A DNA stretch of 64,000 nt, from positions 102,673 through 166,672 of the forward strand of contig NIVC01002504.1 in assembly GCA_002269645.1 (NCBI GenBank). Direction: 5' to 3'. This document shows, one piece after another, positions 1 to 64,000 of the stretch; the stretch's first letter is position 1; the number at the start of each line of letters is the position of its first letter. The DNA is from Macrostomum lignano (Eukaryota). The notes beneath the pieces were generated by a model. The model did no database searches, was not told the DNA's origin, and saw only the letters and a program-made list of their open reading frames with translations. The translations under genes were made by a program, and so were the position numbers.

Positions 1-229
1 TCACCAATCTCGTTAATCTCGCTCCCAACGGTGGCGGTGCCAGAGCTGCTCGCAGCATTGGCGGGCTGCATGATCGGGCGGGCATCGTCACCAATCTTGC
101 TCCCAACGGTGGCGGTATCAAAGCCGTTCGCAGCATTGGCGACATTGGTCTTCACATGCTGCCATTCCCACTATCCAGCTGCTTGCAAACTGCGGCGGCC
201 ATGTGCCAAAATACCTGCGGCAGCTGCTT

Positions 230-1501
230 GGCGCAAATGGAATGCAGGCCCAATGAATTTATATTCCTCGATAGCAGCCCGCTTGGTCGCATCCGCTGTG
301 GGCCTATTCATGCCATTTTTTATAACCCAGCCTGTGAAACTGCATGTCCAAGTTCTTCGGTGGAATATACAGCGCGAAGCAGGCTCTAAAGAGCCTTGTC
401 GAGAACCACCACATCCGCTTCCTTTCCCTTTTTAGTTAGGTAGTTGCGGAATTCCTGTTTGATAACAGATAACGCAGTCGCCCAAACTTGAACGCTTTCC
501 GTCAGATGTGTGTGCTCGTCATCAGCACGCGGTCCAACATCGGCCTCGGTGCCAGCTTCCTTAGCCACCGCGCTGTCCGATGGGTTGCTGGGCTTCAGCG
601 GGTCCGACGTACTGTTCAGCACTACAAGGTCTATTGCGATGTCTTCGTATTGCCGCGGCTCTGTCCCCACGTTAATAGCTCCTGAGTTGCAGGGATCGAC
701 TGGGTTGTTAATGTTCGCAGACTTTAACCCGGCCAACACGTTGCCGCTGTCCTTGCAAGTGCGCAGTCCAGCGCTCACTGCGGTCGCCACGTCTGCGAAT
801 GCATCCTGCAGTACGCGATGTTCCGCCTTAAGTATGCCTAAGTGGGTGCTGTACGTGCGGAGCACTGACTCTGCAGCCTTCTGGTCGGCTTCATTAGCGG
901 ACCGTTGTTTGGCTAGTGTAGCCTTTATTTTCTCCAGTTCATTTTTACTTTCTTCTAGCTCAGCTTTGTAGCTGGCAGCTATTGCCTGCTGTGACTTCCG
1001 CTCTTCATCTGCAAGCTGCAGTACGCGCTCCAATTCGGAACGCAGGGTCGCCGCTTCCTGCTGCAGGGTGGCGCAGCGAGTGCAGGTATTCGCCACTCGA
1101 ATGATTGGCTCCGCTGGCGCACTGACGCAGCACTTAATGGCTCTCTCACCCTCCTTTTTTTCGGTATACGGCCCCTTGAACAGTGTGCCTTCGTGCAGCG
1201 AGGCCTTAGCTGCATTTTTTGCGACGCGCACAAGGACATGGGCACCTAGTATGAGCAGCTCGCTCTCGGGATGCGTGTCCGGATCCGCTTCCGCCGCAGC
1301 AGATTCGGGTTTAACACTTAGCTGCGTGCGATTCACGAGGCTGACCTCTTTTTTGCCTGTCGCCCAGCAGACGACCCACCACTCGTCCAAATCCTGTTGG
1401 GGAACCGTCGTCCGTTGAGTGGTCGACGAGCAATTTTTCTCTGCAGCTTTTCTCTTTGTGGTGGCATTCAATTTCTTGGGGGCGCCATTTTTTGTCTGCA
1501 A
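230..1501 (-). pseudogene. Accessory gene of a CMC/EnSpm element: N-terminal 'WWVVCW' segment, coiled coil and degenerate C-terminal BEN domain
   Basis: ORF 386..1501 (371 aa) has a long heptad-rich coiled coil. Reading past its TAG gives SLLRAVYSTEELG and, after a frameshift, KNGMNRPTADATKRAAIEEY. These match BEN-domain helices (LL..LFS.EEL; RP.LD..K..AI). It lies directly downstream of an EnSpm transposase on the same strand. Confidence 0.6.
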
Positions 1502-1848
1502 ATGGAAGGGAAACGTTGCTTCTGAAACGTCCGACTGCTCCGAACATAACGCTAAATTTTTTTTAAATAATAAACTGATGCAACAATGAACAACACTTTT
1601 GAAACAATACGAAACAACACAACATTTGTTTTAATGAAAAAGGCACTTTCCGTAATTCGTTTACTCACATAATAGTAGGCTTAATGAACATTAAGTATAA
1701 GATAAACTACCATAGACGACCAATTCCCCACTTCAAAAGAGCCCAATAAACGACAATTATTGTTGTAGTCAGATTTTAAATAACGGCGATTGTACGTGCT
1801 GTAGGGTTGTTTCCTGTTGACTGAAATCCCACCACTTAGCTATCAATT

Positions 1849-2517
1849 TGTTGTAGGAGGGGTCGGGGGCTATTGGGAATTTTCGGGGTTTTCTTAGAAT
1901 TCGGGGGGGGAACTGCGCAATTTATATTACTAACAGGAGTAAGCCATAGGTTGCTCCTGGTGGCGTAATGTGTCCGAGTGGCAAGACACAGTTTTTCTAT
2001 TCAGTCCGGGGGATATAAATGGGGAAATTTAAGGGCTTCGCAGTGGACTTGAGTTGCCTGAGGAAATTAGCGCACTGGGGAACTCTAATATTCAGCAGGG
2101 AATGCCTGGCATCAGGGGGTATTCAGATGGGGAATTAAGAAGGCAATATGCTTGATCCGGGAATGAAGGAAGGCTAGAATTTTAGCCTTAGTAAGGAGGC
2201 AATATGCCTGATGTGGGAAGTGGATAGATAACTTAGGCAATAGGCCTAGTGGGATAATTAGGCAGTATGCCTGATGTGGGAGTTAGAGCCAGGGCAAACA
2301 GGGAGCCTGGTTGGGGAGTTGGCTGATCGCCGGATCAAACTGAGGGGTCTGGGAGTAGGGAGAGGCTGTACGCCTATTCGGCTTGGGATGAAAAGGGGGT
2401 TTGCAATTCGCCAGAAAGGGAAGGGGTTGTACGCTCTCTCGAGAGGAGTATAGGGGTAGAGGGGTGACTGTTTGCCTTTAAAGAACTGAGTCTGACTCAA
2501 TAGCTATTTTTAGAACA
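1849..2517 (-). repeat. Non-coding LTR-like module, copy 1 (TGTTCTAAAAATAG ... CCTACAACA)
   Basis: Alignable by eye with 30394..30953 (shared cores GGCAACTC.A.TCCAC.GCGAAGCCCTTA and CCCCGGACTGA.TAGAAAA.CTGTGTCTTGCC.CTCGGACAC). It has TG...CA ends and is followed by AGTGGTGGGATT, which resembles a tRNA-Leu primer-binding site. No TSD found. Confidence 0.5.
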
Positions 2518-2823
2518 AGGCGGCACTAAGGCCTAATAGCTAGAAGGCGGTAAGTCAGATCGCCAGGACGCAGGCAAGTAGGCAAGTTGGTCCTCTATCC
2601 ATATATTTAGCTTCTTTATATAGCAAAAATAATAAAAATGGCGGACAATTATAAACAAATATTACGTCTCGAAATGGTTAGAAGATTGTAAGTTAGCAAA
2701 ATAGGAACTTATTAGCGCAAATATATATATATATTTCAGTATCATACCATTATTAGAACTATTTTATGAATATTTCAAACGTTAAAAACGAGCTATAGAA
2801 GGAACAGGCAGAAAAAATAAACT

Positions 2824-5631
2824 TTAATGAGGCACGCAGAACATACTAAACAAATCAACTGTCTCATACGACTCCTTCACTATGTATACTCCTTCACTAG
2901 TGTCTAATTTCACAGACGGAGGCTCTAACGAATGAGACAAACAGAAGTCCCTTAGAATTAGGAGAATTGGGTGTGTGGCATAAAGTTTCGCTGTCGCAGC
3001 ATGCAACAAGAACACAAGGCGCAGACACTTCGGTGACATCACTGGCAATGTCGTCAAAAGGGTTGACAGACAGTCTGCGAACGTGACTGTATACACAACC
3101 GTTGTGAAATTCATTGGTTGACAGCAGGAAGTAAGGGTGATCGACATCGGTTCTTTCCTCAACAGGTAGTCGAACAACGGAGAGGATGACATCATCCGTC
3201 AGGGCCTCGTGGCGTATGGATTGAAGGCGCGCAAAGATGAAGTCGCGTCTGCTGTCACCGTTCCAGAGCACTAGGAAGCACGACACAGTCTTCTTCAGTT
3301 GCAGTCTGGGGTGCCAGATTTTAAGCTGTAAACCTGTTGGCAGCACCAGACTGTTTAAACGCCCATTCTGTCATCTGCCACCTCTGTATAGGCGGATTCG
3401 GAGACGGTGGTATGCGACGGGTTGTCTCGAACGACAAACCGAGATGTCACACCCAGCTGTGATTGGACACGCCTGCAGATCAGTTGTGTGTTTGTGATTT
3501 CAGCCAACTCGGCGGAAATTCGTTTCGAACCATGAATACGGCGACGAAGTGTCAGGTGATGCGATTCGTAGATGCCGGCTGACAAGCAGAATATAGGACC
3601 GAATAGCACCGCCATGCTGGGAAAATGTTCGCACACTTGATGCGCATTGTACGACATAAAATTGGTGGAGTATAGAATGCTGAGCAAACGATAAAAGTAA
3701 CGTAGTGTTCCGTCGGCACGCAGAACTTGCACTTGAGACGCTCCGTCCATGCAAAGCCAAAAGATAGACATGGACAGAAGCAGGAAGTGGTTGTAGTAGT
3801 CTGCGGGTAGGAATTGCTCGAGAATCATTAGACCGTAGACGAGCAGAAATGCTTCCGCCTCGTGACCCCTCATGTGCCCGACCTCGCGGAGAGATCGCCA
3901 GCACCACTGCATGGATGCTCGCACGTGAATGCGAGACTTCGCTGTGTCAATGACAGCTACACGTCTGCTTAAATCGGGGTTGTTTGCGTTTCTGTCGCCC
4001 TTCTTCGCTAGTGGCATGAATAGCTGTTGCATCAGCGATCGGACTAGCCCACAATTTAGCTGGTGGAGATAGCAAGGTGGGCAGTCCTGCATGTAATCGA
4101 ATCCGATTATTTGCGACATCGGGGAGACCCCCGGGGAGTTCGCTCCGTACAGCCTGCTTCCTGTGCCGCTAGAAGGGCTTGTGCGGAAACGGCACATGGA
4201 AAGATCCGCGCGTTTCCAGGGCGATTGACGTCGTGCTCAGTCAGTGTAGCATGTTCCACAGCCGTGTATTGCGTTAAATCACTTGATAAACATGGCGTCT
4301 GCTCGCTGCGGGGCATTCAAAATGAACAGCAAAGTGTGCAGCCGGACACATCCCGCTTCGTCGCCGTTCACGCCGCCATCATAGGTGTGATGGATGCCAT
4401 CAGTCCGAAGAGCATTTAGCTCCTGCACGAGCCATGGCATGAAGGCTTGGCAATGCAGCTTCCTCTTGGAAGCCCAAAAGCCACAGAGAACTACGTAGCG
4501 ACTTTTCTTCGCGTCATGTACTTCGTTAATCGTCAAATACACTGGGGAGCAATCGTAAACACTATGACAGAATACTGGGAACGCATCCAGATTCGTGCTT
4601 ACAGACAAGTCGCGCCGAAGCTGCAAATCGATGGACCTCTTAAATGCAGTATAGCGGATTGAAGAGCCCATGTGCAAGTATTCCATGCTGGATGGCTGAT
4701 CAGCGGGGAAAATAACATTCTGCATTAGGTGGTCGCGCTCTATGAATTGTCGGATCTGACCCTGTATGTCCAGGCGCCAGAATTGTACTACCTCGGGTCC
4801 ACCTGGCAATTGTTCACGACAGCAGGAGATGCAATAACGAATGCCACCGGCGGCATTAATAAAGTTGCCAAGTACCTTGGCTGTTGTAGGGCAGGCCGAG
4901 CCTTCAGGCAAGATGTCAATTGAGTAATGCAGCAAGTCGTCTGTGCCAATTTTCGTTGACGCGCGCTTTTCTGCGTACATTTGCGCTAACGTTGCTATGG
5001 AACCGTACGTGTGCTTCGACCCTGGGAAAACGGGATCGTTTAAACGGGCCAGATTAGGATCGCCGCCGCCTCCACCAACGTCGCCTCCGCCGCCTCCACC
5101 ACCGTCGCCTCTGCCGCCTCCACCACCGTCGCCTCCGCCGCCTCCACCACCGTCGCCTCTGCTGCCTCCACCACCGTTGCCTCCGCCGCCTCCACCACCG
5201 TCGCCTCCGCCACCGCCTCCACCGTCGTCGCTGTCGACGCTGCCCGAACTGTCACCGGCGTCGGAACTGTCACCGGCGTCGGAACTGTCGCCGCTGGCCG
5301 GCCGGTCGTAGTCTCTGGAAGCCCTGGCGGTGCCCTTAGATGCATCGCCTTCGAAGACGCTGAATTTGCCTTCATGGGCCATACTGGCGTCCTGGCCGTC
5401 GACTCTCGAGCTCCTTGCACTAACGCCGCTGGGGTGCGTTCGCTTCGCCATATGTCTGGCAAGCTTTTTTGCGTGCGAGTTTATACAGCGTCTGAATCGG
5501 CGACGCGCCTCATCGTCTTCGTCAGATTGCATGTGTTTCGTGCTAAAAGTGTGTAAACAAAAAGATTTTATATTTACAAAAAGTGGTGTAGCCATAGTCA
5601 AATTGCTGTCTCGTCTATGGCCACATCTCAA
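2824..5631 (-). pseudogene. CMC/EnSpm (CACTA-type) transposase, frameshifted
   Basis: ORF 4279..5631 has STNLDAFPVF..YDCSPVYLTINE..VVLCGFWASKRK..FMPWLVQELNAL. ORF 3355..4197 has DYMQ..YLHQLNCGL, RSLREVGHMRGHEAEAFLLVYG, YYNHFLLL, MSYNAHQ..H...FGPIFCLSAGIYES. These are hallmark motifs of animal EnSpm-like transposases. The C-terminal part is in 2824..3346. Confidence 0.85.
5063..5295 (-). repeat. In-frame 24-bp (GGGGGDGG) and 18-bp (AGDSSD) tandem repeats inside the transposase N-terminus
   Basis: Units such as ACCGTCGCCTCYGCCGCCTCCACC and GGAACTGTCACCGGCGTC are visible and keep the reading frame. Confidence 0.9.
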
Positions 5632-6452
5632 GGCCTACAGTTTCCCCTCGATGGCATTCCGTTCAAGTCCCCCGCTCCTAACACTGGTTCTTTCTTAAGC
5701 CAAGAATGACTACTTGACGTTGACGAATAAATCTTCATAAGTGCACTTCCATTCTACACCACATTTGCTGTTACAACAAAAAGCTAGGTGGGTCCAACCC
5801 TTAATATTTTAGCAGCGAAAATTGAAAGAAATGTACATTAACATTCATTCATTATGCGTACATCAAGACTATTTACACCACACAGGTGCCAATGTAGTTA
5901 TATTTTAGTTACTGTTTTTAACAGTCGCACGTGCACGTACATGGAACTGGAACAGGTGCATGATCGAAAAACTACAAAGGAAAAAGACACTGCAGCTACG
6001 GCTACATGCGCTAGACAGCAAATCCCGACAAATCTCGGCAACATAATAAAACTGGAGCAGCTTACGATGCACACAGCCGGACAAAGAGGAGAACTGGCAA
6101 AGAAAGCCCAACCCCATATCAACGCCGACGTTGCTGTCCAACGCAGCACACACACCGATACTAGTATGCATAAAGCAAAGCGCCATTAATTAAATAAAAA
6201 AAAATTGTCCAAAATTAAATCCCACACTGGGATGAGAGTCTGAATCTTAGAGAAAATGGAGAAAAGGGGTAAGATCCTATTTCAGCATTTCAGGAATTGA
6301 AATTCGAACTGATCGAAACTGAGATTTACTCAGGCTTGGAAGCCTCCGCCTTCTCGCAACGTAAATCTCGCAACGGCCGCTTGCGGCGTCGTAGAGGCCG
6401 CATGGCTTCTATCATTCATGATCTCGTATCATCACGATCATCAGATCATTCA

Positions 6453-7448
6453 TCACGAAATGATCTCGCCCTTGACATCAGGCTTCAGCCAACCCTGCCA
6501 ACCCTCGCCATTTAAAATCGTCTTGTGAATGGCGCTCACGTAGGAAAATACGTAAACACGTGACAGTCTCTTGTTCAGTTCTTGCAGATGGTTGAACTGT
6601 GATGCCATGTCTACAAGCTTAATGGATGCAATTGAAGAAGTCAGCTCTTCAACTTTCACCTGGAGCTTGTGCAGATCGGCTGTCAGCATGGTGATGATGT
6701 TGGTAGCATCAAGAATCGAGCAGTCCTCGTGGGCTTCGCTCAGACAGCGCTCGATACGGGACACAAGGCTCTGGTGCAGCGCGCGGGCCAGCTGGCACAT
6801 GTCCGCTTCGATGTCCTGTTCAGTACGATAGTGAATTTACAAGTGAAGTTTAGAGTACAGAACATCGATTTGATCTGACAGACATGAATATCTTTTAAGT
6901 CGAGTGAATACAAATGAAAGCTATATGGAATTTTAGCAAAGGCTACTACGGTATGCAAACCTTCTGTTCGCGAAGCTGCCAGTTGACTTCACCACTAAGG
7001 CGACGTCGATTGTCCCGTTTCTCCCAAGCCTTGCAATCTGGTGCAGTCACGACGAGCCAACCCTCCAGGAGCTTCACGCTGTCATACTCGCCACCGGGTT
7101 GAATTGACTTGGCGCACTTTTCGTAGCGAGGATAGTCCGATCTGTGATTTATTTTGTAGTTTCGAAATTAAAATTTTACCTACCTTAAATTACTTGAGAT
7201 AGGGCACAAACTTAATTACCGACCCAGACTCACCTGCGAAAGCACTCACTGCGGACACAAAGAAAGTCGGCGACAGACTTCCACAGCATGGTCACCTTCC
7301 AATGTGGTAGCTGGCTGTCCTGGACGACCATCATAAACTCTCTGACAGGCGCCAGCAGGTCCAGCAGGCAAAGCATGTCTGCCACAAAGTTGCTGCCAAA
7401 CAGTTCATTTTGCGAGGTTTCGTTGACCCCGCAATTCATATTTATCAT
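6453..7448 (-). pseudogene. Degenerate intron-containing DNA-transposase-like fragment (probably hAT/ZNF862-like)
   Basis: Three exon-like blocks with GT/AG borders (about 7448-7233, 7143-6961, 6875-6545) encode FVADMLCLLDLLAPVREFMMVVQ, DYPRYEKCAKSIQPGGEYDSVKLLEGWLVV and DIEADMCQLARALHQSLVSRIE, with an in-frame stop. The family assignment is from motif memory only. Confidence 0.4.
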
Positions 7449-7716
7449 GTTTATTTATTATTTATTATTTATTATTTTTTATATTATTTATCATATTTAT
7501 TCACACATATTTAATCTCTTTAAATGCAATGTACAATTGCTCGCTAAACCATCGCCATCCACGCCATGCAATCCACGCCATGCACGCCTTGCATGCCAAA
7601 GTGTATGCCAACCCCTTAAAATATATACCAATGCACGCCATGCATGCCAGCTGAAAGCAAATGCACGCCGGAAAATTCAGGCGTGCACTACATGATCCGG
7701 ACTTTAGGTGCCAAGT

Positions 7717-7822
7717 AGATACATACCAGTGCCAAGTAAATGCACACCAGTGCCAAGTAGATATACACCAGTGCCAAGTAGATGCACACCAGTGCCAAGT
7801 AGATGCACGCTAATGCCAAGCA
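7717..7822. repeat. 21-bp minisatellite (CCAGTGCCAAGTAGATRCACA), about 5 copies
   Basis: Directly visible tandem units. Confidence 0.85.
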
Positions 7823-8579
7823 AATGCATGTCAAACTAATATATTACAGAAAAAACACAACTTTTTGTTTAAAAAATGCTTTTCAAAAAACAAAACTTAA
7901 AAATTTTGTAGCATGCAAATATATAACATTTCTTTTTGGCACATTAAAATTTACTTGTCATTTTGCAATAAAAATAAGTATGAATTCTTGTCTTTATAAG
8001 ACCATGTCTTTTCACAAACTTTTGTCTCAACAAAACATGCCTTACTATCATGCCAGGCCATATTTTATATCAGCTATTCCATGCCATAGCATGCCAATAT
8101 GCCACTTTTAGTATGTAATACCTAAATACATGCCAATGCATGTCATAATTTTTAGGCCAAATTAAATGCGTGCTTAGAATTTTCTAGCATGATATATGCT
8201 TTCTAGAGTATAGCTTGCAGACCTACACAACAAAGATATGTTTGGATATGTAGTTGCAATATTTGTTTTAGGTATCCATGCAATATATGAAATACATGTT
8301 TTTGTGGTTGCAGTTACATATCTATCTTGTTTCTGAAATGTACCCAAGATATGTAATAGATACATTGCTTTATCCCTTATATGTACCTTATTAGCTGTTA
8401 TTTCTATCCTTTTTTCACTTTTTACTCAGCTCACAATTCCCAAATGCAGCCTCAGAATGAATGCTAGTTCATCCTAGTGCACATATGAATCTATAAAAAG
8501 TAAACTCAACACAAAAACTTATTCAAATTTATTCAAAACTTACATTAAACTATAGTATGTCAAAAGCTGGCACTTATAG

Positions 8580-11500
8580 ATGCCATATAAATAATTAAAT
8601 TTATACGGAATTGGAATTGCTGGAATTGCTTTGACCCAGCGGGAGTACAAGTCCACGATATTTAGTAAATACCGCAGCTGGGGTACGGCTGTTTCGATTG
8701 GGTCCGGCACTGGGAGCGGTCCGACTAAATCCATGTGGACCATTGTGAAACGCTGTATAGGTGCATGCATGTGGTGCAGTGGTTGGCAAACATGACAACC
8801 GATTTTCGCTGATTGACATTGTGTGCATTCTGCTGTCCAGCGCTATATGTCTGACTTCATGCATGACCAGAAAAAATGATGGGCGACTAAACGCAGCATG
8901 GCCTTCACGCCTGGATAGGCGATGTAGTGCAGTGCTTGTACAATCTGACGGCGCACGTGCTCTGGTATGAACGGTTGCAGGTTTGGTTTCAAAGTTTCGC
9001 AGTACATCGGACAATCTGATAACCTGGCGTCGAATGGGCGGTAACGGTCACCGCTCGTGAGCCCCGCTTCTCGCTGTGCCTTGGCAATCGCAGAGAGATC
9101 TGCGGGCAACTGCAATGTGTGCACGTCTTCCGATTAGACAGTGTTCACTGTATGCTTGCCAGGTTTGACGATGTCACGAGATAAGGTATCAGTGATCATG
9201 TTCTTAGCTCCTATTCTGAGATCACATATTCTGAGATGGTGGCCAACTGGCGCTGCTGCCGATCAGATAGGCGCTGCTTATTGCTATTGAATGCACCGAC
9301 TAACGGCTTGTGGTTGCTAAACACGGCTGTGGGCTGGCTGTGAATGATGTGTCGCCAGGTCTTGATGGCAGCAAACACGCCTAGAAGTTACGGTCGAACG
9401 CGCTATATGCAATTTCCGCTTTGGTGAGCTTCTGTGAATAGAACGCAATGGGGACTGAATCACCGTCTATATTCTGGTGTAAACTGGCGCCCAATGCGAA
9501 CGAGCTGGCGTCCAATGTGATGGTGAATGAACCAGTTGGGGTCGGGTCTGTCGGGAAGGCGAGAGTCACTGCTGCCGCTAGGCTATCCAAGAGCTTTCGG
9601 AAGGCGGAATCATGTTCTGCTTGTCAATGATAATCAATTTCGGTGAGCAATCGCAGCGGTTGCATAATGCTTGCGTATTTCGGAATGTGGCGCTGGTAGA
9701 AACCAAACATGCCAAGAACGCGCTGAAGGCTCTTGAAGTCTGCTGGAGATGACAGCTGTCGCAGCGCTTCCACGCGGGATGGTAGTGGCTAACTCCGTCT
9801 CGATGCTAAAAAACCGTCTCCTTCCAAAAAACTTGATGCTACTCTGAAAAAACTGGCATTTTGTGGGTTGAACTCGGAGCCCCTCTTTGTGTAGGCGTTG
9901 CAGCACGATCTGAATGTCGTTGTGATGGTCTGCCTCTGACTTGCTGTGAATCAGTATATCGTCAGCGTATGTGATGACACAGATCAAGTCTCAAAACAGC
10001 GAATCGATGAAGCGTTGAAATGTGCTGCCGGCATTGCGCAACCCGAATGGCGTCCGGACGTATTCAAAAGAGCTGAATGGCATGCAGATTGCTATTTTCG
10101 AAATATCCTCCTCGGTATGAAATGGTAGGCCTTGACCAAGTCCAATTTGCTAAAACACGCTGTTGCTACGAAGTTGGTGGTAAAAATGCCGGATATGCAG
10201 AAGTGCGTACCTATTGGCCACCGTCATGCTGTTCAGAGCGCAGTAGTCCCCACAGGGTCTCCACAATCCGACGGCCTTCTTGACCATCTGGAGTGGTGAT
10301 GCCCAAGGGCTGCAGGACGGGCGGACAATGTCCATCTGTACGAGCTTGTCAAATTCTGCCTTGGCCACCTCGTACTTTGCAGGCGAGAGGGCGCGGCTTG
10401 CAGTAGACTGGTTCGCCTGACGTGATGATGCGATGCTGCACCGGAGTTGCTGGCAGGATTGAGTGATCCGCAGCTTCGATCAGCCCGGGATATTTGTCAA
10501 AAATTGCACTACCGTCGACGTCGGATACCACGTGGATTGACGGTGGTCGAAACTCTTGCTTGGCATCGAAATTGAGCGGCGCAACCAGCAAAGTCAGGGG
10601 ATCTCGAAAGCACTTGGCTCCCATGTCGATGGAAAGTTCATAATGAACCAAAAAATCCAATCCAAGAATGGGGGCTGTGTCTGCGACAATGAAGTTGAAT
10701 TGAAAGGTGCAGCGTAAACCTTTTAACGAAAACAAAGCATTGCAATGCCCGTGGGTGCGGACTTTGTGCCCACTGCCCCCGCGAAGCTGAACGTTACAGG
10801 GGGTGCTGAGGTTAAACGGGACAAAACACGGAGGCAATAAGAATTTTTCTGCCCCAGTGTCAACGAGGAATGAAACAGACAAACTTAGTATTTGAGCGCA
10901 AACGATAGGTGTGCAGGCCTGTACGTTGTTATGGCCTGGCCGCAGTACATGACTTACGTACTTGTTTGGGGTCGGCAAAGCCATGCGAGACTAGGCGGGT
11001 GTCGACTGACCTTGTCGGAGTATGTTCGATGGCTTTGGACCTGGCCACTTGCACCAGGGTCGGCAAGTTCGAAGCTCTGTCAACATAGTAGATGTGCACA
11101 TTGCAGACGAGTGGTTGCTGCCGTCGGCGAGGCTAGGCGTCGTGAGCCGGAGGGTCAGGTCGCCGGGAGAAATGCCGGGCCAGTTGCTGCTCTGCATTAG
11201 CAGCAGTGGACAACTGATTGATGTCGGCGAATGGTGAGGGTCGACTGGCAACTGCAAGCATGCTGTCCGCAATCTTGGCAAAATCCTCCAGCGGGCTTGT
11301 GCTCATGTCCGACGAGTGCGGAGCGAATGTGGGGCAGCAACGCAGAGATAAGGCGTGACTTGACTATGGCGTCGTCAACTTTCAGGCTGACCTCGGTAAA
11401 TTGGCGTTTTATTTCATTGACAAATTGGCTTGGTCTCCGATTGCCAAGTTCCATGGCAGAAAGGGCTTCCTCGATTAGCTGATGCCGATTAGCGCGCAGT

Positions 11501-11750
11501 CCATCGCCCACCGCCTTCTTTAACGCATCGTAGTCGTTGCCGTTGAGGTTGAGTTTGCATGTAATATCCTCTGGGAGGGTTGCTAAGGCATAATGGTATT
11601 TGGTGTAGATGCTAGTAAGGTTGGCGAGCGCAAATTGTGACTCCAGCTGATTAAACCAGGTCTTTGGTGACTTCCTGTAAAAAAACAGGTGGTCAAACCG
11701 TTACACGGTTGAGCTCGTTGTGCTGCGTTGGAAGCAATGGCTGTTCTTGT
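8580..11750 (-). mobile_element. Ty3/Gypsy retrotransposon relic (gag, protease, RT, RNase H, truncated integrase)
   Basis: gag TWFNQLESQFALANLT..TKYHYAL and ELGNRRPSQ; protease FLVDTGAE; RT SPWASPLQMV and YADDILIHS; RNase H DASSFALGASLHQ..IAFYSQKLT; integrase FTMVHMDLVGPLP. Many frameshifts; no LTRs recognised. Confidence 0.92.
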
Positions 11751-12826
11751 TGTTGTGTTTGCTGCTTGTGGGCACTCAAAAGAAAGTACTTTTATTAATT
11801 GCAGGGACAGTGGGAAACAAGGCGCTACAAATTTAAGTGAAAAATAAAAATTTGTATTCAATATGCTATTGGTTGATTGGTGAAAATAGAACATACTTTA
11901 TTAACACCGTCAAAACAATTCAGTAGTTTCAATTCAATTCAATTCATTATAACAATGCATTGTATGCAATTAGCATATACCAAAAAGATGGGAAAACTAA
12001 CATAGCGAAATCCAAAAACGTGGGGTAAAACGGTAAAACAAATTTGCGGACATTCGATGGAAGATAATTTATCTAAAAAGCTTTTTGTACTATTGTTTTC
12101 ATGCTTTACATTGCTGAATAAATGAGTAAAAAACCACAAAAAAAGCATTTTAAAAGTTTGAGTTGACCAATTTGCAATTGTTTGTTTCACTTTTTTAATT
12201 TACAAACAATTAATTTTAAGACTTGTAGACCTTGGAGTAGGCTAATTTTTTCACTACTTACAAAACAAAAAGTATTCTGTGTTTTACTTTGTATTTTATT
12301 CAAAAAATGAAGAATTTCTAAGGATTTCCAAGTTTTTCTAAAACCACATAAACTGGCCGGCACCACATCCCGTCATCACCAACGAGCTGTCAAGCAATCA
12401 GTGTGCCAGTCCCTGTGTCCCTGTGTGCCAGGACGGGCCGTTCTGACTCGGTCCGGGTGACAATCGCCGTGTTGTGCCCAGCTTGCACGACGAACTCGGA
12501 GAGTTCTGGCCGTGCGCTTTGGCGAGCTTGGTTAACGATAGGGGCGTCCGTCTCAAAGGTCAGCGTCAACGGGCTTCTCAGTTGCCGACCCATCAGCGCC
12601 GAGGGGCTGCCTCGGCCGTCACTACGTGGAGTCGCTCGGTAGTTCAGCGTGAGCTTAGCCAGGTATGCGTCAAACTGTCCTTGATGAGCTACAAACGCTT
12701 TGAGTCCTCGCTTTACAGGCTGCAACATCCGCTCGGCGCAGCCATTGGACTGCGGGTGGTACGGCGACGTGAAGAGCTGATTGTAGCCGAACCGCTCCAG
12801 CCAGCCTTTAACCACGAGAAGACTGA

Positions 12827-12942
12827 TGGTAAGCAGTGCTTACCATGGCCCAACTCAACTTTCTGCCGACCAGAGTAATTTAAATTCTATGGCTAAATTG
12901 GTAGTATCCGTTCTTGCCGGATATGGTAAGCACTGCTTACCA
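12827..12942. promoter_or_regulatory. Two 19-bp palindromes TGGTAAGCASTGCTTACCA near the left piggyBac end
   Basis: Copies at 12827-12845 and 12924-12942. A binding-site role is inferred. Confidence 0.7.
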
Positions 12943-13337
12943 TGAGTATTCTAGGTTTTCTTGTTTTCTGACAATTATAGGCTTTGTATTCTACATTCTC
13001 AATTGTTTCCTCAGTAACGTTCCTTTGTGCTTTGGTTCAAAAACACACGTTTTGTTCGAAGAGGCTTCAATAAAGTTTGAAATCGAATTTACTAATAACA
13101 GAGTTAAACAACAAAAACGAGAATGAAAAACCTGATAATATTCTGGCTGATCGAACTTACTGCGCATACAGAGCGTACGGCTCGTGCACTACAGAAACTA
13201 TAACTAGTGAAACTAATATAAATTATCAAGAGTTGTGAACTAATTTGAGCTAAAGACAAGAGCCAAAAACAGTAAACAGAAAGGATGAAAACTTTAGTTT
13301 TAGCGGAAAGTGAGTCCATTCTGCCGATGCTCGTACT

Positions 13338-14411
13338 TTAACGCTGCGAATGCCAGCGTTGGAAGCAATCTAACAAACAAAGTCCCGGGCATCCTGGACA
13401 TCGGCTGCAGAAATAAACTGTGCGCCGGGAACTGGCAGAACTGTAGCACATTCTGCACCTTTTCGTTGGTCTGGGCTGGGTAGAACGACCTGGGATTTTC
13501 TCCGGAAAATGCTGCTCAGGGACTGCAACTGTTTGCAGCATGGAAGCCGGTCGCTTCCTGCCATTTCCAGTTCGCTCTATCAAATCACGGATGCTGGCTT
13601 CGAGATATCTGATAAAAGTATTCTGGCCACCACACTTGCAGTACAGAACCCAAGCGTTGCGCACCATTTGAAGGCACATATGCAAACCCAGCTTGTGGAA
13701 CCATTTTTTTGTTTTTCTGCCGGCTGCAGGGTGCCGTCCAGCGTGTCCACTCCACCCATGCAGCGATTGTAAGTTATCACACTGCGGCTCTTCTGCACTG
13801 CCACATGCTGACCAGCTCGATTGATCTTGACTTTCTCTGCCTTTGACGCAACGTCCTTCGTGTCCAGCAAATACAAGGTCTTGAATCCACTCTGCTTTCT
13901 CTCGACAGCCTTCACAATCAGAACACGTCCCTTCCTCGCAAAAGCTACATTATTCAGAACCACTAAAGCCTGCCGAAGCTGAGCCGGAACTCCTCGGTCT
14001 GGCCTCACGGTGCCCGTCAAGAACGTTGAATGGTCGATAAGGAACTGGGACAACCTGTATGATGTAAACCAGGTGTCAATTGAGGCCAGCAGTTCTGGTA
14101 AATTCAAAACATTCTGTCCCTTCATCGGACCCAGGCTCGACAAGTCGCCAAACATTCTCAACTTCAGCAGCATCACCATCTGCAAACTCCTGTTCTTCCT
14201 TGCCGTCAGGCCCTTCTATGGTTGGAGGATTGCCATCCAGTGCTTCTTCGCCAACCTCCTCGCCAGGCTCCTCGTCTATTGTTAAGTAGGAGTCGAGGCT
14301 TGCTTCACTGTCAGAGGTCATGTAGTCGATCTCAGAGGCAGAAGCCATGTACTTTAGGATATCAGTGAGTAAATACTGTGTCAAATTTAGCGAGAAAAGG
14401 CTAACAAACAA
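13338..14411 (-). pseudogene. piggyBac (PGBD4-like) transposase, internally deleted and frameshifted
   Basis: ORFs 14076..14411 (acidic N-terminus), 13580..14185 (second and third catalytic Asp motifs) and 13338..13685 (Cys-rich domain). The region carrying the first catalytic Asp was not seen. Confidence 0.8.
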
Positions 14412-14484
14412 GATGGTAAGAGTGTTACTGTAAGAAAGCTAGTTTTACTACAAAGGGGACTTGCTGTCTGAGCACAGATTTCTA

Positions 14485-14668
14485 TGGTAAGCAGCGCATA
14501 CCAAGCAGGCAGCAAGTGAAACTGTTTTATTGGCTAAAGCAGTAGTGCTGTTCATTTCCTTCCCGTCTAGCGCGTCAGTTTGAGCCAAGCTGGATCAGTA
14601 AGCCTAGCCGGCAGGAATGGAAGTGACATGCTATGCCAGAAAATATCTATGGTAAGCACTGCTTACCA
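14485..14668. promoter_or_regulatory. Two copies of the same 19-bp palindrome near the right piggyBac end
   Basis: Exact copy at 14650-14668; degenerate copy TGGTAAGCAGCGCATACCA at 14485-14503. Confidence 0.7.
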
Positions 14669-17592
14669 AGCAGACGGGAACAGACAAATTATGGATTCTG
14701 GTTAGGCAGGAAGAGGTTAAGCCCCTGATCGTGGAACTCTGGTGCGTTGTCAGACACCAGAGTGTGCGGTACGCCTAGCCTCACGAAGATGGCCCGTAGA
14801 ACTCGAATCACTGTCCTCGCGCTCTTGTCTGCCACGTGTACGGCTTCCGGCCAGCCAGAGAAAGCGTCAACCAGCACCAGGATCAGGCTGACCCCCGACA
14901 CGTGAGCATTGTGTGTGTGCACCCGCTTTTAAGGCGTCTCCTCGATAGGCCACGTGTGCACCGTGCGATTGGGCAGTGGTTGGATCCCCGCACATGTGCA
15001 CTGCTTCACAAATGGTCCTACACCATGTTCAGCGTTCAGCTCTGTCTGGACGACCTTCGGAACCTTCAACGGAGTGCCACCATCTGTAACTCTCCAATTT
15101 AAAATGGTGCAAAAGCATTGTATATTATGCAAACATGCCTGGTTTGGTGCCTTGATAGAAAAAAAGGATGTTGGCGGTTTCAGCTCGTCGGGGCCGCGTG
15201 GTGGCACTGCTTTAAATGTCCTGAAGGTCGCCTGTATGTCCACAGGTCAGCCTAGAGGAATGAATCGTCTGTTTAATTCACCGATTATGTCTACTGACTG
15301 AATGCTGCGTGCAGAAGAGGATTATTCCATTTCAGTTTTAGGAACGCAGCCGTCTCTGAGATGCCAATCAGGTGCTTTTGTTGAAGGTCCCGACGGTCGC
15401 CGCCAATGCTTTAGACTGTAATGAAGGGGACCCTGGTTCCTGGGATACTGAGAAGAAAAGCCTCTACGACTGATATGCATAGTTTTTTGAGGCAAAGTTA
15501 GCAGAAAAAATTAGCCATTGTTGGTGGTTTTTGCCACGACACCCCGAGGAGAACCGTTGAATATCTCGACGATGCCGATTTTTCGTGATTCTTAAAGTTG
15601 ATTCATCGAATAGAGCGGAAAATGTTAGCCCGTGTTCTGGATTTTCATGGCAATTGGTTACATCTTTTTGGAGATCCAGACAAAGGAAAAATGCAGTGTG
15701 TATTTGAAATACACCCTATGGTATTTCTACTGTTAAACAATTCAAGTGTAAAAATTACTTACAGGCTAAGTCCCGTCAATTACTAAAACAGTGGAATGCC
15801 TATATTTACCAGTATTTTTAGGATAAATAGTTGGATGAATACGAGACATTGTATGGTTATCTGTGGCAGACTCGTAAAATAGTACGGTTCGTCGCAGCTT
15901 ATCTGAAAATTTCACCTGGCTGTTTAATTCAGCAAGTCCTATCACGTTGATTAGCTGCTTCTGCATAAATGTCATTCTGTCCAAAGCAACGCTATATCCT
16001 GTAATTTAGAGCCAGCTTTCCTATCCTATTCCAGGTTCGCTTACAGAGATTTTGATATAAGAAAAGGTGGGCTTTGGGGCCTCGCTTTTTTACTCATGCT
16101 TAGAGTTCGGATACCACTCCACTAGGAAAATTCTACACATCTGGCTACACATATGGCCCGATCGGGGCAGGCATAATTATTTATTTTTCATTATTCGAAA
16201 AGAGTCTGTAAAGATAGGTAAAGATTGCTGTCGGCTTCACATCTGTCTCAATTTTAGGATGGACCGCAACTGTCCATCCTAAACCGCTCGTGCGAACCGC
16301 TCCTTCTGAGATGAATTTATTCTAGGCTGCTCTACAGATTCTAGATTTTTAGTTTCAGGTTCCTGATATTCGATATTCATGTTCACTTTGGGCCGAAAAC
16401 AAGACAGTTTCTATTTGATCAATCAACTAGGAAGATTGAAAAGTAATATCATTTAAAAACAATGCAAGTGGCCACAAAATTTATCATGCAACTGTAATAT
16501 TTCCTGAATTCGTCCGTACTCATAAGAGAATTAATTATTTGGATATTTTTCGATATATTTTATGCAACCTTAGATAGGAAGTGCTTATTAAATAGCCCGC
16601 ATAAGATTTAACAGTTATTAAAAATTGCTTTACGAACTGTAGTACCTATTTAGCATTACCATTACGAGTATTTTAAGGAAAAGTGATACTGTAAAATACT
16701 TTAATTCATAGGCATAGGAACTGCTAGTTAAGTAGTCTGCTAGTTATAAATTTGGCCCTGGCCCCTAGCTCGTACATATCTCGAAACCGATAGGAAATTG
16801 CGTTCGCCACGGCACGGCTCCGGCAACTGAAAATAATAACGGAAATTGAAGAGTTTCAAAGTAGCATGTGAAAGAGTTGGAGACAGGGAAAGATTGAGGT
16901 CCCAAAAGTGCAAAGTAACAGGTGAAAGACTTGGAGAAAGGGAAAGATAGTGCACAAAAGTGCAAAGTAGCATGTTAAAGACTTGGAGACGGAAAGATTG
17001 AGCTGACAAAATGACATCATTTTTGCCTACAAAATAAAGCAACAGTTGGTCTGCATCGCGCGCATTGTTCAATAGTTGGCTTTTAGTGCTAAGAGCTAAA
17101 GAGCTAAGAGCTAAAGCTTAAAACCTCACGGTGCCTTCTGAAAATTGGCATAATTTATGCCAGAGATGAGAGATATATTCTGTAGAGTTGAAAATCAAAT
17201 ACATGTATGTCTATAAAATAATAGATCAAGTGTTTAAAACAACGAAACGGTCATATGAAACTTGCGTCTAGCATACTTCGTAGGAAATATAAACCATATA
17301 CTCGTAAATGGATTAGTAGTATTCTGTAGGCTGCTGAACTCGATGCTTGGACAAGATGGGCGAAAACTAATGGCGATTAATTTGCTCAAGAATGAAACTA
17401 AGCTTCCGTTATTTGTCACACCCCTCCACTAGAGTGCCTACTACTCGTAGTATGTATCTGTAAGTTCGTGATAGCGGAATCCCAAAGTCGGTCGGTCGTA
17501 CACCACCCAATTTCATCACTACACAATGCGCTTAAGCAAGCCACGAGATTCAATAATTCAGACAAAGTATTTAGCAAGGTGTCATGGTAAAG

Positions 17593-17645
17593 CAGGGGTA
17601 GGCAAACTCTGGCCTGCGAAGCCTCGCTATCCGGCCCTCGGGTCC
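17593..17645 (+). mobile_element. Possible hAT/Charlie-type terminal fragment
   Basis: CAGGGGTAGGCAAACTCTGGCCTGCG..ATCCGGCCC resembles the termini of Charlie-like hAT MITEs. The partner end was not found. Confidence 0.35.
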
Positions 17646-18439
17646 TTTGAAACTTCACAACAGCACAATAGCAATCCGGTTTGTGTCTTTTCTCAGATTT
17701 CTTCTCTGTAATCTCTCTCCTTTTCCTATCTCTCTTCCTCTCTTCGGCAAGTGCCTGCGGCGCCAAAATGAAAACCTACGGCGCCAAAAGAGCGTTGACA
17801 GGCACGTTTACGCTAAGAAATAGATAATTAAAATCTCGCTAATAATGACAACCTGAAATCCTTCAGGCTTTATGTTCCTCTCAGCCAGTCGACCTTTCAC
17901 TTCCTCCAGGCTCAGAGGGCAGTAGAATGCATGAGGGGGCTTCTGGGACAAAATTTTTCACGTCCTCCATAATCCTATTAAATCCATCTATATTATCCCC
18001 GACAGAATCAGAAAAAAGGGGGGTCGCACTTGCTCCGAAAACTTCGAACATAATCCACCTAAATCCATCCATATTATCCCCGACAGAATCAGAAAAAAGG
18101 CTCAGCAATAAGAAAGACTCTTTTCTATTTGAGAGAGCTCTTAGCTGAGCGTAGAATACGAGACTTCAACTGGCAGCCAAAGCGGCCTTTATATTATATT
18201 GAATATGACCGACGGCAACATGCCGCCTACATTAGGAGTACAGCGCGATCAAACTTCAAGCTTTAGCATATAGAATAGAAAGATGCAACGTGCCGCGCGT
18301 GCACACTAAGTACGAGTACATTGGTAATGAGTACACTAGATATTAAGTACGCAGATACGCAACGCGAGTCAGATATAGTTAGTGAGCGGCGGGCGGCGCC
18401 ACAATAACTTTGCAGAAATCATTAGGCAATTGTGATTTC

Positions 18440-19302
18440 TTACATTCTCTCAATGATCAACGTCAATACAAACTCTTCACCATTGAAATCAACACCCACC
18501 CCATCTTCAGTCTCAAACTGTTGCACAATCTCGTGAATCTCCTTATTACTCAATACAACTCTTTTCACTGGATTTGGTTTCTCTACCAGCATCTGTCCTC
18601 CAGCAACAGAGTTAGAGATGTTGTACAAAATATTCGTTCGCTTTCCCTTAAATACCCAATCAAGACTGAGATTACTTCTGATTAGAATATTCAAACCCTT
18701 TACAATGTCTGCAATATTGGGTGCTAAGAACAAACCGCTTACATTTTCCCGGACCATGATAACGGCCCTGACGCTTGAGTGGCGGTCTGTGGCGCGGATT
18801 CTGCCTTATAAACTTTCTTCTCGAATCCCAATTCCCTATACCATGTATCATCTTTAAATTCCACCTCCGCATCTTTGTGAACTTGCATGACCACTCTCAT
18901 TACAGTAAGATCATAGGATAGTTTGACAGGGAACAATTTTTTATCTGGCTTACTCGCATCAGGTGTCTCAAAATGGTCTCTTTTAGTAAAGACGTTTTCT
19001 AGAAAGTAATTGTTGGTATCCACACTTTGCGTGCTAACAGGGAATACCACAGGTTCTGCTGCTGCACTTTTCCATTTGTAATAAAACTTATTATTTGCTG
19101 CCGACACATTAGGAACGTTTGACCAACCAGTGAAGTCGTTAAGATAGACATGGTAATTTGCACCTGGATCCAGGCGAATCGCCTGCTCTAATTTTTGAAC
19201 AAATATCCCGTTTGAGTCATTTATTCGCCCAGTTATTGTAATAGGAATGCTCTCCTTGGAGTGAGAAACAATATTATTTAGTCTTTCAGCAATCGCTTCC
19301 AT
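18440..19302 (-). CDS. Polinton/Maverick-type minor capsid (penton) protein, one frameshift near 18750
   Basis: IRLDPGANYHVYLNDFTGWSNVPNVSAANNKFYY, then NILIRSNL..TNILYNIS..GQMLVEKP..VDFNGEEFVLTLIIERM. This matches the pattern of Polinton pentons (SIPNV..NNKFYY; I.C.LV..SY.NG..ILY.F; DFRGE...L.I). Confidence 0.75.
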
Positions 19303-19321
19303 TTTTTCACATAAAAAATAT

Positions 19322-20607
19322 TTAAACTTTACTGGATGAATTGTTGATCATGTTAAGCTTCACCTTCCTCTCAAATGCATAGACAATGTACAGGTCCACA
19401 GGTGTTGCGACAGTCCTCTCAATGTTAGTCACGATATTCACAGGGCTGTTATCAGTAGGCATTTGTCTGGCAGACACATCAGCTCCAAACATCGGATATA
19501 GAGTTCCGTATTGAAGAGCAGTGATATCAATTCCATTGTTCTCTTTCACAGCCAAGTCGACCAACTCGCTGTAAAATTTGCTGATCTTGTTCTGACTGAA
19601 ATCTCCATTTTGTGGCAGTGCAGGGTAAAGATTATCACTGATTTCATGCTGAATGGACCGCTCGTCTCCATGCATGTAGCGTATAATGCTATTTGGGTTT
19701 CTCATGTTAATAATAATATACCTTGGATTGCTGCATGATCCCTCTTTAATGCAGATGTTTGTTCTAGTTTCGTTTTGCTCATCTCGACACATGTAGGCCG
19801 TGTATGCAACATCAATGTCCTTCTCTATTGCCTTGAGATAATCCGCTTTTAGTGCGGTCTTTGGCTCAATGACTTCCAAATACAGCTCGATTCCGGTTAG
19901 CTTCACCTCCATCCTAGTGTGGTCCGCTCCAGTCCACAACACTCTACTGCGATCATCTCTAGCAGTCTAAATGTGTAGCTAAAGTTACTAGTCAGTCGAT
20001 TAAATGTATTACAGAATCCACTCATGAATCTCAGTGGTACAAATACATCAACAGACCAATACTGTGGGTTCTTAGCAGCATCATCAGCACCTTGCAATGC
20101 ATAGTTGTATCTCTTATTCCTCTTTTTTTAGCCACTGTCATTGGTGTCTTCTTCTTTTTCATCTGCAATAAAACCTGCACCACTTCCCAACTTAATAAAA
20201 TCAGGATTCTCGATCAAACAATGAGCGTCATAGACAATTCCAAAGTTGGCGATTCGCTCCAGCTCAGTGCTCCCATTCGATACACTAAACTCCTTGAACA
20301 TGTACGCCCAAAAGTTACTGATCAGAGCCACATCTGCATCATGCTTGTCAACGTTAGCACGAGCCGCATCCGCACCACCCTTTGTCTTGAATTGAAATGT
20401 CATATGGAAGCCGCTCTTAAGACTGTGCACACTAACCAAAGACAAACATCCATTGTATGTAAGTGTCAGTGTTTGACCAGGACCAAGATTAGTTTCATTC
20501 TGATTTTCCTGACTGGGAACTCTTACCTGAGTCGCTTTGATTGTGCTATCATCACTCAAAATAGGCTTGTTAATTTTGTAGAAAACTGGTGTCAGTGGGT
20601 CGTTCAT
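19322..20607 (-). CDS. Polinton/Maverick-type double-jelly-roll major capsid protein, two frameshifts
   Basis: Three consecutive ORFs (20128..20607, 19903..20097, 19322..19942) join into about 430 aa with DDSTIK, LISNFWAYMFKEFSVSNGSTELERIANFGI, VPLRFMSGF..F, SNPRYIII, YPALPQNGDF and YPMFGADVSAR. It lies directly upstream of the penton-like gene. Confidence 0.75.
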
Positions 20608-20637
20608 TTTTTAACTAAAAATAAAATAAAATAAGAA

Positions 20638-21946
20638 ATGAAGCGAAAAAGTACACAGCAGATATTTGAATTGGAGAAGCTAGCACAAGCAGAGAAACGA
20701 GTTACCGGGCTAATAAATAAGGAGCAACAATCCTACAATGAGTTTGTCCAAGCAGCCACAGAGTTTCATAAGCCCGGGTATGGAGAAGCTAAGAAAAACA
20801 TCGACACTGTGAAGGAAGCAATTGATAATATTCAAGAGAGCCAATTGCAAAACACATTGGGTAAAATCCCATCTTCACCAGAACAACCACAGGCTCAGCA
20901 ACCATGACAACCAGTGCAGATGAATGTGACGGATAACTTTTTTGGCCCCGTAATGGTTGATGGAAAATATATTTTTGGAATTAGCGCCTGGCGAAAAGAA
21001 ATTACCAAGGAACCGGTGGATTACAACATTGAAGTGACAAAGGAAAATATTTCAATCAATAAAGGTGCAGAAACTAAAAGAATCCCCTACACTAAAACTT
21101 TACTTGATTACATGACTAAAAATTGGGAAAAAAATCCGAGACACAGTTGAAGAATTATAGAGATCTTGTTACCTTCGCTTTAGAGAGGGACATATACGCT
21201 CGTACATTCTCAAGAACAACGGTATTTTGAAAATGTTATATGAAAACAGAGTTTTCTTGAACGGGTTTAAAGAGTACAAATACTTTAAACAATGGTTCGG
21301 TTTGCCAGATCAGCTGGAAGTCATAAAATATCTAGAACAACAACAGCAACCGCCACAACAACAGCCGCAACCACAACAACCTCCACCTCCACAGCAACAA
21401 AAAATCCCAGCTGAACAAGTTCTTGATCAACTTGACGCTGCAGAACCGATTTATGTTTGGCAGTACAAAGATAGAAACCCTGATACTTGGCGACAATTAG
21501 AGCGGCTCTCCCCAGAACGAATGAAGCGAATCAATGACAGAGTATTCACACCTAGGCTACAGCAACCCTCACCAGGAACATCCTCCTCTGACCATTCATT
21601 CGAATCACCTCCAAGCTCTTCCGGAAAAGGCATGCCTGAATTCTACAAGCGGTTAGCTGTTCTTCTAGGAGCGGCAAAGACCGGAATGAAAGATGAGAAT
21701 AGAAAAGAGTTCGTTCATATCCTAGACAAAATGCTTGAGAGAAAATTCATCGATAAAAGAGCAAGAGAATTTTGCTTTCACGGTTTAACAAAAAATAAAT
21801 TTCTATTTAAAAAGATGCCAATTATTTTTAGAAAGACGTGGACAAATACTATGACAAAGAGGAACTTAATCTTATTAAACGCGGATCTGGACTTCCAAGC
21901 CACTATCCAAGAAAAGAACGCTCTGGGAATGGCCTTGCCGATTTGA
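20638..21946 (+). CDS. Conserved Polinton-associated protein (frameshifted across 20638..20907, 20914..21150, 21227..21946)
   Basis: EF..ATEFHKP, DNFFGPVMVDGKYIFG, YTKTLLDYMTKN..YRDLV and the C-terminal GKGMPEFYKRLAVLLGAAKTG..E...ILDKM resemble a widespread Polinton gene (RL.LL.AS..AGN..EI..I..EL). It is divergently transcribed from the capsid gene, only about 30 bp away. Confidence 0.55.
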
Positions 21947-22128
21947 TTGCTCAGGGGGCCAAGATTTTTAAGGTCATTGGAGAGAACAAAGAGAACATCA
22001 AGAACGTTGCCGAAGCGGCTGGCAGTGTAGCCACAGCAGCCGAAAAGATAAAGGATACTGTAACACCTAAACAAGAGATTCAACCTCTGTCTCCGCTGGC
22101 CCGCTGGCCCCAAATCCAGACAGTGTAG
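21778..22128 (-). CDS. Small G/K-rich protein, possible Polinton core/virion protein
   Basis: KRGSGLPSHYPRKERSGNGLADLIAQGAKIF resembles the GSG/GxGL small proteins of Polintons and adintoviruses. The assignment rests on context. Confidence 0.4.
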   Translation of the reverse strand, partial: LHCLDLGPAGQRRQRLNLLFRCYSILYLFGCCGYTASRFGNVLDVLFVLSNDLKNLGPLSNQIGKAIPRAFFSWIVAWKSRSAFNKIKFLFVIVFVHVFLKIIGIFLNRNLFFVKP

Positions 22129-22772
22129 ACCCTGCAGTCTATGAGAAGATGAGAGCTAGCATTAAAAAAGGAAGTGGTTTCAAATTTGACTAAAGGGTGC
22201 TTTCCGAGGGTACAAGACATGTAAGAGTATAAGACTAGTCCCAAAATGACACATCTAAGTCCCGAAATGACACATCTAAGTCCCAAAATCATCAGAAAGT
22301 TGGTCCACTGGTTGGTGAACGGTGCACGTCTTTTCAGCTCGTAGAACTGTTCCTTACAGAGAACCCGCTCCATTCTCAGAAAGATCCTCTCGAGCTGTAG
22401 GCCGTTTGCAAAGCCATGCTTACCATGCCGTTCAACTAGTTTATTAAGGTTGGCAATCTGTACAAGCACCGCGTCGATCGTGAATGTTCCCTGCTTAAAT
22501 TCTTCTAGAGAATGCTCTGGCACAGGCTCACTGTTGGTCTTGTAGGCCATGCGCAACTCGTCCAGAGCCTTGCTGATTTGTGATTGCTTGTCGGCAGTTT
22601 TCGCTAGCCGACCACTGATAGTTGGCTTCACGATGGGTGACCGAGCAATTGCATTATATTTATCGGCCCAAACATTCCAATTGTCAAGATCTTTACTAGA
22701 AAAAACCGCCTTGATGAAGTTCTCCAGATTTTCGATGTAAACGTTGTCGCCTGCTTGTATTTCAGCATCCAT
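22080..22772 (-). CDS. Hypothetical protein at the edge of the Polinton module (about 160 credible aa, then a 21-bp repeat)
   Basis: ATG start preceded by a GC-box-like GGCCCCGCCCC about 70 bp upstream; globular-looking composition; no recognised motif. Confidence 0.45.
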   Translation of the reverse strand: MDAEIQAGDNVYIENLENFIKAVFSSKDLDNWNVWADKYNAIARSPIVKPTISGRLAKTADKQSQISKALDELRMAYKTNSEPVPEHSLEEFKQGTFTIDAVLVQIANLNKLVERHGKHGFANGLQLERIFLRMERVLCKEQFYELKRRAPFTNQWTNFLMILGLRCVISGLRCVILGLVLYSYMSCTLGKHPLVKFETTSFFNASSHLLIDCRVYTVWIWGQRASGDRG

Positions 22773-22964
22773 GGCAAGATCCAGAGATTAAGCAAGTGAA
22801 AAATAAAAAGTTGCTGGCGCGGCTCAGCAAAGTCCGCGGGGCGGGGCCAGTTGGAGCAGGCAGGGTAAGGTGAGGGGTGGTGTGAATCGGCTGTTTACAT
22901 ACCATTGGTGTGGGCTCGGGAATCCATGGATGCATTCTACTGAGGGCTTATATTAACTTCATCT

Positions 22965-23378
22965 TCAAATGCCTCTCTCAAGGCTTTCAAGTGTTAAACT
23001 TCGATCCTTCTCTAGCCGACCGGAGGCAGTGGCAATGGAAGCGGAGTGTCGAACAGCGGCTGGCTTTGAGGACAGATAATACGGTGCGTTAGCAATGATA
23101 GTTGGCACTGCGTCCTTCTTTACCTTTTCACCACCTCCGTGGTAAAGTTCTTCTATCTGTGAAAATTGTTTTCGGGATGTTCCTCGATTTCCCGTGCAGG
23201 GAGCACATTCTCGGGTGCTTGGAACTTGGAAGGAACAAAGCCTTGGCTTGGCTTTTATCCATAAAGCTTTAAGAGCTTCGTCTTTCGGAAAATAATGAAA
23301 TGTCACCTTTGTCTCGGCTTGTTGCAGATGAGTTTTGTAGCCACTTGTGCCGCCAAATGCACAACACAATTGTAACAC
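22965..23378 (-). pseudogene. THAP-domain N-terminus, probably a P-element-like transposase fragment
   Basis: MLQLCCAFGGTSGY..VTFHYFPKDEALKALWIKA..KVKKDAVPTI matches the THAP consensus (C.V.GC..FH.FP....R..W..C..HF..L..AVPTI), with decay. Confidence 0.75.
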
Positions 23379-24703
23379 ATGCTCTTTTAGTAATATGGAG
23401 GACTGATGAGATACAATTAAAAAATTAAATCAGTAAGGTAGATTGAGATTGCAAGATTGCAGGAAAACTACGAGTATATATATACTCCACCAACCAAGAA
23501 GCCTGTCTGTTACTTATTGTCTGGGATATAATCCCTATCATTTTCTCCTTATACGCTCGTATAATAGGAGCACGGAAAGAATGAGAGTAAATTCACGAAC
23601 AGAAAAGAAGAAAGGAATGAGAGTGGTATATAAACAGGCATGCTGGGGTCGAGTGACACGAAGCCCAATCTGTACACTGAAATCCCTAGAAGCCTTGTAT
23701 GCACTTGCTACCTTACCTTTTAACTAAGACTTGGTTCCGAAGCGCACAAAAACAAAGCTGAAGCACTGAACCTGTATTTCGTCTCTTCCCCCACCCCACC
23801 CACATAAAGACCAATAGGCACGAATTCCTAGCTGGAACAGTCTCAAAATAGAAAGGGAAGAGAGAGAGGACCTCTGGGGTCCAGGCCAGAGGGGAAAATG
23901 CTTCCCACTCATTCGTGTTGGACTTGGCCGTGTCGTACACTAAATTAATTTTTTTTGTTTCTTGTCCAGACCTTCTACTATTCAGGGGTCCGTGGGTAGT
24001 GTTTTGTCCTCGGGTGAAAGACTCTTGAAGTTCGGGGCCATATTTAAGATTTCTCGAATGAACCTATTTCGAATGGGAATGTAAAATGTCAAGCTGCATT
24101 TAAAAAAAAAGTTTCGTTTTCTACTTCAGTTCTATTCTTAGGGCAAATCCTGTCTTCAAATGGGACTTTAGGTCTTGCAGCTCTTAATGTCTCGAAAGCC
24201 AGTTTGTGGCTTCCGAGTCTGAAGGTTGACAAGGTTTTTCGAAGCTCTTAGTCTGTGATTTCCGTAAGGTATCTTTCTCGTGAGTGATATCTTTGCAAAG
24301 CTATAGTAAAATGTTTCAGTTTCTTGAGTTTTCCACTTTCTGTCTCCAGTGTCTGTCATATTCTGGCACAAAGTTTGTCCTATGTCGCTTAATTGTCTTT
24401 GAAATGCTTGCGTCCTTACAGTCTTTCATCACTTCGCTGTTCATTTTCGCCATTAAGCCTACTTCCCTATAAGTGGATTAAGTGGAAAATAAGTGGAAAA
24501 TAAGTCAATTTGGAGACGATTGAATCACCACGATTTGCAAGGGAGGCCCAGTACTAAATACTCCTCTATTGAATATTGTAAAGGAGGGGCAGCTTTCCTA
24601 ATTCTGATCAGGCAGAGTGAGCACACATCCCAACGCACAGGTTTTTCCAGAGTCTTCAGCTGGAATTATAATGCTAACTGTAAACTAAATGTTCCACAAA
24701 TTC

Positions 24704-25003
24704 CTAATTCAACAATTCATTAAACAGCCTCGAAGCAAGACTTATCAGTCGCAATATTAAAAAGTTTGCAATACTCACGCGCAGTTCGCGAATTTCGGCG
24801 CGCAGTTCGGCGCTGGACGCGCGCATTTCGGCGCGCAGTTCGGCGCTTGATGCGCGCATTTCGGCGCGCATTTCAGTGAGCAGTTCGCGCATTTCGGTGC
24901 GCAGTTCGAGAATTTCGGTGTAGTCGCTGACTAAAATATGAAGCCGAAGAATTAAAAAGCGACAACAGTTTAAAGTCAGAAACTCAGATGCAATCATCAA
25001 CAT
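24704..25003 (-). other. Coiled-coil-like ORF built from 33-bp tandem repeats (RAEMRASSAEL)
   Basis: Tandem units GCGCGCATTTCGGCGCGCAGTTCGGCGCTKGAY are visible at about 24780-24915. Coding status is uncertain. Confidence 0.35.
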
Positions 25004-25299
25004 CGCCTAAACCTCTTATCATCATCACCCTATACTAAGCGTCCAAGATAAGTTTGTTGATCTGTTTGTACTGTACCGCTCTAGTGATTGAATGCGTTAA
25101 CCATTTTTATTGCGTTGATTGTATTGATCCAAGGATTAGACTGATAATTTTTGTCTTAATGCTAAGGGTAGTAAATATTCAGACCTTTCCAATCCTTTTC
25201 TATTTTCTTGAATGCACGTGGCCTAATCAGGTCAGCAGTGTACTCGTAGCCACCAGCACAGCTGCAGCTTTTTTGCTTAATGCCTTTCTTAAGCTTTTC

Positions 25300-25544
25300 T
25301 TAATGCTGCGGCTGCGTACAGCTGTTCAGTCCATGGACTGGGGCAGAGGCCCCACTCATCCTCAATTATCTAGCTAATGCTGGTACTCATATTACAGCTG
25401 GCCTGGGTGAAATGAAGCAATTCAGCACTCAGGACATCAGTCAAATGTTCAGAGCTAAATAGATACAAATTGTACCAATGGACTCTGGAATCAAACACCC
25501 GACCTAAATTCGTGAGTCCGACACTCTAACCACTAGGCTACAAC
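25300..25544 (-). mobile_element. tRNA-derived SINE (tRNA-Val(CAC)-like head)
   Basis: The minus strand reads GTTGTAGCCTAGTGGTTAGAGTGTCGGACTCACGAATTTAGGTCGGGTGTTTGATTCC (A box, anticodon-like CAC, B-box-like GTTTGATTCC). It is followed by TTCACCCAGGCCAGCTGTAATATGAGTACC, similar to the CACCCAGCTGTAAATGGGTACC body of many invertebrate SINEs. Confidence 0.6.
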
Positions 25545-25980
25545 ACTAAAGTGCTATGAGATTATGGCTAAAGTGCTATGAGATTATGGCTAAAGTGCTA
25601 TGAGATTATTGCTAAAGTGCTATGAGATTATGGCTAAAGTGCTATGGGATTATGGCTAAAGTGCTATGCGATTATGGCTAAAGTGCTTTGAGGTTATGGC
25701 TAAATTTCTTTGAGATTATGGCTAAACTTAGAGGAGATTATGGCTCAAGTACTTTAAGATTATAGCTTAGCTGCTAATATGATTATGACAAGATTGAAAT
25801 GAGATTATGGCTCAATTGTTATGTTTAACTGAAATGAGATCATAGGCAATGTTGCTTTGAGATTATGGCTAAACTGCTTTAAATTTATAGCTAAACTGAA
25901 ATGAGATTATTGCTTTGAGACTATGTCTCAACTGCTATGAAATTATGGCCAAAATGAAATGAGATTGTGACTAAAGAAAA
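25545..25980. repeat. 22-bp minisatellite (ATTATGGCTAAAGTGCTATGAG), decaying rightwards
   Basis: About 7 near-perfect units followed by diverged ones. Confidence 0.9.
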
Positions 25981-26484
25981 CAAAGTTTTAATGAAAAAAT
26001 ATTGTGTTATAATGAATTTGTCTAGAGTGATATGCAGTTTAAGAGTGAAGGAGCTAAAAATGTCTTACTGTGACATTGGGCTACATTTGAAAAATACTCA
26101 ACATTATCTGGACTATGGTAAGCATAAAGGGGGACTATATAATTGAGGGACCCCAAAAGAATTGAGATCCTAGACCCCAAGTCCTAGGATCCTCAGATTT
26201 TGAAATTTGGGATACAAGAATTGACTTCCCTACTAAACTGATATTTCAAGAATAAATTACATTTTAAGGACAACCATAGGGTCAAGTCAAAATAGTTTAT
26301 AAATCAATCAATTTAAAATAATGGGTTATTGCAGTTTGCGTATGTTATTCATTTTAAGAAGATATTGAGATAAGATTTTGAAAGCAATGAAGCTATAATC
26401 CTTAGGTCACGAGGAACACCTAATAAGCAGACTGAAACAAATACATATACTATATTGAGCTAGCCTAAATTAGCTTATAAATAC

Positions 26485-26800
26485 ATATATCTCAACATAT
26501 AAAAATCAAAACTCTGTCTGTCTGTGTGTGTACAATTTTGTTCGCTTTGGACTCCCAAACTACTCAACCAAATTACACTAAATTTTGCACCTAGCCTAAA
26601 CTCACTACGGAGAATGTCTTAGGCTACCTTAAAATTTTCTAAATTTGAATCTTCCTACCTGAAAGTGCAAAAAACTGCTTAAAATGCGCGATTTTTTTGG
26701 TAAATCCTTCATAGCGCCGCTCCACTTTTACAGATCCTCTTCAAATTTGACACAATTAATATTCAACGGTGTAAAATTTGTAAATCATGTAAAATTTAGA
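26485..26800 (+). mobile_element. Possible non-autonomous Helitron/DINE-1-like element
   Basis: ATATAAAAATCAAAACTCTGTCTGTCTGTGTGTG..CAAACTACTCAACCAAATT..AAATTTTGCAC follows the layout of DINE-1/HINE 5' ends. The 3' end was not identified. Confidence 0.35.
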
Positions 26801-27490
26801 GTCTCAATGTTAATCCTGAGCGGCGCTGTGCACTTTTAAAATTAGGCTTTTTTTGTCAACGAGGCAGCCACCCCAACCTCTGCCTGCCTCTCTTTCCTGA
26901 TCTGGGCCCAGATATGTAAAAGGGGTTTTAAAATTGACTAACTTTCGGCTGCCATAAATTTGCTCCCTGTGTAGCAATTGACTTGATACTTGACACAATT
27001 CTTAATTGACTCAACTCTGTAACTCAATAAGAACAGAAACTGCAAGCATGTGAAGCTTGTCTGCTTTTTCTGTTGTTTGTGCCGCTCACTCACTCATTCC
27101 CCCGAATCCCTCAGCCCAGACCAAGGTTCAGGCGATAGGGCTCAGTTTTACTTAAAGGCACTTAAAATGTTTCCAAAGAGAAGTATAATATAGGTTGTTA
27201 GACTGCTGCGGTACAGTGGAGCTGGAAATACATAAATTGGCTGCAAATTAGCCAGAAAAATGGCAGATAAAGAATCAAGATCATAGCTGAGGGGCAGACG
27301 AGAGTGGAAAGAAGAAGGAATAGACGATTAAAATAGAGAAAAGAGGCGAGAAAGGGGATAAGAGAAAAGTGAAGATAAGAGGAGAGACGAGGGTGAGGAA
27401 AGAGGGGAGAGAGGAGGCAGAGATAAAAATCGGAGAAAGAGAAGCGAAAAAGAGAGGGTAGAAAGTGATTCAAAGGAAAAAGATAATAGA

Positions 27491-27628
<138 letters not shown>

Positions 27629-29936
27629 GCGAATGCGCTGTGTTTGGTGTTAGGGTTTCTAGGCGCCGTGGTAGTTGTAGAGTAGCGTAGTCGTTCCAGG
27701 GTTGGTGTCCATCCAGTTTAAATAATATTGAATTTTTGAACTAGTTTAACTATCCTTTACTTTTTCATGAAGTTCATTTGTTCGTTTTCTATATGATAGA
27801 TAGTTAAATTTTCTTGATCAAGTAGCAACATATGAACTGTTGTTTCTTTTGACAATAAATAATTATAAATTCTGATAATAGTGGAGAGGTAAAGAATTAA
27901 TTCTGCATTTGGTCTTTGTACATGTGTGGTATAATATTGTATGACCTTATAAGATATGATAGAGGTCTGTGGTCAACTGTCTTAACGTTAATTCAAGTTT
28001 ATTAATTTCTTTGTGCTGTACACAGCTTAACATAAACAAAACAAAACAAACAAAACTTAATTTATGACTAGGCCTACCTATACATTGTGTTTTGTTTTTG
28101 GCCAAATTAAAGGGCTTGTCAACTTAAGTTCATAAAGTGAAGTCTGTGCCTGAGTAACCTATGATGTTACACAAATGACACAAATGATGTCATTTTGCTT
28201 ACAATGACATTAAAAAGCTGGGTTTGGCAAAAAGCAATGAAAATTGAATTTTGGTCTTTGGATAGGGTAAAACAAGCAAGGTGATAATATAGACTTTACT
28301 TTATAAGCTTAAGTTGTCCCTTTATGTTGTTAAGTCTTAATTTATTAATGTAGATTTTGGACTACGCCTAGGCTGTTTAATATTAATAAGATTTGATTTA
28401 GAAGTTATTTTTAATGTTAATATTATTAACTAACCTTATTTAATCTAATCTGTTTGTTTAGCCTAAAAATTCATATTTTGAAAATGCATCTAGTGTCTAG
28501 TATTTATTGATAACTTATAAGGTTAGGCCTAGTTGATAGAATTTTTTGCATTATATTCATTTTAAGCCTATACTCTTATAATTTATTGCCATTGCCATTG
28601 GTTATTTTGTCTATTGTTTGTTTTAAACTGCTTTACAATTAATGCTTTGAAAACTTTTTATACTTGACCAATTTCCATCTATAACTTGGCCATTGCGTAA
28701 GCCTATCAGTTATAGGCTTTTATCCCCTAATTTATTGATTAAATTAAAACAATATTTAAAAATAACTACAATAGTCTATCTTTACAATAAATAATAACTA
28801 CCTGTGGTTGTATAGATACAGTTTTTAATTGCTGTTTTCATAGGCTTTGAATTTTATAATAACTATATAATTTTTTATTTTATATTATGTTTTTGTTCTA
28901 TGTATTTTTTGCAAAATTATTCATTTCAAATTTTTCATATAGGAGATGTGAACATATTTTTATTAAAATTGGCATTGCAGATGGCCTATATACTTTGCCC
29001 AAGAAGTTAAAAGATGTCATGCTCCTGTAATGTGCACCAGATAAGGCCACTGAGGCTAATGATAGCAGGATATCAAGAGATTAATGTCAATGCAAAGCCT
29101 GAGGAACACTCATAAGCATTGAGCAGGTCATCAAGACATCAGCAAGACAATAACTGGACAAGTGCAGAAGGGCCTTCCATTTCTATATCTCCTGATGCAT
29201 CTGAGTCAGATGATGTGGAGGACCATGGCGAAATTTGCTTTCAGTGTCCCACTATTTCCTTTTGAGAATGGTGAGTATGCTAAAAATGCTAATGGTTAAA
29301 GTCAGATTAGATTTTTCAAGTTACAAAAATGAAACTTAATACATTTTTGCATTCATTTTCCTTAAAAGATATGTCAGCAAAATTTAGCAACTGTTAAAAG
29401 ACCCTCGCTTGGTCGCTTTGTGGCATCAATTTCTCAACAGCAGGATTTTGCTTCCAGTTTCTTCTGTCACTGTATATATATTTTTTTATTGTATATTGCG
29501 TACTCGCATTCTAAACTGGACAAGATAACTTTTCGGCGAATATAATTCCTTATTACGTTGCGCACTTCGTCTTGGACACCATGCATTTCCGCCATAAGTC
29601 GACCGAAAAAACTTCCGAACATTGAAGTTGTCATTTTGTAATCTCTTTGGTGGGTGTTGCTTCTTTTTAGACCGGCTTGCAGAAGCCATGATGCTGAAAA
29701 TTTAGTTTAAAGGCAAGAGCAGTAGAATAAATAAAGATCAAAAAGCAAAACAAGAATCTGCAAAAAAGCATATCTATAAGTTGTATAAAGTAGACTATGA
29801 TCTGAGATAGAGTATTATTTATAATAATGTTTGATATTTTTTCCTTAGAATTATCAATTTTTCAATTTTTGATAAATTAATAATTTAAAAAACAGTTTAG
29901 GCCCTATTATTAAACCTATCACAATCTCTATATCTC

Positions 29937-30242
29937 CTAATCAGAGGCGTCGGCAGAAGCTGGTCCAGTGAGCGCAGCTGCAGAGGCGTCGGCAGAAGCT
30001 GGTCCAGTGAGCGCAGCTGCAGAGGCGTCGGTAGAAGCTGGTCCAGTGAGCACAGCTGCAGAGGCGTCGGCAGGAGCTGGTCCAGTAACCATATCCTCTA
30101 CGTTGCAGCTATATTGGGTTGATACGCGGACTGCCAGAGGCTGGAAGTCCTCATCGCTGTCCAGTTCGGTATCTGCAGGCTGGTGTTCATTTCCTTTTTT
30201 GGGGTTTGGTCGTCTGCTAGTCATTACTAGCTGATGTGTCAT
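29937..30242 (-). CDS. Probable exon of the second EnSpm accessory gene, with 39-bp repeats (TGPASADASAAAL)
   Basis: Basic/acidic linker RRPNPKKG..DTELDSDEDF, then about 4 in-frame 13-aa repeats. Confidence 0.4.
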   Translation of the reverse strand: MTHQLVMTSRRPNPKKGNEHQPADTELDSDEDFQPLAVRVSTQYSCNVEDMVTGPAPADASAAVLTGPASTDASAAALTGPASADASAAALTGPASADASD

Positions 30243-30393
30243 TGTGTCAGGCGTGTTACTGCTAGTTTAATCCCACCGCTTAGCTACCTATTTTTGTAGG
30301 GGTGTTTAATTATAGTTTGGTCCTACTGTTTAGCTACCAAATTTTTTGTGGGTACTTTAGCTCTCGGGGGAATTATACTGCTGCTGTCTAATT

Positions 30394-30953
30394 TGTTATA
30401 AGGGAGTCGGGGTTACTGGCTTTTATTTTATTGCTAACACGGATTATTTTGTGAATTTCGTAGGATTTGGGGAGAAGTATGCAATTTCTACTACTAGAAA
30501 TTGCTCCTGGTCTGGTGGCGTGGTGTCCGAGCGGCAAGACACAGTTTTCTACTCAGTCCGGGGAATTAAAATAGGGGGGGGGGAGTAAGGGCTTCGCGGT
30601 GGATTAGAGTTGCCTGGCGCGCTAATGGGGAATTCTAGTGGTTAATAGGGAATGCTGGCATGAAGGGCAGGTTGCTTCATTGGGAATTAAGTAGCGGAAT
30701 AGAACGTCTAATATTAAGGGACAATTAGTCGGAAGCAGGCAGTGACTTGGCGATTACTATGTCTGAGGAAGAGCGGGCGGGCTCCGTGGGACGGCTGTAC
30801 GTTCAAAAAGGGGGGGGGGTTTGGACAGCCCCGATCTTTCTGGGGAGCGCTTGCGGGGAAGGGAGGAGGGGAGCGATCGTACACTTCTCTTATTCAGTGA
30901 ACCTCGGGAAAAGAAAGGAAAACTGACTAACTCCAATTTCTATTTTTAGAACA
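30394..30953 (-). repeat. Non-coding LTR-like module, copy 2 (TGTTCTAAAAATAG ... CCTTATAACA)
   Basis: Homologous to 1849..2517. AATAAA lies about 40 nt before the CA end. Downstream are TGGTAGCTAA and AGCGGTGGGATT (tRNA-Leu PBS-like). Confidence 0.5.
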
Positions 30954-31517
30954 AATGTTCATCTAGCACAAGCAGATAGTCAAGGCCAGCGCTCTAATTA
31001 AGACACGAGGCCCACAGGATGATTTTTCTACGAATATTTCACTCGCTTATACAATATTTCCTGCAAAAATGGCGTACTAATTATAACAATGATTTTCTTA
31101 CCGTAATCTTTAATAAGGCGAAAAAAGGTTAGTTATACATATTAAGCGCATGATATTGTTTGATAAATTTGCAAGTATACTACAAAAAGAAGGCAAATTC
31201 ATACGCGTAAAATACGTAGTATACGAGTATGGCGTTACAAAAATATTTGGCTACTTCAGATGTTTGTTAATCAATTGACCGGCTAAAATTGAATGTATCA
31301 ATAGACAAGCCAGCCAAAATAGCTCGAATGCAAAAATGCCATTCACAGTAATGCAACAGTCTCAGCAAGATCGCCCAGACTTACCAGCCACACGCTTCCG
31401 CTATTCAACTATTCAACTGCAGTTGAATAGTCGTCTGAAAAGGTTCATAGTACTCGTACATTACTAAATAATTTAGGGTCTATCTTAAGTAAATTAACAA
31501 GAGAATATGCAACTTAC

Positions 31518-31726
31518 CGCTACGGAAGACAACTCAAAATTCAGTAAATTCGTCCCATTTATCGGTAGGTGATTTTCCATATAATTTCTTGTAGTCCATC
31601 GAACGTGGGGGAAAATAAACTACATTTTTCCGTGTCCAGCCAGAAATTAGGAATTGCAGCAGCAGAGTCGCTCTCTATGCCAACAAATTTGACAACAAGC
31701 CACTTCTTGGTGGCGTTAGTATTCAT
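31518..31726 (-). pseudogene. Exon 1 of an EnSpm accessory gene (N-terminus of the kind found on DUF4806-type proteins)
   Basis: MNTNATKKWLVVKFVGIESDSAAAIPNFWLDTEKC followed by a GTAAGT donor. It starts just after the transposase end. Confidence 0.55.
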
Positions 31727-31789
31727 CTGAAGACGACAGTATGGGTATTATCAAAAATCCATTAGAAACTAAAAAGCCACATGCTTTTT

Positions 31790-32950
31790 CTATTACATCC
31801 GAGGTATTAATACTGAATGGCTGGCTAAGACTGGTCAAACTAAGAAGAAAAATTCCAGCAAGGAGCTAGCAATAGGCACTATATAAAAGTCGGACTTTGA
31901 TTGAAATTGCTTAACAATATACCCTGTTGGTAGACATTCTTGAATCAAGCAGATCTGCCTAGACACGGTTATAATAAAACCATCCTTTGTATTCGCCTTT
32001 AATGAGCTGGGTTGATTCTTGTGCTGCTCATTCAAAGCATTAGTCTGCAGCAGTTCTTGCATTCGATTGTGTAACTGAGCAATAACTTGATTGCCACTAC
32101 AAAGACGGTTCTTTAGAACTTTCAGATAATTTTCAAATCTAAAGGAAGAGAAACTATCGGCAGAGCCAAAAGTAACACATTCATCTGAAAGATGAATAAG
32201 GCTATGAGCAATGTTGGTAACAAATCCATCTCCATACAATGATGATGAAGTACTGAAAAAGTTACGCAGAATTTCCTGTGCAGCTGTTGCATTGGCTTTT
32301 GCTGATTTGCCACAGATATGATGCATAGCAACATGGAATAGCAGAAAGTGGTGATAAAGCTTATTGGGAACTCTGGCATCTTTCAGAACCACAATTCCAA
32401 AATAAAGACTAAATGATCGATATTCAGTGCCTTTCTAATAACAGAGCTCATTGAATCCACGAGGCCTTCGGGTAAACTCTGATGGAGTACATTCCTGCAA
32501 AGACTTCATGTTTGCTGTCAATTGCTCAATCATGAATATGGAAGTCGAACAGCATATGCATTTCCCTTAATCCAGAAGTGCATCATACGTCGCATCACTC
32601 CAAGGTATGCAACATGTAATACATCAAGAGGAAAAGATTTGACCATATCCAGTGCATTGCAGTTTAAAAGAGATGACTCTGAATTATGATGGTTTTCATC
32701 AGCTTGACTTCGAAATGTTTCATCAGTACGTAATGGAGCATCCAAGTTAGGAAAAATGACACATCTCCTCTTTTCATCATATTCACCAACAACATGGCAT
32801 TTATCACAACTACTATAACCAGTTGGATACTTAGTACACATTAATAGGCTCCGAGCAGGTGAATCACAAATGAATGCCTTTAGTTGAATACCATCAATAT
32901 TGATATTGCTGCTATAGTTACTTTTACAGCACTCCAGACTGCATGTATGA
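31790..32950 (-). pseudogene. Second CMC/EnSpm transposase (C-terminal half)
   Basis: GYSSCDKCHVVG..FP..LRTDETFR..D.NHH..DMVKSFPLDVLHVAYLGVMRR; TEYRSFSLYFG; YHHFLLFH; LYGDGFVTNIAHSLIHL..FGSADSFSSFRFENYL. Confidence 0.88.
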
Positions 32951-33299
32951 AGTAGCTAAGGTACATAATTTTTCGTCAATCACATGTCACAACTAATATA
33001 TAACACTATCTTGTATAACTGACAAAATTTGAAACATTATTAATATAAGAAAATAAAACTTGACTAATATTTTTATTTAATTATTTGTAAAAACACGTTT
33101 ATTTAAAAGCTGCACTTATTTAAATGCATCGCGAAGGAACATGCACTCACATGAGAAATGGGGTGGTAATAAAGAGGAAGAAAAAGAAGAGAGGAGAGAG
33201 AGGAGAAAGGAATTGAGGTCTCGAGGGAGAGGGTGAACCGAATCGTCCGAACCTTCTGACCGCTTTAACTGCGCCAGCCGTTTTTCCATTCTGTTCAGG

Positions 33300-35880
33300 C
33301 AGAATGTTTTCTGCCTCGAATGTTTTCTGCCACGGTCTGTTTTCTGTTGTTGAGTATGACACTACGCAGGAGCTTATAGCTACTGGCTGCCAAAAGTATG
33401 CCGCCTCGATCGTACCAGGTACAATGTTGTTACGGCGCACCAGCGTGTCGACTGCCAAATATTAAAGATGTGATTGATTTGAGGCGGGCTGAGCTGCGGT
33501 CTGTACGGGTGCCATAGACTATTAATTGAGTAAGACACAACTGAGTTTGAACTTAAAGCGCAAGGCTGCAGATTAAAGGGAAACATTGGAGGATAAGAAT
33601 CCGACAGATTGGGGGGGGCGGCGCAAAAGGTGCTGAACATGTAACTTTAAGCGATAATATTGATTGAAATTGACATGCTTTAATAATTGCGGTTTGCGTT
33701 GCAGATCTGTTAACATTAAATCATACATTGAAGGGCCTCTTGAAAAGCTGCAATACGCGAAATATTTGGAGGGACAAAGCCGTTCCCGACACTCTGGGGG
33801 GGGGGGGCGGCTAAACAGTCACGAACAACAGAGAGTATCAATAGATTCCAGATATTTTCAACTCAGATAAAGTCCAGATAAAGTCAACTTTATAGGAAGA
33901 TATAGTGCGCGGGGCCGTTTAGACCGAGGGGACTCAATTTGATTGTGATAAAACGCTCATTAATAGTCTCGAATGCGCTGTCCAGTCTGCGATTTTGCGC
34001 TTCTATGCTGGCTGGGGTCAGAGGGCGTAGGTCGTCGGGATCATTGCTGAGGGCAGTTAAGGTCGTGAGTTCAGTTGTGCTTCGACTCTGCACAAAAGCG
34101 TTTGCAGCCCGTCGTCACAGATCCGGCGGCGCCACAGTGCGGAGCGAATGCTAGATTTGATAAGAGCGACCATTCTTTCAACGGTCCCCTGGTGCCAAGG
34201 CGCGCGAACCGGTGCAAATTTGAAGCGTAGCTGTTTGGCAGCGGCGAAGGGTTGCAGGTCTGGGTATAACTTGTGCTGGAAATAGGTGTGAGAAGCGAGC
34301 CTATGGCTTTGGCGGCGGATTGAAACGCAGGAGCCTGGTCGAGGAAGATGGTACCCTCAGTGAGGCTACGTCGAGCCAAAAACCGCTCGAAGGCTCGAAG
34401 CACGGCATCGCCGGAGTAGTCATTCAGGTACTCCAGATGTACGGCACGGCTTGTAGTGCAAAAGATAACGAGAGCCCAGCGCTTGGCACTGGCCGCAGTC
34501 TTTGGTTCGAATGTATGAATCAGACCCAGCTGGTCGACAAGGATGGAATTGAACGCGGGCTGAGTGAAGTCGAGGCGCTCAGGAGGTAGCAGGCCAGGTG
34601 GTGGGCGCGGCAATGTGGAACCTGTGGCAGGGAAGGTAATTCTTAAGAACACCGCGTATCGTAGAGAGTCTGCGGAGAATCCAGAAACGTTCCCTCAGAC
34701 GACCGAGGACGGTGCGAGCAGACGCGTGCACTTCTTGCTCGTGAATGTGTAGAATGAGAAGACGGGTCAGGTAGCTGTCTGTCGGCATGAGTAGCGGAAA
34801 AACGGTGGCGGCATCAAGGGTGGCGTTTGCCATGCGAGACCCAAGTCGGACGTAACCATTTGAGTCCAGAAAGAGCGCTAGTTGATGAATTATTCGACAG
34901 GTCCCAGGCCGGTTTGATTGAAGAGCGATTACAACTTCCAAAAAACGGTTAAGTTGAACGAACTTGACCCAACGGAGCAGAGCAGTGTCGCGCTCCGTTG
35001 CGTGAGGAATGCCAGTGATTTTACTGCGTGTCGCGAACCGGACAACATAGGCGGTAGCCCGAGCAGCGTAGTGAGGCGGCTAAATCTGGAGATGTCCATG
35101 CCACCCGGAGGTAGAGCAACTACCTCTTCCGTGACGGACAAGAGAGCGTTAGTGACAGGCATCTCGGCCTTGGTGCGCGAGAGCAGTGGAAATGCGTCCA
35201 AGTCCGTCGAGTCAATATCGTGTCTTTGCGGAATCCAAGACGGCCAGTCCGTGTACTTTTTGCGGAGGAACTCTGGTCCACGATGAAAGTCCGATCGAAG
35301 AAGCTGAGAGAGCGTCAGTGGCTTTGTGCAGTGGTCTGCTGGGTTCAGTGCGGTTGGTACATATCGGCGATCATTCGTGACCGGAATTCATGATCTGAAC
35401 GCGGTGACGCTCGTATGGGCGAAGCTTGTCCGATTTGGCATCGCGATGGAGCCAGTAGAGGACTATCTGGCTATCGATGTAGTGGGTAATGCTCACGATG
35501 TTAAGAGTTGAGGTGAGCATATCTCGAAGGAGTGCTGTAGCACGAGTGGCGACCAGAGCAGCCCACAGTTCAATGCGAGGTGTAGTAATGTGGAGATGCT
35601 TCTTACCAATTTGAACGAGGCGTGCCTTAGCGTAGAGAAGTGTCGCGTTCACATTGTCACCCACATGCTGGTACAGATAGACAGTAAAACCATAAGCCCT
35701 CTGTGAACCATCGCTAAAGATGACCAGTCGGCAGGGCTCCGAGCGATCTGAGACGCAGCGACGAGGCATCGTTATACGGTCTATGTTGGCAAAGTCGTCC
35801 CGAAAAGTACGCCATGCGTCGACCGTGGCTTCATCAGCGGGTTGGTCCCAGGAATCCCCGGCACGGAAAGCCGTGTGAAA
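33300..35880 (-). mobile_element. BEL/Pao retrotransposon relic (RNase H, integrase, C-terminal domain)
   Basis: FSDGSQRAYG..LLYAKARLV..TTPRIELWAA..DSQIVLYWL; LDSNGYVRLGSR..PLLMP..RERFWILR; LPPERL..VDQLG..RAVHLE..FERFLARR; ALSNDPDDLRPLTPA. Confidence 0.92.
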
Positions 35881-35978
35881 TAAGGATTATCAATTAAGCA
35901 ATAGGTATTTACGAGCACGCATTGTATGAGCATAAGGATTATCAATTAAGCAATAGATATATACGAGCACGTAAAATG

Positions 35979-37570
35979 TTAGTTATGCCTAGTACTTGAA
36001 TTCATGCCGAATTCCGTTGACAGGCTGCTCTTAACGGGCCATCCCAGCTTGTCGGCCATCCAGCAGATCTCGAATCTTAGTTGCGCCTGTTGGTAAAACC
36101 ATCCTGACTGGGTAATGTCGTGCAGAGCGTACATAACGGCCTTGCGCCAGGCCGCTATGCATTGCTCATGCGTGAAGCTGGTCTGTAGGTCCTCGATCGC
36201 CGCCTCTGGCTCTTTAGTTTGAGGCAGGAAGCCCCTCCCATCCACCTTTAGCAGAGCTACGCTGAGCAGGTATGCCTTGAGCTTCATGATGGGCATAAGT
36301 GTGTATAAGTAGGTGACGCCAGACGGCCTCTCGGACACCTTCGACATGTCATCCGGAGTGCTCCAGGGGGACACGCTGGCGCCCTTCCTGTTTGTACTGG
36401 TTCTGGACTGGGTGCTGCAGCTGCCCTACCAACAGCCGACGATGGCTTCCTCCTGCAACGCCGTGTGGGCCGCCGCCAGCCAGAGCGTCGCCTCAGCATC
36501 CTGGGCTACGCCGATGATCTCGCCCTACTGTCCTCAACCGTCGAGAGAGCCCAACGTCAGCTGGACCGTCTGGTTGGCGTTGCTGCGAGCGTCGGCCTGG
36601 TGATCAACACGCAAAGACCGTCGTGCTCACTATGCCCACCAACATCCAAGCCGACATCTACTGCCGAGGCGCTGATGGGCAGGCAACGCTGCTGCCGCGC
36701 GTTCAGCAGTTCGTGTACCTCGGCGGCCTGGTACCTGACGCCTTCGACGACCTGAGGCGTCGCCGTGGACTCGCTTGGGCGGCCTTCAACTCCATGAGAA
36801 CCGTCCTGCACTCTGCGGCCCTGCCAGACCGCCAGCGCTCGGCGTTGTTTTAGGCGGTGATCGAGACCGTCCTGCTCTACAAAGCCGAAACATGGACGCT
36901 GATGGAGACGCTCGAGCGACAGGTCGACGCGGCGCACGCCGGCCTGCTGCGCGCTGCCTTCAAGATCGGCTGCGGCTAGCATGTCACCAACGCGGCGCTG
37001 TACGCCCGAGCTCGCCTGGCCCGCCCCAGCGATCTGCTCCGCCGCCGGCGGCTCCAGCTGGCAGGCCACCTCATCCGCGCTGAGGCGTAATGCCCCGAGC
37101 CGGCGCAGGAGACGCTGCTGCTTGCGCTCCCGGCGCCCTTCCGGCGGTGGCAGGCGCACACTCGGCGGTATCCGGACTGCCTGCTGGCCGATGCTGGCGC
37201 CCCCGACCAGGCCGGTGGACCGGCCTTTCTCCGCTCCCGTGCTCTGAGGCGCGACCTGTGACGCCCAACATCGACCCTAGGGCGTAACTTGTTGTTGTTG
37301 TTGTTCATGATGGCCTGCTTGTAAGGCGCTTGAAGGTGACTCGGGACTTCTCGCAGCACTGCAGAAAAATCTGCCCCCCCCCCAGAGCCATTGGATACTG
37401 CAGCCGGCGGCTTCTTGGTGGAGCTATCGAGGCTGCTTGCATGCTGACGGCCGGGGTCTGAGGCTGCACCGATGGCACACACACATCAGAGCTTTCTTCT
37501 TCAGATTCTAATTCGATAATCGGATTTTCTAATCTATTCTTTCTGGCGTGGCTTCCCTTGCCTGATTGTC
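35979..37570 (-). pseudogene. Unknown ORF split by the RTE insertion (halves 37304..37570 and 35979..36292)
   Basis: Removing the LINE and one TSD copy gives in-frame ADFSAVLREVPSHLQAPYKQAIM|KLKAYLLSVALLKVDGRGFLPQTKE..RFEICWMADKLGWPV. Confidence 0.55.
36293..37303 (+). mobile_element. 5'-truncated RTE-like non-LTR retrotransposon with a (TTG)n tail and 10-bp TSD TTCATGATGG
   Basis: RT motifs SSGVLQGDTLAPFLFVLVLDWVL, LGYADDLALL, FVYLGG. TSD copies at 36283-36292 and 37304-37313. Confidence 0.9.
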
Positions 37571-37573
37571 CTA

Positions 37574-37720
37574 CACTGTAAATTGTAGAGGTCCGAAAAA
37601 AGGTACGCTGGAGGTCCAAATGAAGGTCCGAAGCGTAGCCATATACGGACCTCTATGGTTAAGGGGTCCGAATGTCAGCGAGAGGTCCGATTTTCTCCAA
37701 TACCAATTTTTGAGGTGCAT
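37574..37720 (+). mobile_element. CACTG-type terminus with GAGGTCC/GGACCTC subterminal repeats (probable end of a third EnSpm unit)
   Basis: TA|CACTGTAAA followed by at least five AGGTCC motifs and one inverted GGACCTC. Animal EnSpm termini typically begin CACTG. Confidence 0.55.
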
Positions 37721-38311
37721 CGAAGCAAAAAATGAAAGGCTCAAACCAGTATGCCTGTTTTCATTTAAATTCCAATAGCATTATGACTCAGCTGTCTTCT
37801 GTTGGCTCTTAAGCGTACCTATTGGCTTAAATATAGCCATAAGATTTGTATATTGTCGAACTTGAGAAACTAAGTATTTATGGTTTCATAAATAATTAAT
37901 ATCAAATAAGCACATGTTGACAGCACTGTGACAACCAAGATTTTAGAAAAATAAATAGTGCAGCACCAAAAGAATAGATCATGCATGGCAAATAGGTGAA
38001 ACAGCGGATAGGAGACCTTTTTGTTGGTACATTTTACAGAACTCTTGTAGCATCAGTTTCCATGTTTTTTTCTCACTCTCGCTCTCAGTTTTTGGTCCGC
38101 CTGTATACGTCTATAGTATAATGTTCAAGTTAAAAACTATACTTCGTTGAATTTTTAAAAAGATCGTAATGCAACAATAGTCAAACCTACTTTTCATACC
38201 CGTTGGTCCGACAAAATTGGCTACCTGACCAGAAGAAAATCGCAGTCGCGCGATAAAAAAATTCGTGCTGCATCTCACCCATTGCACGAACTGTTTATAC
38301 CATTTTGCTTT

Positions 38312-40070
38312 TTATTTCGGCACATCTCCAATTGATTTCGGCAGGCACTGCGTGCTCACATAATCAAACTGACATCTCACTCGCACGCAAGCAAGAATTA
38401 AACGTTTTGTGTTTGCAATAGATCTGCCAAAATCTATCGCAGTTTTGACGAATTTTATTGCAGTATCGTCCATGGATGGACCTTGCCAAAGACTATATGC
38501 TGCACCACATAGCTCTTCCCCAATATAATGCGAGCATCTGTGGAAATCAACTGCAGTTGCAGCCATGGTCCGAGTAACGGCAGACCGCCGGCGAAGGCCA
38601 GCTAATACTTCTATTGCTTCGAGAAAGGCCTCCAGGCATGGCAGGTGCTGCAGATTAAATACGATAAAGACCAATATGAATGAGACTATTGCTTCTGAGT
38701 TAGACTCAAATCGCAGCTCGCCGCCGTTGACAGAAACGCCGCACCACAAACTGCCATCTCGTACAATGCTAACGGGCAGCTCCGAGGAAAATATCTTGGC
38801 TGGCTCGCACTTCATTCGGCCCAGGAGTATGCAGACCGCATGTGCCAGCTTTTGCTCTTCATCCTCCACAGCTCCAACGAATGGCTTGCAGTGCTGGAAG
38901 CGCTGCATAGTGGATCGCTTGTCCCAGACACGAAGCAGAGCAGTGCGGATGTTCACTGCTAGGTCTTTTGGCGAACCTGAAAGAACGTAGTCAGCCTTCC
39001 GTTTGCTGTTGTAAAGCTCGATCATTAGGTAGGCCTCTTGAAGTAGGACAGGAGCAAGGCAGAGCGGCCTATATAACTCCAGCTCATCCTCCACAGTCAG
39101 CTCCTGACAGCGCAACGCTCTATCGAGGAAGAGCTCCCTCATAGCATCGCACACGTCTTCAATCTGCATATTGTCAAAAGTCTCGTTAAGACGGATGCGT
39201 GCTGCTTCGTGCTGGGACAAATCGCCAGGCTCGCCAAGGTAAATGCTCTTTGCGGTGCTGCTGGCCCCGACACTAGGGGCGTCATCGAGATGATGTCGCT
39301 TCGCCACCGGCTGATCGTTGTCACTTTCCTCTTCGCTGTCGTCAGCATTGCTATCTTCCCCGTCTCTCGCCTCCTTGCTGCTATCAGCTGTGCGGTTCTT
39401 GGATGCTGGGTATCAATCTCAGTCGCCTTGCGTTTGCGCCCATGCTTCCGACGAATCTCCAGGACGTAGGGGCTGCTGCACTCCGGCAGAATTTTGCTCC
39501 GCATCTCCTTCAAACGGCGACGGATTTCCATTCTCCAAAACATGCACCCGTCCTCTGTGTCGTCGCGCAAACCAGGAAAGGATGCGATGATAGCAAGGCA
39601 AATGCCGTGAATCTGGGCACCTTTAAGGTACGGGTCGTCGACCGTTTTGTATTTGTCAAAAACGTCGTTCATGATGTGCTTCAAAATCGGTTGACAAAAG
39701 GCGCCTACAATTTGTAGTCTGATCCTCGCTTCGGATTGCGCCGGAGGTCCTGCAGAGAGGCTTCCAGCCCTGGCATTGATGGCAGCACATAGACCAGAGG
39801 CCAGTCCAGTGCAGATGCCGTCGCACCGCTCGATGCCGCCGCCCCACTGCTCGATGCCGCTGCACCATCACTCGGTGCTGACGCCAAATTGTCCACGAGA
39901 AGGAATTCATCCGGTAGAAGAAAAACTAGGTCGTCGCCACGGTTGCTCAAGTCTGGAAGAAATTCGTCATCGTCGACCTCAAATCGAAGTAACGATTCGA
40001 ATTCCATCGACCAACTCGATGCCCAACTTAGTGCAACCCTGCAGCAGCAAGGCCTCCACCGTTGAAGCAT
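38312..40070 (-). pseudogene. SAMD3-like transposon accessory protein, frameshifted across 39705..40070, 39139..39684 and 38312..39307
   Basis: FEVDDDEFLPDL; CLAIIASFPGLRDDTEDGCMFWRMEIRRRLKEMR; FCHPVLLQEAY-like LCLAPVLLQEAYL; AIVSFILVFIVFNLQHLPCLEAFLEAIE. This is the pattern of the SAMD3-like ORFs common in animal EnSpm-type elements. No SAM domain itself was seen. Confidence 0.65.
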
Positions 40071-40865
40071 TCAACAGCTTCTTCAGCGTCCTATCGCGGT
40101 TCGTGATTCGCAACTGAAATGAAAAAGAAAACACCTCTAGTGCTCGAATAACACACACAACCAGAGAGACGGACAGATAGACAGATGGCGAGAGATAGAT
40201 AGATAAAGAGAGATGGAGACTGGAAAAAGAACAGAAAGCAAAGATGAGATGTGAGAACATTGAAATGTAAAGTGCATTTAGTAAAGTGTAATAACTCGCT
40301 TTACTGCCCGGGATAGAACTAGGTGGACTGCTATTGGCCGGGGCGGTCTTAGCGGTTATACTTATGGGGACTGAGACTGGGGAGAAATCTAAAATTAAGG
40401 GTAGTGCTGCCACCAGCGTGGGAACCGTAGGATCCGCAATGAAGGGGTCTGTTTGGGCTCCACGCAAATAAATAACGCTAGAACAACTAGTCTCAGATAT
40501 TTCAATGTCCAAGTGACAGGACTCAATGGTAGCAAATGGCCTGAGCGGCGCAGTCCTGGCACTGACAAATGTCCGCGCTTGAGCGTGTCTGAGTTTAGCT
40601 CTCAGAGGACCCCTAACTCCCACTAACCTAATAGCTACGTCTCGCGCAGATGGGCGGCGAGGAAATAGGTCTATGCGCCTGAAGCAGCAATAGACTCTAG
40701 GCCTATAAACTAACAACTATTCTTAGAATCGCGCACGAGTGCTGCGACTGCACACTCACTCACTCTTATTCGCGCCTGTGTCGCGAATAGACACTAGCAG
40801 AATGGCTTCAGCTAACTGATTTCCTGCCAATAGGGTAGGCTGGAAAACCAGAGCTATAGCACTAG

Positions 40866-40995
40866 CAATGCTCTACCAAGACCTGCTCAGGAGCGTGCTT
40901 TCTGCTTGAGCGCTGCAATGCTCTACCAAGACCTGCTCAGGAGCTTGCAGCTGCTTAGCGATGCTTATAGCTCTACCAAGACCTGCTCAGGAGCT
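40866..40995. repeat. Three tandem copies of GCTCTACCAAGACCTGCTCAGGAGC with short variable linkers
   Basis: Direct. Confidence 0.85.
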
Positions 40996-41812
40996 TTGCT
41001 TCGCTGTTAACCGGCGCTAGAGCGCTAGACTTGGAGAAAGCTCTCGACAAGTCCTCACGAGGCGGTTCTGAGGAAAAATCAGACAAGCGGGCCTGCATTC
41101 GTTAATATAGAACGCGGAGGGTGGAGCGTTTGGGCATTCCGTGGCTTGACCATGGAACTGCAGCCCGAAAAGTGCGGATAATGATGCACAACAGATATTG
41201 ATTAAACATGGGGGAGAAAGTAGCTTGTACGAAGCGCCGACAGTCGCCTCAAGCCACTAGTGACAATAGCATGCCAAATTTGGGCTTGTGCGCACAAGGC
41301 AGCACGTGAGGGAGGGTTCAGCTCCAGAGCATATTCCCAGGCTAGCCAGACAATCCACTACACAAAAAATACGTGGCTAGCAGGTGGCAGACAGTGGGTC
41401 CACCTTGGCTAGATTGCGTCAGAGCATAGCGGCAGCCAGGCAATCCTACACAAAAAATGGCTCCACCTTGGCTAGGCTCCACCGTAGAGCCCATATTCCC
41501 AGGCCGCCAACATGAGGCAGCAGTTTCCACGCTAAAAATGCTTGTTGACGGGCCCAGCCAGCGGCTGTGGAAAAGCAGACGCCAGATTGACTCGTATTGG
41601 TTGGCAAGATACATGGCACTAAAAAAAAAAAAAAATTTTTGACGCCATCGCGTGAGATCTAAATGCATTGACCTTGTCAGGGCAAAAGACGCCCAAAGAA
41701 ATTGCTCCGGTATATTAAAATCGGCGCCCCAAAAAGTAGGCAAGCTGTATATGCTGCAATAGCGGCGAGAACTTGATCCTGCCCAATTTGGTTGCCAAGG
41801 GCGCAATGAGCG

Positions 41813-44800
41813 CCGCGCCAATTTGAGCTTTAGGCTACTTTGAGCTTTCCAGGGCTAGTTTGAGCTTAGGGCTGGTTTGGGCTTCTTGAGTTGATTTGAA
41901 ATTGGGCCCATTTGATCCTCGCCAAATTTAGCTTGGCGCCAATTCGAGCTTTCCCGCGCCAAAGCGCTGAGTTTAGCTTTCCAGGGCAGTTTGAGCTTCC
42001 TAGGGCTGGTTTGGGCCTTCTTGAGTTGATTTGGGGTTCCTGGCGCCAATTTGGGGATCCTGGCGCCAAATTTAGCTTCCGGCGCCAATTCGAGCTTTCC
42101 CGCGCCAATTTGAGCTTTCCAGCGCTATTTTGAGCTTTCCAGGGCTAGTTTGGGTCCTCTCGCGCTGATTTCAGCATTTCAGCGCTGATTCGGCGATCCT
42201 GGCGCCAATTTGGGGATCCTGGCGCCAAATTTAGCTTCCGGCGCCAATTCGAGCTTTCCCGCGCCAATTTGAGCTTTCCAGCGCTAGTTTGAGCTTTCCA
42301 GGGCTAGTTTGAGCTTCCTAGGGCTGGTTTGGGCTTCTTGAGTTGATTTGGGGTTCCTGGCGCCAATTTGGGGATCCTGGCGCCAAATTTAGCTTCCGGC
42401 GCCAATTCGAGCTTTCCCGCGCCAATTTGAGCTTTCCAGCGCTATTTGAGCTTTCCAGGGCTAGTTTGGGTCCTCTCGCGCTGATTTCAGCATTTCAGCG
42501 CTGATTCGGCGATCCTGGCGCCAATTTGGGGATCCTGGCGCCAAATTTAGCTTTCCCGGCGCCAATTCGAGCTTTCCCGCGCCAATTTGAGCTTTCCAGC
42601 GCTATTTGAGCTTTCCAGGGCTAGTTTGAGCTTCCTAGGGCTGGTTTGGGCTTTCTTGAGTGATTTGGGATTCCTGGCGCCAATTTGGGGATCCTGGCGC
42701 CAAATTTAGCTTCCGGCGCCAATTCGAGCTTTCCCGCGCCAATTTGAGCTTTCCAGCGCTAGTTTGAGCTTTCCAGGGCTAGTTTGAGCTTCCTAGGGCT
42801 GGTTTGGGCCTTCTTGAGTTGATTTGGGGTTCCTGGCGCCAATTTGGGGATCCTGGCGCCAAATTTAGCTTCCGGCGCCAATTCGAGCTTTCCCGCGCCA
42901 ATTTGAGCTTTCCAGCGCTAGTTTGAGCTTTCCAGGGCTAGTTTGAGCTTCCTAGGGCTGGTTTGGGCCTTCTTGAGTTGATTTGGGGTTCCTGGCGCCA
43001 ATTTGGGGATCCTGGCGCCAAATTTAGCTTCCGGCGCCAATTCGAGCTTTCCCGCGCCAATTTGAGCTTTCCAGCGCTAGTTTGAGCTTTCCAGGGCTAG
43101 TTTGGGTCCTCTCGCGCTGATTTCAGCATTTCAGCGCTGATTCGGCGATCCTGGCGCCAATTTGGGGATCCTGGCGCCAAATTTAGCTTCCGGCGCCAAT
43201 TCGAGCTTTCCCGCGCCAATTTGAGCTTTCCAGCGCTACTTTGAGCTTTCCAGGGCTAGTTTGAGCTTCCTAGGGCTGGTTTGGGCTTCTTGAGTTGATT
43301 TGGGGTTCCTGGCGCCAATTTGGGGATCCTGGCGCCAAATTTAGCTTCCGGCGCCAATTCGAGCTTTCCCGCGCCAATTTGAGCTTTCCAGCGCTAGTTT
43401 GAGCTTTCCAGGGCTAGTTTGAGCTTCCTAGGGCTGGTTTGGGCCTTCTTGAGTTGATTTGGGGTTCCTGGCGCCAATTTGGGGATCCTGGCGCCAAATT
43501 TAGCTTCCGGCGCCAATTCGAGCTTTCCCGCGCCAATTTGAGCTTTCCAGCGCTAGTTTGAGCTTTCCAGGGCTAGTTTGAGCTTCCTAGGGCTGGTTTG
43601 GGCCTTCTTGAGTTGATTTGGGGTTCCTGGCGCCAATTTGGGGATCCTGGCGCCAAATTTAGCTTCCGGCGCCAATTCGAGCTTTCCCGCGCCAATTTGA
43701 GCTTTCCAGCGCTAGTTTGAGCTTTCCAGGGCTAGTTTGGGTCCTCTCGCGCTGATTTCAGCATTTCAGCGCTGATTCGGCGATCCTGGCGCCAATTTGG
43801 GGATCCTGGCGCCAAATTTAGCTTCCGGCGCCAATTCGAGCTTTCCCGCGCCAATTTGAGCTTTCCAGCGCTATTTGAGCTTTCCAGGGCTAGTTTGAGC
43901 TTCCTAGGGCTGGTTTGGGCCTTCTTGAGTTGATTTGGGGTTCCTGGCGCCAATTTGGGGATCCTGGCGCCAAATTTAGCTTCCGGCGCCAATTCGAGCT
44001 TTCCCGCGCCAATTTGAGCTTTCCAGGGCTAGTTTGGGTCCTTCCGCGCTGATTTCAGCTTTCAGCGCTGATTCGGCGATCCTGGCGCCAATTTGGGGAT
44101 CCTGGCGCCAAATTTAGCTTCCGGCGCCAATTCGAGCTTTCCCGCGCCAATTTGAGCTTTCCAGCGCTAGTTTGAGCTTTCCAGGGCTAGTTTGAGCTTC
44201 CTAGGGCTGGTTTGGGCCTTCTTGAGTTGATTTGGGGTTCCTGGCGCCAATTTGGGGATCCTGGCGCCAAATTTAGCTTCCGGCGCCAATTCGAGCTTTC
44301 CCGCGCCAATTTGAGCTTTCCAGCGCTAGTTTGAGCTTTCCAGGGCTAGTTTGAGCTTCCTAGGGCTGGTTTGGGCCTTCTTGAGTTGATTTGGGGTTCC
44401 TGGCGCCAATTTGGGGATCCTGGCGCCAAATTTAGCTTCCGGCGCCAATTCGAGCTTTCCCGCGCCAATTTGAGCTTTCCAGCGCTATTTGAGCTTTCCA
44501 GGGCTAGTTTGGGTCTCTCGCGCTGGTTTCAGCATTTCAGCGCTGATTCGGGATCCTGGCGCCAATTTGGGGATCCTGGCGCCAAATTTAGCTTCCGGCG
44601 CCAATTCGAGCTTTCCCGCGCCAATTTGAGCTTTCCAGCGCTAGTTTGAGCTTTCCAGGGCTAGTTTGAGCTTCCTAGGGCTGGTTTGGGCCTTCTTGAG
44701 TTGATTTGGGGTTCCTGGCGCCAATTTGGGGATCCTGGCGCCAAATTTAGCTTCCGGCGCCAATTCGAGCTTTCCCGCGCCAATTTGAGCTTTCCAGCGC

Positions 44801-47800
44801 TAGTTTGAGCTTTCCAGGGCTAGTTTGAGCTTCCTAGGGCTGGTTTGGGCCTTTCTTGAGTTGATTTGGGGTTCCTGGCGCCAATTTGGGGATCCTGGCG
44901 CCAAATTTAGCTTCCGGCGCCAATTCGAGCTTTCCCGCGCCAATTTGAGCTTTCCAGCGCTAGTTTGAGCTTTCCAGGGCTAGTTTGAGCTTCCTAGGGC
45001 TGGTTTGGGCCTTCTTGAGTTGATTTGGGGTTCCTGGCGCCAATTTGGGGATCCTGGCGCCAAATTTAGCTTCCGGCGCCAATTCGAGCTTTCCCGCGCC
45101 AATTTGAGCTTTCCAGCGCTAGTTTGAGCTTTCCAGGGCTAGTTTGAGCTTCCTAGGGCTGGTTTGGGCCTTCTTGAGTTGATTTGGGTTCCTGGCGCCA
45201 ATTTGGGGATCCTGGCGCCAAATTTAGCTTCCGGCGCCAATTCGAGCTTTCCCGCGCCAATTTGAGCTTTCCAGCGCTAGTTTGAGCTTTCCAGGGCTAG
45301 TTTGAGCTTCCTAGGGCTGGTTTGGGCCTTCTTGAGTTGATTTGGGGTTCCTGGCGCCAATTTGGGGATCCTGGCGCCAAATTTAGCTTCCGGCGCCAAT
45401 TCGAGCTTTCCCGCGCCAATTTGAGCTTTCCAGCGCTATTTGAGCTTTCCAGGGCTAGTTTGGGTCCTCTCGCGCTGATTTCAGCATTTCAGCGCTGATT
45501 CGGCGATCCTGGCGCCAATTTGGGGATCCTGGCGCCAAATTTAGCTTCCGGCGCCAATTCGAGCTTTCCCGCGCCAATTTGAGCTTTCCAGCGCTACTTT
45601 GAGCTTTCCAGGGCTAGTTTGAGCTTCCTAGGGCTGGTTTGGGCCTTATTGAGTTGATTTGGGGTTCCTGGCGCCAATTTGGGGATCCTGGCGCCAAATT
45701 TAGCTTCCGGCGCCAATTCGAGCTTTCCCGCGCCAATTTGAGCTTTCCAGGGCTAGTTTGGGTCCTCTCGCGCTGATTTCAGCATTTCAGCGCTGATTCG
45801 GCGATCCTGGCGCCAATTTGGGGATCCTGGCGCCAAATTTAGCTTCCGGCGCCAATTCGAGCTTTCCCGCGCCAATTTGAGCTTTCCAGCGCTAGTTTGA
45901 GCTTTCCAGGGCTAGTTTGAGCTTCCTAGGGCTGGTTTGGGCCTTCTTGAGTTGATTTGGGGTTCCTGGCGCCAATTTGGGGATCCTGGCGCCAAATTTA
46001 GCTTCCGGCGCCAATTCGAGCTTTCCCGCGCCAATTTGAGCTTTCCAGCGCTAGTTTGAGCTTTCCAGGGCTAGTTTGAGCTTCCTAGGGCTGGTTTGGG
46101 CCTTCTTGAGTTGATTTGGGGTTCCTGGCGCCAATTTGGGGATCCTGGCGCCAAATTTAGCTTCCGGCGCCAATTCGAGCTTTCCCGCGCCAATTTGAGC
46201 TTTCCAGCGCTAGTTTGAGCTTTCCAGGGCTAGTTTGGGTCCTCTGCGATTTTCAGCATTTCAGTTGATTCGGCGGTCCTGGCGCCAATTTGGGGATCCT
46301 GGCGCCAAATTTAGCTTCCGGCGCCAATTCGAGCTTTCCCGCGCCAATTTGAGCTTTCCAGCGCTATTTGAGCTTTCCAGGGCTAGTTTGAGCTTCCTAG
46401 GGCTGGTTTGGGCCTTCTTGAGTTGATTTGGGGTTCCTGGCGCCAATTTGGGGATCCTGGCGCCAAATTTAGCTTCCGGCGCCAATTCGAGCTTTCCCGC
46501 GCCAATTTGAGCTTTCCAGCGCTAGTTTGAGCTTTCCAGGGCTAGTTTAGCTTCCTAGGGCTGGTTTGGGCCTTCTTGAGTTGATTTGGGGTTCCTGGCG
46601 CCAATTTGGGGATCCTGGCGCCAAATTTAGCTTCCGGCGCCAATTCGAGCTTTCCCGCGCCAATTTGAGCTTTCCAGCGCTAGTTTGAGCTTTCCAGGGC
46701 TAGTTTGCTTCCTAGGGCTGGTTTGGGCCTTCTTGAGTTGATTTGGGGTTCCTGGCGCCAATTTGGGGATCCTGGCGCCAAATTTAGCTTCCGGCGCCAA
46801 TTCGAGCTTTCCCGCGCCAATTTGAGCTTTCCAGCGCTAGTTTGAGCTTTCCAGGGCTAGTTTGGGTCCTCTCGCGCTGATTTCAGCATTTCAGCGCTGA
46901 TTCGGCGATCCTGGCGCCAATTTGGGGATCCTGGCGCCAAATTTAGCTTCCGGCGCCAATTCGAGCTTTCCCGCGCCAATTTGAGCTTTCCAGCGCTATT
47001 TGAGCTTTCCAGGGCTAGTTTGGGTCTCTCGCGCTGATTTCAGCATTTCAGCGCTGATTCGGCGATCCTGGCGCCAATTTGGGGATCCTGGCGCCAAATT
47101 TAGCTTCGGCGCCAATTCGAGCTTTCCCGCGCCAATTTGAGCTTTCCAGCGCTAGTTTGAGCTTTCCAGGGCTAGTTTGAGCTTCCTAGGGCTGGTTTGG
47201 GCTTTCTTGAGTTGATTTGGGGTTCCTGGCGCCAATTTGGGGATCCTGGCGCCAAATTTAGCTTCCGGCGCCAATTCGAGCTTTCCCGCGCCAATTTGAG
47301 CTTTCCAGCGCTAGTTTGAGCTTTCCAGGGCTAGTTTGAGCTTCCTAGGGCTGGTTTGGGCCTTATTGAGTTGATTTGGGGTTCCTGGCGCCAATTTGGG
47401 GATCCTGGCGCCAAATTTAGCTTCCGGCGCCAATTCGAGCTTTCCCGCGCCAATTTGAGCTTTCCAGCGCTAGTTTGAGCTTTCCAGGGCTAGTTTGAGC
47501 TTCCTAGGGCTGGTTTGGGCCTTCTTGAGTTGATTTGGGGTTCCTGGCGCCAATTTGGGGATCCTGGCGCCAAATTTAGCTTCCGGCGCCAATTCGAGCT
47601 TTCCCGCGCCAATTTGAGCTTTCCAGCGCTAGTTTGAGCTTTCCAGGGCTAGTTTGAGCTTCCTAGGGCTGGTTTGGGCCTTCTTGAGTTGATTTGGGGT
47701 TCCTGGCGCCAATTTGGGGATCCTGGCGCCAAATTTAGCTTCCGGCGCCAATTCGAGCTTTCCCGCGCCAATTTGAGCTTTCCAGCGCTAGTTTGAGCTT

Positions 47801-49885
47801 TCCAGGGCTAGTTTGGGTCTTCGCGCTGGTTTCAGCATTTCAGTTGATTTGGGATCCTGGCGCCAATTTGGGGATCCTGGCGCCAAATTTAGCTTCCGGC
47901 GCCAATTCGAGCTTTCCCGCGCCAATTTGAGCTTTCCAGCGCTAGTTTGAGCTTTCCAGGGCTAGTTTGAGCTTCCTAGGGCTGGTTTGGGCCTTCTTGA
48001 GTTGATTTGGGGTTCCTGGCGCCAATTTGGGGATCCTGGCGCCAAATTTAGCTTCCGGCGCCAAATTTGAGCTTTCCAGCGCTAGTTTGAGCTGATCCTG
48101 GCGCCAATTTGGGGATCCTGGCGCCAAATTTAGCTTCCGGCGCCAATTCGAGCTTTCCCGCGCCAATTTGAGCTTTCCAGCGCTATTTTGAGCTTTCCAG
48201 GGCTAGTTTGGGTCCTCTCGCGCTGATTTCAGCATTTCAGCGCTGATTCGGCGATCCTGGCGCCAATTTGGGGATCCTGGCGCCAAATTTAGCTTCGGCG
48301 CCAATTCGAGCTTTCCCGCGCCAATTTGAGCTTTCCAGCGCTACTTTGAGCTTTCCAGGGCTAGTTTGAGCTTCCTAGGGCTGGTTTGGGCTTCTTGAGT
48401 TGATTTGGGGTTCCTGGCGCCAATTTGGGGATCCTGGCGCCAAATTTAGCTTCCGGCGCCAATTCGAGCTTTCCCGCGCCAATTTGAGCTTTCCAGCGCT
48501 AGTTTGAGCTTTCCAGGGCTAGTTTGAGCTTCCTAGGGCTGGTTTGGGCCTTCTTGAGTTGATTTGGGGTTCCTGGCGCCAATTTGGGGATCCTGGCGCC
48601 AAATTTAGCTTCCGGCGCCAATTCGAGCTTTCCCGCGCCAATTTGAGCTTTCCAGCGCTAGTTTGAGCTTTCCAGGGCTAGTTTGAGCTTCCTAGGGCTG
48701 GTTTGGGCCTTCTTGAGTTGATTTGGGTTCCTGGCGCCAATTTGGGGATCCTGGCGCCAAATTTAGCTTCCGGCGCCAATTCGAGCTTTCCCGCGCCAAT
48801 TTGAGCTTTCCAGCGCTAGTTTGAGCTTTCCAGGGCTAGTTTGGCTCCTAGGGCTGGTTTGCCTTCAGTTGATTTGGGGTCCTGGCGCCAATTTGGGGAT
48901 CCTGGCGCCAAATTTAGCTTCCGGCGCCAATTCGAGCTTTCCCGCGCCAATTTGAGCTTTCCAGCGCTAGTTTGAGCTTTCCAGGGCTAGTTTGAGCTTC
49001 CTAGGGCTGGTTTGGGCTTTTGAGTTGATTTGGGGTTCCTGGCGCCAATTTGGGGATCCTGGCGCCAAATTTAGCTTCCGGCGCCAATTCGAGCTTTCCC
49101 GCGCCAATTTGAGCTTTCCAGCGCTAGTTTGAGCTTTCCAGGGCTAGTTTGAGCTTCCTAGGGCTGGTTTGGGCCTTCTTGAGTTGATTTGGGTTCCTGG
49201 CGCCAATTTGGGGATCCTGGCGCCAAATTTAGCTTCCGGCGCCAATTCGAGCTTTCCCGCGCCAATTTGAGCTTTCCAGCGCTAGTTTGAGCTTTCCAGG
49301 GCTAGTTTGGCTCCTCTGGATTTGCCTTCAGCGCTGATTTGGGGTCCTGGCGCCAATTTGGGGATCCTGGCGCCAAATTTAGCTTCCGGCGCCAATTCGA
49401 GCTTTCCCGCGCCAATTTGAGCTTTCCAGCGCTAGTTTGAGCTTTCCAGGGCTAGTTTGGGTCCTCTCGCGCTGATTTCAGCATTTCAGCGCTGATTCGG
49501 CGTCCTGGCGCCAATTTGGGGATCCTGGCGCCAAATTTAGCTTCCGGCGCCAATTCGAGCTTTCCCGCGCCAATTTGAGCTTTCCAGCGCTATTTGAGCT
49601 TTCCAGGGCTAGTTTGAGCTTCCTAGGGCTGGTTTGGGCCTTCTTGAGTTGATTTGGCTTTCCAGGTTCTTTCTAGTTTGAGCTTCCTAGGGCTGGTTTG
49701 GGCTTCTTGAGTTGATTTGGGGTTCCTGGCGCCAATTTGGGGATCCTGGCGCCAAATTTAGCTTCCGGCGCCAATTCGAGCTTTCCCGCGCCAATTTGAG
49801 CTTTCCAGCGCTAGTTTGAGCTTTCCAGGGCTAGTTTGAGCTTCCTAGGGCTGGTTTGGGCCTTCTTGAGTTGATTTGGGGTTCC
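41813..49885. repeat. 159-bp satellite (about 52 units; 8 subunits of about 20 bp) with two alternative 49-bp tails
   Basis: A 110-bp core TCCTGGCGCCAATTTGGGGATCCTGGCGCC...TCCAGGGCTA is followed by tail A (GTTTGAGCTTCCTAGGGCTG...ATTTGGGGT) or tail B (GTTTGGGTCCTCTCGCGCTG...ATTCGGCGA). The period was checked at 42781 vs 42940. Confidence 0.97.
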
Positions 49886-52725
49886 AAGCGTCACAGCGAT
49901 GATTTAGGGATCGTTGCGCTAGTTATTACACTTGGCTTAGACCACCGGAAATTTATTTGTAGTATAACAAATGTAATAATTTATTGATAAAAAAAACTAA
50001 TGCGATCGGTGGGTTCTGTTTTAGGAGAAAAAAATACGTTTATTTATTGTATTTGCATTTTATTTTACTAAAATACTTAATATGCCTATCTTATGTGAAC
50101 AAACTAACAGCCGCAAATCTAAAACAGATTTTTCTCGCGCTGCGTCATTAGTTCTCCTAGTGTTTCTTTGTTTACCATACCATAGCTGATGCGTTACATC
50201 GGCAATAATTTTTTCTTCTAGCTATCATAAAAGCTATGGCTGATGTGTGTGTAGCCACGTATCCGCTAATCGCATAGCTTTTTTGTAATATATTAATTAT
50301 TGTGTAAATATTTGTGTAAATTGTGACGTGTAGTTTGTAATATATGTAATTTTTTGTCATACATCATTGTGTAAATTGTGACGTGTAGTTTGTGTAAATA
50401 TTGATACAATAGTAGTATGTGATGAAACTGACTTGCGAATGACCTGTCGACCTGATTCCTGGCACTTTTTGTGCTGAAATTGAGACGAGAAGGCCTTTCA
50501 AATCTAGATATATATTTGCATGAATTTAGTTATACAACTAGAGCATTATGGACATTCATTCAAGCATACAAACAAACCTTAGAGATTTAGTATATTTAGA
50601 TTGTGTAATAATATAATATAGACCTTCAAGTTTGTAGGCAGTGCATAGAGCAAGGGCCAATAACAAAAAATAATATGGTGATCCTGGCTACTTCAAATGA
50701 ATACCTTCTAGAGATTTGAGGGCTTATTTGTGATGAATTAACTGATGAATCTGTGACAGTGACACAGCAACTGTGACCAGAGTATTAAGAATTTTAAGCA
50801 TCCTAGGGACCTAGATATGCTTGTCATATGTCAGTGACAGTAGATCTCATTTGTTGCTAGACAGCAGGTTGGTTGAAGTACTACTTCTTAAATAGCTAGG
50901 TAACAGCATTGCTCTTAGGCTACAGTCCCACTTTGTATTTTTCACCGCACACCTTACACTTAAATAATGTTTTCCTATATGCACCTTGGAGTCAAGAGTG
51001 GAATATATAGTGAGTAGGGCCTATGTCAGGTGGCTCATTCCAGCCAGATAAGATAGACATATTTGGAAAATAGTAAAAAGTCAATATTTTGCTCACCATT
51101 GCCTTGCTAGCTGATTTTTCTGCCAAATGTTCTTTATGTATAATATAGGCCTATACTAGCATACAATCTAAAAATAAAGGCAATTGTTATTTGTCCAGTT
51201 ACTGGATTATGACCATGCTTTCCTATTCATCTAGTTAATACTGGACAAATAGACATTTTGTTATTTGTCCAATTAAATTAATAATGCTAAAAAATCTATT
51301 TCATAGAAACTACAAGGATAAATATTCCTAGACTTTAAAGACTTCTTATTTGTATCTTGATTATTAGTTTATTATGTTGTTATACTAGTGTGTCTGATAT
51401 ACAAAATTATGCCAAATTGAATACATTGCTTTGCTAACATTAGTATATAAGAAAATATTAATTAATATACAAGAAAAGGTCTTAAAAATTTAGAATATTC
51501 ATCATAAAACAAACAGATACTTGTGTTAGCAATTTAAGCAGACAAATAGCAAAAAGGCTATTTGTCCAGTCATTGGACAAATAACAAATGCCAAAAATGA
51601 ATGGTAAAATGTTGGATTAGTATAATATCAGTTGGCAAAAAGCTATTTTTATAAAAAATTGGACATTTTTTTAAGCAAAAGACATCATTAACTTTGTGTA
51701 CCTTTTGAAAACAAATAAAAAGCTTTGGAAGATTGAAACAAACTATAGATAAAATTATAGTATTTGCATAATTAGATATAAACATTAATGGCCATATAAT
51801 CTATTAAATTTTTAATCTATTGGTAATTCAAAGTTAGTGAATTGACAGAAAAAAGTTAAAACCATAATGTTATGACCATAAGGCTGCCTATTCTTTTGTA
51901 CCTTTGTTGCCTTTAAATAAGTTTAAATATTCTAATAAAAAAGTATGATTTCTTTAGATGTTCTTAGTCAAATTAAAAAACAGAATATCAAAAATGATAA
52001 ATGTTATTTAAGACTTTTATCTATTAGTTTCTATATGTTTCTATATTGTTATCAAGCCTAAGAAGAACTTTTTCAGTGCATGATTCTGTGACTATAAATA
52101 TGTAAATATAATATTCATATAGAATTCTTTTTGTTAGGATAAATAATATATATTTATATATTATAATTTATTGGAATATTCCAAATAAAATAAAACTGAT
52201 AAAAACTTTGTGGGCATTTGTGTTGTGGCTCATTAAACTGCAACTATTAAAACAAAAAATATACATCTAAAATTTATAAATTAAAATCAAAGAGCCACTA
52301 TATGCAGGTAGGCCTACCCTTTTTCATAGACATAAGGACCCAGAAAAGACTTGTAAGAAAATACAACAATCAAGAATACAAGATGAAGTGGAAAATTTAG
52401 AAAACATATTCCAAAGCATCCCAATTACACCAAATAATAATTTAAGCTGCTTATTATATACTTATAAACACAACTCAATGCAATATGGCTATGGATAACA
52501 AATTATAGACTATAAATCTGCTAGATTTTAATCAACTTTAATCAAATCAGCTGATGCTCCAAGCCAGCCACTGCCTGAGCTGCAATGCCTGAGCAGGTTG
52601 CCTTGCAGGTGGCTGAGCAGATGGCTAAGCACCTGCTCTAAAAAGACACTGATATAGATAAACACCTTTTGAGCTTAGCATATGATGTAATATACAATTC
52701 AGAATGATCCTCACGAATTTCAGCA

Positions 52726-55507
52726 ATGATTTCGTCAAGAAAACTAAATGCGAAATCGAGAAAAAGACAATCTGAAGTAGTACTGATGACTGGCCAACGC
52801 GGAAGGCCAAGGATATTGCGAACGTCTAATGCATTGGAAAGTACTACATCGATTGCCACGGCTTCCTCGTGTTCCACAGTCACTGGCGGCAGTCTTTCAC
52901 AAGATCTGGGTGCAGGAAACCATGACTCTATGCCTGAACAGATTAGTAATAAGTTTGAACAGCCGCCTAAATTCACGGAATGGGAAGACTACACGGCCAT
53001 TGTGGAAAGTTACACTGCCGGTTATAAACAGTCATTCGAGTTAAAATGCTGTGTTCGTTGCGACATGCAGCCTGGAGTTTTCCGATGCGTTCATTGTCAG
53101 TACGATGTCTGCAGTGATTGTAAAAAGATAACGCATGGAAATTTTGCTGCTCACAAGTTCCTCCAGTGGAATGTAAGTTGTTTTAAAATCTAAATTGCAA
53201 TTTCTAAGGATATTAGTTTACTGTGAAGAAAACAATGACGCCTATTTGGCAGTATAACGCTGTATTAAATTTGACGTGAAACAAAAGTATTTAGAATGCT
53301 AATAGCCTTAGTACGGAATAATATTTTTATAACACCGCATACAAAATTTAACCCTTTTTCCTAGGCTCAATCGCTAATGTTTGAAGACATTCAAGAAGAA
53401 GAGCCTGTCTCTCTATTCTGCTGTAGCGAATCAAGCTTGTCTTCTGAGTTTACAACATCATCCGAAATTCAGATTATTGACATCAACGGAATTGTTTGCG
53501 CCAGAATTTATACGTGCCAATCCTGTGATAAAGTTGATGCCATGCTAGCAAAAGGATACTTTCCTGGAAGCGAGTCACGCGTTGGCGAATTGTTAACATT
53601 TTTTTCAATTAGCTTTCTATCAACTCTTGACTCCTTGTGCTTTGACGGTCAACTGCCACTGTCTCGTGCAATTACCTGTCTTTTCAAAGGCTCCGTCGTA
53701 GGACAAGGTCGCTGGAACCCTGGTTTAGCCGATCGAGTGTATCAGAGATTGCAGCGTAATGGAGTCCTACTGCGGTTTCGAGAGTTGCAGAGGTGTTCAG
53801 CAAGCTGGCCTGCTAGTTGTCTTTTGTGTCCTGACCAAAATTCAAGTCGGAAGTCTGTAGTTTGTGCTGATGCTCTATTTGGATGGCGAAGACTACAAAG
53901 TATGGGTTCGAAGCAACGTCTAGTGCCAGATTCTGAACGCTCATTGCCGTCACCGCTTATTCATGTAGAACCAGCAACTGTACCGCCTCCTACGACACAA
54001 GTGTCTGCAGAAGGCTGCACTAACTGGAAGGCTGGAACAGAAAAACCCGTGATCAGGGCCAGCAAGCACGATGTCAACGGTTTCTTTGGCTTATTTTGCC
54101 GGCATAACAGGCTTCTGACAGGTTGCAACATTATTACAGCTGGTGAGGGCCTGTGCTATCCAGAACAGACTCTTCGTCATTACCTAATGACACAGCCCGT
54201 CTCAAAGGATCTCATTTTTATCTATGATGTTGGTGAGTTGATTTTTATCGTGTTTCTATCATGCTGCACTTATTTACACTATACACTTATAGTGTGTGCT
54301 TACTTATGCTTGTGCTTACTTATGTACGTGCATGCGTACTGCGACACGAAGCTCAATTATTTATTCATTTAAAAACTTTTTCCTAAAATCAGGTTGTCGC
54401 ATTTCCAATCGTGTCAAGTCCATGGTGTCAGCATCTGGTGTACAGCTTAACAGTGTCACGTGCGCTGTGAACGCCTTTCATGTGCTGGGCCACGAGAGAC
54501 AATGCCAACTAAAGTACTCCGTGCGGGTAACTCCTGGAGCGGGTCTTTGCGACGGGGAGAATACGGAGCGCGCTTGGTCTGCACTACGACCGTTTGGTAA
54601 AAGCTTAAAGTACATGCGGTCCGATCGCAGAAGTGCTTGTATGTCTTACATTTTGCATTGCTTCAATGCTAATCAGTTGTTGTACGCCTCCAATTGGTTT
54701 TCTGCTCGATTAAAACTAATAACTCGCACAGCCGCGTCTTGTTCAGCTGAAATGGAGCAATTGCTTCTACAAGCTGGCGATTTGATGCGGAACAACAAAT
54801 TAACTATTCCTGCCGGAATCTCTGAGGTAGCCATTTTAAATCTTGCTCAACAATGGCATGCAGAAGCCATAAATCCCAATAGCGACTCTCCATTGAGCAG
54901 GGAACCTTACGCAAAGCTTAAGGCACTTGCTTTGGAACGATTCTATTGGATCCGTCAGAGTGGCTGCTCAGATGGACAAAAAGAAAATCGAGCATGTCTA
55001 CGCAAGGTTGCGGCTTTAAATGCAGACATTCGAATGGCCGCCCGCTCGCTTCCGCCAGGCCTTCGCGTGCCCACTATGATTCAGCTTCGCGACTTCCAGT
55101 CAGACTTCTACTTCGGTCTTTCGATCGATGTGTCTGAGAGGTTCAAGCGACGGGTGGTTGACTTGTATCACAAGCTGAATCGTCTAGCGGAGGAAAAGAT
55201 CATTATTGTGCAAGAGTGGCGTGACGTTCAAATTAAACTTGAACAGCACTGTGAAACACTCCATCATCAACCTGGATTGCCAGCCCAGTTTCGATGCCTC
55301 TTTCAGACTATTTTAAAGCAACTTCAAGCTCTTCGCTTTGATCACATTGACGCAAGCATTGAAGCTGCTGCTGCTGATGCGCAGCATCCAAACGACGCTG
55401 GTACCAACGTAAATCAGCCAGATGACGTTGAAGCCCCGAGTCATTCAGACGTTGAATCAAGTCGTGAGCAGTCTGAGTCAGATGAAGAATGGATTGATAG
55501 TATTTAA
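52726..55507 (+). CDS. KDZ (Kyakuja-Dileera-Zisupton) transposase, 3 exons (52726-53172, 53365-54232, 54393-55507), 809 aa, apparently intact
   Basis: Canonical GT-AG introns in consistent phase give one open frame. It contains a B-box-like CVRC..FRCVHCQYDVCSDC..THGNFAAHKFLQWN, a CxC region, CADALFG, CTNWKA, GLFCRH, FIYDVGCRI (built across the intron), AFHVLGHERQCQLKYS and GAGLCDGENTERAWS. These are the KDZ D/D/H/E motifs. Confidence 0.88.
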
Positions 55508-55670
55508 TTCCGAAACTCGATTACTTGAAACTGTTATCCATAGGATAATCATATTTCGGATGTAAACTAGCTTGTTTACATGAAATTCTAAACCAGTTTA
55601 TAAACGTATACCGATTTCTCTTAGAAATTTACTGTAAAGTTTACAGCCTACCAAAGTAAGCAGTATTTCA

Positions 55671-55962
55671 GCTTTCAAAAAGCTGGCCGCTTTGCATTTC
55701 TTGCTGTGGCTTCCCGCTCTTAGTGGCGGGATTGATCCTTAGTTCAATGCTGCAAAAGACCGCTGTGCACTGTTTACTGTGCTGTGGAATTTGTTTTGCT
55801 CTGCAAAGTGAACTATGGATTAACCCCCTGAACGGTGTTCGGCCTCTTCGTGGCTCAGGGGATCCACGATTCACTTTTAGAATCGGCTAACTGAGCACCA
55901 TTTTTTCTTGTTCATTTTTCTTTTATACTTCTGTTAACAATTTTAGATATTTGCTTCACTGA
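55671..55962 (+). repeat. 292-bp direct repeat, copy 1 (downstream of the KDZ stop); structured and ends in a branch point/polypyrimidine/AG
   Basis: Read as identical to 59650..59941. Confidence 0.95.
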
Positions 55963-56640
55963 TTGAAATTTATAACTACGAGCAACTTTCTTGAATGTGT
56001 TTTATTCTCTCGTTTGTATTACTTAATATTTCATGCATTTATATGCAGTCGCCTGTCGTTGCAGCGAGAGGCGCATATGCGTCTTACTTTTGTCCCTTTT
56101 CGTTGTACTACACTTTGACACTCACTGCAATTTGTCAGTTCTCTTATGTTAGCCTGCGTTTAGACGCCCGCTATGCCAATAGTATATTTGCATACTGCTT
56201 CAAAGATAGCGCGAAAGTATAATAAAAGTGGAACTAGTAATCGTGATATACACATTTTTGTCTTTTACTTTTGTTACGTGTTAACCATAAGCAATAGCAG
56301 TGACCCATCCCGCCATGCACTCATTATCCCATTTATAGCAGCACTTTAGGCTTGGCTGGGGAGATTGAAAATGTAACTGCCCACACTAACTAATGGCACC
56401 CTGCTTGGCCTGTAGCCTTATTGACTCGGACTCGAGGGTTTCAGTTGAGAGGAAAGGATGTTCATGTTGGAAGATAGACCTGGTTCCGATCAGAGGATAG
56501 GAGATTCAGATGTGAGATTCAGAATTTTTTATACTCTAAAGCATTTCCTCTCCGTCATTGTCTTAGAATACAAAAATTAAGACTTAATTTGCCTAACCTC
56601 CCTGGAAGCAGTATAATAATAAGCCCACAACGTTTTCCCG

Positions 56641-57258
56641 ATGCTCTTGAATGTCACCCGCGGGACAATGTCTCACATGGTGCAGGTTCATACGCAGATT
56701 TCCTGTTTGATCTGCAATGCTTGGACAGGACGCGCATCTGGTTTCAAGGTACATTGCAATCGAAAGCACCCTGATGCCACTGAAGAGCAAATTGATGCCA
56801 CAATCCGCCTTTTTGGACTTTTAAAGGCAAAGAAGCGAACCGAATCGGGTTACCTCTATCAGTGTCCTGTTTGCAGTGTTATCACTTCGAATTTACCAAG
56901 CCATGTTAGGGTAAAACATGGAAAGCAATCTAAGACAAATGGAAATTCGCAATCTACCTATAACTTAGACGAGGCTAAAGAAAACGCTGAAGTTTTAATT
57001 TCTAAGCTGCAATCACTAGCCGCCAGGAACCCCTCCGAAAAGTGTGCCGATTCACAGCTCTCCGGTCCAAGTGTTTTACGTTCAAACATTTTCAATTGCC
57101 CTGATAGCCATTGTACATGCCCCTGCCACAGTTGTAGTGTAACTACGTTAGACAATGATTTCAATGGCTTTTTTAATCCAGCTTCTCCCAGCGTTTCGTT
57201 GCAACAAAATGCAAATCCTACAATTTCGAATTCCGTTTCACTACTCGATTTGCTTTAA
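56641..57258 (+). CDS. Double C2H2 zinc-finger ORF; probable first exon of the SET gene, or a separate gene
   Basis: CLIC..FKVHCNRKH and CPVCSVITSNLPSHVRVKH. The splice donor was not firmly identified. Confidence 0.65.
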   Translation: MLLNVTRGTMSHMVQVHTQISCLICNAWTGRASGFKVHCNRKHPDATEEQIDATIRLFGLLKAKKRTESGYLYQCPVCSVITSNLPSHVRVKHGKQSKTNGNSQSTYNLDEAKENAEVLISKLQSLAARNPSEKCADSQLSGPSVLRSNIFNCPDSHCTCPCHSCSVTTLDNDFNGFFNPASPSVSLQQNANPTISNSVSLLDLL

Positions 57259-57543
57259 AACTTCAGTGTGACTGGCAACCTAATGCTACTATGCAGAAAT
57301 TCGGGACTGTAATGCGTTATCAAGTCCGTTGTATCGCCCAACCTTTCAAATAAACATTTGATTTGATCTGTTCAGCTGCCTTTTATTATTGTCCTGAGAC
57401 TACGAGCGAGCGGAACATGCCTTCTTTGCTTTCAGTCTGACAGTCTTTAAGAGTGCATTGTAAAGTACCTATTACCAAGATGCCTAGTTCATTCATCTTT
57501 CACCGTAGTTAAAGGTTTCATTTTGATTTTTCCTCATTTTCAG

Positions 57544-59581
57544 AAAGTTTGCGCGACACGTTTTATCGAGAACTAAATTTTACTCTAAACGTTTACGTTG
57601 AAAACTTGAATCAATTCAATATGGACCCTGACCAGTTTATTTGCCCGATGTGTGACTATTCCACCAATCGGTCCGCCACCCTCCTTCGACACGCTCGAAG
57701 CAAGCATACAGCAAACTACGATCGAGTCGAAGCCTACATTCTCTACAAACGTTGGCATGGCAAAAGAGATTTAAAGCTTTGCCAGCTGTGCAGCTCATTT
57801 GCCGCCTCTAATATGAGACAACACATGCGGCTGTGCCATTTCGGCGAAGCATTTGTTGTCGGCCGTGCAGCCGTAGCTGATGCGAGGGCAAGGGCATATG
57901 ACAGAATTGAGGGCCTGCGGTTGTTGGCCTTTTACGGCATCCGGCCTCAACTAAATCTTAATCCAGCCTTGCCGCTTGAAAGCCTGCCGGAATCTGCCGC
58001 CGCTATAACAATGGACGCGGACTTAGCTACCGACGCTGAAATGGCGACCTCCAATGAGGTGTGTTAAACTAAAATTTGTGTCCATGGTTTTTTGTTGTTA
58101 AAACGCTGCGGCCTGTAACCTTGAAAGCATCAGGTCGCGGGTCAGGTCAGGTCGCAACTTTTCTTAAAAAGTTGAATGTTTGGTAAATTTGAGAAGATGA
58201 AAGTGAAAAATGAATAAATAAAAGCTTTTAGATACTTTGCTCAAAAGGAAATATTAGGGATTAACAACAAGGGGTGGGTCTTTTATGCTGGTCCATGGTT
58301 TATGGTGTAGAGCAATTATCTTACCATCAGCTGGGTTGCATGTATGTTTAATGAAAATAACAAAGGGTTACGTTCATCTTTAATTGCATGTTGTAACCAT
58401 TATGATGTACTTTTTTCTTCACTGTCAGGTTCCCCTTAGCGTTCGGCTCCAAAGAGGAGAAGCCAATAAAGATGGCCTGTCCAATGATCCGCCTTTCGAG
58501 CCGACTGTGACTTCGCCTGAGGACTCAAATAGCCACGCTGCTGCGGTTGCCCCTCCTGCAATGGCAGCTAATCGCGAGCTTCTGGTCCCGGAGTCTGCCG
58601 CTGCTGCAACTATAGACGTCGCCTTATCTACCGACGCTGTACCGGCGACCTCCAATGAAGTAAGTTGGTCAAACTAAATGAAGTCCACAGTTTATTGTGT
58701 GAAACAGTGTTCTTAGGAACAATTTTGTTGCATGTTTATTCAATGCAAAGATTAAAGCGTTGGGGTTAATCTGCATTTGTATGCCGTTACCACTATGAAT
58801 CATTTGTCCTCTTCATTTTCTTCACTGTCAGGTTCCCCTTAGCGTTCGGCTCCAAAGAGGAGAAGCCAATAAAGATGGCCTGTCCAATGATCCGCCTTTC
58901 GAGCCGACTGTGACTTCGCCTGAGGACTCAAATAGCCACGCTGCTGCGGTTGCCCCTCCTGCAATGGCAGCTAATCGCGAGCGTCTAGTCCCGGACACTA
59001 TCACAACTCCGGACGGAGCATGCACGCCGCTCCTTCACGTGACGCCTCACGGCCGAGCTAGCCGTGGGAGTCCAGAGCGATCCCTGCCGACCGAAATGGC
59101 GTCTATGAGGCAACTCACTATGGCCGATGTGGTTCGACAGACAATGATTTCTACCGGCAACGTCGTGGTTCAGGCCGGTAGCGTCGACGCAGAGGGTCTG
59201 GGGGCATTTGCCCGTACGGACCTCCCAAAAGGCACTGTCGTCTGTACTTACGGTGGAGAATTAATCCAAGGACAAAAAGCACGCCTCGCCCGGGAGGAAG
59301 ATATTGTAAAGCAAGGGAAGCCATGCTGCTTCTTGTTTTTCTTTTCCTGGCGAGATCAAGCTTATTGCATCGACGCAACCAACACTTTCCAGTACGTCGG
59401 TCGGTACATTAACCATAGCCGGCGAAGAAATAACTTGAAGCCGATTGTTGCTGATGTAAACAATAAACCGCATCTGGTCTTCCAAGCCATTCGAGACATT
59501 GCTCGAGGCGAGGAGCTACTCTACGATTATGGAGAAAGGCGCTCGGATGTGCTTCGACTGCATCCGTGGCTTAAAGACTGA
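57544..59581 (+). CDS. C2H2 zinc-finger plus PR-Set7/SETD8(KMT5A)-like SET-domain protein; exons 57544-58058, 58429-58659, 58832-59581
   Basis: Phase-compatible AG/GT borders. Fingers CPMCDY..LLRHARSKH and CQLC..MRQHMRLCH. SET domain GLGAFARTDLPKGTVVCTYGGEL..YCIDAT..GRYINHS..N..PHLVFQAIRDIARGEELLYDYGER..HPWLKD; the terminal HPWL is typical of the H4K20 monomethyltransferase family. Confidence 0.88.
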
Positions 59582-59649
59582 AAGGCTAAGTTTATTCTCT
59601 GAAACCATCAGCCCCCGTTGCATGGGGAGTTCGCTATAAGATTTTATCG

Positions 59650-59941
59650 GCTTTCAAAAAGCTGGCCGCTTTGCATTTCTTGCTGTGGCTTCCCGCTCTT
59701 AGTGGCGGGATTGATCCTTAGTTCAATGCTGCAAAAGACCGCTGTGCACTGTTTACTGTGCTGTGGAATTTGTTTTGCTCTGCAAAGTGAACTATGGATT
59801 AACCCCCTGAACGGTGTTCGGCCTCTTCGTGGCTCAGGGGATCCACGATTCACTTTTAGAATCGGCTAACTGAGCACCATTTTTTCTTGTTCATTTTTCT
59901 TTTATACTTCTGTTAACAATTTTAGATATTTGCTTCACTGA
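59650..59941 (+). repeat. 292-bp direct repeat, copy 2 (downstream of the SET stop)
   Basis: Read as identical to 55671..55962. Confidence 0.95.
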
Positions 59942-60074
59942 CCTACATGTATATTATCTTATAAATGGCTTTTGCTTCTATTTCAGATACTGCTGGTCTA
60001 GATATGGTGCATTAGTGCAAATGTGCCATGGTCTGTTTGCTACATGATGCAAAAACTTATCACAACAACAGTCC

Positions 60075-61600
60075 CCGCGTGTCCTAGTTTGACCCATAAC
60101 AGCTCCGTGTCCTCAATTGACCCTCAACAGTCCCGTGTCCTCATTTGACCCCTAACAGTCCTGTGTCCTCATTTTACCCTTATAGTTCTGTGTTCTCATT
60201 CGACCTCTAAGAGACCTTTTGTGTCCTTTAACCTCTAGAAGTCCTGTGTCCTTGTTTGCCGCCTAACAGTCTCTTGTCATTTCTTTCGCCCCAGAGATTC
60301 GGCAGCACTACGAGAAACGCCTGCATCGTGTGGACGACCTCCAGATGGACCTGACCAATCTTCGCATGCAGCTGCAATTGCAGGTCCTTGCGGAGCGCGA
60401 TCGTTCGGCTAAACTGCGCTTCATCATTCGGCGCCGCTGTTGCCGCGCCTGCCAGCAGAGCCTTCGAGTCGAGCCGTCTGCTCTCGCCAGCAGCTGTCGG
60501 CAGCCGTTGTCTTGGACCAGCCTCTACTCGACGCCACGGCCGCAGCCGCCGTCGCCGCTGCCGCGTCGATGGCCACCGACTCTTTAACAACAACTCTGCC
60601 GCAGCAGTCTTCGACGGAGCAGGCGTCGTCCATGTCGCCCAGTCTTGGCGATCTCGGCGGCCGACCCAGGCGGGCCAATCGGCGACTGTCAAAGGCGCTG
60701 ACGCTGCCGCCTTGTTCCGACGGGGTGGTGCGCCGCCTCCGCCGCCGCCGTCACAACTGTTGGCCAGGTAAGGACAGTTGACCCCTGCGCACTTTTTTTG
60801 CCCCAAATAACCTCTGTCTTCAATGACCCCACGGTAGATGTTTGCCCTCAAATGATCTTTACGTATATTAGTTTGTCCTCAAATGACCTCCAGATAGATT
60901 CTGTCCTCAAATGACCCCTGGGTAGACTTTTGTCCTCAACTGACCCCAGGGTTGATTTTTGTCCTGAAATGACCTCTGCTTAGAATTATTGTCCTCATTT
61001 GACCCCTTTCCTATTCTTATCTCTCGCGCAGAGACGCCTGAGTGCAGGGGAGCCGCAGCTGCGCGCCCGTTCCGGCCGTCGGCGATACCCGGCATCGGGA
61101 GCGACCGGCTCTGACAGCCAGCAGCAGCAGCAGAAGCAGACGGTGGTGGCTAGAAAAATTTATTTGCCACTGGCGAATACTACCGGCGCTGCTGTGTTAG
61201 GCAGCAATACTATGGGTAGTAGGACTGCTGCTAACGCTGCTGCCGCTACAACCGCCTTCGATGTGGCCGCTTGTTTAGCCGCATCGCTGGCTGGGGGCAA
61301 CGACGATAGTCGAGACGGCGAGACCGACTCCCGGCTAGGCTATAATCGATCGGTGAGCTGGGAAATTTTATCAACCCATGTTAATGTATGACTCACCACT
61401 TTATATGCGTGCAACTAAACATGTGATACCGTCATGATGTTTGTGACCTTAAATGACCAATACTCATGTCCCTAAATAACCCCTTGTCTTGTCCCTACAT
61501 GACCCTGTCCGTGTCCTAAATATCGACCTTTCATGGCATATATTTCCTCATCCTTGAATGACCTCATTTATCATCATCTCCCTGTCCTCAAATGGCCTTT
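60075..61600. repeat. Degenerate 28-30-bp minisatellite (TGACCCYYAACAGTCCTGTGTCCTCATT) in three intronic blocks
   Basis: Blocks at about 60075-60260, 60780-61010 and 61440-61600. Confidence 0.75.
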
Positions 61601-61787
61601 CAAAAACTCGGTCGCCACCCCTAACCTGCAGGCCTCCGCCGATCCGAAATCCGAGGACGACCTCGATCTTGATGTCAAAGTGGATAACGATGACGAAGAT
61701 TACGAGGGCGAATTCGACGCCACACTGTCTGGTCACCAGCAGCTGAACTCGGAGCCGAATTTCCGGCTGAATTCGTCGATTATTTAA
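60295..61787 (+). CDS. 3' exons of a probable host MAP3K12/13 (DLK/LZK)-like gene (about 60295-60768, 61033-61390, 61632-61787)
   Basis: After CCCCAG| the frame reads EIRQHYEKRLHRVDDLQMDLTNLRMQLQLQ, similar to the DLK leucine zipper [20 protein letters not shown]..LQLE. Low-complexity exons follow, ending ..NFRLNSSII*. There is one apparent frameshift near 60450, and no kinase exons are in the window. Confidence 0.55.
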
Positions 61788-62682
61788 AAACTGCACTAGC
61801 ATGCGCTTGCACTACTGTCCTTAAGTAGCTAGTTGTAGCTGTTTAACTATTATCTGCGGTGTCGGTCTGTTTATGGACTTTTTCAATTTTATCTGTTATT
61901 TTTCCATCCCTCACTTTTCTCTCGCTTTGGTAGTACGCTCGTAAAATATTTTTTATCGTTTTCTTATCAGTGCCTCGTTTAATTTTACCTATAGCAGTAG
62001 ATAGTGCCTACTATTGTATTTTTTCTCTTCAACTTTATTACTTTAATTGTTGGTCTTTTAACAGTTTTTAAATTTGGTTGGGCAGACAATTTTCAGCTTA
62101 ATCTTTTTTGCGGCTGTTTTTTTGTAATTAGCTTGGGCGTCTTATCTGTGACAAACAATATAAAGAAATATTTTATGGACCAATTTATAGGCTGGCGTCT
62201 GTTTTTACTCGCATTCTGCAAATACTTGTTTCTGCCTTCCCTGTGTGTTTCAGTTTGTAGGGTTTCTCTCAGACATGCCGTCTGACAGACAGACAGACAG
62301 ACAGCGCGCTTATGCTACAGCGTGTCAAAAGTGCGCGCCTCTGCCAGTGCGCTCTTGTGCCAGTGTGCGCCTCTGCTAGTGCGCGCTTGTGCACACAATC
62401 ACAAATTAAAAGTAAACATTTTTAAAGCTTTACATAATCACCTTAGTATAAGGATGAAGACCTGGATAAAGTAGAACAGGGCAATGGAGATTCCACCGCT
62501 CAGTAGGGGCAAAATGAACCAGGACGCCACTGAAATCGGATAAGTTGTATGCGCTGCTGAAGTGAAGATAATACTGGCTTAACTACAGCTTGAATGAGAC
62601 TGTGCTTAGATACCAGCTCGAAAACTGAGTCTAAAGCCGTGCAAGGTATTCTTCAAACTGATAAAATATCAAGTCCATCTGA

Positions 62683-62830
62683 CCCAAGAATGCTCAAGCC
62701 TACCCAATAATCTTCCATGCTGACCCAAGAATAGCCTCACCCAAGAATCTCCTATCCTGACCCAAGAATCTTCCATGCTGACCCAAGAATAGCCTCACCC
62801 AAGAATCTCCTATCCTGACCCAAGAACCTT
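62683..62830. repeat. Compound minisatellite on an ACCCAAGAAT core
   Basis: About 8 ACCCAAGAA units, including a higher-order duplication. Confidence 0.85.
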
Positions 62831-63123
62831 CATTCTGCGGAAGACACCGACTGGCACGCTCTAATGATCTGTAGAATCTCAAATCTGAGTTTATTACTAC
62901 AGCTTGGCAATTCCTGATTGATTTTCCCGAATTCCCCCATTTGAATACATTAGAATTTTTCGGAATCTCCGCCATTGAATATCTGGAAAGCTGATTAAGC
63001 TAGAGCCTCAAGCACTGCAGAGGAAAAGTAGCAAATATATATTATTCGCGATCCACTCTGCAAGATCTCTTTCAACCTGAGTTATTTTGTTAAGAATAGC
63101 TGCGATAACTCCAGTGCCAATGG

Positions 63124-63422
63124 ATCAGTGTGGCGAGATCAAGCGCCACCCAAAGACAGCACTCCCAAATACAGCGCCCCCATGGAAGGGCAGTGTGTTC
63201 TCGCGCAGTATGTTTGTTGCATAGATAATTTGCTATAGCACATTTCCTCTGGTGACCAGTCCAGTAATGTGTATTGACAGTCGCAAAGTCATTCGCTATG
63301 CGCATAAAACACGATTCTACCTTTCATATCCTTTTTGCACTACTTAGTAGTGCGGCTGAAGTACGCGAGGTAAAATAATTTCTTAGCAGCCAAAAATAAC
63401 AGTCTAAAGAGAAAAAAGAATA
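63124..63422 (+). repeat. About 300-bp direct repeat, copy 1
   Basis: Matches 63704..64000 apart from single-base homopolymer differences. Confidence 0.95.
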
Positions 63423-63456
63423 AATAATTCTTCTTAGACAGTGCAGTATCCAAGAA

Positions 63457-63702
63457 TATTCTATTCTATTGTATTCTATTCTATATTCTATTCTATTCTA
63501 TCTATTCTATTCTATTCTATTCTATTCTATTCTATTCTATTCTATTCTATTCCTCTGCCACCGAAGAGCAGCAGCTTCTGTGGGGCTCCGGTTTGGGGCC
63601 TCTGCAGCCCGATGGCCTCCTGCTGCCACCACCGGCTTGCGCTGCTGGGTGAGTCCGGGGAGAGAGGGCGGATCTCAGAGGGCTGGTAAGAATCTCGCCC
63701 AA
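63457..63702 (-). mobile_element. Short retroposon 3' fragment with an (AATAG)n tail
   Basis: A GC-rich body of about 150 bp ends in a (TTCTA)n tract (63457-63552) on the plus strand, as expected for a microsatellite-tailed LINE/SINE on the minus strand. Confidence 0.5.
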
Positions 63703-63703
63703 A

Positions 63704-64000
63704 ATCAGTGTGGCGAGATCAAGCGCCACCCAAAGACAGCACTCCCAAATACAGCGCCCCCATGGAAGGGCAGTGTGTTCTCGCGCAGTATGTTTGTTGC
63801 ATAGATAATTTGCTATAGCACATTTCCTCTGGTGACCAGTCCAGTAATGTGTATTGACAGTCGCAAAGTCATTCGCTATGCGCATAAAACACGATTCTAC
63901 CTTTCATATCCTTTTTGCACTACTTAGTAGTGCGGCTGAAGTACGCGAGGTAAAATAATTCTTAGCAGCCAAAAATAACAGTCTAAAGAGAAAAAGAATA
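63704..64000 (+). repeat. About 300-bp direct repeat, copy 2 (runs off the window end)
   Basis: See copy 1. Confidence 0.95.

Follow-up and report, generated by a model that had tools for sequence, protein, structure and literature searches.

In a 64,000-nucleotide stretch of Macrostomum lignano DNA (the window, meaning the whole stretch analysed), we identified a repeated gene block that, taken as a whole, is best explained, with moderate confidence, as an autonomous transposon of the KDZ superfamily with a zinc-finger–SET (ZnF-SET) cargo that would mark chromatin for the benefit of the element. The first-pass annotation had proposed a two-gene system confined to 52726-59941, but three genes are present (KDZ, ZnF-only and ZnF-SET) and that span is the gene part alone of a larger unit, which starts with 5'-CAG at window position 41325, ~11.4 kb upstream of the earlier start, exceeds 22.7 kb and continues past the window end. 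The features of the unit are:

41325..41812, + strand: left terminus and subterminal region, opening 5'-CAGAGCATATTCCCAGGCTAGCC
41813..49893, + strand: tandem array of ~8.1 kb with the 20-bp unit GGCGCCAATTTGAGCTT(T)CC (TRF)
49894..52725, + strand: AT-rich spacer from array to KDZ (composition), with no alignment to the sister lineage
51179-51592: small inverted-repeat (MITE-like) structure in the spacer (inverted-repeat detection)
52726..55507, + strand: KDZ transposase gene, 809 aa, exons 52726-53172, 53365-54232 and 54393-55507
55668..55962, + strand: 3' module R, copy 1, 160 nt past the KDZ stop codon
56641..57258, + strand: ZnF-only ORF, 205 aa, two C2H2-like fingers, own stop codon
57544..59581, + strand: ZnF-SET gene, mRNA start at the AG acceptor 57543/57544, ATG at 57621
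57621-58058, 58429-58659 (optional, duplicated) and 58832-59581, + strand: ZnF-SET exons, frames checked
59647..59941, + strand: 3' module R, copy 2, 66 nt past the SET stop codon
59942..63123, + strand: downstream segment common to all lineage-1 copies
~61193-61769: small annotated gene, 84/98 aa, within the downstream segment
63124..64000, + strand: start of a satellite (period ~590-610 bp, (TATTC)n runs), copies still colinear

The transposase had been described as a three-exon, 809-aa KDZ protein with D/D/H/E motifs, and this description is confirmed: the exon borders are GT/AG, the three exons join in frame, the match to Pfam KDZ (PF18758) reaches 118.7 bits (E = 3.9e-34) where 26.6 is the cut-off, and the candidate catalytic D/D/H/E positions are invariant relative to a paralogue and nearly invariant across a 12-sequence alignment. 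The window protein is identical to GenBank protein P0177 (BOX15_Mlig004599g14) of locus L014.

The ZnF-only ORF, which has no match in Pfam, aligns with positions 15239-16057 of the sister-lineage copy L002 and with the N-terminal modules of both ZnF-SET proteins, and all Cys/His ligands are invariant in this alignment. Translated from its ATG, the ZnF-SET product has 395 or 472 aa, without or with the duplicated exon, which is contained in the 486/497-aa models of other copies; the window product is 100% identical to GenBank P0001. The earlier reading of two C2H2 pairs fused to a SET domain was correct as to the fusion but not as to the number of pairs. ZnF-SET has one pair, because the first pair lies in its own ORF and the RNA-seq-based GenBank SET model, a 5'-partial CDS, opens 2 nt past the AG acceptor at 57543, and also because the sister-lineage ZnF-only ORF sits downstream of SET. 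Pfam marginally detects just one of the four fingers of the two genes, the first finger of ZnF-SET (PF13909, 27.3 bits vs. a cut-off of 27). The structure model (pLDDT 34) is unusable.

The SET domain is, judged from its sequence, of the SETD8/KMT5A type with intact catalytic motifs, and enzyme activity is predicted. This agrees with the PR-Set7/SETD8-like assignment of the first-pass annotation and is supported by Pfam (SET, E = 3.3e-20), by the best match among solved structures (KMT5A/SETD8, E = 6e-27, vs. 5e-17 for the next family and ~3e-13 for EZH2) and by the motifs GRYINHS, ELLYDYGER and C-terminal HPWLKD. Identity to human KMT5A/SETD8/PR-Set7 (PDB 5teg, 4ij8, 1zkk and others) is 38% over the SET domain, both share GR(L/Y)INHS, EELLYDYG(D/E)R and the C-terminal HPWLK, and neither has a Cys-rich post-SET region. 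Unlike the human gene, the flatworm gene is multi-copy and transposon-borne, its H4K20 specificity is putative, and its N-terminal region consists of a C2H2 pair and a low-complexity linker, which upholds the noted departure from true SETD8 architecture.

The order KDZ, ZnF-only, ZnF-SET was found in 6 of 6 near-identical lineage-1 copies (window/L014, L001, L004, L005 and L015), all with an intact ZnF-only ORF. In lineage 2, an anciently diverged sister lineage with a KDZ 47% identical to that of lineage 1, the order is swapped to KDZ, ZnF-SET, ZnF-only in L002 and L007, and L008 and L009 show KDZ, ZnF-SET and then the contig end. KDZ and ZnF-SET are thus paired in 10 of the 11 copies examined, across two lineages; together with a sharp common left end, this sustains the view that they are parts of a single mobile unit. 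At a protein identity of 90% or more, the lineage-1 KDZ is encoded on at least 9 contigs and the lineage-2 KDZ on ~7-8. Between lineages, identity falls to 35-41% for ZnF-SET and 27% for ZnF-only, with all three ORFs open and the NHS, ELLYDYG and PWL motifs and all zinc ligands kept in both, a pattern suggesting that the three ORFs are under long-term constraint. Within a lineage, the KDZ CDS (2430 bp) shows 0-2 substitutions between copies. The unit is a young, multi-copy element, whose copies within a lineage are almost substitution-free beside different flanks.

These data bear on whether the SET gene represents the native SETD8/KMT5A orthologue of the flatworm, beside which a KDZ merely landed. 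That reading draws on the closeness to KMT5A among solved structures and on the retained catalytic and C-terminal motifs, but it is largely refuted and, in our estimate, extremely improbable: the SET gene is multi-copy and always lies beside a KDZ in a repeated unit, it is also paired with the 47%-identical KDZ of the second lineage, its N-terminus is a C2H2 pair in common with the neighbouring ZnF-only gene, and the SET domains of the two lineages, at 35% identity to each other, are far too divergent to be copies of a single housekeeping gene.

Evidence for mobility comes from the left boundary. Homology of the window, L001 and L004 begins at exactly nucleotide 41325, upstream of which the flanks are unrelated, and overall 3 copies of lineage 1 and 4 of lineage 2 have an identical boundary, invariably opening with CAG, beside flanks that are unrelated. 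Since seven copies break at the same nucleotide beside unrelated flanks, the unit is mobile. The M. lignano assembly is redundant, with 180-312 Mb duplicated (PMC5730564), so that some near-identical copies may represent a single locus that entered the assembly two times; different sites are certain only for the seven copies whose left flanks are visible and distinct. A right end, a terminal inverted repeat (TIR) and a target site duplication (TSD) were looked for and not found, which leaves the case for a complete transposon short of formal proof. The downstream segment, in which the small gene has no Pfam match, is colinear at ≥99% in L001, L004, L005, L014 and L015. The window and L014 each end 8493 bp past the KDZ stop, L014 at its contig end, and the window and its source contig both apparently end inside the satellite.

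The missing right end, TIR and TSD would also be expected if there were no transposon, and the locus were a segmentally duplicated or mis-assembled satellite-flanked block, with a domesticated KDZ-ZnF-SET cluster, in a redundant polyploid assembly. The near-identity of copies even in non-coding DNA, the extent of assembly duplication and the tail-to-tail palindromes of lineage-2 copies, possible PacBio artefacts, point the same way. We nevertheless consider this unlikely, because a duplicated block accounts poorly for seven copies that break at one nucleotide with unrelated flanks (at a position outside the array, ~490 bp in lineage 1 and ~365 bp in lineage 2), for a boundary that opens with the CA typical of Kyakuja, for a transposase that retains all conserved catalytic positions, and for the variation of array length and SET presence among copies.

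Within the left region, 41563-41757 shows 81% identity to the sister lineage. The 20-bp array is organised in a higher-order repeat of ~158-159 bp, and the same unit and higher-order repeat, ~79% identical, occur upstream of KDZ in L002 (851-7319). Array length varies by copy, from ~8.1 kb in the window to 2.9 kb in L004 and 1.7 kb in L001. The array is not assignable to the ZnF proteins, as a related KDZ lineage without ZnF/SET genes also has an upstream 20-bp array.

The two R copies, given earlier as a 292-bp sequence shared by the gene ends, are indeed near-identical (295 bp, 99.66%), but they are not part of the coding ends: lying 160 nt and 66 nt beyond the stop codons, R is a 3' flank or UTR module. 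The sister lineage has its own repeated 3' module after every gene, and direct repeats of the module lie on either side of the SET cassette. Comparison with L007 shows that 1833 bp, exactly one R and SET, are absent from the sister-lineage copy L006, a loss that fits recombination between 3' modules. SET is dispensable for copy persistence, as L006 lost it. In four more distant M. lignano KDZ lineages, no ZnF or SET was found within 10 kb, and the seven longest KDZ relatives from a search of 1.84 billion proteins have ULP or CxC domains and no SET.

That L006 lost SET with the rest showing no obvious decay, and that more distant KDZ lineages manage without SET, would suit a reading of ZnF-SET and ZnF-only as passengers, host fragments that were captured and do nothing for the element. 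We regard this as quite improbable, given that the cargo ORFs are open, that catalytic and zinc-binding residues are kept at 27-41% identity, and that SET is retained in 10 of 11 copies.

The element genes are expressed, as inferred from the genome annotation procedure: the GenBank models of the assembly go back to transcriptional units that were derived from RNA-seq and divided at sites of trans-splicing and poly(A) addition, with a common name prefix for units of one cluster (PMC5730564). KDZ and SET are named Mlig022522 g1 and g3. One precursor transcript probably covers the genes, cut by spliced-leader trans-splicing at 57544 and probably polyadenylated in the repeated 3' module. The last KDZ exon also contains an in-frame donor (55463/55464, GTC/GTGAGC) compatible with the 57544 acceptor, and this splice would yield a 1293-aa KDZ-ZnF-SET fusion.

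H4K20 methylation feeds 53BP1/NHEJ repair, and SETD8 is known to act in replication and in the damage response. A mobile element with functional cargo might accordingly use SET in the transposition reaction rather than against silencing, marking chromatin at excision or integration breaks or methylating a non-histone protein, which would parallel the proposal for the SET-transposase fusion SETMAR. The SETD8 roles, the physical and transcriptional coupling of transposase and SET and the possible fusion splice (its junction is used in UniProt model P0005) favour this possibility. However, the fusion junction is a gene prediction alone, in a model that skips parts of KDZ, and the RNA-seq-based GenBank models keep the two genes apart. 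We assign it a low, though appreciable, probability.

Returning to the preferred reading of a transposon with chromatin-marking cargo, a literature search found no paper describing a pairing of KDZ with SET, in line with the earlier statement that no described KDZ and ZnF-SET pairing was known. The principle of a transposon-borne SET is not new, since oomycetes already provide examples of DNA transposons with SET genes (PMC12730594): Phytophthora HarbingerS and MuDR families, as described in the citing paper, encode SET-domain methyltransferases (Kojima & Jurka 2014, in PMC12730594) and are thus likewise DNA transposons with a SET histone-methyltransferase gene, but by that description they differ in transposase superfamily and host kingdom. 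For fungal KDZ (Kyakuja/Dileera/Zisupton) transposons, genes for TET/JBP dioxygenases are reported as cargo (Iyer et al. 2014, cited in PMC12730594), and fungal Kyakuja has 5'-CA..TG-3' termini without TIRs (Kojima 2025, PMC12730594). The flatworm element shares the transposase superfamily (Pfam KDZ), a gene for a chromatin or epigenetic-mark enzyme that travels with the transposase, and termini that look Kyakuja-like (5'-CA, no inverted repeat found). In contrast to the fungal elements, its host is an animal, its cargo is a SET of histone-lysine-methyltransferase type with C2H2 fingers rather than a DNA-base dioxygenase, and it adds a ZnF-only gene, an internal array (8 kb) of a 20-bp repeat, a 3' module repeated downstream of the genes and a much larger size (over 20 kb).

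In primate SETMAR/Metnase, a SET is fused to the Hsmar1 mariner transposase (PMC9062482, PMC12062965). A SET is coupled to a DDE-type transposase in both systems, and a fusion isoform is at least possible in the flatworm; SETMAR, however, is a host gene that arose by domestication, is present in single copy and has a transposase that no longer moves, whereas the flatworm unit is multi-copy and apparently mobile, with genes that are normally separate. The SETMAR SET is not SETD8-like, giving a far weaker PDB match to the flatworm SET (3bo5, E = 1.1e-5). VANC proteins of VANDAL (MuDR) are described as Arabidopsis anti-silencing proteins (PMC5735166, in PMC12730594); going by that account, only the proposed logic is alike, a transposon-encoded sequence-specific factor altering the epigenetic state of its own family, and VANC has no homology to the flatworm protein and is not an enzyme of ZnF-SET type.

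For the flatworm element, the finger pair would bring ZnF-SET to DNA, most plausibly to the element's own sequences, where it would mono-methylate H4K20 or another lysine substrate to the benefit of the element, for example by countering silencing or by aiding transposition or repair, and the ZnF-only paralogue would act as a partner of ZnF-SET or compete with it for its sites. The more specific proposal of an enzyme that marks the element's own chromatin, as anti-silencing or site conditioning, is unsupported so far. With a SET cargo of this kind, a mobile element could become able to place marks on chromatin.

The window's KDZ transposase gene had been described in the first-pass annotation as intact, with three exons, 809 aa and all D/D/H/E motifs, a description borne out by the in-frame join of its exons, by its profile score and by the retained catalytic positions. 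Downstream, in the same orientation, lie a zinc-finger (ZnF)-only ORF and a ZnF-SET gene, and the features of this unit are as follows.

Features of the transposase and its cargo (window coordinates, forward strand)
52726-53172, 53365-54232, 54393-55507: KDZ transposase gene, exons joined in frame to 809 aa
55668-55962: first copy of the 3' module R, 295 bp
56641-57258: ZnF-only ORF, 205 aa, first finger pair, with its own stop codon
57987-58065, 58588-58666: older duplicated pair in the ZnF-SET linker, 80% identical
58413-58592, 58816-58995: tandem exon-plus-intron duplication in the ZnF-SET linker, 180 bp, 99% identical
59647-59941: second copy of module R, 295 bp, 99.66% identical to the first

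The spliced 809-aa protein exceeds the Pfam KDZ threshold (PF18758, 118.7 bits, E = 3.9e-34, gathering cut-off 26.6), and D318, D385, D437, H468, H472, D492, E494 and E497 (window numbering) are invariant between it and P0006 (BOX15_Mlig001681g7), a KDZ protein of a sister lineage (lineage 2) that is 47% identical to it. In an alignment of 12 KDZ proteins, the Asp, His and Glu columns of the RNase-H-like core are at least 90% conserved. The N-terminal CxC cluster scores 15-17 bits for CxC1 (cut-off 26.9), and a B-box-like match of about 18 bits is under its own cut-off. The window protein is 97% identical to BOX15_Mlig022522g1 of M. lignano. A profile search run exhaustively against 1.84 billion representative proteins identified 1513 KDZ relatives, just 11 of them with E ≤ 1e-30; the closest were nearly all from M. 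lignano, and the seven longest contain ULP-protease or CxC domains and no SET.

The ZnF-SET model is 100% identical to GenBank BOX15_Mlig022522g3 (M. lignano). Its SET domain matches Pfam SET (E = 3.3e-20), and the best match among solved structures is KMT5A/SETD8 (E = 6e-27), followed by the SET-domain protein 4ldg (E = 5e-17). The motifs GR(Y/L)INHS, ELLYDYG(E/D)R and C-terminal HPWL are common to it and KMT5A, and a short HPWL flank replaces the Cys-rich post-SET, as in the SETD8/KMT5A class; the domain had been called PR-Set7/SETD8-like, and profile, structure match and motifs agree. Orthology with SETD8 failed its test, since the gene occurs in several copies, forms part of a repeated unit and encodes a C2H2 pair at the N-terminus. 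The opposing case, in which SET would be a single-copy host SETD8, is contradicted by multiple copies that are always in the repeated unit. ZnF-SET is SETD8-like by domain and is not a SETD8 orthologue. Among the matches listed, its relatives were two Logan proteins, P0002 and P0003 (41-42% identical).

The same gene had been thought to fuse two finger pairs to SET; SET is indeed joined to one pair, but the first pair lies in the separate, stop-ended ORF at 56641-57258. Translation from the ATG at 57621 yields a ZnF-SET protein with a single pair, and the 5'-partial SET CDS of the GenBank models opens 2 nt past an AG acceptor at 57543. The ZnF-only ORF lies downstream of SET in lineage 2 and therefore cannot be an upstream exon of SET there. 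All Cys/His ligands are invariant among the four finger modules (ZnF-only and ZnF-SET of both lineages), which align. The first ZnF-SET finger is the sole one that Pfam recognises, and just barely (PF13909, 27.3 bits vs. a cut-off of 27); the other three show no more than the C2H2 ligand pattern, invariant across the four paralogous modules, and an AlphaFold2 prediction for the GenBank ZnF-SET protein P0001 (with two homologues) was uninformative for the fingers (pLDDT 34). The exon-plus-intron duplication in the linker accounts for the 409-aa vs. 486/497-aa isoform models, and the older 80% pair together with the younger 99% pair indicates that the linker grew through successive duplications.

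We compared the gene content of the window with that of other M. lignano loci (L-numbers).

Cargo of KDZ loci
Lineage 1 (window/L014, L001, L004, L005, L015): KDZ, then ZnF-only, then ZnF-SET in every copy
Lineage 2 (L002, L007, L008, L009): SET in 4 of 4
Lineage 2 (L006): without SET
Distant KDZ lineages (L003, L010, L011, L012/L013): ZnF and SET absent within 10 kb

SET cargo was present in 10 of the 11 copies examined, to the right of a defined left end and inside sequence that is colinear among copies. The proposal that KDZ and SET form one mobile unit is supported by this frequency, by its recurrence in two lineages and by the sharp common left end; co-occurrence holds for lineages 1 and 2, but four more distant KDZ lineages lack SET within the 10 kb around KDZ. 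A ZnF-SET gene (300 aa) and then a ZnF-only gene lie 3' of the gene for P0006, all in one orientation. Between the lineages, SET domains are 35% and finger modules 41% identical, and all catalytic and zinc-binding residues of the cargo are nevertheless kept, which speaks for purifying selection having acted on these genes over a long time. Within a lineage, the 2430-bp transposase CDS varies by just 0-2 substitutions from copy to copy, so that within-lineage dN/dS is impossible, and between lineages synonymous sites would be saturated. Beyond this, same-lineage copies vary in array length and by one-base indels of the kind usual for the sequencing method.

Homology among lineage-1 copies opens precisely at window position 41325, with 5'-CAGAGCATATTCCC..., and the window, L001 and L004 have nothing in common upstream of it; L002, L006, L007 and L009 of lineage 2 all open with 5'-CAGTTTATGGCC..., again in unrelated flanks. 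In all, seven copies show a sharp left end that starts with CAG. Proteins matching the KDZ transposase at 90% identity or more are encoded on at least 9 contigs in the case of lineage 1 and on some 7-8 in that of lineage 2. Taken together, the sharp common end, differing flanks, near-identical copies and intact transposase look like a recently active DNA transposon, multi-copy and, it appears, mobile.

Upstream of KDZ, both lineages contain a conserved block of ~250 bp (81% identical), then an array of 6.5-8 kb with a 20-bp unit and a 158-bp higher-order repeat, and then an AT-rich spacer of 2.7-2.8 kb that is unalignable between lineages. The array unit is GGCGCCAATTTGAGCTT(T)CC in lineage 1 vs. 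GGCGCCGATTTGAGCTTTCC in lineage 2. Separate insertion of the array and left end as another element was rejected, because all copies are colinear across both. The left subterminal block of L001 (360-602) and L004 (2159-2401) is 92.7% identical to that of lineage 2 (L002 616-860), compared with just 80.7% for the window block (41563-41757), a pattern suggesting that the two lineages have exchanged left ends. At L003 6348-9910 (NIVC01001515.1), a 3.5-kb array lies immediately upstream of the transposase gene of a third KDZ lineage (~32% identical, BOX15_Mlig007768g1, without ZnF or SET); its 20-bp unit, CTAGCTACACCCTGCTCTCC, is unrelated. L012/L013 have several short-unit arrays within an 11-kb KDZ gene; such arrays may be a general trait of flatworm KDZ elements. 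The window spacer at 49894-51383 (1.5 kb) is unalignable with L004 5330-8659 (3.3 kb), and from 51384 onward the two are 99.4% identical, which points to an indel or replacement within the element at the array-adjacent spacer. Nested inverted repeats at 51179-51592 in the AT-rich spacer (arms of 28-45 nt, 82-100% complementary) resemble a small insertion of the MITE or foldback type.

No such boundary was found on the right. In all six segments compared, ~9.6 kb, the window and L014 (NIVC01002504.1) match with zero mismatches and zero gaps, and both stop 8493 bp past the KDZ stop, in L014 at the contig end; the window is probably the final 64 kb of its contig. Lineage-1 copies are colinear rightward through a satellite and at least ~0.4 kb more; L015 extends ~1 kb past the satellite and, as the sole copy there, allows no comparison. 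This satellite (590-610-bp period, with (TATTC)n runs) lies 3' of the gene region in all lineage-1 copies (window 63124-64000, L001 16014-21548), varies from ~2 units in L015 to at least 9 in L001, and is preceded by a 58-bp repeat at 62682-62831. An inverted-repeat scan of 40.5-64 kb found no TIR, pattern searches of the window and all loci found no reverse complement of the left terminus, and the 6-8 bp that precede CAG in each copy identified no right end and no TSD. The sole TSD match preceded by TG (L007 7433) recurs in every copy, which marks it as coincidental. Alignment of flanks for common termini, as suggested at first pass, thus gave a left end common to seven copies but neither a right end nor a TSD. 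The 84-aa downstream ORF has no database record. Fungal Kyakuja elements have 5'-CA..TG-3' termini, no TIRs and a 7-bp TSD (PMC12730594); the flatworm element resembles them by its left terminus, which opens with CA (CAG in seven copies), and in having no detected TIR.

Two contigs, NIVC01001431.1 (L006, L002) and NIVC01000103.1 (L007), carry lineage-2 elements that meet tail-to-tail over a 387-bp satellite; L006 15291-17355 matches 22480-20451 in reverse complement, and SET is present in one arm and lost from the other. The outer flanks of the single complete pair show no matching duplication. Either a genuine palindromic dimer or an error of long-read assembly could account for the arrangement.

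The two genes had been reported to end in the same 292-bp sequence. The repeat is real, at 295 bp, but both copies lie downstream of the stop codons of KDZ and SET. In lineage 2, each of the three genes is followed by a copy of one 3' module (12466-13042 vs. 14299-14889, 591 bp, 97.3%; 12605-12854 vs. 16200-16445, 250 bp, 97.6%), and the second copy opens with the final 45 nt of the KDZ CDS. The modules of the two lineages are unrelated, so that the architecture is conserved and the sequence is not. An independent SINE or MITE was ruled out as the source of the 295-bp repeat, because it has just two copies in the window, because an unrelated sequence has the same role 3' of each gene in lineage 2, and because one copy there begins inside the KDZ coding end. 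Compared with L007, L006 has precisely lost one module plus SET (1833 bp), the product expected of recombination between direct repeats; an equivalent event in the window would delete both finger genes.

GenBank models of this assembly come from RNA-seq transcriptional units that were delimited by trans-splice sites and poly(A) sites (PMC5730564), and KDZ and SET are g1 and g3 of one named unit, Mlig022522. From this annotation provenance, the common prefix and an SET mRNA start at an AG acceptor, as would suit a spliced-leader-processed mRNA, suggest that both genes are expressed and probably co-transcribed, and the R modules would give each gene its 3'-end processing. An in-frame splice from 55463 to 57544, with a good GTGAGC donor, would allow a 1293-aa KDZ-ZnF-SET fusion. 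The UniProt model P0005 (1347 aa, a prediction) uses this junction and joins KDZ, ZnF-SET and downstream low-complexity ORFs (59.5-61.8 kb) in one protein. It may reflect a fusion isoform or readthrough, or be an artefact of gene prediction.

The first 41 kb of the window contain many long transposon-like ORFs, including a piggyBac-type fragment (DDE_Tnp_1_7, E = 4e-9) at 13580-14185 on the reverse strand; the other nine ORFs checked there had no significant Pfam match, bar one weak sub-threshold one. Window 37150-37301 matches L002 16955-17106 (152 bp, 96.7%) inside an L002 ORF (16683-17092) with a reverse-transcriptase-like motif; by its sequence, this match is a dispersed LINE-like fragment within the colinear right part of lineage-2 copies.

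We propose that the finger pair would bring the SETD8-like enzyme to DNA, most plausibly the element's own, to the element's advantage. Its near-identity in two lineages with 47%-identical proteins and unalignable spacers makes the 20-bp unit a candidate binding site. The array may serve the transposase instead, since a KDZ lineage without ZnF also has an upstream 20-bp array (of another unit) and left ends appear exchanged. A serious alternative for the enzyme, by analogy with SETMAR, a known relative in kind, is that SET would act in repair or integration. We consider it rather improbable that targeting by the fingers goes as far as an element that builds its own chromatin domain, in which both ZnF proteins would sit on its repeats, recognising, say, the 20-bp unit that is conserved between lineages and present in roughly 400 copies, and ZnF-SET would deposit H4K20 methylation along the whole element. 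The SET-less paralogue would then tune or compete with ZnF-SET, and a transposon of more than 20 kb would be shielded from host silencing, or its replication or transposition licensed. If true, this would make it the first animal transposon to encode a self-targeting histone 'writer'.

Fungal KDZ elements that carry TET/JBP, and Phytophthora HarbingerS and MuDR elements that carry SET genes, are mentioned in PMC12730594. VANC of plant VANDAL elements is a further known relative in kind. The full-text literature, an incomplete body without Repbase Reports, yielded no description of a KDZ element with ZnF-SET, nor of such cargo in any DNA transposon from an animal, in agreement with the earlier view that the pairing was undescribed. 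Transposons with enzymes of epigenetic marks are found in fungi (KDZ and others, TET/JBP), oomycetes (Harbinger and MuDR, SET) and plants (VANC), and with a finger-guided SETD8-type histone methyltransferase in an animal, this arms-race strategy would reach Metazoa and come to include H4K20-type chemistry. The element also bears on how cargo is organised and exchanged in large DNA transposons, with its cassettes, huge 20-bp array and possible polycistronic, trans-spliced expression. As M. lignano, a laboratory model, offers RNAi and transgenesis together with near-identical, apparently expressed copies, self-written transposon chromatin would be directly testable in this flatworm.
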